Shown: positions 1-45,428 of the stretch, piece after piece | Position numbering within the stretch: position 1 is the first letter of the stretch | Layout: every line of letters starts with the position of its first letter | Virus record (IMG/VR): IMGVR_UViG_3300006467_000563 | Coordinates: 132,337 to 177,764 of that record | From: a virus | Lineage: Duplodnaviria; Heunggongvirae; Uroviricota; Caudoviricetes | Length of the DNA stretch: 45,428 nt | Strand: one strand, 5' to 3' | Notes under the pieces: generated by a model | Told to the model about the DNA's origin: nothing | The model's input: the letters and a program-made list of their open reading frames with translations, nothing else | The model's database searches: none | Program-made: the position numbers and the translations under genes

Positions 1-200
1 CCACCAGTAAATTCGATTGGTCCACCACTCTTGTATTTCCCAGAAGATTTCTTTCCAAATGGGTCATAAATGCAGTTCGGGCACACATCTACTAATTCTG
101 GAAAAACTAAATGGGTTTTAACTGTAACATTCTGATTCAGTAAAATGTCATCTGAAATTTTTTCATGTGTCGTAAACACACTGTAAGGAATATATCCCAT
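1..200 (-). CDS. Probable head-completion/closure protein with CxxC motif, 3' truncated by window edge
   Basis: Not in ORF track. ATG at 200 overlaps the upstream TAA. Reads MGYIPYSVFTTHEKISDDILL...DVCPNCIYDPFGKKSSGKYKSGGPIEFTG, open to base 1. Function inferred from position. Confidence 0.55.
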   Translation of the reverse strand, partial: MGYIPYSVFTTHEKISDDILLNQNVTVKTHLVFPELVDVCPNCIYDPFGKKSSGKYKSGGPIEFTG

Positions 201-469
201 TAATCCTCCATAGGGTCTCTAAGTATTAATTTACCTTCAACAATATCCCCATACTCGAATTCTACACAAATTGTTTTTATTTGATTTAGTTCAATAAGTA
301 GTGAGTCTCTTTGTTCTCTTAATTGTTTTACATGATATTGCATAGTGAGTAATATCATGACGCAAACGATAGCCAACACACATATTGCATTGGCTACCCG
401 TTTGAGGTATTTTATTAAGTCGTTAAGATTATTATCCTGAAGTGTCACCTGTGTAGTATCGGACATCAT
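200..469 (-). CDS. Small membrane protein (one TM helix plus coiled coil)
   Basis: Hydrophobic AICVLAIVCVMILL followed by QLREQRDSLLIELNQIK; start chosen at MMSDTT inside the 200..505 ORF. Confidence 0.5.
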   Translation of the reverse strand: MMSDTTQVTLQDNNLNDLIKYLKRVANAICVLAIVCVMILLTMQYHVKQLREQRDSLLIELNQIKTICVEFEYGDIVEGKLILRDPMED

Positions 470-629
470 CCCACCTATCAGTGTATCTTGACTCCAGTTG
501 TGCAACAGGAGTTACTTTGTTAATTGTTGGTTCAATTTTATTATATGCCAGCTTATCTGCTGTAAATACAATTACTGAACCGTTGAAAATGTCATTTGCA
601 CTAATAGCTTTTCGAGCAATATCTGCCAT
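432..629 (-). CDS. Hypothetical virion-operon protein
   Basis: AGGAGA SD upstream; packed between neighbours. Confidence 0.55.
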   Translation of the reverse strand: MADIARKAISANDIFNGSVIVFTADKLAYNKIEPTINKVTPVAQLESRYTDRWDDVRYYTGDTSG

Positions 630-645
630 CTAGCTTTCTCCTTAA

Positions 646-1155
646 TTAATAGTTACGCATCGGATGATAATAATCAGATACATTAGAATTGGTGTATGGT
701 GTGAAGATGGCTTGACCGGCAACCCCATTAGGACCTAATGCCCAATCCATCTTTGCCTTTTCATAATCATCACACATCCTCTTACTCATAGCAGATAGCT
801 CTTTGGCAGATGACTGTGTGTCTAAACTAGAAGGCCCATCAGTCCACTTAACTGCATTCTTCGAAGCAAGACGTGCTTCACTTCCTATGATTACGCATGC
901 ACTTTTCAATGCGATGAAGTTCATGAAACTTTCATCTCCAAGTGGACGAGGGTCAGGGTCAATAGTTAAATCGGAAAGGTCAATTGAATATGTTCTATCA
1001 AATGCCATTTCATTTAAAACTAATCTAGCTGCTGTCAAACTAATTTCCCTTAGCTGATTTTCATCATAAACATAAGGAGAGATATTGTCTGAAATCAAAA
1101 CCCTAATCATAGGGATAACTTCTAATTCCCAAGTATTTGTACTATCACAAGTCAT
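646..1155 (-). CDS. Probable head-tail adaptor/connector
   Basis: 169 aa helical protein, IRVLISD N-terminus and KWTDGPSSLD motif typical of adaptor proteins; downstream of capsid genes. Confidence 0.55.
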   Translation of the reverse strand: MTCDSTNTWELEVIPMIRVLISDNISPYVYDENQLREISLTAARLVLNEMAFDRTYSIDLSDLTIDPDPRPLGDESFMNFIALKSACVIIGSEARLASKNAVKWTDGPSSLDTQSSAKELSAMSKRMCDDYEKAKMDWALGPNGVAGQAIFTPYTNSNVSDYYHPMRNY

Positions 1156-1158
1156 ATT

Positions 1159-1509
1159 TTACTCCCTATTGATTTTAATTGGTGCAACTTGTACTAATGT
1201 TTGTGCAGGAACAACATCTGATGTAGTACCACAAACAGCTTTCATATCATATGATTTACCTGCTGTACCAGAAGCAACTAAGAACTGAACTGCCTGTCCA
1301 GACTCTACAGTTTCTTCATGAATAGTACCCGCAGATATTGTTAGCGTATCATTATTAATCATAACGTTTGAAAAATACAGCTCACCAGTACAATCAGTGA
1401 GAACAGGGGTCCCTGTCAAAGTAACGCCTGTTTGTAATTTACTTGCAAATGAGATTGTTACCCATTCGACAGCATCGGCATATTTTGAATGCACTTCATT
1501 TACACTCAT
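1159..1509 (-). CDS. Ig-like fibre adaptor-type virion protein
   Basis: All-beta pattern with VQFLVASGTAGKSYDMKAVCGTTS, resembling phage fibre-adaptor proteins. Confidence 0.5.
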   Translation of the reverse strand: MSVNEVHSKYADAVEWVTISFASKLQTGVTLTGTPVLTDCTGELYFSNVMINNDTLTISAGTIHEETVESGQAVQFLVASGTAGKSYDMKAVCGTTSDVVPAQTLVQVAPIKINRE

Positions 1510-1775
1510 TGCACCTCCGTATAATCAGCACGCCCATTAATCGACGTGTATTGAAGAGTATTCCCTTTTGACGTGTATTCATCCAATGTGCCTTGACTGG
1601 TGTATTGAATTATTACATCCTTTGTAGTATACTCTAATTTAGTAGTCCTAGACGTATATCCGAGACCAACATAGTTCCCATCATAATCTGATATAATGAG
1701 AACATATGAAGGCCAATATGTATCTTGCCAATAGTTAGCAGGAAAAAAAGATTCCCCGAAATAATCGTATGTCAT
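1506..1775 (-). CDS. Hypothetical virion protein with YF/YW-rich N-terminus and (E/Q)YTS repeats
   Basis: YFGESFFPANYWQDTYWP start; about six 9-residue YT(S/T) repeats; translationally coupled. Confidence 0.55.
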   Translation of the reverse strand: MTYDYFGESFFPANYWQDTYWPSYVLIISDYDGNYVGLGYTSRTTKLEYTTKDVIIQYTSQGTLDEYTSKGNTLQYTSINGRADYTEVQ

Positions 1776-4123
1776 TATGAACTCGGCGTAATAGTCATAT
1801 TTGTTCTATTCTTATTCTCGTCAACAGTTGCAGCTACACGGGTAGCATTTCCGTTTGGAGTCTTAAATGTTAATCCGTTATCCTCGCTCTCTCCTGCCAG
1901 TACTGATAAGATGACAGAAAGTGCTTGTTGTAACGTATAATTACCCTGAGATTCTACCACAATTGCTGCTACTGCTGCCTTAACAGTATCAGAGTCTATG
2001 TCTGTTAATGCATTTATTAGAGCTGGGATAGTAAGATTAGTATCTTCCAATATAGCAGTAATCGACGTATTGTCTGGAGCAATTGTATTAGCTCCGTCTG
2101 TACCACGCATATCGGTATTTGTAGTACACACGTCTACTAATGCAACGTTCGCAACCACATCGTTGTCGGGGTCAAAAGTACTAAATCCTGTGGCTGTAAT
2201 CCAGTTACCTTGATTGGTTTGCAGTTCATCTGTATCTAGTAATATAGCATCTACTATATTGTCAATTACAGCAAGTGATGCAATTATTGCGTTCTGATTA
2301 GCTTCTGTAGCATCTCCACCGCTGCTAGACCAATTACTATCACCATATGTTTCCAGAGATGAGTTCAATCCGTCCAGCGTAGTTATAGTTCCAGTAATAG
2401 AATAACCAGTTTTATCTGTATTAGTTCCAACTGTTACACGACCAGTAGTCTCAGAAATTGACAAATCAGAGAAGTTGGCAGGCATAGCAGAAGCTAATAC
2501 AGCGTTGTCCGTACCTCGCATGTCTGTATTCGTTGTAGTTGTATCAACTAATTCAACATGTGCAACAGTATCTTCTGTTGGATTAAAATAATCACCAGAT
2601 GGTAATGTGCGACCATCGATGTATGATTCTAAAGTTGTAAAATCTGAGTCTTCACTCCAATTGAAATAGTCACCAGACGGTAAAGTTCTAGAATTAAGCT
2701 GTGCTGTCGTAGCAAGGCTAGATATATCAACAGTTACCCAGTTGCTTTGATTTGTTTGCAACTCGTTAGTATCTTCGACTATAGATTGAAGCTCACCACT
2801 GGCGTTCGACATATATGTTAACATTAACTCTTGATTTGCTAGTGTCGCATCACCACCGCCTCCACCAGTATTATAATCACCAGATGGAAGCGTTCTGCCT
2901 TCTATGTAAGACTCTAAATCTGTAAAATCTGCATCTACCCATTGAAAATAATCTCCACTTGGTAGTGTTCTGTTTTCAAAATCAGAAGTATTTGGTATAT
3001 TATCTAATAATTCACCAAATGTTCCGGGAAAAGTATGTGCTAGAGTAGACAAATCCCATACTTCACTAGCAATTTGAGTTGTAGAATGACTATGACTTCT
3101 TAACACGACAAATGCGTCTCCGCTAGATGGTGCGTCTATAAAAGGCTCGTCAAACACAAAACGTCCAGTTGAACCAGTATATCCTGTAGCTACCCTAGAT
3201 TGTCCATTTAGATTACCAGATATAAAAGATAGAATAGCATCTTGAAAATAATAATCGCCATATCCATTCAAATTACTATAAAATGAATAACTAATCAGAT
3301 TATCTGTAGCTTCGCCACTAGCTATTACTGGATTTGCGTATCTTAGTGATTCTCCAGTACTATTAACATTTAGATGCTCATTGATATTCTCATCCCAAAC
3401 AGCATCTGCTATGTCAGCAGCACTTGGGCTAGACCCTCCACCGATATCATCTACAGTATTAGAAGTTGTAGGATTAACATCGAAGAATTGAGATATATTA
3501 TTAGAAAAGTCACCACCGTTCGATTCTGTCAACGCGGTTCCTAGAATAGAATCTACATCTACTGAATCTTCACCTGAGTTGAAATAATCTCCAGATGGCA
3601 ATGTGCGTCCATCGATATATGTTTCAACAGAAGAAAAGTCAGCATCTTCTTCCCAATTAAAATAGTCTCCTGAAGGCAATGTTCTGGCTGCAAAGTCTGT
3701 ATCAACAATAACCTTGAAATCTGTAGTAGATGTGCTATCCCCTTGAATATTTCTAAGGTCACTAGGAAATAATCTGCACTCAACTCTAAAAGAAGTCTCA
3801 GCTAAATTAGATGCCCCTTTTAAAATTATAGAGATGTACTCTTCAGTAGATACTGCTGCGTTTGGTAGGTCTAATCTATACCACCCCGGAGCATTTGTAG
3901 CATCAACTTCTACAAAACCTCCACTCGTCCAAGACGCCTCGTCAGATGCTAACGAAGCGAGTGTTATCTGAGTAAGTGCACCTGTGGCACCTTTTTTGTA
4001 ATATACAGTCAGTCCACTTGTATTGTAAGCTAAACCTGTAAGCCCAGAGCCATCAGTGGCACTAGAATCTTGTAGGCAGATAATTATAGACTGACTTGTC
4101 TGTCCAGCTCTAAAAAATAGCAT
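1775..4123 (-). CDS. Long fibre-like virion protein with internal repeats
   Basis: 782 aa, S/T/D/G-rich; six RTLPSGDY repeats, ADIADAVWD motif, duplicated TTNTDMRGTD and GGDATxANQ blocks. Confidence 0.65.
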   Translation of the reverse strand: MLFFRAGQTSQSIIICLQDSSATDGSGLTGLAYNTSGLTVYYKKGATGALTQITLASLASDEASWTSGGFVEVDATNAPGWYRLDLPNAAVSTEEYISIILKGASNLAETSFRVECRLFPSDLRNIQGDSTSTTDFKVIVDTDFAARTLPSGDYFNWEEDADFSSVETYIDGRTLPSGDYFNSGEDSVDVDSILGTALTESNGGDFSNNISQFFDVNPTTSNTVDDIGGGSSPSAADIADAVWDENINEHLNVNSTGESLRYANPVIASGEATDNLISYSFYSNLNGYGDYYFQDAILSFISGNLNGQSRVATGYTGSTGRFVFDEPFIDAPSSGDAFVVLRSHSHSTTQIASEVWDLSTLAHTFPGTFGELLDNIPNTSDFENRTLPSGDYFQWVDADFTDLESYIEGRTLPSGDYNTGGGGGDATLANQELMLTYMSNASGELQSIVEDTNELQTNQSNWVTVDISSLATTAQLNSRTLPSGDYFNWSEDSDFTTLESYIDGRTLPSGDYFNPTEDTVAHVELVDTTTTNTDMRGTDNAVLASAMPANFSDLSISETTGRVTVGTNTDKTGYSITGTITTLDGLNSSLETYGDSNWSSSGGDATEANQNAIIASLAVIDNIVDAILLDTDELQTNQGNWITATGFSTFDPDNDVVANVALVDVCTTNTDMRGTDGANTIAPDNTSITAILEDTNLTIPALINALTDIDSDTVKAAVAAIVVESQGNYTLQQALSVILSVLAGESEDNGLTFKTPNGNATRVAATVDENKNRTNMTITPSS

Positions 4124-5274
4124 TATGCTGAAAAACCTCCAGACATTCCAGATGTCTTAATAAGTCCACCTCCACCACCACCTGATGATACGAGTTGGAC
4201 TGCCCCTATTGATTTATTTCCACTGACAGAATTGCCTAAAGCATTGCCAGTTGGTTGAAAATATGTAAGTCTGTTATCGTATGATACAGAACCAGATTTT
4301 GTAATACCAGATGAACCTTCTGAATAATTATTCTCAACAGTCATATAGTAATCTGAATTGTAAATATCTGTAGTATTGTCATAAAAATAATTATTAGCGA
4401 CCATACCAGCAGTTTCATTACTGACGCCTATATGATAAATAGCATTATCGAATCCTTCAAATATGTTATCTGCAATTATACATGCTCCACCACGATAAAA
4501 ATACGCAGCATATGATGAGCTACCACTAGTAATAACTGTGTTTCCGGTTATTTTCAGTGCGGCGTAATTATTTGTTACAGCGACTACAAAATCTGAAGAA
4601 CTATCAAGGTAAGCTATGTTATCTGAGATTATATGGTCGTAAGAATCATATGAAGTGTTAAAAAAGATACATCTATTTATAGTTTTCGTTCCTGAGTTTT
4701 CAAAATAGCAGCTAGATATCACAATAGGAGCAGTTGCTTTGATGCAATACCCGGCACAGTCATAGAATTGACAGTTTATTATTGAGTTTTTAGAACGAGA
4801 AGATACAATTATAGAATAAGTGCTAGATATGTTAAAATCACGAAAAACACAATTTAATACCCTACAGTTCAGACCTAATTTAACAGCCGCGTTAATATTA
4901 CTTGATGAAGTTAATTCTATATTTTCTATAGAATAGTAACTCATTGCATCACTAGCAAATCTATACCCATTACAATCTATAACCGCTCTCCCAGAATCTC
5001 CCGGCGTTGTGTCGTACCCTCTAAGTATTAATGGATAGTTACTATTAGATACCATTTCATTAAGAATACGATTGTTCTCAGTCAAAGTCATTGTGGTGCT
5101 AGATTTTATATTAATTCTATCAGTATTAAAACCACTGGAACTTTGACTCCAATCACCATCATACCATGAATCTACTACCCCACCAAATGTTTTCCAAGCG
5201 TCTGCCTCTGATGTTCCTGTATTAGTATCATCACCGTCTAATGGGTCTATATACCAATCTGTAACACCTGCCAT
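4123..5274 (-). CDS. Right-handed beta-helix (pectin-lyase-like) protein, putative depolymerase/adhesin
   Basis: WYIDPLDGDDTNTGTSEADAWKT N-terminus and repeated I-x-N-C-x-F / I-x-D-N-x turns typical of parallel beta-helices. Confidence 0.7.
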   Translation of the reverse strand: MAGVTDWYIDPLDGDDTNTGTSEADAWKTFGGVVDSWYDGDWSQSSSGFNTDRINIKSSTTMTLTENNRILNEMVSNSNYPLILRGYDTTPGDSGRAVIDCNGYRFASDAMSYYSIENIELTSSSNINAAVKLGLNCRVLNCVFRDFNISSTYSIIVSSRSKNSIINCQFYDCAGYCIKATAPIVISSCYFENSGTKTINRCIFFNTSYDSYDHIISDNIAYLDSSSDFVVAVTNNYAALKITGNTVITSGSSSYAAYFYRGGACIIADNIFEGFDNAIYHIGVSNETAGMVANNYFYDNTTDIYNSDYYMTVENNYSEGSSGITKSGSVSYDNRLTYFQPTGNALGNSVSGNKSIGAVQLVSSGGGGGGLIKTSGMSGGFSA

Positions 5275-5813
5275 TATTCACTCCATGCTGCTACAGCAGA
5301 TTTAATATCGCTTAATGATGCCTTTTGACTAATCAATGGATTTATACACTCATTGATTAATGCTATTCCAGCTCTCTCATTGGCGTTTTTTTGTCTTGCT
5401 AAATTCACTTCTTGTTCTGTAGGAAGGGATTCAAGGCCAAATGTTAAATATCTTTTACCAGTAGTAATACCAATTTCAAGTAGCATATTTAGTACAGTTT
5501 CTATATTAGCGTCCTGATTTGACTGAATAGCCGCCTGTACCATTATTCTAACAGCTTCGATAGTAAAATCTACACCTGTGTTTCCAAGCATTCTATCAAG
5601 CATTGTACCACCAGTTAGATTCGGAATAGCAGAGTCCCAAGTTCCTACTATTCCAGCGTCTACACCTTTTTCCAATAGTTTGAGATTGATACTACTCCAT
5701 GTATAAGGAGTGGTATCTCTAGCTATCTCTGTAGTCTCGTCTAGTTTAGCTACGCATTCTGCATCTGTTAGACCAGAAAATATTCCGTCCTGTAGTGCTA
5801 TTTCCAGTGTCAT
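5274..5813 (-). CDS. Hypothetical protein of the fibre cassette
   Basis: 179 aa ORF coupled (TAATG) to the beta-helix gene. Confidence 0.6.
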   Translation of the reverse strand: MTLEIALQDGIFSGLTDAECVAKLDETTEIARDTTPYTWSSINLKLLEKGVDAGIVGTWDSAIPNLTGGTMLDRMLGNTGVDFTIEAVRIMVQAAIQSNQDANIETVLNMLLEIGITTGKRYLTFGLESLPTEQEVNLARQKNANERAGIALINECINPLISQKASLSDIKSAVAAWSE

Positions 5814-5832
5814 TAATTACCCTTTATACATG

Positions 5833-5867
5833 AAAAAAGGAGCAGCCGCATAAGCCGCTACTCCTTT
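5833..5867 (-). terminator. Intrinsic terminator after major capsid gene
   Basis: Minus strand AAAGGAGTAGC-loop-GCTGCTCCTTTTTT. Confidence 0.8.
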
Positions 5868-5892
5868 AATTTTTTGTTATTTGAACTTACTC

Positions 5893-6906
5893 TTAGAAGG
5901 TTCCCAGAAGGATGCTTCTGTTATCCAGAACACCGTATCCTGAAGAATACCAACCGTAGTAAGAGATAGCCTGACGTCTGTGGAACTCAGGGTCAGAGAA
6001 AATCTCTACGTCCTGTGTTACAGGGTTTACGAAGTCAAGTTTGTGGTTCATATCGATACCAACGAACAACTCAACGTCGTCAGACATATCACCACCCAGT
6101 TTGTTGACAAAATAGTCTTGGTAAGGTTGTCCATTACCGAACTCTACCATTGGGTGAAGGTTTACACCAAACACTCTTGTTAGAGTAGAACTATTGTCCT
6201 GTGCGATGAAGATTTGGTGACGAGAAATATCGTCGATTTGGTCAAGACCCCAGTTACGAACGTCTTCTACACCTTCAACACTTAGGAAGATGTCAGTTAA
6301 CATTCTTTGGTCTTCACTAAATGTGTTACCACCACCGTTACGCTGCATAAGCACCTTGGCGATAGAAACTACACGCTTAGTCAGTTGTCCAGCAACAGCG
6401 TCAGCGTCGTAAGCAACTAAGTTACGGTCTGCACCAGCAAGCAACAGAGTCTGCCAAGAGTTCATGTTGATTTTCTTTTGAAAACCACCTTGAAGAATTT
6501 GCAGAGCACGAGTCAATGCGTTTAAGTTAGGATTTCTAGCTGTACGCATCAGCATGTCGATAGATGATTGAATCTGGAATGAACTAATCTTCACGTAGTC
6601 AGCTTCAATGTATCGCTCAGGGATACGCCCACCGGGAACACCAACGTACGCTACGTACTGGTCTTCCTCACCGGGAGCAAGAAGGTCAACAGGGTACTCA
6701 GGGTCACCGAATTCCCCACGGTCTTCAACAGTGAAGATACCTTGAGTATTATCACCGTCCAAGATAGCTTTACGAATCTGTCCTTGAACAGCTTTAGCAA
6801 AAAGGTCTTGTGCTTCAATAGCAACTTCTCTCTTTACGTGCCCTGTTCTTTGGAACAGGCTCATAAATTCCTTTTTAGCCTTTGCTTCTTGTACTGAATC
6901 AGTCAT
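5893..6906 (-). CDS. Major capsid protein (HK97 fold expected)
   Basis: 337 aa, follows protease and decoration genes, strong SD, own terminator, C-terminal YYGWYSSGYGVLDNRSILLG pattern. Confidence 0.85.
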   Translation of the reverse strand: MTDSVQEAKAKKEFMSLFQRTGHVKREVAIEAQDLFAKAVQGQIRKAILDGDNTQGIFTVEDRGEFGDPEYPVDLLAPGEEDQYVAYVGVPGGRIPERYIEADYVKISSFQIQSSIDMLMRTARNPNLNALTRALQILQGGFQKKINMNSWQTLLLAGADRNLVAYDADAVAGQLTKRVVSIAKVLMQRNGGGNTFSEDQRMLTDIFLSVEGVEDVRNWGLDQIDDISRHQIFIAQDNSSTLTRVFGVNLHPMVEFGNGQPYQDYFVNKLGGDMSDDVELFVGIDMNHKLDFVNPVTQDVEIFSDPEFHRRQAISYYGWYSSGYGVLDNRSILLGTF

Positions 6907-6929
6907 GTTAATATTTTCTCCTTTAATTA

Positions 6930-7388
6930 TTACGGTAGGTTAATAGATACTTTTACGTACCCGTCTTCGTCGGCATTACTTAGGAACTTACCAACCGCAA
7001 TATTACCGCCGTTGTTTACGTTAGTTAATAGACCTGATACTCCCACATAAGCAGTTTCTGGTGCAGATACAGTCACGTCAGGATGTACCATGTCAGTTAC
7101 TACCCATCCACGGTTACAGATAGTTACAGGAACACCAACTTGTGTTACCTGCTGATACCAGTTCTCGTGAACCCGTGTAAGGTCGTCGTTTGCTGTGTCT
7201 CCCATTAGGAAACCAAGTGGAGTACCACCTGAAGGGTCAGCAGCGTAACCAGCAACGGCAGTTGAGTCATCTAATGATTCCCCAGAACCTGCTGTTGTCA
7301 CAGATACAATACCACCACGTTCCATAACAGTAGCAGAGAAAAACCCGTGTACAAAGTCTTGTTGATTTCTACCAGCTTTTAAAGCCAT
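6930..7388 (-). CDS. Capsid decoration/cement protein
   Basis: 152 aa Gly-rich beta protein between scaffold and MCP, ending VGKFLS..DEDGYVKVSINLP. Confidence 0.7.
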   Translation of the reverse strand: MALKAGRNQQDFVHGFFSATVMERGGIVSVTTAGSGESLDDSTAVAGYAADPSGGTPLGFLMGDTANDDLTRVHENWYQQVTQVGVPVTICNRGWVVTDMVHPDVTVSAPETAYVGVSGLLTNVNNGGNIAVGKFLSNADEDGYVKVSINLP

Positions 7389-7427
7389 AAATATATCTCC
7401 TGTTTTTGTGTTAAGATGAACTTACTA

Positions 7428-8852
7428 TTATTTACTCATTAGTTGAGATAGGAAGTCAGCAGCAAACGCAACAGTTTGCTCATCAGCAGCCTCGTCATCT
7501 ACAACGGGGTCTGCTTCATTCTCTTCCTCAACATTTAAACCAGCACTTGCCTCTTCTTCATCTGATTCTTCAGCAGATGCTGCTGCAAGTTTGGCTTGTG
7601 ACTCATTGATGTCACCATGCATCTTAACAATTTTATCAAATTGCTCGTCGCTGGCACCAACCCACTCGTCTGCAATCTCTGCAGCACTGTCTTCGCTTTC
7701 GCCAACACTAATCAGCTTACCAATACGCTCAACACGCATAGCCTTAGCTTCGATTGTTTCTAGTTTCTTGTTTGCTTCTTCTAGCTCTTCAACCTTAGCA
7801 ACGAATTCTTTCTTTACAGCTTGTGCACTTTCCTCGTACTCATTTTTGGCTGTTTCCAGCTCAGCTTGAGCAGAAGATAGTTCAGACTCCATTGACTTAA
7901 TTTTGTCATTAAGCTCAGCAATTGTCTTGACATGTGCAGCAAGTTCTGCTTTAACGTGCTCATCACGTTCTTTTTGGAACTTAGATAATTCTGCTTTAAG
8001 AGCCTCGTGTACTTCAATTGATACTGTATCTGGCATGTTTAATTCCTCTTCTGTTTGTGTGTTTTCCGCACTTATAAAATCAGTATTTTCTACAACAGTT
8101 GCGTTTGAAAAAGTTTGCATATTTGAAAAAATAATGCTTCTCTTGTTAGCTGGATTGTCTACAATACCCTTACCACTAAATGAAAGGTTTTTGATAACAC
8201 GACCAAGCGTGTAACCATTGTATTCTCCGCTACCACCAAATTGACGTAAGTGCTTAGTCAACCAAGCTGTGTCTTCGTTACGAGCAACAATACGGCTATC
8301 ACCGTCTGAATTTCGAAGCCCATAATCAAAGTCATTAAAGAAACATTCCATTGACACATATGCTTCACCATTCGCAATTTTAGGAATCAGCTCAGCTACT
8401 GCTTTTCGCAGTTGTTCATTGGGGTGCTTCTTATAAAGCACTGCTGCGGTAATAATGTCAAAATTATCAGGGACATTTTCGAAGTCAGTGTCATCTGGAA
8501 TAAGATTTCTATCGAAATCATAAACAGAGCTGGCTACCATGTGCCCAATAAGTTTGTCAGAATGATTAAGATTCACCTGTTTGTTACACGGGGTGTTTCG
8601 AGCAGCCCACGCTTCGTACTTAGTGAAAATGTCTGTATTTTCGTTCCAACCAGTGGAAACTAAAACAGATTTGATGGGAGCTAAATCTTTTTGCTCGCAA
8701 ATGTTAGAGATTAAATCGTCACTTGCGTAACTACGAATAGTATCAGCAAAAAGGTCTTCGACAATAATTGCTGTTGAGGCAAAAGCGATTGATGCTTTAG
8801 CTTGAATTTCTTCTGCAAGACCGTCTTTTACTTCGCTTTTAAATATTTTCAT
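7428..8852 (-). CDS. Prohead protease fused to coiled-coil scaffold
   Basis: NLNH..LIGH, YVSMEC and GIVDNPA motifs of phage maturation proteases; acidic coiled-coil C-terminal half. Confidence 0.8.
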   Translation of the reverse strand: MKIFKSEVKDGLAEEIQAKASIAFASTAIIVEDLFADTIRSYASDDLISNICEQKDLAPIKSVLVSTGWNENTDIFTKYEAWAARNTPCNKQVNLNHSDKLIGHMVASSVYDFDRNLIPDDTDFENVPDNFDIITAAVLYKKHPNEQLRKAVAELIPKIANGEAYVSMECFFNDFDYGLRNSDGDSRIVARNEDTAWLTKHLRQFGGSGEYNGYTLGRVIKNLSFSGKGIVDNPANKRSIIFSNMQTFSNATVVENTDFISAENTQTEEELNMPDTVSIEVHEALKAELSKFQKERDEHVKAELAAHVKTIAELNDKIKSMESELSSAQAELETAKNEYEESAQAVKKEFVAKVEELEEANKKLETIEAKAMRVERIGKLISVGESEDSAAEIADEWVGASDEQFDKIVKMHGDINESQAKLAAASAEESDEEEASAGLNVEEENEADPVVDDEAADEQTVAFAADFLSQLMSK

Positions 8853-8866
8853 TGTTCCCTCATATG

Positions 8867-8876
8867 ATTATACACC
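8867..8876 (-). promoter_or_regulatory. Candidate late promoter GGTGTATAAT
   Basis: Same 10-mer also at 17551-17560; here 14 nt upstream of the protease ATG. Confidence 0.55.
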
Positions 8877-8913
8877 GTTTTTTATATATAATATATAATG
8901 GTGGACATTTGAT

Positions 8914-9216
8914 TTACTTAAATAGCTGAGATAGACCCTCTTGCACACCATTTGGTACATAAGACTTTGACTCAACTAATGTTTTATCTGCAGACGCGTA
9001 GTCTGTGGCAGACTTATTATCAGCGTGTAAACTAGTGTAAATTTCAAATCCATCTACATCTTCACGCTCAATACCAATATGTATTTCAGGCTTTCTTTCG
9101 CCTTCTTCTTCACCTTTATAAATTGAGACAGAGCGGACATCTGACAGTTCAGAACCATCAATTGCCACTTTGCACTCCTTAGTTACACTATCAAATGTAA
9201 TATTTACGATTGCCAT
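8914..9216 (-). CDS. Hypothetical protein between portal and protease
   Basis: AGGAG SD before MAIVNITF. Confidence 0.6.
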   Translation of the reverse strand: MAIVNITFDSVTKECKVAIDGSELSDVRSVSIYKGEEEGERKPEIHIGIEREDVDGFEIYTSLHADNKSATDYASADKTLVESKSYVPNGVQEGLSQLFK

Positions 9217-9218
9217 TT

Positions 9219-11402
9219 TTACTCCTGTTCGATTGAATAAATGATTGCACAAATGTCTCTAACATCGTCTACAGTAGCAGGTTTTCCTGTTGTAGCGTGG
9301 ATATCAGCGACACACTCTGTAATAGCATCACTAATCTCAGGCTCTAAAGTAACTCCACTATCTAATAGATTATACACCTTATCTGGGTTAACTTCCGCAA
9401 ATGCTGGCAAAGCAAAAAGGATGGCGTGCTTCAACATCTCACATTCTGCCTTATCATCTGCTGATAAACTACGTACGTTTTTCTTGTTCTTCATAGCTAA
9501 GAACTTAGGAACTACTGTATCTGAAATAATCTGTTGAGCAGTACTTGCCCAAGCGTATGCATTGATGAAAGCAGAAGTCTGAGGACTAACCTTACGCTGT
9601 TTCCTCTTTTGAGTATCTTTGGAATTCTTAGGTCTTCCATTATTCTCACCAGTAGGTTTGCGTGCGTTATTTAGGTTCTGTGAGCCAGACCCACCCTTTT
9701 CTTTTGCCAACTTAAGCTGAGTTTCAGTCATCGTTTCCATTTTAGTCTTTTCGCCTTCTTTACGCTCTTCTAGTTCAAGACCAACTTCAGAAGGTGTAAC
9801 CTCTCCTTGTTGAGCAAAGATTTTCTTTAGCTCATGACTAGTTTGAGGATTATGGAATGGACTAGCTTTATCAGTCTTCTTTCCTTTGTCACGCATTTTT
9901 GTTTCACGCTGTGTTCTAGCATCTTCGATTGAAGGAGTGAATCCGCAATATCTTTGCATCGCTTCATCACTAATAATTCCACGGTCAACGAGAGCAAGTA
10001 ATAATTGTTTCTCTGCTGTCTCATCACCGAGTACCATTTTATCGAACTTGATTGTTGGTAGACTTGGAAGCCCAAGTGCAGCTTGAACAATACGTAATTC
10101 GTTCGTCCAGAAATCGATTAAAATACTTCTGATATATTGAAGACGCTCAATAAAAGTCTGCAGAGAGATGAAGTTATTTCCCAAACCTTCACCGCTAACA
10201 CCACGTAAAGCTGGCGGAACACCAAGCCCACTATAAATTGCATCTAGAGTTGATTGATACTTTTCAGGACCTAAGAATCGGTATGCATTACTATCACTCT
10301 CGATAAACTCGATGTCTGGACCCCAAATTAAGTCTAGAGTACCCCCACCACATCCAGACGCAAGTACATTACGCAGCTTGTTAATCATAGCAGCATTAGG
10401 GGCAACCTTATGTTCAAGACTACCTAGTTTCCATAAACGGACACTAGAAATGATACCATCCAAAGCAGACATGTCAGCTAATTGCAGCTTATCTAGCATT
10501 GCAATATTCTTAAAGATAGAACGTAAAACTGGAGTTGCCCAAGGCTTCCAATCGTCCTTTTTATAGAATAATACAGTAAGATTCTCTTTTGGTAATAGCT
10601 TACGAGTCTCTGTACCGGGAACAATACCAAGTCTATTAATAGGATTTGGCATACCTGTTCTATCAGTTGGACTGTACAATGAGTCTTGCACACTCTTTGT
10701 GATTTTTAGATAGTATTGCTCTTTATCATCCATACCATATAATGGGTTATCGTCACCATATTCAGGTTCGATAGTCAGGATGTTCAGGAAGCGGTATTTT
10801 ACTGGGATACGATTCTTCTGAATCTTTACACCGTCTACCTCTTTCGCAGCAGCAGCAGTCGCATTGTGAACTTTTTTCCATGCACGAATATCAGAGATTT
10901 TTTGCTTTCCCCATTTTCGCCAGATAGGAACATTGGCTTGACTCATTAGGTAATAACATAGTCTCTCAGATACCTTGTTACCACTTACCTTTTTAAACCA
11001 ACTTTTGTATAATCTATCAGTTGCTGGTACAGGATGTTCTAAGTCAATACCTTGACATGAGAAGTCTGCCATCAAGGAGAAAATTTCTTTGATTCTACCG
11101 TTATCTTCACAGATATCCATAGAACGACGAATGATATCTTTACTCTTCCAAGGTGTAGCTTCATTTGGACGTACGTATTCATAGTCGCCTCTCTGGTAAG
11201 CACTCTTCATACTTGTCCGACTACTATCTACACCAATATAATCTGCGTTACTTCTAGCAACAGCAGAGAACTCTGGAATCTCACTAGCATACCTACTCAT
11301 TGCTGATGCATCTGAAGTACCATCTGCAGCACCAAATGCAATGTATGCAGCTTCAGGTGATTGATTGTCTTTTTGTTTTGGTCTTGGTCTAATATTTTCC
11401 AT
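9219..11402 (-). CDS. Portal protein
   Basis: 727 aa directly downstream of terminase; IYSGLGVPPALRG, KPWATP and charged C-terminal tail typical of portals. Confidence 0.85.
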   Translation of the reverse strand: MENIRPRPKQKDNQSPEAAYIAFGAADGTSDASAMSRYASEIPEFSAVARSNADYIGVDSSRTSMKSAYQRGDYEYVRPNEATPWKSKDIIRRSMDICEDNGRIKEIFSLMADFSCQGIDLEHPVPATDRLYKSWFKKVSGNKVSERLCYYLMSQANVPIWRKWGKQKISDIRAWKKVHNATAAAAKEVDGVKIQKNRIPVKYRFLNILTIEPEYGDDNPLYGMDDKEQYYLKITKSVQDSLYSPTDRTGMPNPINRLGIVPGTETRKLLPKENLTVLFYKKDDWKPWATPVLRSIFKNIAMLDKLQLADMSALDGIISSVRLWKLGSLEHKVAPNAAMINKLRNVLASGCGGGTLDLIWGPDIEFIESDSNAYRFLGPEKYQSTLDAIYSGLGVPPALRGVSGEGLGNNFISLQTFIERLQYIRSILIDFWTNELRIVQAALGLPSLPTIKFDKMVLGDETAEKQLLLALVDRGIISDEAMQRYCGFTPSIEDARTQRETKMRDKGKKTDKASPFHNPQTSHELKKIFAQQGEVTPSEVGLELEERKEGEKTKMETMTETQLKLAKEKGGSGSQNLNNARKPTGENNGRPKNSKDTQKRKQRKVSPQTSAFINAYAWASTAQQIISDTVVPKFLAMKNKKNVRSLSADDKAECEMLKHAILFALPAFAEVNPDKVYNLLDSGVTLEPEISDAITECVADIHATTGKPATVDDVRDICAIIYSIEQE

Positions 11403-11411
11403 TCTTAACCT

Positions 11412-13505
11412 TTAAATCGAGCCATAGGCGTCTAAAATACTCTTGTCCATGTCCCGCTTCATCCACTCAGGTGCGGTTTTATACCCAACGTCTTCGCTAT
11501 ATTTACTTTTTACAATACTGGCAAAGTCACCAGCAGTGCTTCTTTCCATTCCAGTAAAAGGAACTGGAGTAATTGCACGTGCTGCCATGTTAGCAAGTAA
11601 TAAAGCAGAATAACGGTCTTTCTTAGCTTTTCCTTTTTTACCATTTGCCTGTTTGATATCTGGGGTATCCCAGCTTTCTCTACCACTAGGCGTGATAGTA
11701 ACAACGATACTGATTAACTCATCTTTTAATTCTTCAATCTCGTCAAAAATATCTTCTAAAGTATCATAATTTGGAACATCTTCCATTGACATTCCACCGT
11801 CAGTAACTAAAATACTTGTATCATAGTATGGGAATAATAGACTCTTCTCAGTGATATCCTTTTTTAAACCATGATTCGCTTCAGTCAACCATTTGTAGTT
11901 GGCGAAGTTAATCATGTCCAAAATTTTAGGACCTTCATACCAGTCAGAGTCTTTTTCTTTGTCATCATCTACAATTGGCCAGAAAGGTTTTTCTCCAGCT
12001 TCGATGTCAATCTTATCCATGTCTCGTAACGCTTCTTCGATTGCAATACCACCACCACCAGCGTCGATGGCAATACGTTCAATAGAGAATGCTTTTGTTA
12101 GCTCACGAATCTTTTTAGCACACCAAGCATAATAGTTATGTTCATCTAATTGTCCAGAAGCGATACGCTCCCTATGTTCTGACTTATTTGTACTCCATCC
12201 GTATACAACACGCTTATGTTCTGGATGAATCTCAAGAACAACAATAGAAAATCTGTCAACCTCAGAAGCTGGGTCAACACCCATAACATATTTCAGTCCG
12301 GGTCTACCTCGTTTTACAGCAGAGAAGTGGCTGAATCCACCATTTGGAAGCCAGCTATAAAATGTCTTTTCTGGTGCTGTAGTAGCAGATTCGATTGCTG
12401 TATATTTAAAGAATCCATTAGAGTCTTTCGAGAATACGGCACCATATTCCATTTCGTAAGTACCTCTATCGATTGTTGCCTTAGCACGGTTTCTTTGGCC
12501 TTCATCCATGAAACCTTTAGGAACTTTTTCATAAGGAATACGGAAAATGCAGTAATCTTTATAGTCTGTACTAGCATCATTATCTTTGTCTTCGATATCA
12601 ATTGAATCAACATCTTTTCCAAGATACTTATAGTATTTCCCCATATCTCCGCGAGAAAGAATACGTGCTTTCCACATACGCCAGTATTCAGCAAAGTGGT
12701 TGATAGTATAATAAGCTGTACCAGAAATGATGATTTGGTTTGATATTTCGAATTCATCAACCGTGTGAATTTCAGCAGGTAAAATGATATTGCGTTCTTT
12801 TGCCATAGCAATAGCAGCTTCACGTTTTACATTACCAAGTGGGTTAGAAGATACGATAGCGAAACCAGCAATAACTGTTTCGAAAATTTCTCTGTTGATA
12901 GCACCGAACTCGTCGGCAATAACGTCGTGGGCACGTTGACCACGAATCTTTTCACCATCACCGAGTGGGAAGCAGTTAATAACACTTTCGCCAATACGAA
13001 AACCACAGATGTCAGTACCACGGAAAGGTCCATTACGAGTACCGGGATAACTATTAACAATATCTCTCAGCAAAGGAGAATTATTATAAATCTGTTCCAT
13101 GTATCCAAACAGAACCTTAGATTGACGATAAGCAGCACCACAAATAGCAATCTTACGTCCCGGTAAAAGTAGGGCACGTAAAAGAGCATATACGGCTAAC
13201 CCGAAACTCTTACCATAACCACGAGTAGCAATAAGCATTGGGAATTTTTTGTCCCAAATCTCTTTGTAGAAAAGTGCCTGCATTGGCAGCAAGTTTACCT
13301 TGAGAATTTCACTACACACAAATGAAATATATTCTGGTCTAGTTAATAACCAACTAATATACAGTGGCATCAACTCAGGCTCTTGGAACTCATTTGGAAT
13401 ATTAATGAGCGGATTAAATAACTCATCTGGCTTGACATCTACGTTCAACCAAGCATATCTCAGCTCTGGATGCTTCTGGTAGAGTTGTTCCATATCAAAT
13501 GCCAT
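11412..13505 (-). CDS. terL: Terminase large subunit
   Basis: Walker A ATRGYGKS, Walker B VIADEF, coupling motif SGTA, RNase H-like GVDPA / IDAGGGG / KDRYSA. Confidence 0.95.
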   Translation of the reverse strand: MAFDMEQLYQKHPELRYAWLNVDVKPDELFNPLINIPNEFQEPELMPLYISWLLTRPEYISFVCSEILKVNLLPMQALFYKEIWDKKFPMLIATRGYGKSFGLAVYALLRALLLPGRKIAICGAAYRQSKVLFGYMEQIYNNSPLLRDIVNSYPGTRNGPFRGTDICGFRIGESVINCFPLGDGEKIRGQRAHDVIADEFGAINREIFETVIAGFAIVSSNPLGNVKREAAIAMAKERNIILPAEIHTVDEFEISNQIIISGTAYYTINHFAEYWRMWKARILSRGDMGKYYKYLGKDVDSIDIEDKDNDASTDYKDYCIFRIPYEKVPKGFMDEGQRNRAKATIDRGTYEMEYGAVFSKDSNGFFKYTAIESATTAPEKTFYSWLPNGGFSHFSAVKRGRPGLKYVMGVDPASEVDRFSIVVLEIHPEHKRVVYGWSTNKSEHRERIASGQLDEHNYYAWCAKKIRELTKAFSIERIAIDAGGGGIAIEEALRDMDKIDIEAGEKPFWPIVDDDKEKDSDWYEGPKILDMINFANYKWLTEANHGLKKDITEKSLLFPYYDTSILVTDGGMSMEDVPNYDTLEDIFDEIEELKDELISIVVTITPSGRESWDTPDIKQANGKKGKAKKDRYSALLLANMAARAITPVPFTGMERSTAGDFASIVKSKYSEDVGYKTAPEWMKRDMDKSILDAYGSI

Positions 13506-13966
13506 TAATACCAACCTTTCTTATGATTGTCATATACATCTTTTAGTAAGTTGAAGGCACGGTCTTCTGCGGCCTCTTTATTATTACAAAAGATTACTTC
13601 GACACCATAATTTGCAATACATCTATCTAGGTTTTTGGAAAGTAACATACCATTTGTTCTGATGATGTCACGCTTTGGTGCCATTGAGTGTTTTGGATAG
13701 TCGTTAACATGGTCAATTGGGAATTCACACAAGATGTATTTGTATTTCACCTTTGAGATACGCTCCATCTCCCGCCACCATGCCTCTTTTTTTCTGCTGA
13801 AATTACCAGCAATTTCATCTGCAGATGCTTTTCTTTCGATTAGAATAACATCTTCGAAACCTTCGACTGTGTAGTCGCCGGTCTTAAGGCTTTTTACTTT
13901 TACTTCCACGCCATAAAATGAAAAATCAAAAGGATTCTTCTCTTGCGTGTCTTGGATAATAATCAT
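13505..13966 (-). CDS. ERCC4/XPF-family nuclease
   Basis: IIQDTQE...LKTGDY...IERKASADE matches the DxRE...GDY...ERKxxxD family signature. Confidence 0.85.
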   Translation of the reverse strand: MIIIQDTQEKNPFDFSFYGVEVKVKSLKTGDYTVEGFEDVILIERKASADEIAGNFSRKKEAWWREMERISKVKYKYILCEFPIDHVNDYPKHSMAPKRDIIRTNGMLLSKNLDRCIANYGVEVIFCNNKEAAEDRAFNLLKDVYDNHKKGWY

Positions 13967-14343
13967 TACTTGGTCTTGTTCCTAATTATTTCTTTGAACA
14001 GTCCTATGTAGTAAGATTCCTTGTCAGTAATCCTGTCGTGGCATTTCCTGCATAAACAGATGCCGTTGCTGACAACAAATCTAAGTGATGGTGCGTCTGC
14101 CCATCTGATGATGTGATGCACCTTGATTGCTTTACCAGAAGTACAATTAGGCATTTGGCATTTATTGCCATCACGCTTCTTTACTGCTGCACGGAAAGCA
14201 CGGTATTCTGGAGAATTGTAATCTCTATTACCTTTATTTCTGTAAGAGTTCTGAACGTAACTAAGATGCCGATGGCCTATCTTACCGATACGTTTTTTAC
14301 GCGTTGTACGCTTTTTCCCTCTCATAACCCCTATCTGATTCAA
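13966..14343 (-). CDS. HNH endonuclease
   Basis: RDGNKCQMPNC...VHHI...SNGICLCRKCH. Confidence 0.9.
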   Translation of the reverse strand: MNQIGVMRGKKRTTRKKRIGKIGHRHLSYVQNSYRNKGNRDYNSPEYRAFRAAVKKRDGNKCQMPNCTSGKAIKVHHIIRWADAPSLRFVVSNGICLCRKCHDRITDKESYYIGLFKEIIRNKTK

Positions 14344-15718
14344 CCATAATATTAACTAATTGTCTGAAGTTTGTTGTAGGTTTCCATCCAAGAATCTCAT
14401 TTGCTTTGGTAGAGTTACCTTTTAAGAAATCAACTTCTGCTGGTCTTATAAATTCTGGATTGATTACAACAAAATCTTCATAATCTAGTTCATAAGCCCC
14501 AAACGCTTCACGAAGTAAGTCTCTTACGCTGTGTGTTTCTCCAGTTGCAAGTACAAAGTCATCCGCCTTGTCATGTTCTAGGATGCTGACCATTCCTTCA
14601 CAATAATCCCTAGCAAATCCCCAGTCCCGTTTTGCGTCTAAATTACCAAGTTCTAGTGCTCCAAATTTTTCTTTGCACCATTCAATAGCTTGCTCGTCGC
14701 ATTTATTTACAATATGAAAATGTCCATTAACATCACGCTCAGAAGTGTAATCTTCATACACTCCTAGCTTATCAATCTCAGTCAGAAAATTGACAACTTT
14801 CGCAACGTACTTTGTAATTTTTCTTGTAACGAAGTTCTCACCGCGTCTAGGACTTTCGTGATTGAATAGAATACCTGAGCACGCGAATAAGCCATATGAT
14901 TCTCTATATAATCTTACCATGTGATGTGCTGCCAATTTTGCTACAGCATATGGAGACTGAGGCATGAACTCCGTCTCTTCGTCTTGATATCTGTATGTGA
15001 TTGTTTCATGCTTTTCGGTAAGATTGCCATCTTTATCTGTTGATACAGAGTAATCTGATGTTACAATATTCTCACTGTAATTTTTACCAAACATTTCACT
15101 TGTGCTTGCTTGATAGAATCTGTTAGTTTTATCTACAGTAAGAATCGCATTTAGAATATTGACACAACCTGTAGCAGTTGAATCCCAAGTTGCAACTGGC
15201 TGTTTGAAAGAGGTGCCTACATGAGACTGTGCAGCAAGGTTGTAAATATGTGTTGGCTTATGTTCCCTGACGAGTTCGGCAACTGAATGAGTGTCAGTAA
15301 CGTCACCTTCTACTACTATAAACTTTTCATTCTTAATGTGGTCAATTCTGTGTGTGTTACTGACGCTCGAACGTCTTTTAACACCAATGACTGTGTATCC
15401 TTTGTCTAATAATATTTCTGATAGATAACTACCGTCTTGACCTGTCACTCCAAAGATAATAGCTACTTTACGAGACACTGTCGGCATATCAGCTATTGTC
15501 ATCTCTGGCATAGTAGTAAAACTTGAATTTGTGTAATATCCTACATTAACTGGCATTCCATAAACCTCGTAAAATCCTGTTTCCTTTTGTAATTCTTTTG
15601 ATAACATTTCATTAATCACTTCATCAAAATATTGATTAGCTTTAAAAGTAAAATTTATATTTTTAGGATTAATGTAATCGTTGTTCAAATTAAATATCTT
15701 CTGCTTCTTCTCCGTCAT
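14297..15718 (-). CDS. gmd: GDP-mannose 4,6-dehydratase with N-terminal extension and two insertions
   Basis: GVTGQDGSYL, YNLAAQSHV, FYQASTSEMFG, SPYAVAK, GILFNHESPRRGENFVTRKIT, LGNLDAKRDWG, RPAEVD; GAGGA SD before ATG 15718. Confidence 0.95.
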   Translation of the reverse strand: MTEKKQKIFNLNNDYINPKNINFTFKANQYFDEVINEMLSKELQKETGFYEVYGMPVNVGYYTNSSFTTMPEMTIADMPTVSRKVAIIFGVTGQDGSYLSEILLDKGYTVIGVKRRSSVSNTHRIDHIKNEKFIVVEGDVTDTHSVAELVREHKPTHIYNLAAQSHVGTSFKQPVATWDSTATGCVNILNAILTVDKTNRFYQASTSEMFGKNYSENIVTSDYSVSTDKDGNLTEKHETITYRYQDEETEFMPQSPYAVAKLAAHHMVRLYRESYGLFACSGILFNHESPRRGENFVTRKITKYVAKVVNFLTEIDKLGVYEDYTSERDVNGHFHIVNKCDEQAIEWCKEKFGALELGNLDAKRDWGFARDYCEGMVSILEHDKADDFVLATGETHSVRDLLREAFGAYELDYEDFVVINPEFIRPAEVDFLKGNSTKANEILGWKPTTNFRQLVNIMVESDRGYEREKAYNA

Positions 15719-15817
15719 AATTTTCCTCTGGCTGAATTGCGTAAGTTTCACAATGCCAGATTTCCCCAACAAAGTCTTTTCTTACACGTTCAAAAATATC
15801 TTCTAAATCGTCATTTG

Positions 15818-16636
15818 TTAACACGTGTGGTCCTCTTTCACTGTTTCATGACTTAGATAAACTTGGTCAATTTCACCGTCTTCGTATTTGTGATAAGCCG
15901 CCAACTTGATTTTTTCATCTATTGCAGCTAATCTATATCTTTCCATTTCTTCGCCAATACGTTTACGAAGTGATTTGTCGTTAATCAATCTGGACAACCA
16001 TGTGTTGTAAGTTTCCTTACTATTCTCAATCTTTTTTACACGGTCAATTCTCGCCCCCTTGATTTTATCAACCAATTGATTCTTCTCTTTTTGGTGGATT
16101 GAGTACTGCTTTCCTGCAGCATCGCGGGAGCCGTAACAAACTGCGATATTATCCATCAGCTCAGCACGTTCTAATCTTTGTTGGTCGGATAGCTCAGAGA
16201 TATTACTAAGTTCATTTAATCTTGTTCTACATTGCTCAATCATTTCCATGTTTTCAGCCTGCTCTGTTAAACAACGCTGCATCAAAATATCGCTCTTAAT
16301 CATATCAACAATCTGCATTTCTTCTGTATGTAGAACGTCATTGTTGAACTGACTGATTGTTCTAATCCACTGGTCTTTGAAATGTTCTCTTTCAGACTTT
16401 GTGAATTGCTGCATAATAGTTTCGTAGTATTTTCTAGTCTCAAGCTCGAATTCTACATCATATGCCATCTGACCATCAGCGTCTTGTGTTAAGCCAAGTT
16501 TAGCCAATTGCTTTTTGATTGTCTTGTATTCACGATTCAGCTCATCAGCCATATCGTCTTCTGTCATTGTCTTGTAATTTTCACGAAGGAATTTATTTTC
16601 CTCTTTTGAAAATCTACCCGGTTTTTTACCTGCCAT
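15818..16636 (-). CDS. Putative terminase small subunit (N-terminal HTH plus coiled coil)
   Basis: FSKEENKFLRENYKTMTEDDMADELNR HTH-like start, long helical body, upstream of terL. Confidence 0.55.
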   Translation of the reverse strand: MAGKKPGRFSKEENKFLRENYKTMTEDDMADELNREYKTIKKQLAKLGLTQDADGQMAYDVEFELETRKYYETIMQQFTKSEREHFKDQWIRTISQFNNDVLHTEEMQIVDMIKSDILMQRCLTEQAENMEMIEQCRTRLNELSNISELSDQQRLERAELMDNIAVCYGSRDAAGKQYSIHQKEKNQLVDKIKGARIDRVKKIENSKETYNTWLSRLINDKSLRKRIGEEMERYRLAAIDEKIKLAAYHKYEDGEIDQVYLSHETVKEDHTC

Positions 16637-16824
16637 TAGTTAAGTACTACTCCATCTTTTACTAGCGACCGAAGCTGTTTAATAACTTTGGTTCTGAGTG
16701 TGTTGACTTCATATTGATACTTTGATAAAATCTCTTCATATAACTCTATATCTTCTTCATTTGCACTATCTTTTAAAAGAATTCTAATGTTTGGTGTATC
16801 GATTTTAGAAGTCATCCATGTCAT
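16636..16824 (-). CDS. Hypothetical protein
   Basis: Overlap-coupled to both neighbours. Confidence 0.5.
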   Translation of the reverse strand: MTWMTSKIDTPNIRILLKDSANEEDIELYEEILSKYQYEVNTLRTKVIKQLRSLVKDGVVLN

Positions 16825-17365
16825 CGGTAGTTTCTCCGACTATTTCTTTGATTTTTGTTATTATTTCTTTTCGACGTTTGATAGGAATTGTTTTTTCCAT
16901 GCCTGTTTTCATTTTCAGGTAATCCTGTCTACAATCTACAGGAAGCTCTCTGTCAATCTTGTCGAAAATTTCTTGATGTAATATCTTAGATGTGAAATTG
17001 GTTGATATCTGCATACTTGACTCTTCTTCATCATCCACCTGTGTGATATCGATAGGGTTCATTAGGTTCATCTTGACATCTGCGTGTTTAGTATCAAGAC
17101 GATAGTAGTTCTTTCTCTTAAAATTCTTAACTCTATTACTTACATATACACGGACAAAGTTTTCTAATTCACCTTTGTCACACTCGAACTTTTCTAACGC
17201 CTGATAGCCTAAGAATATGCACTCTTGGACCATATCTGACTCGTCGTAGTAACCAAACACATATTTTGGTCCTACACTCTCAGCAATACTAATAATCAAC
17301 GCAACGACATCTGACTCAGAGATTCCTAATCCATTTGTAATCCTAATCGGAACTGTCATTTGCAT
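16805..17365 (-). CDS. Sigma-70-like transcription factor
   Basis: DESDMVQECIFLGYQALEKFECDKGELENFVRVYVSNRVKNFKR resembles sigma region 2; start moved to 17365 behind AAGGAG. Confidence 0.7.
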   Translation of the reverse strand: MQMTVPIRITNGLGISESDVVALIISIAESVGPKYVFGYYDESDMVQECIFLGYQALEKFECDKGELENFVRVYVSNRVKNFKRKNYYRLDTKHADVKMNLMNPIDITQVDDEEESSMQISTNFTSKILHQEIFDKIDRELPVDCRQDYLKMKTGMEKTIPIKRRKEIITKIKEIVGETTDDMDDF

Positions 17366-17507
17366 CTTGTTTTGTAAACTCCTTGATGCTTGCTTCTGCA
17401 TCTTCTTCACTTGGGTCAGAAAGCATTAACTCCTCTGATACTCTAGAGTTAAGGTCCGCTGACGCTTTCATTTCAAGTTCTACGTTGTTCTTATCTTCTT
17501 TAGTCAT
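17343..17507 (-). CDS. Small acidic protein (54 aa), first gene of the late operon
   Basis: Not in ORF track; AGAGGA SD; MTKEDKNNVELEMKASADLNSRVSEELMLSDPSEEDAEASIKEFTKQDANDSSD. Confidence 0.6.
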   Translation of the reverse strand: MTKEDKNNVELEMKASADLNSRVSEELMLSDPSEEDAEASIKEFTKQDANDSSD

Positions 17508-17550
17508 AATATCCTCTTAATGAAATTGTAATTGAATTACCCACTATAGG

Positions 17551-17560
17551 ATTATACACC
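17551..17560 (-). promoter_or_regulatory. Candidate late promoter GGTGTATAAT
   Basis: Head of the minus-strand operon; identical to the motif at 8867-8876. Confidence 0.55.
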
Positions 17561-17684
17561 TATTCTGCTGCAATAGCGGTACTTACAGCATTTTCACTAT
17601 CTTATTATAGTTAAATTATGTACAGTGTACCAAATTATATATTATATTTTTGTGATTTTTTTTGTTTTTTGGCATGAGTTGGGA

Positions 17685-17712
17685 TTGACTATCTAAGAAG
17701 TTATGGTAAAAT
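17685..17712 (+). promoter_or_regulatory. Sigma-70-type promoter
   Basis: TTGACT-16-TAAAAT with TGn extension, at the strand switch. Confidence 0.6.
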
Positions 17713-17743
17713 GAGATAAACAATTTTAAAGAAAGGAAATATC

Positions 17744-18133
17744 ATGCCGTATATTAAACAAGCAGACAGAGACAAAGTGGTAGGGGGATTAAGTTGGAGT
17801 ACATCAAGTGGATACGAAAAAGAATACTCTCTTGACGAAGTTATTGAGGAATTAATCCAACATGTACAGACGACAGGATGGGAAATTGACATTGATGAGG
17901 CTATAGATAGACGTAAAGGTTTATTAAACTACATCTGTACACGACTTGTAGCTGGGGGGATGGAACCGGGAGAATGTTGGGGTTATGACTCTATCTCTAA
18001 TGCTCATGCATGTTTACAGGATGCAGCAGATGAATTAAACCGTCGCTTGATGGGCAAATATGAGGATATGTGTATCGAGAAAAATGGGGATGTTAAAGAA
18101 TATGAAAATGCAAGATTTAAGGGGCAAAAATGA
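17744..18133 (+). CDS. Conserved phage protein (MPYI...GxLNY...YEDxxIxKNGDV family)
   Basis: Recognisable phage-family motifs; AAGGA SD. Confidence 0.7.
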   Translation: MPYIKQADRDKVVGGLSWSTSSGYEKEYSLDEVIEELIQHVQTTGWEIDIDEAIDRRKGLLNYICTRLVAGGMEPGECWGYDSISNAHACLQDAADELNRRLMGKYEDMCIEKNGDVKEYENARFKGQK

Positions 18134-18351
18134 AATTCTATAAAGCGTTAAATTTACTATACAAAAATCCTGATTGCAAAATTACACATCCAAACTGGGA
18201 TGCAGACACATTTATCGCATTTTTTGAAGAAGATACGATTGACATGGCTGTTGGTGAAAAAGGATACTCTGACTTCGATATATGTGACATGAATAGTGAC
18301 GAATTTGAAGTAGTAAGAACAGTACATCTAAAGGTGGATGATGAAATTTAA
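18130..18351 (+). CDS. DUF2829/Tad2-like paralog (single domain)
   Basis: MKFYKALNLL...KITHPNW...DMNSDEFEVV. Confidence 0.55.
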   Translation: MKFYKALNLLYKNPDCKITHPNWDADTFIAFFEEDTIDMAVGEKGYSDFDICDMNSDEFEVVRTVHLKVDDEI

Positions 18352-18538
18352 CAAAGCATGCAAGTTACTTGCAAAAGGACACAAGGTTGAATGTTATTCA
18401 TGGCCATCTTATGGTCCAAAATACATTCATGTGGTAGGGAGTAACCGAGTCTTATGTGACGAAGGTTGGGACGCATCGAGTTTTTTATGGGGGTATAGCG
18501 AAAAACATTGGAAACTACATGCCCCAAAAAGTGAGTAG
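18341..18538 (+). CDS. DUF2829/Tad2-like paralog (single domain)
   Basis: MKFNKACKLLAKGHKVECYSW...YI...HWKL. Confidence 0.55.
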   Translation: MKFNKACKLLAKGHKVECYSWPSYGPKYIHVVGSNRVLCDEGWDASSFLWGYSEKHWKLHAPKSE

Positions 18539-18540
18539 TA

Positions 18541-18789
18541 ATGAGTAATTACAAAAATGAACAGGCACTAGCTTTAGAAAATCAACTGGCAAAACTGGAT
18601 AATGCATTGCATATAATTACAAATCTAGAATCTTACAATTTTAACATATGCACACCAGAAGGCGATTTGACGTGGGATGTTTTGAATTTTAACCAAAGGG
18701 AAACAGACTCATTAACCGATGTACTAATCACAGCAGTGAACAGAAATATTCTGGAAATCGAAAGAGAAATTGAAGAAATTGGATTATGA
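18541..18789 (+). CDS. Hypothetical protein
   Basis: Coupled ORF in dense operon. Confidence 0.55.
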   Translation: MSNYKNEQALALENQLAKLDNALHIITNLESYNFNICTPEGDLTWDVLNFNQRETDSLTDVLITAVNRNILEIEREIEEIGL

Positions 18790-19253
18790 AGAAAAAAGAA
18801 CAGATTAAGATTTTGTATGAAAACTTCTGTGATATGATGGCCATTAATGGTGAACTGGCCAATCAATTACATGTATTGCAAGAAGAAAAAGATTCGGTCG
18901 AAGAACACAACAACATTCTTACTAAGAGGGTAAACCAACTGGCTAAAAGTAAAAAGGACATCGAATCAGAGATGTATAAGCTGCGAAGTCACGGTTTAGA
19001 TTTAGTTATTAAGGTAGAAAGTCAACGAGACCGAGTAGAAAACGCTGAAAAAATGCGTGATTCATATAAAGAGACGTTGAGATATCAGGTGGATGAAGCA
19101 TTGAAGTATGAAAATAGGTCTGTACTTTTATGTTTTGTAATTGCCTGTATTTTATTTTTTGGAGGATGGGCGTATGTCAATCTACACGCACGTTATTACG
19201 ACCTATTAGAGAACCAGTCACAACCAGTTGTTGAAACAGTAAATCCTTGCTAA
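18786..19253 (+). CDS. Coiled-coil protein with C-terminal TM helix
   Basis: Heptad pattern then VLLCFVIACILFFGGWAYV. Confidence 0.6.
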   Translation: MKKKEQIKILYENFCDMMAINGELANQLHVLQEEKDSVEEHNNILTKRVNQLAKSKKDIESEMYKLRSHGLDLVIKVESQRDRVENAEKMRDSYKETLRYQVDEALKYENRSVLLCFVIACILFFGGWAYVNLHARYYDLLENQSQPVVETVNPC

Positions 19254-19625
19254 TACACGACGTAAATGTTTGTCAGGAAATAGTAGGTCAACTTAACAGA
19301 CAATGCTGTTGAAAACCGGCCTCTTTTTTCCTGCCAAACTAACACGTTCGTGTTAAGTATGTGATTGACCTTTTTCAAGGTGTACCTTCCCCATTTTAAG
19401 TAACAAACGGTGATATAGATGATTAAGTTCTAATCTTTTTCTTTTAAACTACTGGTATATAAGGATTTATGAATTTTAGATTATATATGTTATTGCACTG
19501 CGTGCATATCACCTATTCTAAACAACTACCTTATGTAATAGTTACCTCCTGAGATTCGAAAACATTCGTCAAAAAATCTAAGTTTTTCCAAAAAAAGAAA
19601 AAATAAAATAATTGGCTTTCTGGGG

Positions 19626-19654
19626 TTGACATGTGAGTCTAATTGTGATAGGAT
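19626..19654 (+). promoter_or_regulatory. Sigma-70-type promoter, probably leaderless transcript
   Basis: TTGACA-17-TAGGAT, ATG 6 nt downstream, no SD. Confidence 0.7.
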
Positions 19655-19660
19655 ACACAT

Positions 19661-20023
19661 ATGCATAAGAATAAAGATTTTTTTGAAGGATACAAGACTA
19701 GTAAATTTGTGATTGCTAGAAAAAAGGAAGAAGCTAGAGAACTATTTAGAAAACGTATATCAAACATGTATTTTTATAGGCAATATGACCTTGACAAATT
19801 TCTTAATAAGATGTTTGGATATGTTAATACTGAAAATGCAATTACTGAAGTAATGTTTCGATTTGGAGAAATAGTCAGAGTGTGTTACTGGGCAAGATGT
19901 TTTGAATTACTAGACAGCAAAGATAATGTACTAGCTGTTGGTGAAGAAGACATCATGATGTATTTTTATGACATGAATCCAGATGCAGCAACAATAGCTT
20001 TAAGTAGAATGGATGAATATTAA
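19661..20023 (+). CDS. Hypothetical protein
   Basis: ORF behind promoter, coupled to next gene. Confidence 0.55.
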   Translation: MHKNKDFFEGYKTSKFVIARKKEEARELFRKRISNMYFYRQYDLDKFLNKMFGYVNTENAITEVMFRFGEIVRVCYWARCFELLDSKDNVLAVGEEDIMMYFYDMNPDAATIALSRMDEY

Positions 20024-20700
20024 TGTTAACTTGGTTTATTAGTGATACACATGGGCAACACAATGATGTAGTTGTGCCAACATGTGCCGTAGATACAGTC
20101 ATCTTCTGCGGCGATGAGGCTAATCATTACGACCCAGCACAAAATTGGCATGAATCCATGCAATTCTTTCATTGGTTTGCGGCACTTCCTATTGAGAATA
20201 AAGTATTCGTACCGGGAAATCATTCTACAGCAGTAGAGGCTGGTTTGGTAGAGCCTGAACGCTGGCCAGAGATTAACTTTCTGATTCATGACTCCATTAC
20301 TATTAATGGGTATAAGATTTTTGGCTCTCCTTACACTCCAGCATATGGCCGAAGTTGGGCTTACATGCACACACGCAATCGTTTACAATATGTTTGGAGT
20401 AGTGTACCTGAATGTGATATTCTTATTACACACGGACCACCGAAAGGTATTTTAGACCTTACACATGATAGGGAAACTGGAGAATTGACACAAGCTGGTT
20501 GTGAGTATCTTTGGTATCGAACGAATCAGATTAAACCTCTTGTACATGCTTTTGGACATATCCATCAAGAGGCTGGTTGTAATAATGTTGGAATTTTTGA
20601 GAAGAATGGTATTGAATTTGTAAACTGTGCATGCTATAATCATAGAGACAAAGAATTATACCACGGACATGTAATCGATTTAGACAGTTTGGGGGAATAA
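20023..20700 (+). CDS. Calcineurin-like metallophosphoesterase
   Basis: ISDTHG, CGDE, PGNH, THGPP, FGHIH motifs (MPPED/239FB-like pattern). Confidence 0.9.
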   Translation: MLTWFISDTHGQHNDVVVPTCAVDTVIFCGDEANHYDPAQNWHESMQFFHWFAALPIENKVFVPGNHSTAVEAGLVEPERWPEINFLIHDSITINGYKIFGSPYTPAYGRSWAYMHTRNRLQYVWSSVPECDILITHGPPKGILDLTHDRETGELTQAGCEYLWYRTNQIKPLVHAFGHIHQEAGCNNVGIFEKNGIEFVNCACYNHRDKELYHGHVIDLDSLGE

Positions 20701-20975
20701 TGCGTTATCAATTCGTTTTAGAGTATAACAAAGATAGTGATTGTGGAAAAATCAATACTATTGTTGACATTGTAAACAGTTCTATGAAAGACTTTGGTTA
20801 CTCAGAAAGAGATACTGGTCTACATAAAATGACGCCGCCACAAATTGTGATGGATGTAGACGTTGAACTTTCAGAAGAGATAATCGCAGGATGTATTAAT
20901 GAGGTAAATGAAACTTTAGTAGAGAGTGATTTACCATTCACATGTTTAGGTGTAGAAAGGGTTGAAGATGAATAA
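20700..20975 (+). CDS. Hypothetical protein
   Basis: Coupled ORF. Confidence 0.55.
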   Translation: MRYQFVLEYNKDSDCGKINTIVDIVNSSMKDFGYSERDTGLHKMTPPQIVMDVDVELSEEIIAGCINEVNETLVESDLPFTCLGVERVEDE

Positions 20976-21267
20976 AGTAGAAGCTATGGAATTGCTAGAA
21001 CAGGGAAAAGTAATTACTAATGTAACATGGGAGGACACTGACGCAGTTGTTAAAGCTGGAGAAAAATATGTCTTGTTAGAACCGAGAGAGGGAGCAACTG
21101 GTAAATATCAAGTTCTGAATATGGCTGCACTAGATTTTGTTTGTTTTCAGCTTGAAGATGGTTATGAAGTAAAAGAGCTTGACTGCGAACTACCTGATGA
21201 TATTTCAGAAGAACAGAAGAGTGCTATCATTGCTATGACTAATTTGATTGACGCGTTATTAAAATAG
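20968..21267 (+). CDS. DUF2829/Tad2-like paralog
   Basis: MNKVEAMELLEQGKVITNVTW...EDGYEV. Confidence 0.55.
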   Translation: MNKVEAMELLEQGKVITNVTWEDTDAVVKAGEKYVLLEPREGATGKYQVLNMAALDFVCFQLEDGYEVKELDCELPDDISEEQKSAIIAMTNLIDALLK

Positions 21268-21274
21268 GTGACAT

Positions 21275-21508
21275 ATGTTAACTAGAGAAGAAGCAAAAGA
21301 ATTGTTTGTAAAGGGCTACCCAATTACTAATGCTGGTTGGTCTGCTACTGAGGCTATTGTCAAATGTGGAAACATCGCTCTTTTAATGGAGGGTAGCTCT
21401 ACATCAGTTACTGGCACTTATCATAAGTGTCCATCCCAACATGTTGAAGACATTTGTTTCAAGGCAAGTGACGGATATAGAGTTGTACAATTTGAGGTGG
21501 AGCTATGA
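21275..21508 (+). CDS. DUF2829/Tad2-like paralog, tandem duplicate of previous gene
   Basis: EEAKELFVKGYPITNAGW...TGTYH...CF..SDGYRVV aligns with 20968 ORF. Confidence 0.55.
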   Translation: MLTREEAKELFVKGYPITNAGWSATEAIVKCGNIALLMEGSSTSVTGTYHKCPSQHVEDICFKASDGYRVVQFEVEL

Positions 21509-21711
21509 TGTACTATGTATATTGTGATGGCGAGGTAGAGGTATTTAAAGAACCTCATGATGCTAAAGACAGGGTTGATGAATTAAAAGAGTATGGCGTA
21601 GATATTTGTGTGCTGTCCCCTATTACTTATATTGATGAAAATGGAAATCACCATATGACAAAACTTGGTGAGTTGAGTGTTAAACATTATTGGGAAATTA
21701 TGAATGGCTGA
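21505..21711 (+). CDS. Hypothetical protein
   Basis: Coupled ORF with GGAG SD. Confidence 0.5.
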   Translation: MMYYVYCDGEVEVFKEPHDAKDRVDELKEYGVDICVLSPITYIDENGNHHMTKLGELSVKHYWEIMNG

Positions 21712-22183
21712 CTGGAATAAAGATAACACTGTTGGATGTATGAAACATATGGAAGCAGAAATGATTACATATGGCTCACATGAATTCTCCATGCATCTAT
21801 GGGATGATGTTAAAAACGCGAATTGGCACAAACCGGATGGTGGACTGTGGGCATGTCCTACAGAAACTGACGAGTGGAAAAAATGGTGTATTGCAGAAGA
21901 TTATCATCTTGGTGGACTAAAAGGACATTTCAAGTTTATATATAGTGGAAATACTTTCGTTATTGATGGACTTGGTCATGCAATGCAGCTTCCTTGGTTA
22001 TCTGAAGATAGATTTGAGTATGCTATTGACTTTGAAGAAATGTATCGTCAGGGTGTAGATGGTGTATTTTTAACTAGCGAAGGACAATGGGATACCAGAC
22101 ATAGTAGTCCTAAAAACCTGTATGGATGGGATGTTGAGAGTATCGTCATCCTTAATCCTAATTCTATTATGGAGCTAGTATGA
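21704..22183 (+). CDS. Conserved viral protein (KPxGGLW...EWxxWC...LYGWDVES family)
   Basis: Recognisable motif set; function unknown. Confidence 0.65.
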   Translation: MADWNKDNTVGCMKHMEAEMITYGSHEFSMHLWDDVKNANWHKPDGGLWACPTETDEWKKWCIAEDYHLGGLKGHFKFIYSGNTFVIDGLGHAMQLPWLSEDRFEYAIDFEEMYRQGVDGVFLTSEGQWDTRHSSPKNLYGWDVESIVILNPNSIMELV

Positions 22184-22371
22184 CTACAGCACAACTTCAA
22201 TATTTCGAAGAGTGGCCTTTAGCTGATATTCAGGCAGAGTTGGACTTCATGAGAGAAGTTTCCCCAAGATTGTTGGGCCATACAGACATACATCTGTTGT
22301 ATCATGACATCAGAATTTTAGCTCAACGCGTACAGGATATGATAAATGAAAGAGAAGAAGAAAAAGAGTAA
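22180..22371 (+). CDS. Hypothetical protein
   Basis: Coupled ORF. Confidence 0.5.
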   Translation: MTTAQLQYFEEWPLADIQAELDFMREVSPRLLGHTDIHLLYHDIRILAQRVQDMINEREEEKE

Positions 22372-22540
22372 GAAGAGCAAGTACTGTGATTTTGAAGGCA
22401 TTTTGAACATTGTAAAATCAATGAAAAATATGCCAAAGAAGATACCTTGCCCGGAATGTAAACGTAAGATGGAACCAACAGTTGATTTTAACTTCGGTGA
22501 CATTATCCTCTCATTCAAAAAACATCGGAGAAAGAAATGA
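22346..22540 (+). CDS. Small basic protein with CxxC
   Basis: KIPCPECKRKME; start uncertain. Confidence 0.4.
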   Translation: MKEKKKKSKKSKYCDFEGILNIVKSMKNMPKKIPCPECKRKMEPTVDFNFGDIILSFKKHRRKK

Positions 22541-22752
22541 CAGAGACAGAAGCAGTAATCAATTATCTCAATGCCAAACTAGATGAAGCAAAAAATTTCA
22601 GAGCCGAATTAGACACAAGTGGACATGAGGTTAAGTCATTCTATTCTCAAATAATTCTCCATAATGAGTTAGCTTACACTCAAGAGTTTATTGATGCAGT
22701 TGAAGCGTGTATTAATAGATTAAAGAAATGTTGTAAGGTGGATAATGATTAA
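22537..22752 (+). CDS. Hypothetical protein
   Basis: Coupled ORF. Confidence 0.5.
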   Translation: MTETEAVINYLNAKLDEAKNFRAELDTSGHEVKSFYSQIILHNELAYTQEFIDAVEACINRLKKCCKVDND

Positions 22753-22885
22753 TATACTTTCAGGTCTATTCGTTTTGTATGCGATGTATTTAACTATCGA
22801 TGTGAGAGACAAGTTTAGTTGGCTGGAGCTTTTCTCTTTGCTATATGTATTTGCAGCTATTTCTTTTGGTATTGGACAGTTATAA
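22745..22885 (+). CDS. Small two-TM membrane protein (46 aa)
   Basis: Not in ORF track; MINILSGLFVLYAMYLTIDVRDKFSWLELFSLLYVFAAISFGIGQL, TAATG-coupled to next gene. Confidence 0.5.
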   Translation: MINILSGLFVLYAMYLTIDVRDKFSWLELFSLLYVFAAISFGIGQL

Positions 22886-23370
22886 TGGGAATGTATACAG
22901 GGTTACGAGCAGAGGTAGTTGTTAAGCCCAAATATAGAGAAGCGATTTCAATGCTACATCTTTGTTCAGGCTTTGATGATTGGCGTGAAGTAGATATGGC
23001 GTACAATATACCAAACTTAGACAAATGGCTACAGTATGGTAGACACAATTTCATACCATTTGGTGTGTTAGCTTATATGCCAGATGACTTTGGTGACTTG
23101 GTAGAAAATAAAGATGGCGACTCACTTTTTGATTTCGAAAGTGGTGTTTGGAAATTCGCCTGCTCACTTAAGAACTATCATAATGAAATTGAATGGTTTG
23201 TTAATAACATTCTATTTGAACTGTGTGAATCAATGGCTTATTGTGAGTCACTTTATGAAGTGTATCCTTCCCCACATAGTGCAACACATGACGAACCATT
23301 TAGTCCAGAAGAGTACGAATGGTGGAAACGTTTTACAACTAATTGGAAAAAAGGTTTTGAGAGGTTATAA
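22885..23370 (+). CDS. Conserved phage protein (MGMYT...SLKNY..EIE family)
   Basis: Recognisable motifs; start moved to MGMYT. Confidence 0.65.
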   Translation: MGMYTGLRAEVVVKPKYREAISMLHLCSGFDDWREVDMAYNIPNLDKWLQYGRHNFIPFGVLAYMPDDFGDLVENKDGDSLFDFESGVWKFACSLKNYHNEIEWFVNNILFELCESMAYCESLYEVYPSPHSATHDEPFSPEEYEWWKRFTTNWKKGFERL

Positions 23371-23762
23371 TGGCTTGTGATATAAGTGATGTATTTAATT
23401 TGTTAATGGCGGGCGAGAAGATTCGCTCAACAGAGTGGTCAGCCAACCAGTATATTTGGCTGGTAAATTGTGACATTGTAGACCAAGATGGTAATTCTTA
23501 TGACTTTACTATCTCTGGTACTAATGCGGATGAGTGGGAGAGTTTTACTCCTACTATTGATGTGGGTTACTACCACCTGAATTCTAACTATACTTTAGTT
23601 TATTACAATGGTACTGACTTTTCCTCATACAACGGCAGTGGATGGTCTTCTTACTCCGTTCCAGACGAAGATGAGTTTTTAAACGAGCATACTTTGATTT
23701 TAGAGTCTGCTAACAGGGACAGACAGGTTGTCTACACAGTTGTTGATGTATTAGAATCATAG
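23370..23762 (+). CDS. DUF2829/Tad2-like paralog with aromatic C-terminal module
   Basis: LMAGEKIRSTEW...YIWL...NADEWE then GYYHL...YYNG...GW. Confidence 0.6.
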   Translation: MACDISDVFNLLMAGEKIRSTEWSANQYIWLVNCDIVDQDGNSYDFTISGTNADEWESFTPTIDVGYYHLNSNYTLVYYNGTDFSSYNGSGWSSYSVPDEDEFLNEHTLILESANRDRQVVYTVVDVLES

Positions 23763-23770
23763 GAGCTATA

Positions 23771-24163
23771 ATGAATATTATTGAAGTTGCACGAGCATTA
23801 CGCGAAGGAAAGTATGTAAGCAGTGAAGATTGGCTAGTAGGCTCGTTTATCTATCTAAAAAACGGTGTTGTGTATGATGAATGTGGTTCAGAAGCAAAAA
23901 TTTGTATGGAAAGTATCTCAGATATTGAAAGTGATGAATATTTTGTACTTGAATTTCCAATAGGTTTGTATACATTAGATGGAGGTTTATATCGCTATGA
24001 TGGAGATATGTGGGAGCAGTGGGAATGGAATGGTTTATGCTGGAAAAGTGTCGATTATTTGACAGAGGCTACTGCTTTACACCACTGCAAACAGTCAGAA
24101 TTAAACAATATGTCTCCCTGTGTTGAGTTAAACGGAAAAGGATTTCATTTTAATCGATTATGA
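23771..24163 (+). CDS. DUF2829/Tad2-like paralog with aromatic C-terminal module
   Basis: MNIIEVARALREGKYVSSEDW...DIESDEY then GLYTLDG..YRYDG..W. Confidence 0.6.
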   Translation: MNIIEVARALREGKYVSSEDWLVGSFIYLKNGVVYDECGSEAKICMESISDIESDEYFVLEFPIGLYTLDGGLYRYDGDMWEQWEWNGLCWKSVDYLTEATALHHCKQSELNNMSPCVELNGKGFHFNRL

Positions 24164-24621
24164 AACTAGCGACATTAGACATACTGAACTGGAACACCTC
24201 TTTAGGTGGAGAGCATTATACGGGAACTATCCATTATGACCATAACGGTGAAACCATATATCACGAGTTGGAATACGAACTTAGTACAAGTCAGGCTAAA
24301 TATCTAAACAAAAAAGATGGCTGCTCTATGTATAAGCAAGGCAGCTTATCTAACAGGTTTTTTAAGCAACACCATTTGTATAAAATTGCAACTGAGTTCT
24401 GTAAGTCAAAAAATATTAACCTACTTCTTAAACATGGCACGAAGATTCAACCCGGAGTGGTTATTTACTGCTCTGATGAAGAGCTAAAGAAAAAGCTAGT
24501 ACATATTAGTGCGTTAACAGAGTGGATGTACTCTAAAACATATGACCCTTGGGCAACATTCGGTGAAGAGGCCGACAGGTTGTGGGACGAATGGGAATCT
24601 TTATTGAAGGACTTTAAGTAA
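24160..24621 (+). CDS. Hypothetical protein
   Basis: Coupled 153 aa ORF. Confidence 0.6.
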   Translation: MKLATLDILNWNTSLGGEHYTGTIHYDHNGETIYHELEYELSTSQAKYLNKKDGCSMYKQGSLSNRFFKQHHLYKIATEFCKSKNINLLLKHGTKIQPGVVIYCSDEELKKKLVHISALTEWMYSKTYDPWATFGEEADRLWDEWESLLKDFK

Positions 24622-24881
24622 TGAATTTTGTAATAGCTGTATGGATTATATGTCTTATTTTCCCTCCTATCATCACTGTTGCCTTTTTAGAAGATTGTGA
24701 TACACAGGAAGAGAAAAATGAAATAATTTTCTATGCATCGGTCGTAGTTATTTTTGGACCATTTGTAGTTTTTCCAGTAATTGCTATTGCAATTTGTTAC
24801 TTCGCTTGGTATATTGGGTGTCATGTGTTTGACGCTTGGAAATTCAAAATAAATAAATTTAGAAAATGGATGGAAGAATAA
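24621..24881 (+). CDS. Small membrane protein
   Basis: Two hydrophobic segments. Confidence 0.55.
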   Translation: MNFVIAVWIICLIFPPIITVAFLEDCDTQEEKNEIIFYASVVVIFGPFVVFPVIAIAICYFAWYIGCHVFDAWKFKINKFRKWMEE

Positions 24882-25309
24882 TGAAATTTTGGGAAGCAAT
24901 GGAAGCCTTAGCAAATGGGGCATATGTTCGTAAAACTACTTGGGTTCAATCTATCTACCTGTATTTTGATAATGGTACGGTCAGATGTCATAATGGTGAA
25001 ATACCACAAATAAATGCATATAATCTTACTGGCGGATGGGAGTATTACACATTTTTCAAAGATGGTTTCTTTCTTGTTGACGACGCTCCAGCAATCAGAT
25101 TTCTTGGTAAATGGTATATTTGGTATCAGGATAACTGGGAAATTCAAGAACGGCTTGTAGAGGTCGGGAATCTTTTGAAGTTGGATTACCTTACTGCTAA
25201 TATGGATGTCAAGCACTTTAAAGACGGTTATTTTGACCCTAAAAAGCATAAGATGAATGGAAAAATCCTAATGATGAATGTACCTACAGCAGTGGCGGAG
25301 TTACCATGA
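24881..25309 (+). CDS. DUF2829/Tad2-like paralog with aromatic C-terminal module
   Basis: MKFWEAMEALANGAYVRKTTW...GGWEY then DGFFLVD..IRF.GKWY.W...GYFDP. Confidence 0.65.
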   Translation: MKFWEAMEALANGAYVRKTTWVQSIYLYFDNGTVRCHNGEIPQINAYNLTGGWEYYTFFKDGFFLVDDAPAIRFLGKWYIWYQDNWEIQERLVEVGNLLKLDYLTANMDVKHFKDGYFDPKKHKMNGKILMMNVPTAVAELP

Positions 25310-25575
25310 CACATACAACTATTCAAATCATTGCAGTAATTATATTTGTAGCTTGTAATGCTGGGGCGGTCTACCTAATGTTTGCAGAGAAAAAAGAGGA
25401 CGCTAACAAACTTTCAAATACAGGCTTAATCTGCTTCCTTTCTCTCTTGCTCGTTGCTATGTCTATACAAATAAAAGACTTACATCAAGAGATAGAGGCT
25501 CAAGATATTGTGATTGCATATTACGAGCATCAGTATAAGACTAACAAACCAGATTCAAATGAGGTACAAGAATGA
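25306..25575 (+). CDS. Small two-TM membrane protein
   Basis: Two hydrophobic helices and short coiled coil. Confidence 0.55.
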   Translation: MTHTTIQIIAVIIFVACNAGAVYLMFAEKKEDANKLSNTGLICFLSLLLVAMSIQIKDLHQEIEAQDIVIAYYEHQYKTNKPDSNEVQE

Positions 25576-26021
25576 ATTTTTCAGAAGCAATACAGTGTCT
25601 TGAGGATGGTGTATCTGTTAGAAGAAAAGGTTGGGGTAATGACTATATCTATATGTGTTCTGAAGCTCAAGTAATTTACAACAATCATGATGATTGCATA
25701 GACCTGTATGTAGAGTATGACCTGTTTGATGATGAGTGGGAAATTGTAAGCCTGTTCAGAGACGGGCTGTATCAGGTAGATAATTCTTTCTGTATTAGAT
25801 ACGATGACAAGTGGTATATGGAAGCTGGAGATATGTGGCTTCATATGCATAGATGGAAAGATTACGACCCATATATCATTGATGAAGTCGCGAGGAAGCA
25901 GACAACAGAATGTATCTTTGTTGGTAACTATGACCCAGAAAATTACGTTATTGAAAATGACAAATTTATTCAAAAACGACATATCGTGGAAGATTTAAGT
26001 CCACTAAGGAGGAAATTTTGA
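25572..26021 (+). CDS. DUF2829/Tad2-like paralog with aromatic C-terminal module
   Basis: MNFSEAIQCLEDGVSVRRKGW...DLFDDEWEIV (closest to family consensus) then DGLYQVD..IRYDDKWY...GNYDPENY. Confidence 0.7.
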   Translation: MNFSEAIQCLEDGVSVRRKGWGNDYIYMCSEAQVIYNNHDDCIDLYVEYDLFDDEWEIVSLFRDGLYQVDNSFCIRYDDKWYMEAGDMWLHMHRWKDYDPYIIDEVARKQTTECIFVGNYDPENYVIENDKFIQKRHIVEDLSPLRRKF

Positions 26022-26467
26022 AATTCGCAGAAGCAATGACAGCACTAGAAGATGGTGCTCGTGTAAGAAATAAAGCATGGCCAGAAGATATGTTTATCCA
26101 CATGGTAGATGGTAATCTAGTTGGGGAAGACGGTAGAGCGTCACAAGTACAAATTACCCCTAAAAATCTATCTGGCGATTGGGAGTTCGCCTCTTTTTTC
26201 AGAGAAGGGCTTTATATTATCGATGGATGTCCATGTATCAAATACGATGGTGAATGGTATAGTAGAAGCGAATTTGAACCTAATACGAAATGGTTACAAG
26301 TTACCATTTTAAAAGAAAAGCAAGACCTTCTGTATATGAATGGGAAAAATACAGAATTTCGTACTGTCAAATTAGGTTCATATAATCCAGAAAGATATTT
26401 CGTCGAGAGAAAGGCAAACGGATACCATCTAGTCAAGAAAACATTAGTTATGGAGTTTAAAACATGA
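26018..26467 (+). CDS. DUF2829/Tad2-like paralog with aromatic C-terminal module
   Basis: MKFAEAMTALEDGARVRNKAW..DMFI...LSGDWE then EGLYIIDG..IKYDGEWY...GSYNPERY. Confidence 0.7.
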   Translation: MKFAEAMTALEDGARVRNKAWPEDMFIHMVDGNLVGEDGRASQVQITPKNLSGDWEFASFFREGLYIIDGCPCIKYDGEWYSRSEFEPNTKWLQVTILKEKQDLLYMNGKNTEFRTVKLGSYNPERYFVERKANGYHLVKKTLVMEFKT

Positions 26468-26673
26468 TTCAGGATATTTCACAAGAAGAGATTAATGAAG
26501 GTTTTATGAAGCTCCATAAGGGGTGTAATGAGTTGCATCTATCACATTCTAAAGCAATGAAAAATACCTCAGAAGCTATTAATTCCAACTCACAAGCTAT
26601 TTTGAACCTTGGAACTCTTATTACATTACTTTCAGATAGAATCACAGCATTGGAGAAGAAAAATGAAGTTTGA
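26464..26673 (+). CDS. Small coiled-coil protein
   Basis: Coupled ORF. Confidence 0.5.
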   Translation: MIQDISQEEINEGFMKLHKGCNELHLSHSKAMKNTSEAINSNSQAILNLGTLITLLSDRITALEKKNEV

Positions 26674-27109
26674 CGAAGCAATCAAAGAGTTGCTAGAAGG
26701 ACATGAAATTGAATTACCCGGAGTATCTGATAATTATATCTTACGGATTGAGGACGGAGTAATCACTGCACCGGGAATTGAATATGAAGATGGTCTTAAG
26801 ATTTTGACAAAAGAACAGCTTGAGAGCGATGGGTGGGTGGTGACTTATAGATTGCCACATGGCGTATATTTTTTCAATAATGATTTTTATCTAGTCACAT
26901 CAAATAATATCTTGTATTATTCTGTAATTGCCAGTACGTGGCAGCAATCTGCTTATGGACGTCACCATTTCTTATCTTTGTATAGAGAGGGCAAAATAGA
27001 ATTAAAGTTTGAAGGGAAGTTTGACCCAGATTTGTGTATGGTAGATTATTCTCCTACATTTGTTCAATTTGAAACTAAGGAAGATGCAGAGTCTGCCAAA
27101 AAGAGATAA
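26663..27109 (+). CDS. DUF2829/Tad2-like paralog with aromatic C-terminal module
   Basis: MKFDEAIKELLEGHEI...QLESDGWVV then GVYFF...W...GKFDP. Confidence 0.6.
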   Translation: MKFDEAIKELLEGHEIELPGVSDNYILRIEDGVITAPGIEYEDGLKILTKEQLESDGWVVTYRLPHGVYFFNNDFYLVTSNNILYYSVIASTWQQSAYGRHHFLSLYREGKIELKFEGKFDPDLCMVDYSPTFVQFETKEDAESAKKR

Positions 27110-27369
27110 TGATGAATGAATTGATAATAACGCCGGGGTTATATTATTTAGACTCCCCAGTTCCAGATATATATCTGTATTTCAATGATAAATGGTATTA
27201 CTGGTTACTAATAGGTGAGTGGATGCCATCTACATCCAATCCAGACACACTAAAACATCATATCTTGGCAGGTATTTTGAAACTAGTCGAAGAAGGCGAT
27301 TTTCCACCAGAGATGTATGGTGTAGAGAGATTTCCAAGAATAGTACCAATGGAGAAATTAAATGAATAA
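27109..27369 (+). CDS. Stand-alone copy of the aromatic C-terminal module
   Basis: PGLYYLD...LYFNDKWYYW..GEWMP...GDFPPEMY with no Tad2-like N-terminus. Confidence 0.6.
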   Translation: MMNELIITPGLYYLDSPVPDIYLYFNDKWYYWLLIGEWMPSTSNPDTLKHHILAGILKLVEEGDFPPEMYGVERFPRIVPMEKLNE

Positions 27370-27544
27370 GTTAAAAGAAGCAGCAGCACAGTTGCGAAAA
27401 ATAGAAGCATACATTAATAAACACGGTGTAAATATGCATCCAGTAACCAAAGTTTTTGGTGATGTACTAGACTCTATAGAAGAGCTGGAAAAAGAAAATG
27501 CCGTATTAAGAAATCAACTTGAACTACTTGGAGGGGATGAATAA
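27362..27544 (+). CDS. Small coiled-coil protein
   Basis: Coupled ORF. Confidence 0.5.
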   Translation: MNKLKEAAAQLRKIEAYINKHGVNMHPVTKVFGDVLDSIEELEKENAVLRNQLELLGGDE

Positions 27545-28173
27545 TGGGATGTGACATCCATATTTTTACTGAAGCAAAAAAACCTATTCTGGACGATGAA
27601 CAGTGGATTAACATTGACAATTGGCGGCTTAATCCTTATTATGGTTCAGAAGACGAAAAAGACCTAGATGAAGATGACTGGCGTGAACCAGAGTATAAAA
27701 TCCATGAAATCTATCGTGGAAGAAATTACCATCTATTTGCACGTCTTGCAGATGTTCGCAATTATTATGGTTGTGAGTATATTGATAGACCGAGAGGGAT
27801 TCCAAACGACGCGTGCGATGTGGTAAAGAAAGAGGCAGAGCAATGGGGTCGTGATGGACATAGCCACAGCTACTGCACTCTGAAAGAACTCAAAGAATTT
27901 CAAGCCAAACACAAAACTATCAAAATTAAAGGTCTAATTGGTAAAAAACAAAAGGAAGACCTAGATAATGGTATTAAACCGCAGTCTTGGTGTCAGTGGT
28001 CGAATTCGGATGAATATGTAGAGGCTGAGTGGGAAGACGAGGACCATTGTCTAGATAACCTCATTGAGTGTCTTACAAATCGTATGGATGATACATTCTG
28101 GCTGTTTGGTCGTGAAGAACGCTATCCAGAATTTGAAGATAAAATCAGAGTTGTATTTTGGTTTGATAATTAG
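27544..28173 (+). CDS. Conserved phage protein (MGCDIH...RNY.LFA.LA.VR...HSHS...RVVFWFDN family)
   Basis: Widely recurring phage motif set; function unknown. Confidence 0.75.
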   Translation: MGCDIHIFTEAKKPILDDEQWINIDNWRLNPYYGSEDEKDLDEDDWREPEYKIHEIYRGRNYHLFARLADVRNYYGCEYIDRPRGIPNDACDVVKKEAEQWGRDGHSHSYCTLKELKEFQAKHKTIKIKGLIGKKQKEDLDNGIKPQSWCQWSNSDEYVEAEWEDEDHCLDNLIECLTNRMDDTFWLFGREERYPEFEDKIRVVFWFDN

Positions 28174-28248
28174 GATACAGTATGACATATCAATGGCGAG
28201 AGATAGTAGAAATTTCTGGAAAAAAGTATCTTTTAAACGTAGATTGGG

Positions 28249-28277
28249 TTGACGGGGAAGTCAAAAAGTATTATGAT
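28249..28277 (+). promoter_or_regulatory. Sigma-70-type promoter
   Basis: TTGACG-17-TATGAT in an intergenic gap. Confidence 0.65.
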
Positions 28278-28324
28278 GTAGCTATACAGAACGAGTTATC
28301 TCAATATGAGAAGAAAGAAAAATA

Positions 28325-28645
28325 ATGTGGACCAAGGAAGTATGTGATTCAATTACCGGCCTACTCAGTTTAAAAGAAAACTGGAATAGTTATGGTTCCT
28401 ATAAAGCAGATGTAAAATCTGTTAATATGGCCATAGACTACGTACATATGCTCGGTGCGATGAATGTATTTCCTAAACCTTCTGTGTCGTTGACTCCGGG
28501 GGGACATGTTTTTCTCTGCTGGAATTGGGAAGCAGACGCCAAGGAACTTTCGATAGAGTTCTGTCCTGAAAAGGGGGCATTAGTTAACTTTTGGGATAGC
28601 AATGGTTACGTTGACTATGACTGTATTATAAAAATGGAGATATAA
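28325..28645 (+). CDS. Hypothetical protein (LxxNWxSYG family)
   Basis: LKENWNSYG...PSVSLTPGGHVFLCW. Confidence 0.6.
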   Translation: MWTKEVCDSITGLLSLKENWNSYGSYKADVKSVNMAIDYVHMLGAMNVFPKPSVSLTPGGHVFLCWNWEADAKELSIEFCPEKGALVNFWDSNGYVDYDCIIKMEI

Positions 28646-28950
28646 TGACTTTTATTGACTTAATCGATATGTTAAGAGAAGGTAAAAAGTTAACCCATCG
28701 CGGACTTTCTTGCGAGTTTATTTATCTTGATGGTGACTGTCTTATAACAGATGAAGATGAAAGAATGATGTGGGATGAAGTTGCAGACATTTATGAGAAT
28801 TATTCAGAGCCTTATGAAGAATGGGACCCGGATAACAGTTCTATCATTAATGATTTAATCACGAATGCCAATTTAGCAATTCAGGAGCTAAATGATTTGT
28901 TAGAATCATGTGGAGTAGATAAGACATATGTACTTGAGGAAAAAATCTAA
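28645..28950 (+). CDS. DUF2829/Tad2-like paralog with helical tail
   Basis: MTFIDLIDMLREGKKLTHRG...FIYL. Confidence 0.5.
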   Translation: MTFIDLIDMLREGKKLTHRGLSCEFIYLDGDCLITDEDERMMWDEVADIYENYSEPYEEWDPDNSSIINDLITNANLAIQELNDLLESCGVDKTYVLEEKI

Positions 28951-29204
28951 TGGATAGTGTAGAAAAGTTGGCACATGGGTATGCCGTAGATTATAAGCCT
29001 TGGGACACGGACTTACCTCCTAGTGATTATATGGCGTATGGTTTTACTAGAGGATTCAAGCATGTGATACATAATATTACTTTTCTAGATGTTCCAGACG
29101 AAGAATATTCAGAAATAGAGTTGTGTGATACTGTTTTTCATAATGGTATAAAATATATTGTCATTGCAAAAGATTATGGAAAGGTGATTGCTGTTCGTGT
29201 TTGA
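28950..29204 (+). CDS. Hypothetical protein
   Basis: Coupled ORF. Confidence 0.5.
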   Translation: MDSVEKLAHGYAVDYKPWDTDLPPSDYMAYGFTRGFKHVIHNITFLDVPDEEYSEIELCDTVFHNGIKYIVIAKDYGKVIAVRV

Positions 29205-29487
29205 AGAAAATGGTGAAGTAATCGTTCTAATGGGACTACAAGTTGCATTCGGTAGATATGCTGGAAAAGCTACATTGGCTAATAATTATGGACGAGTAGT
29301 ATTTGAAGATGGAGTATCTGGATTGTTTTTATTCTCAGATATGTACCCCATCACACAGATTGATAAAGTAAAACGGGTTATAGATGAAAAAATGAGTGCC
29401 ATTATAGAAACCCATAATGATGCAATAAAATTATCTACACACACCTACCAAGTCTTGCAGAAAAAAATGGAGGCCATGAATGGATGA
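29188..29487 (+). CDS. Hypothetical protein (beta N-terminus plus helix)
   Basis: Coupled ORF; start uncertain. Confidence 0.5.
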   Translation: MLFVFEENGEVIVLMGLQVAFGRYAGKATLANNYGRVVFEDGVSGLFLFSDMYPITQIDKVKRVIDEKMSAIIETHNDAIKLSTHTYQVLQKKMEAMNG

Positions 29488-29668
29488 CAACAAGTGGTTC
29501 TGCATAATGGGAATATTCTTTTTTATATGTATGTCTATTAGTATGTCTTTTGAATCTTACTATAAATCAATAGAATTACCTAAACTAAAACAGCTACAAA
29601 TAGAATGTATCGAAGAAGGATACGGTACAATGGAAAACGGAAGGTTCAAGTTGATTAAAAATGATTGA
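29480..29668 (+). CDS. Small membrane protein
   Basis: N-terminal TM segment. Confidence 0.5.
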   Translation: MDDNKWFCIMGIFFFICMSISMSFESYYKSIELPKLKQLQIECIEEGYGTMENGRFKLIKND

Positions 29669-29680
29669 CCTATTATTAAT

Positions 29681-29956
29681 TTGCGTTTTACTTATTGTTT
29701 GGTTTTGTTTCTTGGAGGACAACAATTGAATTACGTACTTGGAGAGTATGAGGCTGTTCCTTTAGATTGGGCACCTGCAGAAAAACATTGGTCAGTATTT
29801 CGAGATTATGATATCGTAGGGGAAATTTCTGTGATTAGGGGTGAGATTTTTGGATATCCCGGTCATTCGTATCCTCTTGACTATAATGAAGTAGAAGAGC
29901 CGCAACAAGTAGAAGAATGTTTGAAGGCTATCATTAATTATTTGGAGAACAGATGA
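29681..29956 (+). CDS. Hypothetical protein
   Basis: ORF coupled to next gene; start probably later, behind GGAGG. Confidence 0.45.
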   Translation: MRFTYCLVLFLGGQQLNYVLGEYEAVPLDWAPAEKHWSVFRDYDIVGEISVIRGEIFGYPGHSYPLDYNEVEEPQQVEECLKAIINYLENR

Positions 29957-30297
29957 ATATTGCAGACTTTTTGTGGGAACTCACTTCTGGAAGTAAAGCT
30001 AGAATTAATAGCTGGGAAAAGGGTGACTGGATTTCTCTACGTGGAGATGGTTCCTGTTTCTTAGATTCAGATGGGAATGAATATGGGCTAGAAATCTTAG
30101 GAGATGCTGGCTTGGAAGAGTGGGAAGTGTTTGATGAGGAACGGCAAGAGCGGATTAATGCTATTATCCATGAGATTAATGAATTAGAAGTTGACGCTTC
30201 TAATATAGAAAATAATATCGACGTTCTAATGTCGGACCTAGAAGATATCAATTATCAAATTGATGACTTAAAAGAAGAATTAGATGAGCTTGAGTAA
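29953..30297 (+). CDS. DUF2829/Tad2-like paralog with very acidic coiled-coil tail
   Basis: LTSGSKARINSW...WISL...LEEWEVF then D/E-rich heptads. Confidence 0.55.
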   Translation: MNIADFLWELTSGSKARINSWEKGDWISLRGDGSCFLDSDGNEYGLEILGDAGLEEWEVFDEERQERINAIIHEINELEVDASNIENNIDVLMSDLEDINYQIDDLKEELDELE

Positions 30298-30695
30298 TGG
30301 ACTATGAATCGTTAACTATGTCACAAAAGTTAATACAAGGCATGAAAGAGCTGACGCTGTCTCTGGAAAATAATTATAGAGGTAACATGAAATTTGAAAT
30401 TGGTGAAAAAGTAATCATTCTTGAAGATTGTGACGTATATCTCGGTGAGATTCTGTCTGATACAATGCAACATGTTGGTTTTGGCGATGAATTAACTCTA
30501 TCGGTAGCTGTTGAGTTCGGTGAATTCGATATTGATGTCCGTGATATCTACAAAATGGAAGACGTTGATGTTGTAATTGATAGACTGAAATTGCGTATGT
30601 CAGAAGCGGAAGAGACATATATTATCACAAAGTCACTTGCTTTACAATCGATTAAAACTTTGATGGATATTAAAAAAGGAGATGCAGATACATGA
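30297..30695 (+). CDS. Hypothetical protein (SH3-like start MKFEIGEKV)
   Basis: Possible internal start at 30387 behind GAGG. Confidence 0.55.
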   Translation: MDYESLTMSQKLIQGMKELTLSLENNYRGNMKFEIGEKVIILEDCDVYLGEILSDTMQHVGFGDELTLSVAVEFGEFDIDVRDIYKMEDVDVVIDRLKLRMSEAEETYIITKSLALQSIKTLMDIKKGDADT

Positions 30696-30880
30696 AAAAA
30701 CAAGAAATCATAGACAAACTGAAGGAAGGGTACAGTGTGAATTTTAAAGACGACCCGGAATGTTTTTATACTATGTGTGATGACAGATTGTATTTCATGA
30801 TGGCGGGCGAGGGTAGCTTGCGTATTAGCTTTGCTGCAATCGGGGACTGGAATGACGAAGAAATTGATTTTTGGAAGTAA
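30692..30880 (+). CDS. Distant DUF2829/Tad2-like paralog
   Basis: EIIDKLKEGYSV...FY; weak match. Confidence 0.4.
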   Translation: MKKQEIIDKLKEGYSVNFKDDPECFYTMCDDRLYFMMAGEGSLRISFAAIGDWNDEEIDFWK

Positions 30881-30882
30881 CA

Positions 30883-31071
30883 ATGTTGGCTAAAGTATCA
30901 GACAATATATGGGTCATGGCTGATGAAGTTGTTTATGTAGCACCAGTCACTGATTCGGAATTAGTAGAGATTAAATGTAAAGGTTCACGCGGTCACTTCA
31001 TTAAGACAAGATGGCCTATTCTTAAAGTTGTCGAGTCTATTAATGAGGCAAGAGAAAAATGCAAGCAGTAG
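30883..31071 (+). CDS. Hypothetical protein
   Basis: Coupled ORF. Confidence 0.5.
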   Translation: MLAKVSDNIWVMADEVVYVAPVTDSELVEIKCKGSRGHFIKTRWPILKVVESINEAREKCKQ

Positions 31072-31280
31072 CTGGGATAGAGCCATCTAGAAAAAATATT
31101 GTATATAAACAATGTTGTAATCCTATGTCTGGTTATTTAACACCACCATCTACTTATGCTCATATTATAGGTGACAGAGAAAACCTTTATATTGTAGAAC
31201 ATATACAATGGGTGGGAATGTATGGTTTTGTTGTTGACCATATTCAACCAATTATTTGTGGAGTAGGATATGAACAATGA
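31059..31280 (+). CDS. Hypothetical protein
   Basis: Coupled ORF. Confidence 0.45.
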   Translation: MQAVAGIEPSRKNIVYKQCCNPMSGYLTPPSTYAHIIGDRENLYIVEHIQWVGMYGFVVDHIQPIICGVGYEQ

Positions 31281-31536
31281 TTTTAGGGGAACAGCCTTAA
31301 TTATCAATGATGATTTAAGCGTCATTTGGGGCGAAGTAACAAACTGTATCTTTTTTCAAACAATACAAAACTATAGGTTCATTGTGAATATAGATGGTAA
31401 ACCAACATGTGTTCGACCATCACGTGTATTCGATAATCCAAAAGAGGCAAACGAATACATTGAAATGTTATATAAAAAGAGAACTGACGAATACTTCTTT
31501 TCACTGCATAAAATAAGGAATTGGGCAAATGGGTAA
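31270..31536 (+). CDS. Hypothetical protein (beta N-terminus plus helix)
   Basis: Coupled ORF. Confidence 0.5.
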   Translation: MNNDFRGTALIINDDLSVIWGEVTNCIFFQTIQNYRFIVNIDGKPTCVRPSRVFDNPKEANEYIEMLYKKRTDEYFFSLHKIRNWANG

Positions 31537-32047
31537 AGAGTGGGTGGATTTTTTAGACCAGTTAAACATCTTAAGAAATATGGAGCTTAGACTGGAACGT
31601 ATTGAGAAAACACTTGCAGATATCGTAAGAGGAATGTCACCCCCAGAGATGGCTGTGGAAGCTGATAGTGAATATACACACCAAGAAGTAGACTTTGATG
31701 ATGGAAGAAAATGGATTATCGAAAAAGGCGATAGACTGCTAGGGTATGTTACAATCACTGGTACTGTATGTACTATTTGCTTAGGCAGCTCATTGTTGTG
31801 GCAGAGGGCAGTCCCTCATAGGCAGAGTGACGTCGAGGCTGCAGAAAAAGCAATCCAAGAGTTGATAGAGTACGTAGAGCGTGAGAAAATGCGAGCGATA
31901 GAGGATAGCAAAAGAAAAGAGGGCAACGTATACGGCTACTGCCCCATCTGCGGAGCACCGGGGATTATGCGTGAGAGACGCCTTGGTGGGAATGATTATT
32001 GTAAAAACGGACACGAGTATCCATCTAAGGATGCTGTATTTTTCTAG
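31529..32047 (+). CDS. Hypothetical protein with C-terminal zinc ribbon
   Basis: CPICG...YCKNGH. Confidence 0.6.
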   Translation: MGKEWVDFLDQLNILRNMELRLERIEKTLADIVRGMSPPEMAVEADSEYTHQEVDFDDGRKWIIEKGDRLLGYVTITGTVCTICLGSSLLWQRAVPHRQSDVEAAEKAIQELIEYVEREKMRAIEDSKRKEGNVYGYCPICGAPGIMRERRLGGNDYCKNGHEYPSKDAVFF

Positions 32048-32055
32048 GAGATAAA

Positions 32056-32427
32056 ATGGATAAAGTAACTGACAGGGAATTTTGGAAGAGTGTTATTGCA
32101 CAACATGACGATGAAGACTGGCAGGAGTCTGGTTATATAGCATGCTATCATAAAAATGTGGCTTATTTAACAAACTACTATCATTGTTCATGCTATGGCA
32201 CATTCGAGGCTTTGTGTGGTGGTGGGATTAGTGACCGTTTCTCTGAGGGTATTCCTTCATTCATATGGAGTGGTACTTTAAAAGAGTTGGTAGATATGGC
32301 AAAAAGGGGTGCTGACCCACATATGCCATCAAGGGTGGCTAAGGAAGCTGACTGTGATTATAAACATTTGATGGAAGTATATAAACAAATCTTAGAATGG
32401 TATGAGGATGAATATGAAACTGTATGA
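32056..32427 (+). CDS. Hypothetical protein (HCSCYG motif)
   Basis: AGGAG SD; metal-binding-like HCSC. Confidence 0.6.
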   Translation: MDKVTDREFWKSVIAQHDDEDWQESGYIACYHKNVAYLTNYYHCSCYGTFEALCGGGISDRFSEGIPSFIWSGTLKELVDMAKRGADPHMPSRVAKEADCDYKHLMEVYKQILEWYEDEYETV

Positions 32428-32770
32428 AGCAATCAAGTTACTTGAGGAAGGAAAGCGTGTCAGACATCAAGATTGGCCTAGTAATAGCTTTTTAGTATTA
32501 AGGGGAAATATTCTAGACCAAGACGGTGAATTAGATGCAATCGTTTGTGATTCTGTTAACGATTTAGACGGATGGGAGCTTCTCAAGGAAGATGGTTGGT
32601 ATAAATGTGATGGGAAAGATTATATCAAATTTGATGACTGGTATCTCTGGTGTGATGGTAAATGGATGCCGTGTAATGAGCCTAAACACGCTAACCTTGA
32701 ACGTGCTGGCAATTTTGAGCCAAAGAGATATACTATTCAAACTAAACTAGTAGACGATATTCCATTCTAG
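32414..32770 (+). CDS. DUF2829/Tad2-like paralog with aromatic C-terminal module
   Basis: MKLYEAIKLLEEGKRVRHQDW...DLDGWEL then DGWYKCDG..IKFDDWYLW.DGKWMP...GNFEPKRY; ends DDIPF. Confidence 0.7.
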   Translation: MKLYEAIKLLEEGKRVRHQDWPSNSFLVLRGNILDQDGELDAIVCDSVNDLDGWELLKEDGWYKCDGKDYIKFDDWYLWCDGKWMPCNEPKHANLERAGNFEPKRYTIQTKLVDDIPF

Positions 32771-32824
32771 TATGGCTTAGCAGAAAAAAGAAGACATAGA
32801 TTTTTACATAAATGGAGCTGCTAA

Positions 32825-33088
32825 ATGAAACTACATGAATTTTTAAATGACGACGTGGCCTGCGTTACAGTCTTCAATGAGAATGAGTACCGCAGGAAAA
32901 ATACTTACACGATGTATGATGGTCCACACGGAAAAGAAAAGTGTGACTTTTCCGAAATAACAAAAGGCATGGAGGGAACTATTCTCTATTATGACTGGTA
33001 TGCTGGCGGCTTAGCTGAAAGAATGGGTTTTATATCAGTAGACGAAGACGGTAATATCACTGAAGATAGATGTGTTGGGATTAGTTGA
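32825..33088 (+). CDS. Hypothetical protein
   Basis: GGAG SD. Confidence 0.5.
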   Translation: MKLHEFLNDDVACVTVFNENEYRRKNTYTMYDGPHGKEKCDFSEITKGMEGTILYYDWYAGGLAERMGFISVDEDGNITEDRCVGIS

Positions 33089-33330
33089 TGGATAAATACG
33101 AAAAGAAATACGTTTTGGTAGTAGATGGTTTATGTGTCCAGAAGGGATATAAAACTGGATATCATGAAGGTGAATATCTAGTAGACGAAGAGTGGGTCAA
33201 TGAAGAATACGTGTTTGATGATATCGAGTCAGCTAGAAAGTATCTAGCAGGAAGATATATATGCGAAAGTGACGATTATTTTGCTTCCTTGTCTAGACTG
33301 AATAGTTATGAGGGACAATATGGGTTCTAA
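33088..33330 (+). CDS. Hypothetical protein
   Basis: TGATG-coupled ORF. Confidence 0.5.
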   Translation: MDKYEKKYVLVVDGLCVQKGYKTGYHEGEYLVDEEWVNEEYVFDDIESARKYLAGRYICESDDYFASLSRLNSYEGQYGF

Positions 33331-33628
33331 AAATTATAATGAAGCAATAGAAATTTTTAATAAATATAACTTGATTCTTGCAGATATTCGTACTAGAATT
33401 GAGGAAGGAGACATGGATGCTGCTATAGAGCACTTGAAAACTTTGACAGAAAGAAATAAAAAATTAAAGTATCTTGGATATATGGTAACTGGAAGTGATG
33501 ATTACCGCTCATCGAGACTAATGGAGATGGATATGAATAAGCTCCGAAATATAGTAGATAACGCATCAAGCCCAAATATGACTATGCAGGAAATAATAGA
33601 AGAACATATAAATACAAGCAATGATTAA
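33320..33628 (+). CDS. Hypothetical protein
   Basis: GAGG SD before MGSKNY. Confidence 0.5.
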   Translation: MGSKNYNEAIEIFNKYNLILADIRTRIEEGDMDAAIEHLKTLTERNKKLKYLGYMVTGSDDYRSSRLMEMDMNKLRNIVDNASSPNMTMQEIIEEHINTSND

Positions 33629-33651
33629 GCTGTGACAAATAGGAGTAAAAA

Positions 33652-33816
33652 GTGACCAACATTTCACAATTAGGCAGGTGCGAACCATGTTACTATAAAA
33701 GTTTCCCGGCTAATCTGATGTTTCGGGATGGATACTGGGCACAAGTAGACTATTACACAGAAATAGGAATTCATCTAGGAGTTAGAATAGATTACGGATA
33801 TGGATGGATTTATTAG
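33652..33816 (+). CDS. Small hypothetical protein (54 aa, GTG start)
   Basis: Not in ORF track; AGGAG SD; last gene before terminator. Confidence 0.45.
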   Translation: MTNISQLGRCEPCYYKSFPANLMFRDGYWAQVDYYTEIGIHLGVRIDYGYGWIY

Positions 33817-33844
33817 TTATGCTGTGACATTTTGTTTCGAGTTG

Positions 33845-33876
33845 GGGCACCTAGATTTTTTTGGTGTCCTTTTTTC
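33845..33876 (+). terminator. Intrinsic terminator closing the dense plus-strand block
   Basis: GGGCACC-loop-GGTGTCC then T run. Confidence 0.65.
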
Positions 33877-34106
33877 TTTGCCGACTTAAGTGCGGGTAGT
33901 TAGCAAATGACAATTAAGTTTGAAGTGCCGAGGCGTGAGATAAGGCCCCCCGGTTTTTTGACCAACCTGAACAGGTTCCCACCTGAACGTAAAACCACCC
34001 CCACCGAACTTGTGAACAAATGAGCACATCGGCAGGGGATTTGTAAACCTTGTTTAGTAAGTGCTGCTTAATAAATGTTGTTTAAATAACGTTGTTAAAT
34101 ATTGGG

Positions 34107-34222
34107 GTGGACAAACTACTGAATTCGCGTCTGTGCTCGATTCTCCGCAAATCCGATACAATACCCATGAAACTATCGGAATGCATTAGGGGCGATTCTA
34201 TGAGATTCTAGCCCCATAGCAG
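34107..34222 (+). repeat. ~110 bp dispersed non-coding element, copy A
   Basis: Shares TCGCGT, TCCGATACAATRCCCRTGAA and ATTCTATG..ATTCT.AGCCCCATA blocks with 37028-37145. Confidence 0.8.
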
Positions 34223-34369
34223 AGGTACACTAAACTATTTTGGAATATTTTTTGATTTTATACCGTTTTAGGCTTTTTTAGACTTTTTTTATCCCGATAG
34301 GTTGCTAATATCTTATCAGAGGTTAATCAATGCGGTTAACACGAAACTATCTTTTAAGGAGTTGAGACA

Positions 34370-34597
34370 ATGAGAAAAGCACATGCTAACTTCCACGCCC
34401 CAGAGCCAGTTCAAACCAAACGGACACCAACGGTTGAAGAGTTTGACAAAATGTTATCAGATGCCTTTCAGTTTGCTTTCATGCCTCAAGATGAGGACGA
34501 GTTAATCGAGATGCTCACAGGGAGCGAATCACGCGTAGGATTGAATCGGCAAATTGAAATCATGGAAGAGCACTTCGGTGCTGTTGAGAACTGGTAA
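34370..34597 (+). CDS. Hypothetical early protein
   Basis: TAAGGAG SD. Confidence 0.6.
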   Translation: MRKAHANFHAPEPVQTKRTPTVEEFDKMLSDAFQFAFMPQDEDELIEMLTGSESRVGLNRQIEIMEEHFGAVENW

Positions 34598-34603
34598 GCT
34601 AAT

Positions 34604-34636
34604 GGGGGCCATGACTGGCTCCCCTCTTTACACTTT
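34604..34636 (+). repeat. Inter-gene hairpin element, copy 1
   Basis: GGGGGCCA-TGAC-TGGCTCCCC TCTTTACACTTT. Confidence 0.85.
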
Positions 34637-34650
34637 GAAAGAATAAAACA

Positions 34651-34800
34651 ATGAAACAACACAGTATTGAATGGTGGGTACAATTCATCAGATTCCATTA
34701 TATTCCAGCGGTATACTCACCCCAACGTAATTGCATTAGAGCAGTTGAGCGGTATACTACGCGTGATGATAGAGCAGCAGTTAACTGTAACGTCGATTAA
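34651..34800 (+). CDS. Small hypothetical protein (49 aa)
   Basis: Not in ORF track; MKQHSIEWWVQFIRF..., directly behind hairpin element. Confidence 0.45.
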   Translation: MKQHSIEWWVQFIRFHYIPAVYSPQRNCIRAVERYTTRDDRAAVNCNVD

Positions 34801-34848
34801 CCATTAGACGGAAAAGCCATTGATTCATGGCTCGGATATTAACCACTA

Positions 34849-34881
34849 AGGGGGCCATGACTGGCCCCCTCTTTACACTTT
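34849..34881 (+). repeat. Inter-gene hairpin element, copy 2
   Basis: AGGGGGCCA-TGAC-TGGCCCCCT CTTTACACTTT. Confidence 0.85.
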
Positions 34882-34893
34882 GGAAAGAATGCA

Positions 34894-34986
34894 ATGGATT
34901 GCAAAAAATATCTTCTTATCGTATGGTCCCTGATGGCCATTGCCACAATCTCAACAATCGTTTTTTTTGAAATGGTGTTATCATGA
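34894..34986 (+). CDS. 30 aa single-TM peptide
   Basis: MDCKKYLLIVWSLMAIATISTIVFFEMVLS; ATGA overlap with next gene. Confidence 0.45.
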   Translation: MDCKKYLLIVWSLMAIATISTIVFFEMVLS

Positions 34987-35237
34987 CAGTAAAGGAAGAA
35001 ATCAGAGTTACAAGGCCCGGAAAGTACCCACCAACAACGCCAAGAGAGGGGAGACAAGGCCACTATTTCTATGGCAATAACCTAGTTGAGTGTATTATGA
35101 AAGCTCAGCGTAAGTTCGGTGATGAACTAGTGGACGTCGAATACAATGGGTGGTATATCGGTTCAATCACACAGGCCCAGCCAGAACACAAATTTCCAAA
35201 ACAATCGGTTAATGATTTTGTGGGCTGGTGCCCATAA
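34983..35237 (+). CDS. Hypothetical early protein
   Basis: Ends just before hairpin copy 3. Confidence 0.55.
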   Translation: MTVKEEIRVTRPGKYPPTTPREGRQGHYFYGNNLVECIMKAQRKFGDELVDVEYNGWYIGSITQAQPEHKFPKQSVNDFVGWCP

Positions 35238-35243
35238 CTAACA

Positions 35244-35276
35244 AGGGGGCCAGTCATGGCCCCCTCTTTACACTTT
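35244..35276 (+). repeat. Inter-gene hairpin element, copy 3 (loop inverted)
   Basis: AGGGGGCCA-GTCA-TGGCCCCCT CTTTACACTTT. Confidence 0.85.
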
Positions 35277-35292
35277 AAAAGGAATTACCACA

Positions 35293-35811
35293 ATGAAGAA
35301 ACTAGTCGATATGGTCCCAGTTCGCGACTACTGCCAAAATATGGTTTTATCAGCAGATGAAGCTAGAACACTACGACAAAACGTGCGTAACATGTATTGC
35401 GTATGCAATCTGCAGGAATTAGAATCTGCTCTTATCCATCATAAGGAAAACCCAACAATGCGGGGAAATGAGGAAACGATTGCATTCATTCAAGAGTTAA
35501 TTGATGAGTGTAATCTGGATTTATCAGGGCGGATTATCCGGTATGTTGATTATACCGTATTGTCTGAGCTGCTGAGCCACACAATGCGAATGCAACGTAT
35601 GTTATTCGGAGATTCCTTCATGACTGAACAGGAATTGAGAGGGGCCTTATCAGACCCTTACGTATACTGTGAAGATTATTTACAGTCGGCACTGGAAAAC
35701 ATGTTTCTGCATCACGTACGCGTTGGTGGTCGTGAACGTCAAACCAAATTCTCTGATATCCATATTGACCACACTAAACAGATAGTAACAATCTGGCTTG
35801 CTATCAAGTAA
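35293..35811 (+). CDS. Hypothetical early protein
   Basis: AAGGA SD, 172 aa. Confidence 0.6.
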   Translation: MKKLVDMVPVRDYCQNMVLSADEARTLRQNVRNMYCVCNLQELESALIHHKENPTMRGNEETIAFIQELIDECNLDLSGRIIRYVDYTVLSELLSHTMRMQRMLFGDSFMTEQELRGALSDPYVYCEDYLQSALENMFLHHVRVGGRERQTKFSDIHIDHTKQIVTIWLAIK

Positions 35812-35828
35812 TCAACAACAATAACCAA

Positions 35829-35860
35829 AGGGGGGCCATATGGTCCCCCTATTTGCATTT
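35829..35860 (+). repeat. Inter-gene hairpin element, copy 4 (diverged)
   Basis: AGGGGGGCCA-TA-TGGTCCCCCT ATTTGCATTT. Confidence 0.7.
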
Positions 35861-35869
35861 GAGGATATC

Positions 35870-35995
35870 ATGAAAACATTATCGTATTTTGTAGCTCTGC
35901 TCTTATTCTCCCTATGCTCAGTTCTATTCTGGCATGCTCTTATATCGATTCTAGGGACATCTCTAAACGTTGGGGTTGATGGTCGGCCATTATGA
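35870..35995 (+). CDS. 41 aa membrane peptide
   Basis: Not in ORF track; GAGGA SD; MKTLSYFVALLLFSLCSVLFWHALISILG... Confidence 0.5.
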   Translation: MKTLSYFVALLLFSLCSVLFWHALISILGTSLNVGVDGRPL

Positions 35996-36153
35996 GGGAT
36001 TTAATCATACACGTTGCTGCTGTGCTCGCTATCGCTCTTATATCGGTTCTTACAATCCGTTGTGCGGTTTCATTGTGGAAACATGACGATGTAAAAAGGT
36101 TGATTGAAGAGGGTAACAAGAACGGCGGCACTACTGCACATCTAAACATGTAA
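35992..36153 (+). CDS. 53 aa membrane peptide
   Basis: Not in ORF track; ATGA overlap; MRDLIIHVAAVLAIALISVLTIRC... Confidence 0.5.
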   Translation: MRDLIIHVAAVLAIALISVLTIRCAVSLWKHDDVKRLIEEGNKNGGTTAHLNM

Positions 36154-36370
36154 TATACGCCTGTTCAGGTAGTATACATCTGTCTACTAGGGTGACAAAT
36201 AGTCACCCTTTTTTTACGTATACACATATCCACTACGCGACCGCCGCCAGACCGCCGCCCGCCGCCGCGATAACTGCACACTTGTCAACTGCCCGCCCGT
36301 ACATGCATACAGGCCAGACCGTTAGCCATTTGTTCAGTGCTTGTCAGTCCACGCTGTTCGTCCGTCCAAG

Positions 36371-36456
36371 AAACGGGTTTGTAACGGGTTGACAAACCCG
36401 TTTGCCCAGAATGCACATAGTTAGCCGTTTTCCTATTTTACCTAGCTTGCCGGGGG
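36371..36456 (+). repeat. Array leader copy 1 (hairpin, GCACATAGTTAGC, G run)
   Basis: AAACGGGTTTGT...ACAAACCCGTTT hairpin; homologous to 39151-39235 and 41237-41318. Confidence 0.75.
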
Positions 36457-36975
36457 AATTACTTAGGAAAGTTTAGAAAGTAATTCGGTTCCCGAACCGC
36501 AGGAGTTTGTTAATAAACCTTATTAATTAATTCGATACCGCGACCGCAGGACATTTCTTAAGAAACTTTATTAAATAATCCGGCGTGGGAATTTCTTAGG
36601 AAACTTTATTAACTAACTATGTAATTAGTAAAGTTAATTAAATAATTCGGGAGCGGCAACGGAAAAGTTATTTAGGAAAGTTAATTAAGTAAATCACCTG
36701 TTCACCAAGTGTACGCATGGGCAATTTGTTAGGAAAGTTTACAAACTAATGAATTACTTAAGAAAGTTAATTAAGTATTGAATTACTTAAGAAACCTTAG
36801 AAACTAATAATTACTTAGGAAACTTTATAAACTAAGAAATTTCTTAATAAACATTACTAAATAATTGAACATTGTACATGTATAGTGTACACAAATTTTT
36901 TTATTTCTGTTTTCGTGTACAAACCGTTATATGTATACTACCGGCCAATTACTTAATAAACGTTATTATATAATG
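36457..36975 (+). repeat. Array 1: 12 copies of degenerate 29 bp quasi-palindrome AATTACTTAGGAAA-S-TTTATTAAnTAATT
   Basis: Unit starts 36457, 36504, 36552, 36590, 36619, 36666, 36723, 36752, 36781, 36809, 36838, 36947; GC-rich spacers or abutting. Confidence 0.9.
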
Positions 36976-37027
36976 CAGCAAAAAATGTGCCAAACTCACG
37001 TGAGCAAATTTCATGCCAAAAAAACTA

Positions 37028-37145
37028 GTGTACAAACACCTGTAAATCGCGTGTATGGGCAAACTATTTGTTTTCCGATACAATGCCCGTGAATTCATTA
37101 TAACTCAATACAGGGCATTCTATGCATTCTCAGCCCCATAACGGG
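37028..37145 (+). repeat. ~110 bp dispersed non-coding element, copy B
   Basis: Colinear with 34107-34222. Confidence 0.8.
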
Positions 37146-37246
37146 TGACCAGTGCACAAGTGTGAACAAAATTCCTTTTATATTTATATAGTATATAACT
37201 ATTTCCGGGAATCTTGCTAAAAATAAAAAAACGATTAAAGTATCTA

Positions 37247-37274
37247 TTGCAATCTGCCGGGGATGTGATACAAT
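37247..37274 (+). promoter_or_regulatory. Sigma-70-type promoter with A-rich UP element
   Basis: TTGCAA-16-TACAAT with TGn; homologous to the promoter at 39504. Confidence 0.65.
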
Positions 37275-37344
37275 GCAATGCATGATGAGGTTAACGCAAA
37301 CAAGTTAACTAAACCTGCAAGCGGTTATAACCCGCATGCATGAC

Positions 37345-37356
37345 GTTCTTTGACAA
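37345..37356 (+). promoter_or_regulatory. boxA-like antitermination element
   Basis: GTTCTTTGACAA in a structured 5' leader. Confidence 0.5.
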
Positions 37357-37414
37357 TTTGGTAAAATCTTGAGCCGTAGCGTCCGTTCACCTACTCTTTT
37401 TTGGAGGATGTGCT

Positions 37415-37732
37415 ATGCTGCACACAAGTATAGTTGGCATGAAAAATGGTCTGATTGATATGCTGGACGCGTGTTCAGAAGACAATCTGGCCGAAACATG
37501 TGAACAAGTAATCAGTGCTATACGTCTGACGTCTGGCATGTGGGTTGAGTGTTCATACGGATACAAAGCCGTAGAATTGATGGACAAAATCAACCTAATG
37601 TGTACAGAAGTCATCGAATCTGGTGTACACTATATGAAACGTGACCGTCTGAAAGCCGTGCGGAGTGCATCTGTACAGCTAAGTCAGTTCATGTTCCGTG
37701 CACACCAAAAAAACATGTACGCATGTGTATAG
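37415..37732 (+). CDS. Hypothetical early protein
   Basis: GGAGGA SD. Confidence 0.6.
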   Translation: MLHTSIVGMKNGLIDMLDACSEDNLAETCEQVISAIRLTSGMWVECSYGYKAVELMDKINLMCTEVIESGVHYMKRDRLKAVRSASVQLSQFMFRAHQKNMYACV

Positions 37733-37803
37733 TCTGACCAGTTCGCCAGTCTGGAGAAAACTGGCAATCTTCAAAATACTTTTAAGTTTTTTCTAAAATG
37801 GGG

Positions 37804-37832
37804 TTGACATACAATAGTCAATAGACTATAAT
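37804..37832 (+). promoter_or_regulatory. Perfect consensus sigma-70 promoter
   Basis: TTGACA-17-TATAAT. Confidence 0.9.
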
Positions 37833-37881
37833 CTCCTTAGTCAAGTCACTTTTTTAAACATGCTTTTTAGGAGCAAACACT

Positions 37882-38757
37882 ATGAACGCTACTCAAGAAA
37901 TCCAGAACAAAGTCCGCGAAGCCTTCAATTTCTCTGTTGTCAAGGCCCCCCTGTTTGGACCAGACAACACTCGTACAGGTCTGTCAGGTCTGTTCCGCGA
38001 CGATGATTTTTCACTGGTGGGAAATTCATCTGTGAAGGACCGATACACGCCGCACACTACGGAAGACGTGGTTGCAATCGTCGATGCCGCAAGTGAGGCA
38101 TTTGACGGGGACATTGATATCCAGTGCAATTTCAAGCATGGACATTACGTCACCATCGCACCAAGTCTGGATTATCGTAAACAGATTTACGGTACTGACA
38201 TCGTATTCCCCCGGCTGCTGGTTAACGCATCCTACGATGGACGTGCATTTCGGGCAACTATGGGCATGTATCGTGATATGTGCCGAAACATGATGATGAT
38301 GCGTCAAGTGAACCAGACAAGTCAGGCAATCCGCCATACGTCCGGCTTGCGTGACAAAATGGATGAACTTATCCAGACCTTTTCGGTTCTCCGCGAGTCA
38401 TGGGACAATATCGGGGACGCAATCGACCACATGAACGAACGTAAGGTCGATGTACGCCAGTTCATTATGGGGCTGTACGGTACTCCGAATGAAAATTCCA
38501 GCAAGTCGGTTACCATGCATGAAAAACGCATGGAAGCCATTCTGACGCGGCTCCGCGATGAATCCCGCAAGTGCGGTCTTGATAACCCGCTGGTAACCGG
38601 CGAAACTAACGGATGGCTGATGTACAATGCCGTTCAGGGATACGCTCAACATGATTCCATCCGGCGTAAGGATACGACTGATTTTGAGAAAATCCTGTCG
38701 AGCCATGACGATAAATTCGTGAAGGAGGCAGAACGGCTGCTGCTGGCCGCTGTTTAA
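37882..38757 (+). CDS. DUF932-family phage/plasmid protein
   Basis: VKDRYTPH, LLVNASYDG, YRDMCRNM, IRHT, WLMYNAVQGY match the DUF932/TIGR03299 pattern. Confidence 0.8.
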   Translation: MNATQEIQNKVREAFNFSVVKAPLFGPDNTRTGLSGLFRDDDFSLVGNSSVKDRYTPHTTEDVVAIVDAASEAFDGDIDIQCNFKHGHYVTIAPSLDYRKQIYGTDIVFPRLLVNASYDGRAFRATMGMYRDMCRNMMMMRQVNQTSQAIRHTSGLRDKMDELIQTFSVLRESWDNIGDAIDHMNERKVDVRQFIMGLYGTPNENSSKSVTMHEKRMEAILTRLRDESRKCGLDNPLVTGETNGWLMYNAVQGYAQHDSIRRKDTTDFEKILSSHDDKFVKEAERLLLAAV

Positions 38758-38763
38758 CCCTCT

Positions 38764-38793
38764 GGGGGGAGAAATCCCCCCTCTTTTCTTTTC
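38764..38793 (+). terminator. Intrinsic terminator
   Basis: GGGGGA-GAAA-TCCCCC then T-rich tract. Confidence 0.7.
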
Positions 38794-38819
38794 TTCATGT
38801 TTCTATTGAGGTTTTACCG

Positions 38820-38975
38820 ATGAACCGATACACAAAATACGCTCGCTCGTTTGGCTGGTCTGGCATGCCAGTTTACGTCGTCAATGGTCTGGTCTATTTC
38901 AATTACCGCATGCGGGGTGAGGGAATCGACTGGTTTGAGTTTATGGATGATGTACGTGGGGGCCGAACTAACTAA
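38820..38975 (+). CDS. Small hypothetical protein (51 aa)
   Basis: Not in ORF track; GAGGT SD; MNRYTKYARSFGWSGMPVYVV... Confidence 0.55.
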   Translation: MNRYTKYARSFGWSGMPVYVVNGLVYFNYRMRGEGIDWFEFMDDVRGGRTN

Positions 38976-38993
38976 GTAATCAAGATTGTATTT

Positions 38994-39027
38994 ACCGTCT
39001 ATCCCTTTTGGGGTAGGCGGTTTTTTT
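38994..39027 (+). terminator. Intrinsic terminator
   Basis: ACCGTCTATCCC-TTTT-GGGGTAGGCGGT then T run. Confidence 0.85.
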
Positions 39028-39150
39028 ACGTACATAGAAAAGCGATAGACGGGCCTATACGCGTCCGCTTTGAATTGCTGTCCCTTTTATCATGCCAGAC
39101 CGCAAACGCTCGCTACGCTTTAATGACGGGCCTATCTGGTGACCTTTGAA

Positions 39151-39235
39151 ACATGGCTTGTCACGGCTTGACAAGCCGTGTAGCCTGTATGCACATAGTT
39201 AGCTAGTTAGTCGTTTTTGTGTTCGCCGCAGGGGG
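39151..39235 (+). repeat. Array leader copy 2
   Basis: ACATGGCTTGTCA...TGACAAGCCGTGT hairpin, ATGCACATAGTTAGC, GCCGCAGGGGG. Confidence 0.75.
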
Positions 39236-39457
39236 AATTTGTTAGGAAAGTTTATTAAATAAGTACTTAATTAAGAAAGTTTAGAAAGTATCTCCAGAGC
39301 TGTTGCTGCAAGTTTACTTAGGAAAGTTTACTAATTAATTCGAGTCCGACTGTGGAATTATTTAGGAAAGTTTATTAACTATCTAATTACTTAGGAAGAT
39401 TTATTAAGTAATTTCGTTCACCAAACGGAATTTGTTAGTAAGGTTTCTTAACTAAGT
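39236..39457 (+). repeat. Array 2: 6 copies of the 29 bp quasi-palindrome
   Basis: Unit starts 39236, 39265, 39312, 39356, 39385, 39429. Confidence 0.9.
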
Positions 39458-39503
39458 GTACATTCCCATTATTGAGAAATATAGAAAAACGATTAAAGTA
39501 GAC

Positions 39504-39531
39504 TTGTAATCCTGTCGGGGCGTGCTATAAT
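39504..39531 (+). promoter_or_regulatory. Sigma-70-type promoter
   Basis: TTGTAA-16-TATAAT with TGn; upstream AAAAACGATTAAAGTA shared with the 37247 promoter. Confidence 0.7.
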
Positions 39532-39569
39532 GCATATATCACTGGAACATAACACTAAAGGATAAAATC

Positions 39570-39731
39570 ATGGATAAACCATTACTTGAGGTAAAGGGCT
39601 TTTTTGGCCAGTGGCTGGTCTGCTGTTCAGGTGCTATCCTGTTCATGGAAGTGTACGAACGTGAAGGGTATACGCTCAGCCATGATAGCTCTCTCTCTAC
39701 TATGAAAGATTTACTTTTAGCAGGATTCTAA
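39570..39731 (+). CDS. Small hypothetical protein (53 aa)
   Basis: Not in ORF track; AAGGA SD; MDKPLLEVKGFFGQWLV... Confidence 0.55.
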   Translation: MDKPLLEVKGFFGQWLVCCSGAILFMEVYEREGYTLSHDSSLSTMKDLLLAGF

Positions 39732-39733
39732 AC

Positions 39734-39997
39734 ATGGAAATTGTTGGTGTACTAGTACACGACTGGGTTGACGGGGAACGTGTTCAGAATGATTCCTTGA
39801 CTAAAGTATGGGGAATCGGTTCAAGTCGTGATGTAAGTATCGTCGAAGCGGAGCAATATTTTGTGTCGCTCCTGAACAAGCACGACCTTGATAGTGCTAT
39901 TGTAGAGTATTATCTTGAAAAGGGTTTTTACTACTGTCCAAAAGCGGAGCGGAGATACTTTTTTATCAATTGTAAGCTGGAAGAGGTTACTTCTTAA
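39734..39997 (+). CDS. Hypothetical early protein
   Basis: Coupled ORF. Confidence 0.55.
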   Translation: MEIVGVLVHDWVDGERVQNDSLTKVWGIGSSRDVSIVEAEQYFVSLLNKHDLDSAIVEYYLEKGFYYCPKAERRYFFINCKLEEVTS

Positions 39998-40026
39998 AAA
40001 TGCAGAAAAAAAGATAGGGGGCGGGT

Positions 40027-40055
40027 TTGACTCTCCCCTATCACTCTGCTATACT
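40027..40055 (+). promoter_or_regulatory. Sigma-70-type promoter
   Basis: TTGACT-17-TATACT with TGn. Confidence 0.75.
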
Positions 40056-40093
40056 TCAATCATACAATTAACCATCTAATAAGGGGTAAGTAA

Positions 40094-40288
40094 ATGGCTC
40101 GTGTTACACTGAAAACAGTATTGTATCACGCTGAGCAGTGGGGTGTTCAGGTGCAGGAAATTGGCCATCGTCGCTGGGAAGTGTCCCATCCTAATGTACA
40201 GGGCATGACTGGCGAAGTGGACAATGTACAGGACCTGTGGAGCGAAGTATACGACTTTGCAAGAATGGCCGGAAAAGTGGAGGAATAG
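40094..40288 (+). CDS. Hypothetical early protein
   Basis: AAGGGG SD, own promoter. Confidence 0.6.
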   Translation: MARVTLKTVLYHAEQWGVQVQEIGHRRWEVSHPNVQGMTGEVDNVQDLWSEVYDFARMAGKVEE

Positions 40289-40290
40289 GG

Positions 40291-40319
40291 TTGACGCCCT
40301 ATTTTTTCCCTGCTATACT
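40291..40319 (+). promoter_or_regulatory. Sigma-70-type promoter
   Basis: TTGACG-17-TATACT; near copy of the 40027 promoter. Confidence 0.75.
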
Positions 40320-40358
40320 TCAAGCATAACTGAAACATTTCTCATAAGGGACAAAGTA

Positions 40359-40700
40359 ATGGCGTTTGAGTATACAGATACTTCTATCAAGATTGCAATT
40401 GACCGTGATTCGTCTGTTAAGACTCATCAGATGTTTATCCATCACAGCGGCGGTTCTCGCGAAAAGGCATACCTGTTCTGTGTTGAATTGTTTCATCCAG
40501 AAACTCTGTGCACACATGCTCCTATCTATGTTCTGGCTGAGGACACCGAAGGAGCTATCCATCAGGCAACCTGCGTAAATGGTGAATTTGATAGCAAAAT
40601 GTATGATGGTGGTGGTGAATTCAGCACGACTGTATTAAAGGAATCCTCAGTAAAGCGTCTCCATCTGGCCATTCGCGGCTGGGGTGGTCAACAGTTCTAA
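40359..40700 (+). CDS. Hypothetical early protein
   Basis: Start moved to MAFEYT behind AAGGGA and the promoter. Confidence 0.6.
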   Translation: MAFEYTDTSIKIAIDRDSSVKTHQMFIHHSGGSREKAYLFCVELFHPETLCTHAPIYVLAEDTEGAIHQATCVNGEFDSKMYDGGGEFSTTVLKESSVKRLHLAIRGWGGQQF

Positions 40701-40803
40701 CATAACTCTATGTCCAAAGGGTACTAGGTAAGGTTTAAAGAGGAAGAACGCCATCTTCCCGCCCGCTTTCTTCATTTAGTAATTCTTGATTTAGGAGAGA
40801 GAC

Positions 40804-41154
40804 ATGTTATCACCAGAAAGAGCAGCACTACTGCGAAAAAATAAACCAAACATTGCAGCATATCAAAAACGGGCAATCGGTGATTCTGCTGATATGTTCG
40901 ACTGTAAATACAAATACGAAGATGGTTCTGTCTGTGCTGCGTCGGCGTGCTTCACAGATGCGGAGAGAGAACTGGTTTTCCTGATTGACAATGATGCACC
41001 AATAGACGAACATCAACGCACACTGAAGTTATCAGACGATGAATTGACCACACTAGGAAATCTGCAAAGTGCTCATGACGCATATATGCAAAACGGATGC
41101 AACAAGAATTTCAATCACTTCGATGAACTAGTGAAGGATGTATTAGGCGAATAA
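40804..41154 (+). CDS. Phage early protein (CxY..DG..CA...LQxxHD family)
   Basis: CKYKYEDGSVCAASAC...LQSAHD; paralog of 43793..44122. Confidence 0.6.
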   Translation: MLSPERAALLRKNKPNIAAYQKRAIGDSADMFDCKYKYEDGSVCAASACFTDAERELVFLIDNDAPIDEHQRTLKLSDDELTTLGNLQSAHDAYMQNGCNKNFNHFDELVKDVLGE

Positions 41155-41172
41155 TACAAACAACAACAATCT

Positions 41173-41207
41173 ATCCTCTTGCCTGTAATGGGTAAGGGGA
41201 TTTTTTT
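41173..41207 (+). terminator. Intrinsic terminator
   Basis: ATCCTCTTGCC-loop-GGTAAGGGGAT then T run. Confidence 0.8.
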
Positions 41208-41236
41208 ACGCCTACTCTTTTTTCTCTTGCTGAATA

Positions 41237-41318
41237 GCCGTTGTCATGCGATAACCAACGGCATAGCGATTCCGCAGATAGTTAGCGAGTTAGCAGTATT
41301 CTATCTGGCGGCGGGGGG
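41237..41318 (+). repeat. Array leader copy 3
   Basis: GCCGTTG...CAACGGC hairpin, GCAGATAGTTAGCGAGTTAGC, GGCGGCGGGGGG. Confidence 0.7.
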
Positions 41319-41525
41319 ATTTTCTTAGGAAACTTTACTAACTAATTCGGTAGGCACAACGGCGAAATAATTAGGAAACCTTACTAACTAAATATGGACG
41401 ACGTAGGATTTATTTAGGAAACTTTAGAAAATAAATCGAGAGTGAGAAAGCAAAAATTGTTAGTAAACTTTATTAACTAATTTTGTGAACGCATGTATTT
41501 TTTTAGTAAACTTTCTTAAGTACTG
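41319..41525 (+). repeat. Array 3: 5 copies of the 29 bp quasi-palindrome
   Basis: Unit starts 41319, 41365, 41408, 41454, 41497; spacers 14-17 nt; orphan copy near 41885-41913. Confidence 0.9.
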
Positions 41526-42164
41526 TTCATTGATGCACTTATGGAAAATATATGTACACTGAACGTTAGCCACTAGTGAAAATCCCATCTTTTTATCGTT
41601 TCTATATGTTGCTTTTGTGGCGAAAGTATCAAAAATTGCTGTTGAGTGTATTCGGGGTATCCCTAGTATACAAAAAACATATAAACCGCCTATACATGTT
41701 GAAAAAACGAAATGTGCAGGTGTACGAAAAATGGATGATTTTTGCCTGAAATAGTGTCATGGGTTAACTATTTTCTGTGATTTGCCCCATTTTTTCCTGC
41801 TGAACATTTGAAAAGTGAACATTTTTTTACTCGTGAGGACCTGTCTATGGTGATTTTTTGATGAGTAGTGTACAATTTTTGGAGGATTTTTTAGTAAACT
41901 TTAGAAAATAACAAGCGTTTGGTGCATAAATAGTAGTGTTTCGGTAGTCAAGAGGTGTGGAAGACTGTATTTCAAAACTATACCCCCGTTCCCAAGCGTC
42001 AGCTTGTGTATAGTATTCTTTATAATTATATTATGTATAGTTCTTATATGTATAGGTGATAAATCTATGTATATAGTGCCCTATTTTCACTACTGTTCAG
42101 TGTATTATTAAATAATCAGGAAAGTATATAAATCGTAGGCTTAAATCGATATTTGTACACATAC

Positions 42165-42257
42165 GCTAGAAGGCTCTCAGAGGCGTTTTAATGCATTATT
42201 ATTTTCTACGGTATAATCTACGGACTAAGCAGAGAAACGCACACACAAGCGAAGCAG
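42165..42257 (-). repeat. ~110 bp dispersed element, copy C (inverted, diverged)
   Basis: Aligns to reverse complement of copy A: GCTAGAA..CTC..AGA..CG..TAATGCATT...GGTAT...CGGA...GC.GAGAA.CG..CACA...GCGAA..CAG. Confidence 0.6.
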
Positions 42258-42359
42258 GGAGCCAGAAACAATACAACAACGATAACGAGATAATTCTAGC
42301 TTATTTATTTATTAGCAGAGAAAAAAGGGCGAATAATTCACAATTCTTTCTGATTAGGC

Positions 42360-42388
42360 TTGACAATAGATTGTATGGTTGGTAAGCT
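42360..42388 (+). promoter_or_regulatory. Sigma-70-type promoter, probably leaderless transcript
   Basis: TTGACA-17-TAAGCT, ATG 6 nt downstream. Confidence 0.7.
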
Positions 42389-42394
42389 ACCATT

Positions 42395-42625
42395 ATGAAA
42401 ACACGAGACATCACAACAGAAGAGAGAACCGAGCTGGATACGGCTTGGAATAAATATCACAAGACTGTAGATGAACTGCACAAAAATCAGCCTAACGACT
42501 GGCCAAAAAAACTTGATGCCGCGTATGCTGAATATAAAGAAACCATGAATGCATTAAACATCATATCTACTCTTGCAGGTTACAGGGTAAAAATTGAATG
42601 TTCAGAAAAATCCTCTGCTGGCTAG
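42395..42625 (+). CDS. Hypothetical early protein
   Basis: Directly behind promoter. Confidence 0.55.
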   Translation: MKTRDITTEERTELDTAWNKYHKTVDELHKNQPNDWPKKLDAAYAEYKETMNALNIISTLAGYRVKIECSEKSSAG

Positions 42626-42743
42626 GCTGGCATAAATGGAATGATTGCGGCTGGATACGATACTGCAATCACTGCAAGCTATCACAACATTTTCACGTTC
42701 ATGAAGAAATCATAATTCATGGACAAGTGTATTATGAAGGAAA

Positions 42744-43289
42744 ATGGGAGAATCGCACGTGAGAGAAGTCACAAAAACATTCAAAATACTAAAGTATGAT
42801 GAATTGTCTGATGAAGCGAAACAGGCAATCCGTGACCGATGGCAAGCGGCTGACGGTTATACATTCGCCACAGAAGCAATGGAAAGCCTGAATACTCTTG
42901 CGATGTATTTTGGTGGAAAAGTCAAAGATTACCAAATTGACTTTTTTGACGCATACTGTCCTTCTTGGTGTATTTTTGAGATGCCAGAACGAGATGCGGA
43001 AGACATTGCAGAATTATTAGAGGAACTAGGCACATATAACCCGGAAACATTACACGGGCTTGGTGATTGTGTATTGACTGGTGTCTGTTGTGATGAATGG
43101 CTAATTGACGGCTTTCGTGAAGCATGGCACACTGGACAACGTAATCTTAACCATTTAATGAGCAAAGCATTCGACAACTGGCTAAAAATGTGTCAAGAGG
43201 ATTGCGAGTATTCGTATTCTGATGAATGTATGTCTGAAACATGCGAAGCGAACTACTACGAATTTTATGAAGATGGAACAATCTTCTAA
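42744..43289 (+). CDS. Conserved mobile-element protein (YxELSDEAK...EANxYEFxEDG family)
   Basis: Family often labelled antitoxin of toxin-antitoxin stability system in annotations; function not established. Confidence 0.65.
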   Translation: MGESHVREVTKTFKILKYDELSDEAKQAIRDRWQAADGYTFATEAMESLNTLAMYFGGKVKDYQIDFFDAYCPSWCIFEMPERDAEDIAELLEELGTYNPETLHGLGDCVLTGVCCDEWLIDGFREAWHTGQRNLNHLMSKAFDNWLKMCQEDCEYSYSDECMSETCEANYYEFYEDGTIF

Positions 43290-43306
43290 AAACTGACGAA
43301 ACAGGC

Positions 43307-43334
43307 TTGACACACACACGAAAATGTAGATAAT
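43307..43334 (+). promoter_or_regulatory. Sigma-70-type promoter upstream of a non-coding structured region
   Basis: TTGACA-16-GATAAT. Confidence 0.55.
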
Positions 43335-43336
43335 AG

Positions 43337-43585
43337 AGACTCAGACATGAAGGTTATCCTTTAGAAAAGCAAATAATGAAGGGAGCGAGCCATGTAACAC
43401 GCGGGAGAAAGTCTCGCAGCGACTGGGAATCGAAAGTTGGTGCCGTCTGACCGGGAAACTGCTTATGCTGAAACTGCTTAGACGGCGCCTTTTAATCATG
43501 AGTATATTTTAAGAGGGGCTGTATTAGGTAGGTCGGTCTTTATCTTCTAGCCTACATGAACATTTAGACTGCTAATACAGTCCCA
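43337..43585 (+). ncRNA. Candidate structured non-coding RNA
   Basis: No ORF of 60 aa or more; stems GCGGGA/TCTCGC, GGTGCCGTCTGA/TTAGACGGCGCC, GGGGCTGTATTAG/CTAATACAGTCCC with G-U pairs. Confidence 0.5.
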
Positions 43586-43618
43586 TTGAAAGTATATTCT
43601 TACTCTTATAAGGAAAGT

Positions 43619-43789
43619 ATGATGCAAGAAGAGAAAAATAGACTCCTGAGATATGCATTGCTTGTAGGCCATGAAGGAAATTGGCTTGCTAATGGTGAGG
43701 ATTGTATTCCCGCATTAAATTCATTACAGTCTGACGGACTGATTGAGCGGGATGAAACAGGTAAAAAGTGGCGTCTAATCATAGGGTGA
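43619..43789 (+). CDS. Small winged-helix-like protein
   Basis: ALNSLQSDGLIERDETGKKWRL; AAGGA SD before MMQEEK. Confidence 0.45.
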   Translation: MMQEEKNRLLRYALLVGHEGNWLANGEDCIPALNSLQSDGLIERDETGKKWRLIIG

Positions 43790-43792
43790 ATA

Positions 43793-44122
43793 ATGAAATT
43801 ATCACAAAAGAGTAGCGAAAATTTTCGTAACAATCTGCATAAAATTGCCGCATTGAACGGTAATAGATGTATGATAGGTGAATTATCCAGACGGTATGAA
43901 GATGGTACAATTTGTGCTGGCATGGCTTGTCTATCAGAATCTGAGCAAGATGTAGCAGCAGAAGACAACGTGGGCACAATGTCTTCATATGCAAGACGTA
44001 ATAATTTTTCAGCGGATGATACTTTTATCATAAATGAATTGGAAAATATACACGATGATGTGATGCTTGGTGATACTCTAGTGTCTGCACTACTTCAATC
44101 AATCGGCAAGTATTTAGCATAA
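43793..44122 (+). CDS. Phage early protein, paralog of 40804..41154
   Basis: RYEDGTICAGMACLSESE...LENIHD. Confidence 0.6.
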   Translation: MKLSQKSSENFRNNLHKIAALNGNRCMIGELSRRYEDGTICAGMACLSESEQDVAAEDNVGTMSSYARRNNFSADDTFIINELENIHDDVMLGDTLVSALLQSIGKYLA

Positions 44123-44125
44123 GGC

Positions 44126-44206
44126 ATATATTTCATGTACAACTGTATGGGGCCTAATGTTAGTTTTTAATCCTTCTAACACTGTACAGTTGTGCTTAAA
44201 GTATAT
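44126..44206 (+). other. Long intergenic RNA hairpin
   Basis: GTACAACTGTATGG/CTGTACAGTTGTGC 14 bp stem with three G-U pairs plus flanking stems. Confidence 0.6.
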
Positions 44207-44242
44207 TTCTGAAACTTTTTCTCTTTTTTGGGTTGAAAACCG

Positions 44243-44479
44243 ATGGATGAGATGCTAGAATACAGGGCAGAAATGACCGATACTTTCGGTGGTGAAGCGA
44301 ATTACTGTTGGGTTGATAGAACGGCTGGCAAGAAAAGGAGCGAACTTGCAGTCGTGAGGGAAGTAAAAAAGGCTTTCGGGATTACTGGTTTACGATGTGC
44401 TCGTGAGGATTATATGGATAGTATTGTATTACGTCCATACGGCATGAATATTATTGTTTTTATCAATTTTCAGTTCTAG
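44243..44479 (+). CDS. Conserved phage early protein (TDTFGGEANYxWV family)
   Basis: Recognisable motif; start uncertain because TTGAAA-17-TAGAAT overlaps it. Confidence 0.65.
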   Translation: MDEMLEYRAEMTDTFGGEANYCWVDRTAGKKRSELAVVREVKKAFGITGLRCAREDYMDSIVLRPYGMNIIVFINFQF

Positions 44480-44484
44480 TTAGG

Positions 44485-44513
44485 TTGACACTACACATAA
44501 AACAGATTACAAT
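44485..44513 (+). promoter_or_regulatory. Sigma-70-type promoter
   Basis: TTGACA-17-TACAAT. Confidence 0.75.
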
Positions 44514-44621
44514 TACTGTAGAATCAGAAGAGCAAGTAGAAACAATCCAGAACCTGCTTCAAGAGGCAGAAGAGGAATGTATTATTGATTTTCCTTTTAA
44601 CACGAAGGTAGAGGATGTAAA

Positions 44622-44903
44622 GTGAAATACAAAACTACCAAAGTATTCGAGACAGCGAACATGCCTGATTTTGTTGTCGCTTGGGTTGGTGACCTGTTTT
44701 ATGATGCGTGTAGCGATACAGTAGGCATGTATGTATTCTGTGAATCAGAAGTTGAAGAGATTGCCGAATGTCAAGATATACATCAATGGTTTCTTGATAA
44801 TGGATGTGTTCCGGGTGAACATATTATCCTAGAACGTGGTACGTGGACAGCTAACCACAATACTACGCTTGAGTCACTATATGGCAAACAAAATAAGGAT
44901 TAA
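44622..44903 (+). CDS. Hypothetical early protein
   Basis: GAGGA SD, GTG start. Confidence 0.55.
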   Translation: MKYKTTKVFETANMPDFVVAWVGDLFYDACSDTVGMYVFCESEVEEIAECQDIHQWFLDNGCVPGEHIILERGTWTANHNTTLESLYGKQNKD

Positions 44904-44906
44904 ACT

Positions 44907-45083
44907 ATGTTGACAGTACAATCTGAGCAAGATATTATCATGGAACGATTCAAGGCTAATTTATCTCACACAGATAAAGCTACCATGAATGTATACATGG
45001 AATTCCTACTGAGCGATGAAACAAGCTGGGAAAATTTTGTAGAAAAAGTGAAGCGTGCACTTGACGATACATGTAATATCTGA
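44907..45083 (+). CDS. Small hypothetical protein (58 aa)
   Basis: Not in ORF track; AAGGA SD; MLTVQSEQDIIMERFK... Confidence 0.5.
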   Translation: MLTVQSEQDIIMERFKANLSHTDKATMNVYMEFLLSDETSWENFVEKVKRALDDTCNI

Positions 45084-45090
45084 TAAGCTG
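45062..45090 (+). promoter_or_regulatory. Sigma-70-type promoter
   Basis: TTGACG-17-TAAGCT with TGn. Confidence 0.6.
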
Positions 45091-45130
45091 TAGTCTGTTC
45101 GGTATGAGTGTTAGTTAAAAACAGGAGTGT

Positions 45131-45403
45131 ATGATGGATTTTTCATATGAGTATGTTGGTATCGTAGAAATTAACGGTGATGTGATTACTGTTGTACGTC
45201 ATGGTAATTATATAATCATGGGGAGTGTATGTAATGTCGGTTTATTTGCCGAATATATGTACACTATCGACGACTTCTACTCTTTTGAAGAGAATCTTCA
45301 AGAATGTATTCTCGATTTAGAGGTTGCGTGTACAGAGGGTATGCAATACACGACTGAAAATTTTCAATATTTTGATACAACTCTGTTGACACCAGAAGCC
45401 TAA
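45131..45403 (+). CDS. Hypothetical early protein
   Basis: AGGAG SD. Confidence 0.6.
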   Translation: MMDFSYEYVGIVEINGDVITVVRHGNYIIMGSVCNVGLFAEYMYTIDDFYSFEENLQECILDLEVACTEGMQYTTENFQYFDTTLLTPEA

Positions 45404-45414
45404 CCTGCTAAGAT
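45386..45414 (+). promoter_or_regulatory. Sigma-70-type promoter
   Basis: TTGACA-17-TAAGAT with TGn. Confidence 0.7.
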
Positions 45415-45428
45415 ACACCCATCAGACA

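Follow-up and report, generated by a model that had tools for sequence, protein, structure and literature searches.

Anatomy of four non-coding modules

The 45,428-nucleotide stretch analysed here (the window) contains four inter-operon non-coding gaps, at 33817–34369, 36154–37414, 38976–39569 and 41155–42394, which we number as modules 1–4. They are 553–1261 bp long and total 3648 bp, in agreement with the original prediction that more than 3 kb of ordered non-coding DNA lies in four gaps. The block at 34–41 kb has a higher GC content and a lower GC skew than its surroundings, and Tad2-like anti-defence paralogs are encoded in the adjoining early region. All features described below lie on the + strand, other than the hexamer-rich tract of module 2, which carries no strand assignment.

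Module 1 follows an ORF ending at 33816 and starts, as read from the sequence, with a terminator-like hairpin and T-run after the preceding operon (33844–33876). A TAGTTAGC leader box (33897–33904) is followed by a G-run and about three degenerate units (34035–34100), which match 9–10 of the 12 core positions and fall below our profile threshold. The stretch that comes next (34100–34290) comprises the ~110-bp element, with a GATACAAT -10-like box at 34155, and, after the element, T-tracts about 10 bp apart (34238–34290). This module had been described as degenerate, and its only units are indeed degenerate ones.

Modules 2, 3 and 4 each open with an intrinsic terminator (36189–36218, 38994–39030 and 41173–41210, respectively) carrying a common T7-ACG tail, as anticipated for three of the gaps. 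In module 2 the terminator is followed by short CCGCC-rich direct repeats (36239–36268; the modules show a 37-fold enrichment of CGCCGC) and by a leader consisting of a 12-bp hairpin with a TGTCAYGG-type motif (36371–36403) and, 3' of it, a ATGCACATAGTTAGC box (36411–36425). A G-run and an array of 11 co-oriented units (36455–36870), together with a solitary unit (36945–36975), occupy 36452–36975, and a tract rich in TGTACA, GTGTACA and TGAACA extends over 36866–37035. The ~110-bp element (37056–37165) begins with a promoter-like TGGGCA-17-TACAAT, and the operon promoter, TTGCAA-16-TACAAT with a TG (37247–37274), lies ahead of a 105-aa gene at 37415.

The leader of module 3 (39152–39211) combines a hairpin (39152–39180) with a double TAGTTAGC/TAGTTAGT box, and leads to a G-run with six co-oriented units (39231–39460) and an operon promoter, TTGTAA-16-TATAAT (39504–39531). 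Module 4 has a corresponding leader (41237–41295), with a 7-bp hairpin (41237–41262) and a double AGTTAGC box (41279–41295), then a G-run with five co-oriented units (41313–41525). Its conserved non-coding tail (41530–41913) contains helically phased A/T tracts and ends with a solitary unit (41885–41913). A promoter-like TTGACA-17-TAAGCT, again read from the sequence, precedes the operon that follows (42360–42388), whose ATG at 42395 lies near +1; our promoter scan missed it because its -10 hexamer matches only three of six bases.

Comparison of the modules upholds most of the proposed part list. Every module has the TAGTTAGC box and the G-run, TGTACA and GTGTACA are 6–15-fold enriched in the modules, and promoters are found ahead of the short operons that follow. 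The predicted hairpin occurs in modules 2–4 and is not universal among relatives, while the ~110-bp element, expected in three gaps, is clear in modules 1 and 2 and is represented in module 4 only by a weak inverted copy.

A conserved quasi-palindromic unit

The unit measures 29–31 bp and has the core TTAnnAAA-n-TTTnnTAA, with AATT on one flank and TAATT on the other. With up to two mismatches allowed, the window contains 25 matches to the core where chance predicts 0.32 ± 0.53, and none of 100 shuffles reached that number. A profile search of the whole 177.8-kb genome located units solely in three clusters, at window positions 36455–36975, 39234–39460 and 41317–41525, and at 41885; the array of module 1, at 34.04 kb, is a degenerate relic. 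The invariant core positions mirror each other around an A3-N-T3 centre, an arrangement that, judged by its symmetry, would be typical of sites for dimeric proteins. All 24 window units have the + strand orientation, co-directional with the genes, as do most units scored in relatives; a minority of weaker units of the relatives score slightly better on the - strand, which is to be expected because the unit is a quasi-palindrome.

The arrays had been proposed to consist of 29-bp units. Arrays do exist, although they are not strict 29-bp tandems, since the unit-to-unit spacing is bimodal (28–31 or 42–49 bp). The spacing is also out of helical phase. Among the 44 unit-to-unit distances below 70 bp, 16 have no room for a spacer and the rest mostly have one of only ~13–20 bp; these spacers are GC-rich and homologous between lineages. 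The mirrored core positions 4 and 14 carry a G-T combination in 10 of the 24 window units, which pairs only in + strand RNA, and a GGA motif is not kept, many units reading AAGAAA or AGTAAA. A search of 185,579 species genomes returned five single chance matches and no array, with a strict pattern that a diverged repeat could escape. None of these genomes has the unit as a repeat under this pattern, which disfavours a decoy copying an abundant host repeat.

No near relative of this phage was found among 50,697 phage records, and its terminase and portal match Bacillus siphovirus proteins of only 22–34% identity, with no T5-like matches. Units are carried by three other lineages whose flanking proteins are 40–65% identical to those of the window, or unrelated, and the unit consensus is identical across the four lineages (n = 57 units). 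The relatives also share the order of parts, namely terminator, leader boxes, G-run, co-oriented units, TGTACA/TGAACA tract, sigma-70 promoter and short operon, which supports the proposal of a conserved, ordered cis-acting system. Arrays are 70–81% identical at the DNA level where blastn detects no flanking genes. Between the window and the relative L125, the module-4 tail is 89% identical compared to 76.5% for the stretch containing a DUF932 gene, and an ORF within the tail region (41576–41749) shows weaker conservation of its protein (67%) than of its DNA. Array number and length vary freely between lineages, and a mosaic of genes lies between the modules.

Spacing of the leader boxes is fixed at 37–38 bp, and promoter heads lie at a fixed 22–25 nt upstream of the first unit core. 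For example, two heads in the relative L158 and one in L126 are consensus TTGACA-17-TATAAT promoters placed 24–25 nt 5' of the first unit core, each followed by a common short initial transcribed motif. Most leaders have a TATCTT-type -10-like hexamer at the matching distance; those of modules 3 and 4 fit the pattern poorly. By sequence comparison, the window leaders are putative promoters. The module-4 tail shows a 10.5-bp AA/TT periodicity that was equalled in none of 200 shuffles, and is predicted to be curved; helically phased A/T tracts also occur in L126 and in module 1. RNA folding was not significantly better than that of shuffles for the array on either strand (Z = -1.2 and -2.1), the module-4 tail (Z = -0.6) or the ~110-bp element (Z = -0.7). 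An Rfam search matched no family, and no terminator or processing signal was seen 3' of the arrays.

One relative records a rearrangement within the arrays. L125 corresponds to module 3 up to and including the first unit, beyond which it follows module 4 from the third unit on, and it therefore lacks the equivalent of window positions 39262–41406. Recombination of a module-3 unit with a module-4 unit would leave exactly this junction, which demonstrates that the arrays have served as homologous-recombination points for the loss or gain of whole operon cassettes, a role absent from the original prediction.

Comparison with known phage systems

The closest analogues of the modules are the T5 first-step-transfer (FST) repeat regions, the PeSLs (promoter-early stem-loops) of T4 and the stoperators of L5. 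In the FST DNA of T5, a large lytic phage, several untranslated repeat regions of 0.2–1.2 kb lie between short pre-early and early operons; they contain direct and inverted repeats and palindromes, are better conserved than most ORFs and have been proposed to act as an injection stop signal (Davison, bioRxiv 10.1101/866236). The modules described here are likewise ordered non-coding repeats between early operons and more conserved than the adjacent early ORFs. They show no sequence relation to the T5 regions, however, and are four homologous copies rather than three different regions. The paired DnaA boxes (TTWTNCACA) of the T5 regions have no counterpart in the 3648 bp of the modules, compared to 18 matches to this box in the whole genome. 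In T5-like (Demerecviridae) genomes the regions lie in the long terminal repeat of the end that enters first; the present record is linear and has no end repeats.

PeSLs are conserved cassettes of T4-type phages that couple a strong sigma-70-like early promoter to a stem-loop terminator, which within hyperplastic regions bound small early genes that are non-essential, and whose recombination with one another deletes, inserts or swaps the intervening genes (PMC2839356; PMC4122927). The terminators that open modules 2–4, the promoters that close them, the variable genes in between and the equivalent junction in L125 all recall this arrangement. In contrast to PeSLs, which are short (a promoter and one stem-loop), the modules reach 553–1261 bp, with leader boxes, unit arrays, hexamer tracts and curved DNA as further parts, and recombination here was unit-to-unit rather than promoter-to-promoter.

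Stoperators of the cluster A mycobacteriophages (L5, Bxb1, TipsytheTRex) are many intergenic copies of a repressor site, oriented relative to transcription, which act beyond the promoter on RNA polymerase that is already elongating; they are asymmetric, 13–14 bp long and singly dispersed throughout the genomes of temperate phages with a known repressor (PMC9283540, PMC6550527). The window units resemble them in number, intergenic location and orientation with transcription. They differ in being 29–31 bp quasi-palindromes gathered into 3–4 arrays, with no repressor candidate among the families searched: HTH, RHH, HU, ParB and sigma families were not found in searches of the early region and genome, and the matches listed gave no sign of lysogeny genes.

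The anatomy of the modules (promoter head, repeated palindromes, AT-rich units and curved DNA) is also compatible with that of an origin. Iteron or promoter-dependent origins, such as lambda ori and T4 oriF/oriG, have repeated palindromic sites for the initiator, or else an AT-rich element for unwinding, near a promoter, are activated by transcription from that promoter and have bent DNA nearby. The modules differ from these in having no adjacent initiator gene, a variable number of arrays, GC-rich spacers and a location in the accessory early region.

Possible functions of the modules

If the arrays were transcribed, their product could itself be functional. Each would then be a gene for a non-coding repeat RNA, with a G-rich 5' end and 5–12 AU-rich copies of the unit serving as linear motifs that might, for instance, soak up an RNA-binding protein or a nuclease of the host as a sponge or decoy, perhaps in anti-defence. 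This we consider doubtful, though it draws on the consensus promoters aimed into the units in L158 and L126 with their shared initial transcribed motif, the TATCTT-type hexamer in most leaders, the co-orientation of the units with transcription, the G-T combinations that pair only as + strand RNA and the Tad2-like paralogs nearby. Against it, folding is no better than that of shuffles on either strand and Rfam gives no match; transcripts would continue into the operon, because nothing after the arrays would terminate or process them, and the mirrored positions and A3-N-T3 centre lack an obvious RNA rationale, because a 1-nt loop is impossible. A CsrA-type sponge in particular is unlikely because the GGA motif is not kept, and a ToxI-like array of a type III toxin-antitoxin system, or a phage mimic of one, which would consist of strict tandem repeats of about 34–45 nt folding into pseudoknots ahead of a terminator and a toxin gene, was rejected on the variable spacing, the lack of a fold signal and the lack of a terminator after the arrays. 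Transcription of the head might alternatively serve replication, the modules being redundant origins of the promoter-plus-unwinding-element or iteron type, in which an RNA–DNA hybrid anchored at the G-run opens the AT-rich array and the palindromic units bind a phage initiator. The iterons bound by the lambda O protein are palindromic too, the several copies would be redundant, with one dispensable as in L125, and a conserved core replication protein would explain the constancy of the unit, this genome having replication proteins of its own (a DnaE-type polymerase, a DnaB-like helicase, SSB and RecA). We nonetheless regard origins as unlikely, given arrays that vary freely in number and length, lie in a variable accessory region distant from the replication genes (genome 60–100 kb), have GC-rich spacers and contain no DnaA boxes, and given the absence of a candidate initiator gene. 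Taken as one class of explanation, in which the active agent is a product or an R-loop and not a repressor, a new class of phage repeat RNA or multi-copy origins fired by transcription is conceivable but on balance improbable; promoter head, G-run and polar units would then make up a single transcription unit. On the RNA side, the product may for example be a decoy, expressed early, that neutralises a conserved RNA-binding factor of host defence or decay.

The repeats might instead have no function of their own, having spread with cassettes as PeSL-like terminator–promoter boundaries, the arrays persisting through continual homogenisation by recombination and tandem duplication. The direct junction between arrays, the mosaic gene content, the deviating GC content and skew of the 34–41 kb block and the PeSL precedent (PMC2839356) point this way, but the same invariant positions in 57 units from four lineages are hard to explain without selection, homogenisation within a genome leaves the identity of consensus between genomes unexplained, and the leader boxes hold their fixed spacing; we find this quite unlikely. 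Control of DNA entry or of another early DNA transaction, with the modules as FST-like stops in a staged injection, would fit the general T5 picture of conserved untranslated repeats between short operons and the polarity of all window units. It is very unlikely for a phage whose terminase and portal are not T5-like and whose modules have no DnaA-box cluster. Four stops inside 8 kb would be without precedent, and L158 joins the right contig end to the left one, their genes being adjacent there, so that a location near a physical genome end is unsupported. CRISPR-like mini-arrays, or mimics of a host CRISPR repeat acting as RNA anti-CRISPRs, are suggested by the conserved leader, the polarity of the ~29-bp repeats and their short GC-rich spacers, and are scarcely credible here: a genuine array, with unique spacers of about 30–40 bp, is close to refuted by the many distances without a spacer, the shortness of most others and spacers that are homologous rather than unique, the Pfam matches listed include no cas-like family, and the chance matches in species genomes offer no repeat to mimic under the strict pattern used.

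We tentatively favour, while holding it to be far from assured, a cis-regulatory boundary that acts at the DNA level, with the units as putative operators that gate the early operons and double as sites of cassette shuffling. It is consistent with the unit's symmetry, its constant consensus amid diverged or unrelated proteins, the conservation of the module-4 tail above the adjoining gene, the lack of RNA fold or family signals, the phased A/T tracts, the part order kept in relatives, the fixed heads and stoperator-like co-orientation (PMC9283540) and the array-to-array junction of L125. Several observations sit less easily with it. The searched families yielded no binder, the units are not helically phased, and for a symmetric dimer strict polarity would be unnecessary. 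Dedicating a promoter to a roadblock is an unobvious design, which an RNA product or transcription-activated origins fit at least as well; promoter function of the leaders is moreover read from sequence, with modules 3 and 4 fitting poorly. The gate could not be the sole control of the operons, because each retains a promoter of its own beyond the array.

Read as such a boundary, the four gaps would be copies of one lineage-specific module set between short early operons, in a hyperplastic, cassette-like part of the early region of a novel, uncultured phage of ~178 kb, which presumably uses the host RNA polymerase. Transcription of the upstream operon would end at the intrinsic terminator and begin anew at a promoter-type head. 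In the window this head, a leader bearing AGTTAGC boxes and a TATCTT-like -10, is probably weak or dependent on an activator, and in some relatives it is a consensus sigma-70 promoter. Transcription would then run through the array of co-oriented units and on to TGTACA-type boxes, curved DNA or both, ahead of the operon's own sigma-70 promoter. We postulate that the units are operators of a conserved, dimeric, sequence-specific DNA-binding protein, supplied by the host or encoded outside the examined stretches, and that an occupied array would act as a polar gate or insulator which, much like a stoperator, controls if transcription from upstream passes into the next operon, and at what time.

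Module anatomy and genome setting

The early region of the window contains the four non-coding gaps that had been predicted, measuring 553, 1261, 594 and 1240 bp (modules 1–4, at 33817–34369, 36154–37414, 38976–39569 and 41155–42394). Their proposed homology holds, module 1 being a degenerate copy. With up to 2 mismatches allowed, the 17-bp core of the repeat unit matched 25 times in the window against 0.32 expected, and a whole-genome search with a profile built from 24 units located units only in the modules. The full unit spans ~31 bp, with the consensus GGAATTAC-TTAGGAAAC-TTTATTAA-CTAATT, and is quasi-palindromic around a central A3-N-T3; consistent departures from symmetry make it polar, and every unit in the window is oriented as the genes are. 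Units either abut (28–31 bp from one to the next) or are separated by short GC-rich spacers (42–49 bp). Ahead of every array stand a G-run, one or two AGTTAGC boxes and a TGTCAYGG motif, the last kept 37–38 bp upstream of the first AGTTAGC box, and the terminators opening modules 2–4 have a T7-ACG tail in common. TGTACA-type hexamers are enriched 6–15-fold in the modules, and the operons that follow carry sigma-70 promoters. The ~110-bp element, which had been assigned to three gaps, was recovered in modules 1 and 2 and convincingly nowhere else; its opening sequence is promoter-like, of the kind seen in the operon promoters. The modules are very probably real, selected cis elements.

The phage record (177,764 bp, of which the window is the final 45.4 kb) encodes a DnaE-type polymerase, a DnaB-like helicase, SSB, RecA, ribonucleotide reductase, ThyX and many glycosyltransferases, along with 26 tRNA genes, a tmRNA and a tRNA with a CUA anticodon, a potential amber suppressor. 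The tRNA cluster and the tmRNA (tag AKQFAIAA) lie outside the window, at genome positions 48505–61329 (G000:C1), and a tRNA search of the window found no tRNA genes; its long ORFs are open under table 11, so no recoding is evident. A megablast search with the region found no match, and hence no near relative, in 50,697 phage records, and the terminase and portal reach best identities of only 22–34%, to Bacillus siphovirus proteins. From 17.7 kb to the window end every gene is on the + strand, in a block that holds Tad2-like paralogs in its first 16 kb and the modules in its last 12 kb. Between 34 and 41 kb the GC content is 0.41–0.49, compared with ~0.36 in the flanking early DNA, and GC skew is much lower; these values for 34000–41000 are consistent with a mosaic or imported origin. 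Family searches of the whole genome gave no match for Sigma70_r4, ParB or HU, and none for a T7-type RNA polymerase, the latter a weak blank since the control for that family also matched nowhere. As no phage RNA polymerase or sigma factor was found and the early genes have promoters of the sigma-70 type, the phage presumably depends on the host enzyme for transcription.

Relatives and exchange between arrays

Relatives were found through homologues of the DUF932 gene sited between modules 2 and 3, which yielded near-identical strains (L128–L130), a 91%-identical lineage (contig L125) and a 56%-identical lineage (L126/L127). A fourth lineage, L158, came from a search of the JGI metagenomes with a strict 27-nt unit pattern, where it was the only true relative among 21 matches. 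The same unit forms arrays in all lineages, with a single consensus across the total of 57 units, and the order of parts, whose loss in relatives would have counted against the original prediction, is the same in every one. Neighbouring genes are mostly different among the lineages and the shared ones are 40–65% identical; the arrays are 70–81% identical as DNA where blastn detects no flanking genes. L125 and the window share 89% identity over the non-coding tail of module 4, as against 76.5% over the stretch including the DUF932 gene, and the sole ORF in this tail is less conserved at the protein level than at the DNA level. Such conservation of order and arrays indicates that the modules are under selection or exchanged as units. 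Some module parts also occur outside the four gaps, as in the gap at 19254–19660, where a 43-bp non-coding stretch upstream of a promoter is 86% identical to L125:1022–1064, part of the L125/L126 module.

Other routes to relatives were unproductive. Searches of IMG/VR with DUF932 and with the terminase gave none, and the strict unit pattern gave 3 chance matches there and 5 in GTDB genomes. In IMG/VR a loose 17-nt pattern returned single chance matches only, and a leader-box pattern returned one, inside a gene. The ~50%-identical DUF932 homologues belonged to an unrelated temperate phage and to contig L131, the latter lacking units. Unrelated phages of the SU10-like and P22-like kinds, which have no units, carry homologues (47–62% identical) of the 78-aa early gene at 44243–44479 in their own early regions; this small gene seems to travel widely. 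DUF932 homologues are likewise present in many unrelated phages and elements, and the copy in the window (37882–38757) is preceded by a perfect TTGACA-17-TATAAT promoter at 37804–37832.

One relative records a rearrangement within the arrays. L125 runs colinearly with the window from the DUF932 gene up to and including the module-3 terminator, leader and first unit, then resumes as module 4 from the third unit onward, so that it is without window 39262–41406 (the rest of array 3, its promoter, the whole 39570–41154 operon and the head of module 4). This junction is the product expected of homologous exchange between units of two arrays, and parallels the way in which PeSL cassettes recombine in T4-type phages (PMC2839356). 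On its left, L125 has a gap that looks like L126 and not like the window, which makes the region a mosaic. A paralogous family of acidic proteins of 109–120 aa with conserved Cys residues is encoded at 40804–41154 and 43793–44122 of the window and at L126:9346–9708; in the window and in L126 alike, the module with the long curved tail comes directly after a gene of this family.

Promoter heads, structure and candidate function

In two cases in L158 and one in L126, the array is headed by a consensus promoter (TTGACA-17/18-TATAAT/TAAAAT) whose -10 hexamer lies 24–25 nt before the first unit core, and the same 11-nt initial motif follows these promoters. Heads of this kind are absent from the window. 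Most leader-type heads instead place TATCTT, TATTTT, TATTCT or TATCCT 22–24 nt ahead of the first unit core (in one L125 leader, L125a, 16 nt), with the AGTTAGC boxes where a -35 or activator box would be; no good -10-like hexamer was found in module 3. From this shared position the leader and the consensus promoter look interchangeable, which suggests that the leader is a weak or activator-dependent promoter. AGTTAGC was not found upstream of genes elsewhere in the genome, ruling it out as a genome-wide promoter, and an integron attC or core-site reading of GTTAGC was rejected because the sixth base misfits GTTRRRY and no integrase was seen. A near-consensus minus-strand promoter at 36965–36993 (TTGGCA-17-TATAAT, 11/12 positions), not seen in relatives, points leftward into the module-2 array and could yield an antisense transcript. 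At 42360–42397 a promoter-like TTGACA-17-TAAGCT stops 6 nt short of the ATG (42395) that starts a 76-aa gene, whose mRNA may therefore be leaderless.

The arrays fold no better than shuffled sequences on either strand (z -1.2 and -2.1), nor do the module-4 tail (z -0.6) and the 110-bp element (z -0.7). Rfam gave no match in the modules at gathering thresholds or at E≤1, the would-be pairing positions of a unit hairpin show no covariation among the tabulated units, and the invariant centre, A3-N-T3, is unable to serve as a stem that closes a loop. A CsrA sponge was also ruled out, as GGA is not conserved and the flanking stem lacks covariation. The module-4 tail has a 10.5-bp AA/TT periodicity reached by 0/200 shuffles, a pattern that marks it as predicted curved DNA, and L126 and module 1 have tracts 10–11 bp apart; a phasing test of A-tracts on the arrays themselves found no helical periodicity. 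Curved DNA often lies upstream of strong promoters and at origins. Folding no better than that of shuffles, the blank in Rfam, the lack of covariation and the curved DNA together favour a DNA-level function for the modules as a whole.

We read each gap as a probable boundary module in which a terminator is followed by a promoter-type head, then by operator-like units in a polar array, and last by curved DNA with hexamer boxes and the operon's own promoter. As the most economical mechanism we tentatively propose that a conserved dimeric DNA-binding protein would occupy the units, and that the occupied units would gate or insulate transcription entering the next early operon, much like the polar action of stoperators (PMC9283540). 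Pfam and PHROGs searches found no DNA-binding family among the early-region proteins, and targeted family searches found no binder of the units either. The strict polarity and the dedicated promoter heads leave room for an RNA product or a transcription-dependent mechanism; of these, a transcribed repeat RNA is rather unlikely. Transcription-activated or iteron origins are unlikely. On the boundary-module proposal the repeated units would supply homology for cassette shuffling incidentally; that they are recombination scaffolds with no function of their own seems quite unlikely. Entry control of the T5 type is very unlikely: the modules have no DnaA boxes and the contig ends are joined in relatives. 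Here L158:2600–4250, compared with genome ~1000–2200 and ~18050, sets genes of both record ends side by side, so that in relatives the ends adjoin and the early region runs on from one into the other. CRISPR-like arrays are scarcely credible given the unit spacing and the homologous spacers. The suggestion that the arrays act as decoys mimicking a host repeat also appears unlikely, as none of 185,579 species genomes carries the unit as an abundant repeat.

Relation to known systems

Large lytic phages carry kilobases of conserved non-coding DNA in their early regions, with a role that is unsettled even in T5, decades on. The untranslated repeat regions of T5 pre-early DNA (bioRxiv 10.1101/866236) are the nearest described phenomenon, alike in type of location, excess conservation and a function that is likewise open, but different in sequence, parts and phage lineage. 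PeSLs share the role of promoter-terminator boundary, although they are far simpler, and stoperators (PMC9283540) resemble the units in polarity and multiplicity but not in size, symmetry or clustering. With these partial likenesses, the modules fall under conserved non-coding boundary/repeat modules of phage early regions, outside every named family.

The modules thus provide a second example, unrelated to that of T5, of conserved early-region non-coding DNA, and one whose design is much cleaner. It has four homologous modules and a single strongly conserved unit, along with promoter heads that look interchangeable and recombinants that arose naturally, and these features allow the question to be tested by simple means. 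Should a phage or host protein bind the units, the two would represent a new regulator-operator pair for the early-to-middle switch; should the units act as RNA or as origins, they would constitute a new class of element. Either way, the modules show exchange of accessory, partly anti-defence early gene cassettes between phages.

Follow-up and report, generated by a model that had tools for sequence, protein, structure and literature searches.

A conserved leader module at the upstream edge of polar repeat arrays in uncultured large phages, with a compensated hairpin in one lineage

Analysis of the window, the whole 45,428-nt stretch of phage DNA studied here, showed that its repeat arrays carry at their upstream edge a conserved non-coding, putative control module of ~90–110 bp (the leader), which is found across a small clade of large, uncultured phages. 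We give a probability of roughly 0.5 to the reading that this leader is a DNA-level protein-loading or nucleation site at the polar edge of the array. Its constant parts are, in order, TGT(C/A)A, TAGTTAGC, usually a second AGTTAG(C) and usually CCTATCTT, followed by a GC-rich half-unit ending in G and the best-conserved unit of the array. Binding of sequence-specific proteins would begin at the leader motifs and the strong first unit and spread one way over the weaker units of the same orientation. The arrays occupy silent gaps, each bounded by an intrinsic terminator and the following early promoter. The leader itself is not a sigma-70 promoter, nor is it a CRISPR leader; protein binding and nucleation are inferred, as would be any biological role, for example origin-like firing or the control or insulation of early transcription units.

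The three leader-array modules of the window comprised the following features:

36189–36216, + strand: intrinsic terminator of the upstream gene (8-pair stem and T-run), then TTTTTTTACGT; opens non-coding module 1
36371–36382 and 36392–36403, + strand: hairpin 1 (leader 1), AAACGGGTTTGT and ACAAACCCGTTT; 12/12 pairs, 9-nt loop
36413–36425, + strand: leader 1 box GCACATAGTTAGC; TAGTTAGC starts 38 bp past the TGTAA at 36380
36432–36439, + strand: CCTATTTT in leader 1, variant form of the CCTATCTT motif
36452–36485, + strand: G5 run (36452–36456) and adjoining first unit of array 1 (GGAATTACTTAGGAAAGTTTAGAAAGTAATT)
36455–36866, + strand: array 1, 11 units; extra solitary unit at 36949
38994–39028, + strand: intrinsic terminator ahead of leader 2
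39151–39163 and 39169–39181, + strand: hairpin 2 (leader 2), ACATGGCTTGTCA and TGACAAGCCGTGT; 13 pairs including one T.G, 5-nt loop
39191–39203, + strand: leader 2 box GCACATAGTTAGC; with a second AGTTAG, to 39210
39231–39457, + strand: G5 run (39231–39235), adjoining the first unit, and array 2, 6 units
41173–41208, + strand: intrinsic terminator ahead of leader 3
41237–41243 and 41256–41262, + strand: hairpin 3 (leader 3), GCCGTTG and CAACGGC; 7/7 pairs, 12-nt loop
41274–41286, + strand: leader 3 box GCAGATAGTTAGC; with a second AGTTAGC, to 41294
41299–41306, + strand: TTCTATCT in leader 3, variant form of the CCTATCTT motif
41313–41525, + strand: G6 run (41313–41318), adjoining the first unit, and array 3, 5 units; extra solitary unit at 41887

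The three leaders are homologous and alignable across ~115 nt, with a GC content of 48–54% vs. 29% in the arrays and 38% in the window. Their hairpins were read off the sequence, and hairpins 1 and 2 were also picked up by an inverted-repeat tool. Direct reading confirmed what an earlier, sequence-only reading had placed in each leader, namely a hairpin with TTGT(C/A)A on its 5' arm, a GCA(C/G)ATAGTTAGC box and a G-run, as well as the TTGACA embedded in hairpins 1 and 2. The distances from hairpin start to first unit are 84, 83 and 80 bp, vs. its estimate of 82–86 bp. As single-stranded DNA, hairpins 1, 2 and 3 have predicted folding energies of −12.1, −12.7 and −7.1 kcal/mol (z −3.4, −5.2 and −2.2), equalled by 0/200, 0/200 and 8/200 dinucleotide shuffles, respectively. 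Within the loop of hairpin 1, the 5'-arm heptamer ACGGGTT recurs as a second direct copy, and in leader 2 an alternative 7-bp hairpin (ACGGCTT/AAGCCGT) uses the same 3' arm as the main stem. Because the GC-rich spacers inside the arrays likewise end in ..GCAGG, ..GTGGG or ..ACGG, the G-run is no separate element: it closes the first GC-rich half-unit and has been lengthened in the leaders of the window. The TTTTTTTACGT tail of the first terminator also trails the terminators ahead of leader 2 and of two leaders in related phages (L099A and L356 Ea).

A leader-core profile was searched against the 178-kb genome in full and another 2.9 Mb of DNA. It matched only nine leaders in four related uncultured phages, several of them orthologous, and duplicate copies from the same phages (E 1e-18 to 3e-8); the next best matches, at E about 0.007, were not significant. 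All nine lie immediately upstream of a multi-unit array and none elsewhere, which bears out the linkage claimed earlier. TGT(C/A)A followed 37–38 bp on by TAGTTAGC is invariant in 9/9 leaders, and this spacing holds whether the intervening stretch is a hairpin or a G-rich block. A second AGTTAG(C) occurs in seven leaders, 8–10 bp beyond TAGTTAGC, and a CCTATCTT-like motif likewise in 7/9. Box and first unit are 33–59 bp apart, and TGTCA and first unit 71–97 bp apart across phages, so that the near-fixed distance to the array proposed earlier applies within this phage only. GTTAGC is present in one or two copies in most leaders; a further four lie in tandem (period about 19) ahead of the leader Na, and two ahead of Ea. 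This variation in copy number suggests that it behaves like a set of protein sites. The genome has six + strand copies of TAGTTAGC, four of them within leader-array modules; the sequence is therefore no general promoter motif. The motifs, their spacing and the first unit are kept between phages in which the neighbouring DUF932 proteins share just 56% identity (neighbouring proteins overall, about 50%) and the adjacent non-coding DNA cannot be aligned. Given their survival through this protein divergence, the module almost certainly does something in cis; such conservation is seldom seen in the non-coding DNA of phage early regions.

The arrays consist of 29-bp, dyad-symmetric, AT-rich units at an irregular spacing of 28–57 bp, with copies 69–87% identical to the reference. 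The gaps between units (0–28 nt) are variants of one GC-rich half-unit and alike among themselves. Across 45 unit sites, the symmetric positions AATT.nTTA..AAA.TTT..TAA.TAA are almost invariant, and the GG of TTAGGAAA is variable (28/45 and 32/45), a pattern in keeping with a dimeric DNA binder, as opposed to an RNA motif of the GGA type. In 8/9 arrays the unit closest to the consensus is the leader-proximal one, with distal units decaying, and the first unit retains TTAGGAAASTTTA in every array. Array size ranges from 2 to 12 units across phages. Three to four modules are packed within 8 kb, each in a gap that runs from a strong terminator through leader and array to the next early promoter, and leader and units always have the orientation of the flanking genes.

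The hairpin is a lineage variant and not the core of the leader, being found in four of the nine (the window's three and their ortholog L099A). In these four diverged sequences, stems of 7–13 bp are kept (with one mismatch in L099A), with arms that differ at many positions; 5/10 pairs are altered on both sides in this four-sequence comparison, in agreement with the earlier observation that the arms differ yet pair. Paired cells amounted to 90% in the hairpin leaders vs. 25–45% in slid controls, the structure scored better than all shuffles on four of five measures and better than all slid controls, and the folding z of the hairpin leaders was −2.2 to −5.2. The other five leaders have a conserved G-rich block (TGTCAYGGGYTGG..GGCGGGATG) where the 3' arm would be; they fold no better than shuffles (z about 0) and show no compensating changes. 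The selected structure proposed by the sequence-only reading is supported in part, by covariation in four leaders; the helix is absent from five homologs that share the array linkage. In the hairpin lineage, the segment of the G-rich block would have been turned into an inverted complement of the 5' flank, and pairing kept by compensating changes suggests that a + strand single-stranded stem-loop or a dyad site has been selected or repeatedly re-templated. A second direct arm copy in the loop co-varies with both arms in three of the four leaders (arm/loop copy/3' arm: ACGGGTT/ACGGGTT/AACCCGT, ATGGCTT/ACGGCTT/AAGCCGT and ACGGGCT/ACGGGCT/GACCGT), a hint of alternative pairings, or of local copying instead of selection. 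With loops of 9 and 12 nt, hairpins 1 and 3 are unlikely to extrude as cruciforms from duplex DNA; a stem that matters would more probably form in RNA or single-stranded DNA. A purely duplex-binding model leaves such a stem unexplained.

Several established classes of element were rejected. The embedded TTGACA has no −10 partner, the hexamers 16–19 bp downstream being ATGCAC, TGCACA, GCACAT and CACATA, with no TAnnnT, and a promoter scan found no promoter-like site within any leader or pointing from leader into array. TTGACA is missing from 7/9 leaders and is a by-product of the palindrome, formed by the conserved loop YTG and the arm ACAA complementing TTGT. As to intrinsic terminators, the hairpins lead into GCCCAGAA, AGCCTGTA and ATAGCGAT on the + strand, the minus strand is also without a T-run, and none of the hairpins features in the list of 19 terminator-like sites. 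A search of positions 33500–45428 against Rfam gave a single sub-threshold match, to MicX, outside the leaders (25 bits vs. a gathering score of 75). Polar dyads of the lox, FRT or attC recombination type would call for a tyrosine or serine recombinase, and neither PF00589 nor PF00239 (integrase, resolvase) was matched in this 89% complete genome, with positive controls. Of the parA/parB-type operon expected beside a partition centromere, ParB_N was the part searched for, and it was absent from the genome (89% complete); the neighbouring small ORFs had no Pfam or PHROG match. These absences count against the protein-loading reading as well, and no binding protein was found.

The junction of leader and array does resemble that of a CRISPR, in which a conserved leader adjoins the first repeat, the repeats all run one way, and they decay from the most canonical, next to the leader, to the distal ones. 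Unlike CRISPR repeats, however, those described here are dyad-symmetric and only 69–87% alike rather than near-identical, and the 'spacers' are 0–28 nt and mutually alike vs. unique spacers of ~26–72 nt. The leaders are GC-rich (48–54%) and promoterless, in contrast to an AT-rich CRISPR leader with an array promoter, and Cas1 (PF01867) had no match in the 178-kb record (89% complete), the control being positive in seven genomes.

We consider it unlikely that the element acts as RNA, with the + strand leader, transcribed by terminator read-through or from a phage-specific promoter, heading a non-coding array transcript, and the hairpin serving in processing, pausing or antitermination, or as a long A/short B switch sharing the 3' arm. 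The compensating changes in four leaders would suit such a role, as would loops of 9–12 nt, which suit single strands, the sole non-Watson-Crick pair of hairpin 2 (T.G on the + strand, A.C on the other) and the constant agreement in orientation with the flanking genes. The co-varying arm copy permits an alternative 7-bp hairpin in leaders 1 and 2 and in L099A, read from the sequence and appearing in the minus-strand fold, and a weak sigma-like ORF (16805–17410) makes non-sigma-70 promoters conceivable. However, the leaders have no promoter-like site and no Rfam match, strong terminators lie immediately upstream, and TAGTTAGC is no general promoter motif. Whole-leader RNA folds no better than shuffles (z −0.6, 0.0 and +0.4 for leaders 1 and 3 and L099A), five of the nine leaders lack the hairpin or any conserved RNA helix with compensating changes, and the units are conserved in the dyad-symmetric manner of DNA sites. 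It is rather improbable that leader and array form a replication origin of iteron type or the locus that controls it, with the units as initiator sites and unwinding region, the GC-rich leader as a clamp that carries accessory sites, and the hairpin as a + strand priming or primosome-assembly signal exposed by unwinding. Such an origin would account for 2–12 direct, dyad-symmetric, AT-rich sites beside GC-rich DNA with at least two other recurring motifs, for a strong first site followed by weaker ones of the same orientation, as in ordered initiator filaments, for a hairpin that suits single-stranded DNA best, and for the promoters nearby. It sits poorly with three to four modules within 8 kb, with unit numbers that differ between phages and with a GC skew that merely tracks gene orientation. 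No recognisable initiator was found, the families searched, Phage_rep_O and Prim-Pol, being absent from the genome (89% complete), and the modules contain no consensus DnaA box, with one-mismatch boxes at background frequency.

The modules may instead be by-products of repeat dynamics, that is, recombination-prone intergenic cassettes shuffling early genes like the PeSLs of T4-like phages, with a palindrome born and kept perfect by template switching in a triplicated heptamer and its structure unselected; we hold this to be quite doubtful. Homology between the window and L099 jumps from window positions 37757–39098 straight to 41464–41898, which indicates that a five-gene block with leader 3 is missing in L099, with breakpoints inside arrays 2 and 3. 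Copying would also explain simply why two direct and one inverted copies of the arm heptamer co-vary. In addition, the hairpin is limited to one lineage, and PeSL cassettes offer a precedent (PMC2839356, PMC4122927). Against this, motifs, spacing and first unit are conserved beside diverged proteins and unalignable non-coding DNA, and four diverged leaders retain their stems despite many arm differences. There is also a small chance that leader and array constitute a polar repeat system of large phages that is independent of cas and has not been described before, with the leader read single-stranded. Two mutually exclusive hairpins sharing a 3' arm in one lineage, or the G-rich block in the others, would then let the leader set the place and direction in which protein, priming or transcription enters an array of 29-bp operators; this would amount to a new phage origin or primosome-loading site, or to non-coding array transcripts of a new class. 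The anatomy of the module is testable, as it names bases, spacing and the likely entry unit, and binding partners or a role in priming or transcription, if found, could explain the timing and organisation of early gene cassettes in these large phages.

Iteron and centromere arrays (lambda ori iterons, P1 incC/incA, F sopC, R1 parC) are tandem protein sites of the same orientation, often dyad-symmetric, which lie in non-coding DNA with accessory sites and a contrasting base composition on their flanks. The phage arrays share this layout, a likeness in organisation and not by homology; they differ in having no sequence likeness to them, no adjacent initiator or Par gene found, several arrays close together, and 29-bp units at irregular spacing. 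The hairpin promoters of the N4 virion RNA polymerase have 5–7 bp stems and 3-nt loops. They resemble the leaders as variable-stem DNA hairpins near conserved bases at a fixed distance, but the stems here are 7–13 bp with loops of 5–12 nt, five homologous leaders have no hairpin, and a search for a T7/N4-type polymerase, run without a positive control, gave no match. In the first-step-transfer region of phage T5, which includes an injection stop signal, the order of untranslated repeats is conserved in relatives and the neighbouring ORFs are not (bioRxiv 10.1101/866236). That region has no sequence in common with the leaders, and its DnaA boxes are paired 3 bp apart in large inverted repeats within the terminal repeat, whereas the modules here hold no consensus DnaA box. 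PeSLs are compact terminator-promoter units (PMC2839356, PMC4122927) and resemble the gaps described here in their repeated intergenic terminator stem-loop and early sigma-70 promoter flanking small early ORFs, and in coinciding with mosaic breakpoints, as one mosaic junction lies in the arrays. Unlike PeSLs, the gaps described here accommodate, between terminator and promoter, a leader of 90–110 bp and as many as 12 array units.

The leader is a real, conserved module linked to the arrays and has no described counterpart; its function we infer. Relatives were reached solely through neighbouring proteins, among them the DUF932 protein encoded between arrays 1 and 2. Searches for DNA patterns in IMG/VR (ATAGTTAGC..GGGGRWTT; the repeat core; TAGTTAGC..AGTTAGC) and, in one scan, in JGI metagenomes gave, among the matches listed, only single chance matches without arrays, and a phage GenBank collection gave no DNA or protein matches. 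The DUF932 protein of the window phage is 91% identical to that of contig L099, which is otherwise mosaic, and 56% identical to that of phage N (L103/L104/L357/L358); phage E (L356) comes from a 159-kb contig. A 51-aa neighbour protein had its sole homolog in L099 (1.8 billion representatives searched), while a 78-aa neighbour led to an unrelated P22-like phage. A 968-bp contig was left aside because its flank was too short, and the near-identical strains L100–L102 (at most two base differences in 9 kb) were uninformative. Nine leaders from four phages, including the window phage, were thus available: W1, W2 and W3 in the window, L099A and L099B, Na and Nb, and Ea and Eb. The linkage of leader to array proposed by the sequence-only reading, whose absence was looked for, held throughout: all nine lie directly upstream of an array with at least two units. 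A leader-core profile recovered these nine and duplicates from the same phages at E-values of 1e-18 to 3e-8; apart from hits at E ~0.007, it matched nothing more in the whole genome and 2.9 Mb of other DNA. Neither leaders nor arrays were found in the more distant DUF932 phages (L343–L355).

The elements named in the sequence-only reading were all recovered, at the positions given there, by sequence inspection and an inverted-repeat search. The window leaders align across the stretch from hairpin to first (leader-proximal) unit, and each starts 3′ of a strong predicted terminator ending in TTTTTTTACG. Unit matches in the window, from consensus and position weight matrix searches, were confined to three arrays and two solitary sites, with one weak match elsewhere in the 178-kb genome. 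Together with the hairpins of the window leaders, they lie at:

36371–36403, hairpin of W1
36459–36840, array 1
36949, solitary unit
39151–39181, hairpin of W2
39238–39431, array 2
41237–41262, hairpin of W3
41321–41499, array 3
41887, solitary unit

TGT(C/A)A and the box motif TAGTTAGC are invariant in all nine leaders, with a start-to-start distance of 37 or 38 bp. In seven of the nine, a second AGTTAG(C) stands 8–10 bp farther along, and CCTATCTT, or a variant differing by one or two bases, is likewise found further downstream in seven. The near-fixed distance from hairpin to array held inside the window (80–84 bp), because its three leader copies are closely akin, but not across the nine leaders, where the distance from box to array varied from 33 to 59 bp. 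The unit consensus, (G)AATTnnTTA(G/A)(G/T)AAA(C/G)TTTAnTAAnTAA (45 sites, four phages), is near-invariant at its dyad-symmetric positions and variable at GG, and some units are full 31-bp palindromes. A CsrA-type GGA sponge was ruled out, since within the unit core no part is conserved less than GG. Adjacent units are spaced by 28–29 bp; others are separated by 9–28 nt of mutually similar, GC-rich sequence ending in GG. The leader-proximal unit was the top consensus match in eight of nine arrays, including all six not used for the matrix, several of which are orthologs, and it carries TTAGGAAASTTTA after all nine leaders.

The hairpin, which had been proposed to precede each array with compensating changes in its arms, was found in only four of the nine leaders (W1, W2, W3 and L099A). 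As short single strands, the window hairpins folded better than shuffled sequence (z = −3.4, −5.2 and −2.2), and RNAalifold recovered the hairpin from the four-leader alignment. Both sides had changed in five of its ten pairs, and 90% of cells were paired, compared to 73% in column shuffles and 25–45% with slid partners; the observed value was matched by no shuffle on four measures and by 2 of 500 on a fifth. The remaining leaders (L099B, Na, Nb, Ea and Eb) carry a conserved G-rich block, TGTCAYGGGYTGG..GGCGGGATG, in the hairpin interval, folded no better than shuffles (z ~0), and contained no helix with compensating changes. The proposal was thus borne out for pairing in four leaders and not for the five with the G-block: the hairpin is a lineage-specific variant, real and pairing-maintained within a single lineage, yet not the defining feature of the leader. 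The G-block, with three G3 runs and one G2, may form a G-quadruplex, but not a canonical one.

The loops of W1, W2 and L099A each repeat the arm heptamer in direct orientation; this additional copy co-varies with both arms and, by pairing with the shared 3′ arm, can give a shorter, alternative hairpin. Either two pairings matter, or local copying homogenises the three heptamer copies. The loops of W1 (9 nt) and W3 (12 nt) speak against extrusion of a cruciform, and the only non-Watson–Crick pair of W2 is T·G on the + strand. If the stem acts, it would, on thin evidence, more likely do so in + strand RNA or in single-stranded DNA. An RNA-level role of the leader as a whole, to be set beside both this stem and the five leaders lacking it, appears unlikely; the leaders matched no Rfam family. 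An origin in which the hairpin would serve as a single-strand priming signal seems quite unlikely. ParB_N, Phage_rep_O and Prim-Pol had no match in the genome, consensus DnaA boxes were absent from the modules, and GC skew, which follows gene orientation, was uninformative on an origin. Cas1 and tyrosine or serine recombinases were likewise not found in the genome, nor was a T7-type polymerase, in a search run without a positive control.

The TTGACA embedded in W1 and W2, raised earlier as a possible promoter element, did not hold up as one: it lacks a −10 partner, and a promoter scan reported nothing in any leader. It consists of the conserved loop YTG joined to ACAA, which complements the conserved TTGT, and, judged from this composition, is a by-product. 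TAGTTAGC is not a general promoter element, because it is too rare in the genome; a −35/−10 pair of the box and CCTATCTT was rejected, as their spacing is 17–18 bp in four leaders but 7, 13 and 26 bp elsewhere. Several protein sites were also rejected from the leader sequences: a sigma-28 site; a LexA box (CTGT-N9-ACAG), of which the spacing is wrong; a Pho box, as TGTCAY occurs in a single copy; and a DnaA box, GTATGCACA being present in two leaders only. A sigma-54 reading of the G-block was rejected by eye: Nb has GG and GC at a distance of 12 bp, whereas Na and Ea carry GT for GC, and W1 carries GA for GG.

The window is the final 45 kb of a 177,764-bp record with a completeness of 89%. 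Known families cover the phage poorly, with PHROGs matches for portal and large terminase only. Genes on the + strand run from ~17.7 kb in the window across the contig end up to 108 kb in the genome, and the late and structural block lies on the minus strand. This block is headed by a 201-aa ORF (16805–17410, minus strand) with a weak, sub-threshold Sigma70_r2 match (18.5–20.3 bits), which may be a phage sigma factor. Leaders and arrays are surrounded by many small early genes, each with a predicted sigma-70-type promoter and intrinsic terminator. An upstream AAAAACGATTAAAG-type element was seen on early promoters (37214–37274 and 39472–39531) and throughout L348, a much more distant DUF932 phage without arrays.

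The most economical reading of the leader is one at the DNA level, since short invariant motifs keep a fixed spacing whatever lies between them, the copy number of the GTTAGC site varies, the units are dyad-symmetric, and a strong first unit is followed by decaying units in the same orientation. Leader and array lie between a terminator and the early promoter that follows, in a silent gap, and leader plus first unit would serve as the site where array-occupying proteins enter or nucleate. The outcome may be origin-like, regulatory or insulating, or of another kind. To a neutral by-product of recombining cassettes we give little credence. One direct observation speaks for it: in L099 the beginning of array 2 runs directly into the last part of array 3 (window 39098–41464; L099 5370–5520), and the five small genes (39570–41154) and leader 3 that lie between them in the window are missing. 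In this comparison, a gene cassette recombines at the arrays, and the PeSL promoter-terminator cassettes of T4-like phages behave similarly (PMC2839356, PMC4122927). The closest conceptual parallel is the first-step-transfer region of T5, with likewise conserved, unexplained repeat blocks amid early genes (bioRxiv 10.1101/866236), but without likeness in sequence or motif.

Tandem GGAACGTTAGC-type (GGAACGTTAGCWAAAAT-type) copies with a period of ~19 bp precede Na (four; L103 45–118) and Ea (two; L356 6828–6862). GTGTACA, on either strand, was strongly concentrated in the four non-coding modules (33816–34370, 36153–37415, 38975–39570 and 41154–42191), with 8 of 32 genome copies vs. 0.6 expected; GTTCAC (7 of 48) and GTTAGC (7 of 69) were likewise enriched, with optimistic P-values, as all three were chosen after being noticed. 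The fourth module, at 33816–34370, is decayed: downstream of a terminator come TAGTTAGC (33897), with no TGTCA at 37–38 bp, a GC-rich stretch resembling L356 4440–4545, and unit-like remnants at ~34040–34095. In three phages a (T)GTTCACCAA motif recurs within arrays or at their distal end (window 36695–36715 and 39414–39428; L099 1458–1490; L356 9850–9880), followed by CCTGTCAAGTG in L099 and L356. A fragment resembling the leader, TGTCATGGGTTAAC.., precedes the solitary unit at 41887 by ~130 bp (window 41755–41913) and is kept in L099 (5805–5948) at ~84% identity.

Follow-up and report, generated by a model that had tools for sequence, protein, structure and literature searches.

Arrays of a 29-bp quasi-palindrome in the early region of a phage lie within repeated terminator-leader-promoter modules and are candidate sites for a dimeric protein

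The DNA analysed here (the window; 45,428 nt) is part of a 177,764-bp phage record, IMGVR_UViG_3300006467_000563, which is 89% complete, is cut within an ORF and has no repeats at its ends. A previous sequence-only reading described about 24 polar 29-bp quasi-palindromes in three arrays of the window, and suggested scanning the phage genome with a position weight matrix (PWM). A PWM trained on the copies was iterated across the whole record, with units called at a score of at least 21 bits. Exactly 24 units were found (21.5-41 bits), all of them between positions 36457 and 41913 of the window. Since the runner-up site in the 178 kb scored 10.5 bits, the motif is restricted to this region and lies far above chance. 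In block-shuffled genomes, at most one site reached 12 bits. The core TTAGGAAASTTTA, allowing up to two mismatches, occurred 29 times against an expectation of 4.4 ± 2.0.

Neighbouring units either abut, with start-to-start distances of 28-29 nt, or are separated by spacers; for the latter, distances span 38-57 nt and are mostly 43-48 nt. Tandem Repeats Finder (TRF) detected periods of 29, 48 and 57 in array 1. Spacers measure 0-28 nt; twelve are 9-28 nt long, mostly 14-19 nt. They are indeed GC-rich (61% GC, versus 18% for the units), and most start with CG and end with GG, as had been noted. The single orientation attributed to all copies holds for 23 of the 24 units, which score better on the + strand. 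The asymmetry of the unit lies at positions 5, 10 and 11, G10 and G11 in the left half each being present in 28 of 45 units, with mainly A and T at the mirror positions. Mean column identity among these 45 units is 80%, and five of the 29 columns are invariant. The invariant or near-invariant positions are mirror-paired (T4/A26, T7/A23, T8/A22, A13/T17 and A12/T18).

Judged by their surroundings, the arrays are not free-standing: each belongs to a larger repeated module consisting of a strong terminator, a GC-rich leader with a TAGTTAGC box, the array and a sigma70-type early promoter, in that order. A terminator-TTTTTTTACG pair lies upstream of all three arrays, and an UP-like element followed by a sigma70 promoter is predicted downstream of each. 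Between terminator and promoter come a leader and 200-500 bp of iterated 29-bp sites. The TAGTTAGC box occurs seven times in the genome, four of them at module leaders, including that of a degenerate fourth module. The features are as follows (all on the + strand).

33897-34110, +: degenerate module 4, with a TAGTTAGC leader box (33897-33904) and a GC-rich leader
about 34038-34105, +: AT-rich half-site-like repeats of module 4, as read from the sequence
36189-36216, +: module 1 intrinsic terminator, then TTTTTTTACG (terminator scan)
36217-36456, +: module 1 leader, 54% GC, ending in GGGGG
36371-36405, +: module 1 leader hairpin with TTGACA in its loop
36411-36425, +: module 1 leader box, ATGCACATAGTTAGC
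36457-36866, +: array 1, 11 units (PWM 22-41 bits; TRF), starting at 36457, 36504, 36552, 36590, 36619, 36666, 36723, 36752, 36781, 36809 and 36838
36947-36975, +: solitary unit past array 1 (PWM 28.2 bits)
37226-37274, +: predicted early promoter past module 1, UP-like AAAAAACGATTAAAGT then TTGCAA-16-TACAAT (promoter scan)
38994-39028, +: module 2 intrinsic terminator, then TTTTTTTACG (terminator scan)
39029-39235, +: module 2 leader, ending in GGGGG, with an orthologous leader in relative L125
39150-39185, +: module 2 leader hairpin
39189-39210, +: module 2 leader box, ATGCACATAGTTAGCTAGTTAG
39236-39457, +: array 2, 6 units (PWM 27-37 bits), starting at 39236, 39265, 39312, 39356, 39385 and 39429
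39484-39531, +: predicted early promoter, UP-like AAAAACGATTAAAGT then TTGTAA-16-TATAAT with TG (promoter scan)
41173-41208, +: module 3 intrinsic terminator, then TTTTTTTACG (terminator scan)
41209-41318, +: module 3 leader, ending in GGGGGG
41232-41266, +: module 3 leader hairpin
41279-41294, +: module 3 leader double box, TAGTTAGCGAGTTAGC
41319-41525, +: array 3, 5 units (PWM 30-40 bits), starting at 41319, 41365, 41408, 41454 and 41497 (periods 46, 43, 46 and 43)
41526-41884, +: module 3 middle stretch, conserved and non-coding (alignment of relatives)
41885-41913, +: module 3 solitary unit, with orthologues in relatives
41914-42190, +: module 3 downstream stretch, conserved and non-coding (alignment of relatives)
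42007-42075, +: four TATGTATAG repeats in the module 3 downstream stretch

The half-site-like repeats of module 4 no longer score as units, no PWM match of 6 bits or more being found in that module. The distance between array and promoter varies: the last unit of array 2 ends 46 nt upstream of the -35 region of the early promoter, while module 3 lies about 700 bp from the nearest downstream + strand promoter. The right end of unit 36947 coincides with the -10 region of a predicted - strand sigma70-like promoter running from 36993 to 36965 (promoter scan, 11/12). No credible ORF was found in the stretch 41526-41884.

The unit motif and its layout were found again in four related uncultured phage lineages, together with the same leader box. 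Array-bearing relatives are L123-125 (DUF932, 91% aa), L126/127 (56% aa) and L463 (TerL, 80% aa). The sequence-only reading had made both a binding-site model and an RNA model depend on the conservation of motif and spacing in relatives, and both proved to be conserved. Array 3 is orthologous to L463 14516-14728, which it matches unit for unit, five units lying opposite five, with periods of 43-46 in the window and 43-55 in L463. Within this module, identity between the window and L463 is 77% for units, 45% for spacers, 59% for the leader and 60-62% for the flanks. That the units were kept at 77% and the spacers at 45%, with the spacing retained, indicates that the units are under selection in the related phages. 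Orthologues of the array 3 spacers themselves occur in L125 and L463, where they are diverging; spacers thus pass by descent among relatives, with no acquisition. For the stretch 41526-41884, which includes invariant blocks, identity is 84% with L125 and 60% with L463; L126 retains one such block. The solitary unit at 41885 has orthologues at L125 2400, L463 15059 and L126 9972; it is retained across four lineages, including where the array is missing, as in the module 3 orthologue of L126, which has lost its array and kept the remainder.

More generally, the untranslated repeat regions are conserved above the neighbouring ORFs. These ORFs gave no family matches, and the first gene past each array shows no conservation among relatives. 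The number of units per module ranges from 0 to 12. In two modules each of L123 and L126, reading of the sequence places the promoter about 100-130 bp from the last unit; one of the L126 units is situated on the downstream side of a promoter-like site. In the distant relative L128, which has no units, a GTTAGC box directly abuts an UP-like element and promoter; the arrays therefore appear to have been inserted into the region upstream of the promoter. The early promoters of L128 carry the same UP-like element upstream as the module 1 promoter, and GCTAGCGAGTTAGCG lies directly upstream of one of them.

The reading favoured here, to which we give about an even chance, is that the 24 units are DNA-level sites for a symmetric-dimer protein, and that a multi-dimer complex assembled on them switches nearby early promoters. 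Among the 45 units from five phages, dyad symmetry is present in the consensus only. Hairpin positions were paired in 69.9% of cases versus 71.3% after shuffling, the covariation score was below the shuffle mean, and no compensatory changes were seen, in agreement with the degeneracy first noted. Folding of single units as RNA gave -1.3 kcal/mol (+ strand) and -1.1 kcal/mol (- strand), compared with -0.8 ± 1.1 for shuffled sequences. Further, Cas1 (PF01867) gave no match in a six-frame search of the 89%-complete record, consistent with the absence of cas genes first reported. The lack of compensatory pairing, the negligible RNA folding, the absence of Cas1 and the inheritance of the spacers together support dimer sites over an RNA-processed repeat, as the sequence-only reading had proposed. 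Protein binding, the dimeric state and the adjacent promoter as target are what we infer from the sequence.

Under this dimer-site reading, each half-site would be AATTWnTTA(G/A)(G/T)AAA, running inward from either flank towards a central G/C. The sites would have been amplified into arrays within a directional non-coding module present in three to four copies in the immediate-early (host-takeover) region, and the module terminator would keep transcription away from the array. The most probable role would be that many dimers assemble into a nucleoprotein complex immediately upstream of some of the sigma70-type early promoters and thereby turn these on or off, an enhancer- or silencer-like action comparable to that of the baculovirus hrs. 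Candidate binders are a phage protein whose fold was not recognised, the product of a gene in the missing ~11% of the genome, or a host protein. No cognate protein had been evident in the window, and none was recognisable there or elsewhere in the record: Pfam scans of about 230 small ORFs yielded no DNA-binding protein that could be linked to the motif; six-frame searches of the record detected no HTH_3, RHH_1, ParB_N, HU/IHF or Sigma54_activat; and no recognisable recombinase, ParA or tubulin family was present in this 89%-complete record. Some observations count against the dimer-site reading. Neither 29 bp nor 43-48 bp, the two kinds of spacing, corresponds to an integral number of helical repeats; the position of the array relative to the promoter is variable, and the next gene is not conserved. 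The uniform polarity and the GTTAGC leader go beyond a simple symmetric operator and are not explained by it.

It is possible, although unlikely, that a phage initiator uses the units as iterons, module 3 being the replication origin and modules 1 and 2 auxiliary or handcuffing arrays. Module 3 comprises about 1 kb of non-coding DNA (array, ~700 bp and short repeats) conserved above the surrounding ORFs; it combines several repeat families (units, four TATGTATAG and GTTAGC boxes) and is shielded from transcription by its terminator. In the arrays, tandem direct repeats share a conserved core, and internal dyad symmetry together with a variable copy number is usual for iterons such as those of lambda ori. 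However, no initiator or replication gene was recognised beside any module, where the ORFs gave no family matches, and the replication genes lie 60-107 kb away in the record. DnaA boxes are absent from every module (no TTWTNCACA between 33800 and 42400 of the window), no outstanding AT-rich block adjoins the arrays, GC skew tracks the coding strand only, and the L126 orthologue of module 3 has dispensed with its array while keeping the rest.

Rather unlikely is another kind of protein-bound cis site, namely one for centromere-like partition, for packaging or terminus recognition, or for a T5-like pause in DNA entry. The ~43 bp tandem period recalls F sopC, strict polarity would fit a directional process, and this incomplete record does not reveal the true genome ends. 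Three untranslated early repeat regions conserved above ORFs also match the picture of the T5 FST region (bioRxiv 10.1101/866236). Against this, ParB_N, CbiA/ParA, tubulin and RHH_1 were not found anywhere in the 89%-complete record, which speaks against a partition centromere (a StbA/ParM search was uninformative, its controls being silent); the terminase genes are 20 kb distant, T5-style DnaA box pairs are lacking, and copy number ranges among relatives from none to 12 per module.

The comparison of genomes also showed exchange of genes at the arrays. L125 corresponds to window 37757-39262 fused to window 41406-42370. The joint (39262/41406) falls within a unit; thus the five-gene, 2.1-kb cassette between arrays 2 and 3 is absent there, and its breakpoints coincide with the arrays. 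Relatives retain the modules but carry almost wholly different genes between the arrays. The dispersed arrays are thereby shown, at the level of sequence comparison, to be recombination substrates by which small early-gene cassettes are added, removed and reshuffled. That the arrays are mainly recombination modules with no dedicated binder, acting through PeSL-like cassette exchange or expanding by slippage or unequal crossing-over, is quite improbable. The cassette difference, the turnover of inter-array genes and the highly variable copy number would fit, and PeSL promoter-terminator cassettes shuffle T4-type phages in a like manner (PMC2839356). But recombination needs identity, not a pattern, and here mirror-paired bases stay invariant across diverged lineages while spacers fall to 45%; the solitary unit is conserved without an array, and no site-specific recombinase was found in the record.

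The CRISPR-like layout first described is a superficial likeness: ~29 bp repeats, unique spacers, a leader-like flank and a single orientation are shared, but CRISPR repeats are near-identical (23-50 bp), spacers uniform (~26-72 bp) and foreign-acquired, and repeat RNA structure compensatory, whereas here the repeats are degenerate, the spacers short and inherited, and neither cas genes, RNA hairpin nor covariation were found. An RNA-level element (a transcribed CRISPR-like or anti-CRISPR repeat mimic, or a protein sponge, e.g. GGA titrating CsrA) is very improbable: the polarity agrees with the direction of transcription, the 29-nt unit is within the CRISPR repeat range, and GGA occurs in 18 of 45 units on the + strand versus one on the - strand, but GGA is present in only 12 of the 24 window units, G10 and G11 belong to the least conserved positions of the core, no Rfam match was obtained, and the arrays follow strong terminators, with no + strand promoter predicted within the leaders.

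Among known systems, mycobacteriophage stoperators (asymmetric repressor sites scattered through transcribed regions) share the orientation bias, but were rejected since the present sites are clustered in three post-terminator gaps rather than dispersed, and no repressor-type HTH was found in the record. Iterons and centromeres such as lambda ori, the 43-bp repeats of F sopC and P1 incA/incC are tandem direct repeats. Tandem dyad-symmetric dimer sites, variable copy number and, in some arrays, a period of ~43 bp are shared with them; here, however, no Rep, ParA/ParB, ParR-like or TubZ gene was found nearby or in the record.

The closest analogues would seem to be the T5 pre-early untranslated repeat regions, the PeSL cassettes and the baculovirus hrs. 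The T5 FST contains three non-coding regions of direct repeats and palindromes conserved above neighbouring ORFs (Davison, bioRxiv 10.1101/866236). The T5-type regions are located in a long terminal repeat, the first part of the genome to enter the cell; the present record shows no end repeats. In both phages (T5 being lytic), three repeat-rich non-coding regions lie amid the small early genes of a large phage, but there is no sequence relation; paired DnaA boxes in long inverted repeats occur in T5 only, and one 29-bp quasi-palindrome iterated in a single orientation occurs here. The PeSL of T4-type phages consist of a promoter and a stem-loop (~50-70 bp), with gain and loss of cassettes by recombination (PMC2839356; PMC4122927). 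Promoter-plus-terminator modules repeated among small early ORFans, and cassettes shifted by recombination between copies, as at the motif-bounded L125 joint, are common to both; PeSL lack an iterated site array, whereas here a 29-bp palindrome array lies between terminator and promoter. In the baculovirus hrs (e.g. SpltNPV-II), a dimeric viral protein binds the palindrome, and the hrs act as early-promoter enhancers, origins and recombination hot spots (PMC4535591). They too are several dispersed arrays, of 2-12 tandem units, each built on a 24-30 bp imperfect palindrome; they belong to eukaryotic viruses, with no homology, and the likeness of the phage arrays lies in sequence layout. The EBV oriP family of repeats likewise comprises dispersed palindromic arrays, bound by dimers, with enhancer and origin functions. 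Tentatively, the phage arrays may be a bacterial-virus counterpart of this hrs/EBV family of repeats: a platform tunable by copy number that would bind many dimers of a protein with an unrecognised fold, control some of the immediate-early promoters or serve as an origin, and provide junctions for cassette exchange. If so, the cis element and its binder would represent a new class of phage regulatory/recombination module.

An iterated weight matrix run over the whole 178-kb record, as the sequence-only reading had proposed, recovered exactly 24 sites (21.5–41 bits), all confined to positions 36457–41913. The next-best site anywhere in the record scored 10.5 bits, block-shuffled genomes contained 0–1 sites, and the 13-nt core of the 29-bp quasi-palindromic unit was observed 29 times versus an expected 4.4 ± 2.0. 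The description of about 24 units in three arrays with GC-rich spacers was therefore confirmed, the 12 spacers (9–28 nt) having a GC content of 61% versus 18% in the units. The single orientation ascribed to all copies was borne out as well, since 23 of the 24 units scored higher on the + strand; the asymmetry is located at positions 5, 10 and 11. Unit periods were 28–29 or 38–57, the majority being 43–48. A search of the spacers for P4-type TGTTCACC iterons led to their rejection (four copies in the genome, one in the region). The elements concerned are:

33897, leader of module 4, which is degenerate and has no scoring units
36457–36866, array 1, 11 units, with a solitary unit at 36947
37882–38757, gene encoding DUF932, located between the first two arrays
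39236–39457, array 2, 6 units, no solitary unit
41319–41525, array 3, 5 units, with a solitary unit at 41885

Relatives were found via DUF932 homologues and by walking along a Logan contig whose TerL is 80% identical; the samples containing the relatives are SRR12358676, SRR12022142, SRR12358675, SRR20820739 and ERZ23496400. The same motif was present in four related lineages, and was absent from a more distant phage. The loci of these uncultured phages are:

L123–125, DUF932 91% identical (amino acids), arrays of 2, 5 and 3+1 units
L126/127, DUF932 56% identical, arrays of 2 and 5–6 units plus a lone unit
L463, TerL 80% identical, array of 5+1 units
L128–131, DUF932 44% identical, no units

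Over 45 units, T4, T7, A13, T17 and A26 were invariant and T3, T8, A9, A12, A14, A22, A23 and T25 were at least 90% conserved; most of these positions form mirror pairs. The window, L125 and L463 have orthologous copies of module 3. For the window versus L463, identity was 77% in the units, 45% in the spacers, 59% in the leader and 60–62% in the two flanking non-coding stretches, with five units lying opposite five units. Motif and spacing, on whose conservation in relatives the earlier reading had been made to depend, were thus conserved across four lineages, the period being 43–46 in the window versus 43–55 in L463. The solitary unit 41885 was found in all four lineages, including L126, which lacks the array of that module. 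The arrays are real and conserved, and selection, as judged from these comparisons, acts on the units and not on the spacers. This supports a reading of the units as repeated DNA sites under selection, to which a sequence-specific protein would bind that is symmetric and probably a dimer. An exact-pattern scan of the full IMG/VR gave single chance matches only; for the JGI metagenome contigs and the GTDB genomes, only chance singletons stood among the matches listed, and none of these scans revealed weight-matrix clusters.

The arrays are components of a larger module that recurs as a whole, and all three begin 150–270 nt after a strong intrinsic terminator, itself trailed by TTTTTTTACG. The leader that follows is comparatively GC-rich (48–54% GC) and contains a hairpin, one or two (T)AGTTAGC boxes, and a G run at its end; four of the seven copies of TAGTTAGC in the genome lie at leaders (33897, 36418, 39196 and 41279). 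Across relatives the leaders are recognisably alike, following (GGGATG)CAC...TAGTTAGCC-n3-GTTAGC. Arrays 1 and 2 are each followed by a sigma70-type early promoter with AAAAACGATTAAAGT ahead of it, and many early promoters in a distant relative carry the same UP-like element upstream. Upstream of the array leader, two relatives (L126 and L123) contain four tandem 18-bp GGAAYGTTAGCWAA repeats; L123 additionally contains a series of CTGGGTAAT repeats, each 9 bp long, and a stretch very rich in G (joint positions of these features: L126 49–116; L123 187–231 and 8–79). A similar GC-rich stretch, seemingly in reverse orientation, lies at window 36228–36270.

Several smaller elements were also noted. 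ATGTATAG has five copies in the genome, four of them within modules. An element of ∼110 bp, repeated at 34100–34215 and 37040–37150 (downstream of modules 4 and 1), comprises the CCGATACAAT -10-like box and, behind it, a GC-clamped sequence able to form a hairpin, and may be a small RNA gene. A 40-bp non-coding ATTCGAAAACATTCGTCAAAAAATC-like element in the early intergenic gap at 19538–19578 recurs with 84–86% identity at L123 3254–3296 and L126 4317–4359, there a few hundred bp upstream of arrays. On the - strand at 36965–36993, a strong sigma70-like promoter (TTGGCA-17-TATAAT, 11/12) is directed leftward into array 1, its -10 region falling within the solitary unit 36947. A sigma54 promoter with enhancer was rejected: the sole genome match to TGGCAC-N5-TTGC (36992, - strand) overlaps the -35/-10 of this strong sigma70-like promoter, is not conserved in relatives, and is not accompanied by a Sigma54_activat protein.

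In L128–131, which contain no units, GCTAGCGAGTTAGCG immediately abuts the UP-like element of an early promoter, an arrangement suggesting that a pre-existing upstream promoter region received the arrays, which then expanded there. We infer that the most likely role of the putative protein–array complex would be the control of the adjacent early promoters, a role favoured because the arrays sit between the ancestral upstream box and the promoter. The distance from array to promoter is 46 bp in module 2 of the window, whose promoter lies at 39504–39531, and, as read from the sequence, roughly 100–130 bp in four modules of relatives. A replication origin is a real alternative, since module 3 is a 1-kb non-coding block that is conserved, shielded from transcription and holds several families of repeats; the arrays are not a demonstrable ori or par site. 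Downstream of array 3, ∼660 bp of non-coding sequence (41526–42190) show 76–84% identity to L125 and ∼60% to L463, more than most adjoining ORFs, and include long invariant blocks such as CTATACAAAAAACATATAAACCGCCTATACATGT and GTAGTCAAGAGGTGTG; the listed ORFs 41576–41749 and 42191–42385 are probably spurious. Four direct copies of TATGTATAG, spaced ∼15 bp apart, were seen at 42007–42075. A role in DNA handling, like that of phage T5, is also a real alternative. A simple symmetric operator does not account for the consistent polarity of the units, for the leader with its GTTAGC box or for the two classes of spacing.

The resemblance to CRISPR is superficial, and the arrays are not a CRISPR array, because pairing in the repeats does not covary, unit RNAs fold weakly, and spacers are inherited by descent and decay in relatives; moreover, no Rfam match was obtained, and Cas1 was not found in the record (89% complete), in agreement with the reported absence of cas genes. 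The 13 hairpin pairs were formed in 69.9% of cells versus 71.3% with shuffled partners, with a covariation score below the shuffle mean, so that the repeats indeed degenerate without compensatory pairing. Mean folding energies were -1.3 kcal/mol (+ strand) and -1.1 kcal/mol (- strand), near those of shuffles (-0.8 ± 1.1), and no + strand promoter was predicted in any leader. Together with the unit-specific conservation, these values favour the preference already expressed for probable binding sites over an RNA-processed repeat. A CsrA/RsmA sponge RNA, prompted by the strand-specific GGA, was rejected because GGA occurs in only 12 of the 24 window units, at G10 and G11, which are among the least conserved core positions; the motif would also fall in a stem.

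No cognate protein had been evident in the window, and none is recognisable in the whole record either. The neighbouring ORFs had no Pfam or PHROG function, and the ∼230 small ORFs of the record included no recognisable double-strand DNA-binding family; six-frame searches found no HTH_3, RHH_1, ParB_N, HU/IHF, Sigma54_activat, tyrosine or serine recombinase, CbiA/ParA or tubulin. The 56-aa ORF 43619–43789, for which a weak model (pLDDT 68) gave winged-helix domains as best, non-significant Foldseek rows, is a weak lead to the binder, as is 15818–16636, which has PHROG hits and an N-terminal HTH-like region. The AlphaFold model of DUF932 was confident (pLDDT 91, pTM 0.84), and no structure in the PDB matched it, Foldseek E-values being at least 0.04 and the best VIA Z 4.8; H58, D62, H88, D106, R131, C134, N136, H152 and H257 were invariant in 36 homologues. 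Neither predicted structure links its protein to the motif. DUF932 and the 78-aa gene (44243) were rejected as pointers to related phages and as the specific partner, since both also occur in unrelated 25–50 kb phages without arrays. Host sites of the Fis, IHF or Lrp-like kind gave no convincing fit in an informal, by-eye comparison with consensus sequences. A gene in the 11% of the genome that is missing may encode the binder, or the host may supply it.

The arrays also mark points of rearrangement. L125 is collinear with window 37757–39262 (through unit 1 of array 2) and then with 41406–42370, the second segment beginning at the third unit of array 3, so that the joint falls within a unit; the 2.1 kb it lacks comprise the remainder of array 2, five genes, the module 3 leader and two units. 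Elsewhere, the inter-module genes are almost wholly different between relatives, which have in common only DUF932, the 51-aa gene, the 78-aa gene and the 110-aa family. In L463 the shared genes are in a different order relative to the arrays. In this single-array relative, DUF932 adjoins the homologues of window genes 44243–44479, 40804–41154/43793–44122 and 38820–38975 (17551–19653), whereas the window has these four families dispersed among its arrays. Because of the L125 joint and the gene turnover between modules, the modules resemble the PeSL regulatory cassettes of T4-type phages (PMC2839356) in behaviour, but differ from them in build.

The window is the final 45.4 kb of one 177,764-bp contig. 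IMG/VR records it as linear, without end repeats and 89% complete (CheckV); its ends are arbitrary, since it starts within an ORF. The phage is a large tailed phage (GC 38%) with terminase, portal, RNR, split DNA polymerase, DnaB-like helicase and NAMPT genes. The polymerase is split into two ORFs ∼2 kb apart (G000 82098–83801 and 85765–87435 in the record outside the window; L120 2098–3801 and 5765–7435), which match one PHROG at profile positions 44–615 and 622–1062. No close cultured phage was found: the best INPHARED TerL matches were 26–34% identical, and neither DNA nor DUF932 protein searches gave a match there. Aquatic metagenomes contain hundreds of TerL proteins ∼50% identical, and a few Logan contigs (124–175 kb) encode TerL 65–80% identical. 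Late genes run leftward up to ∼17.5 kb in the window, from where small early genes run rightward and on into the record start. The latter include several Tad2-like (PF11195) paralogues (18130–32770), confirmed by Pfam with four members at E up to 0.01; such genes are also present in the 80%-TerL relative. The window has no tRNA genes; the early region of array-free L128 has tRNA-Asp and tRNA-Glu genes (1491–1565 and 15290–15363).

In large lytic phages, the early region is mostly taken to be a succession of small ORFans. The best-conserved features of this one are non-coding, a specific 29-bp site being maintained by selection while neighbouring genes are almost entirely replaced across phages. 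Identifying the binder would provide a new pair of DNA-binding protein and site, the record having no detectable member of any known DNA-binding family. Such an identification would further help explain the timing or insulation of host-takeover genes in an uncultured, widespread aquatic lineage, and would offer a concrete mechanism for the shuffling of early-region cassettes. The arrays belong to the tandem palindromic binding-site arrays of viral early regions. Their closest analogue in architecture is the baculovirus hrs (PMC4535591), and their closest phage analogue the T5 FST repeat regions (bioRxiv 10.1101/866236), themselves still unexplained; by this parallel, such elements may be a general, overlooked feature.
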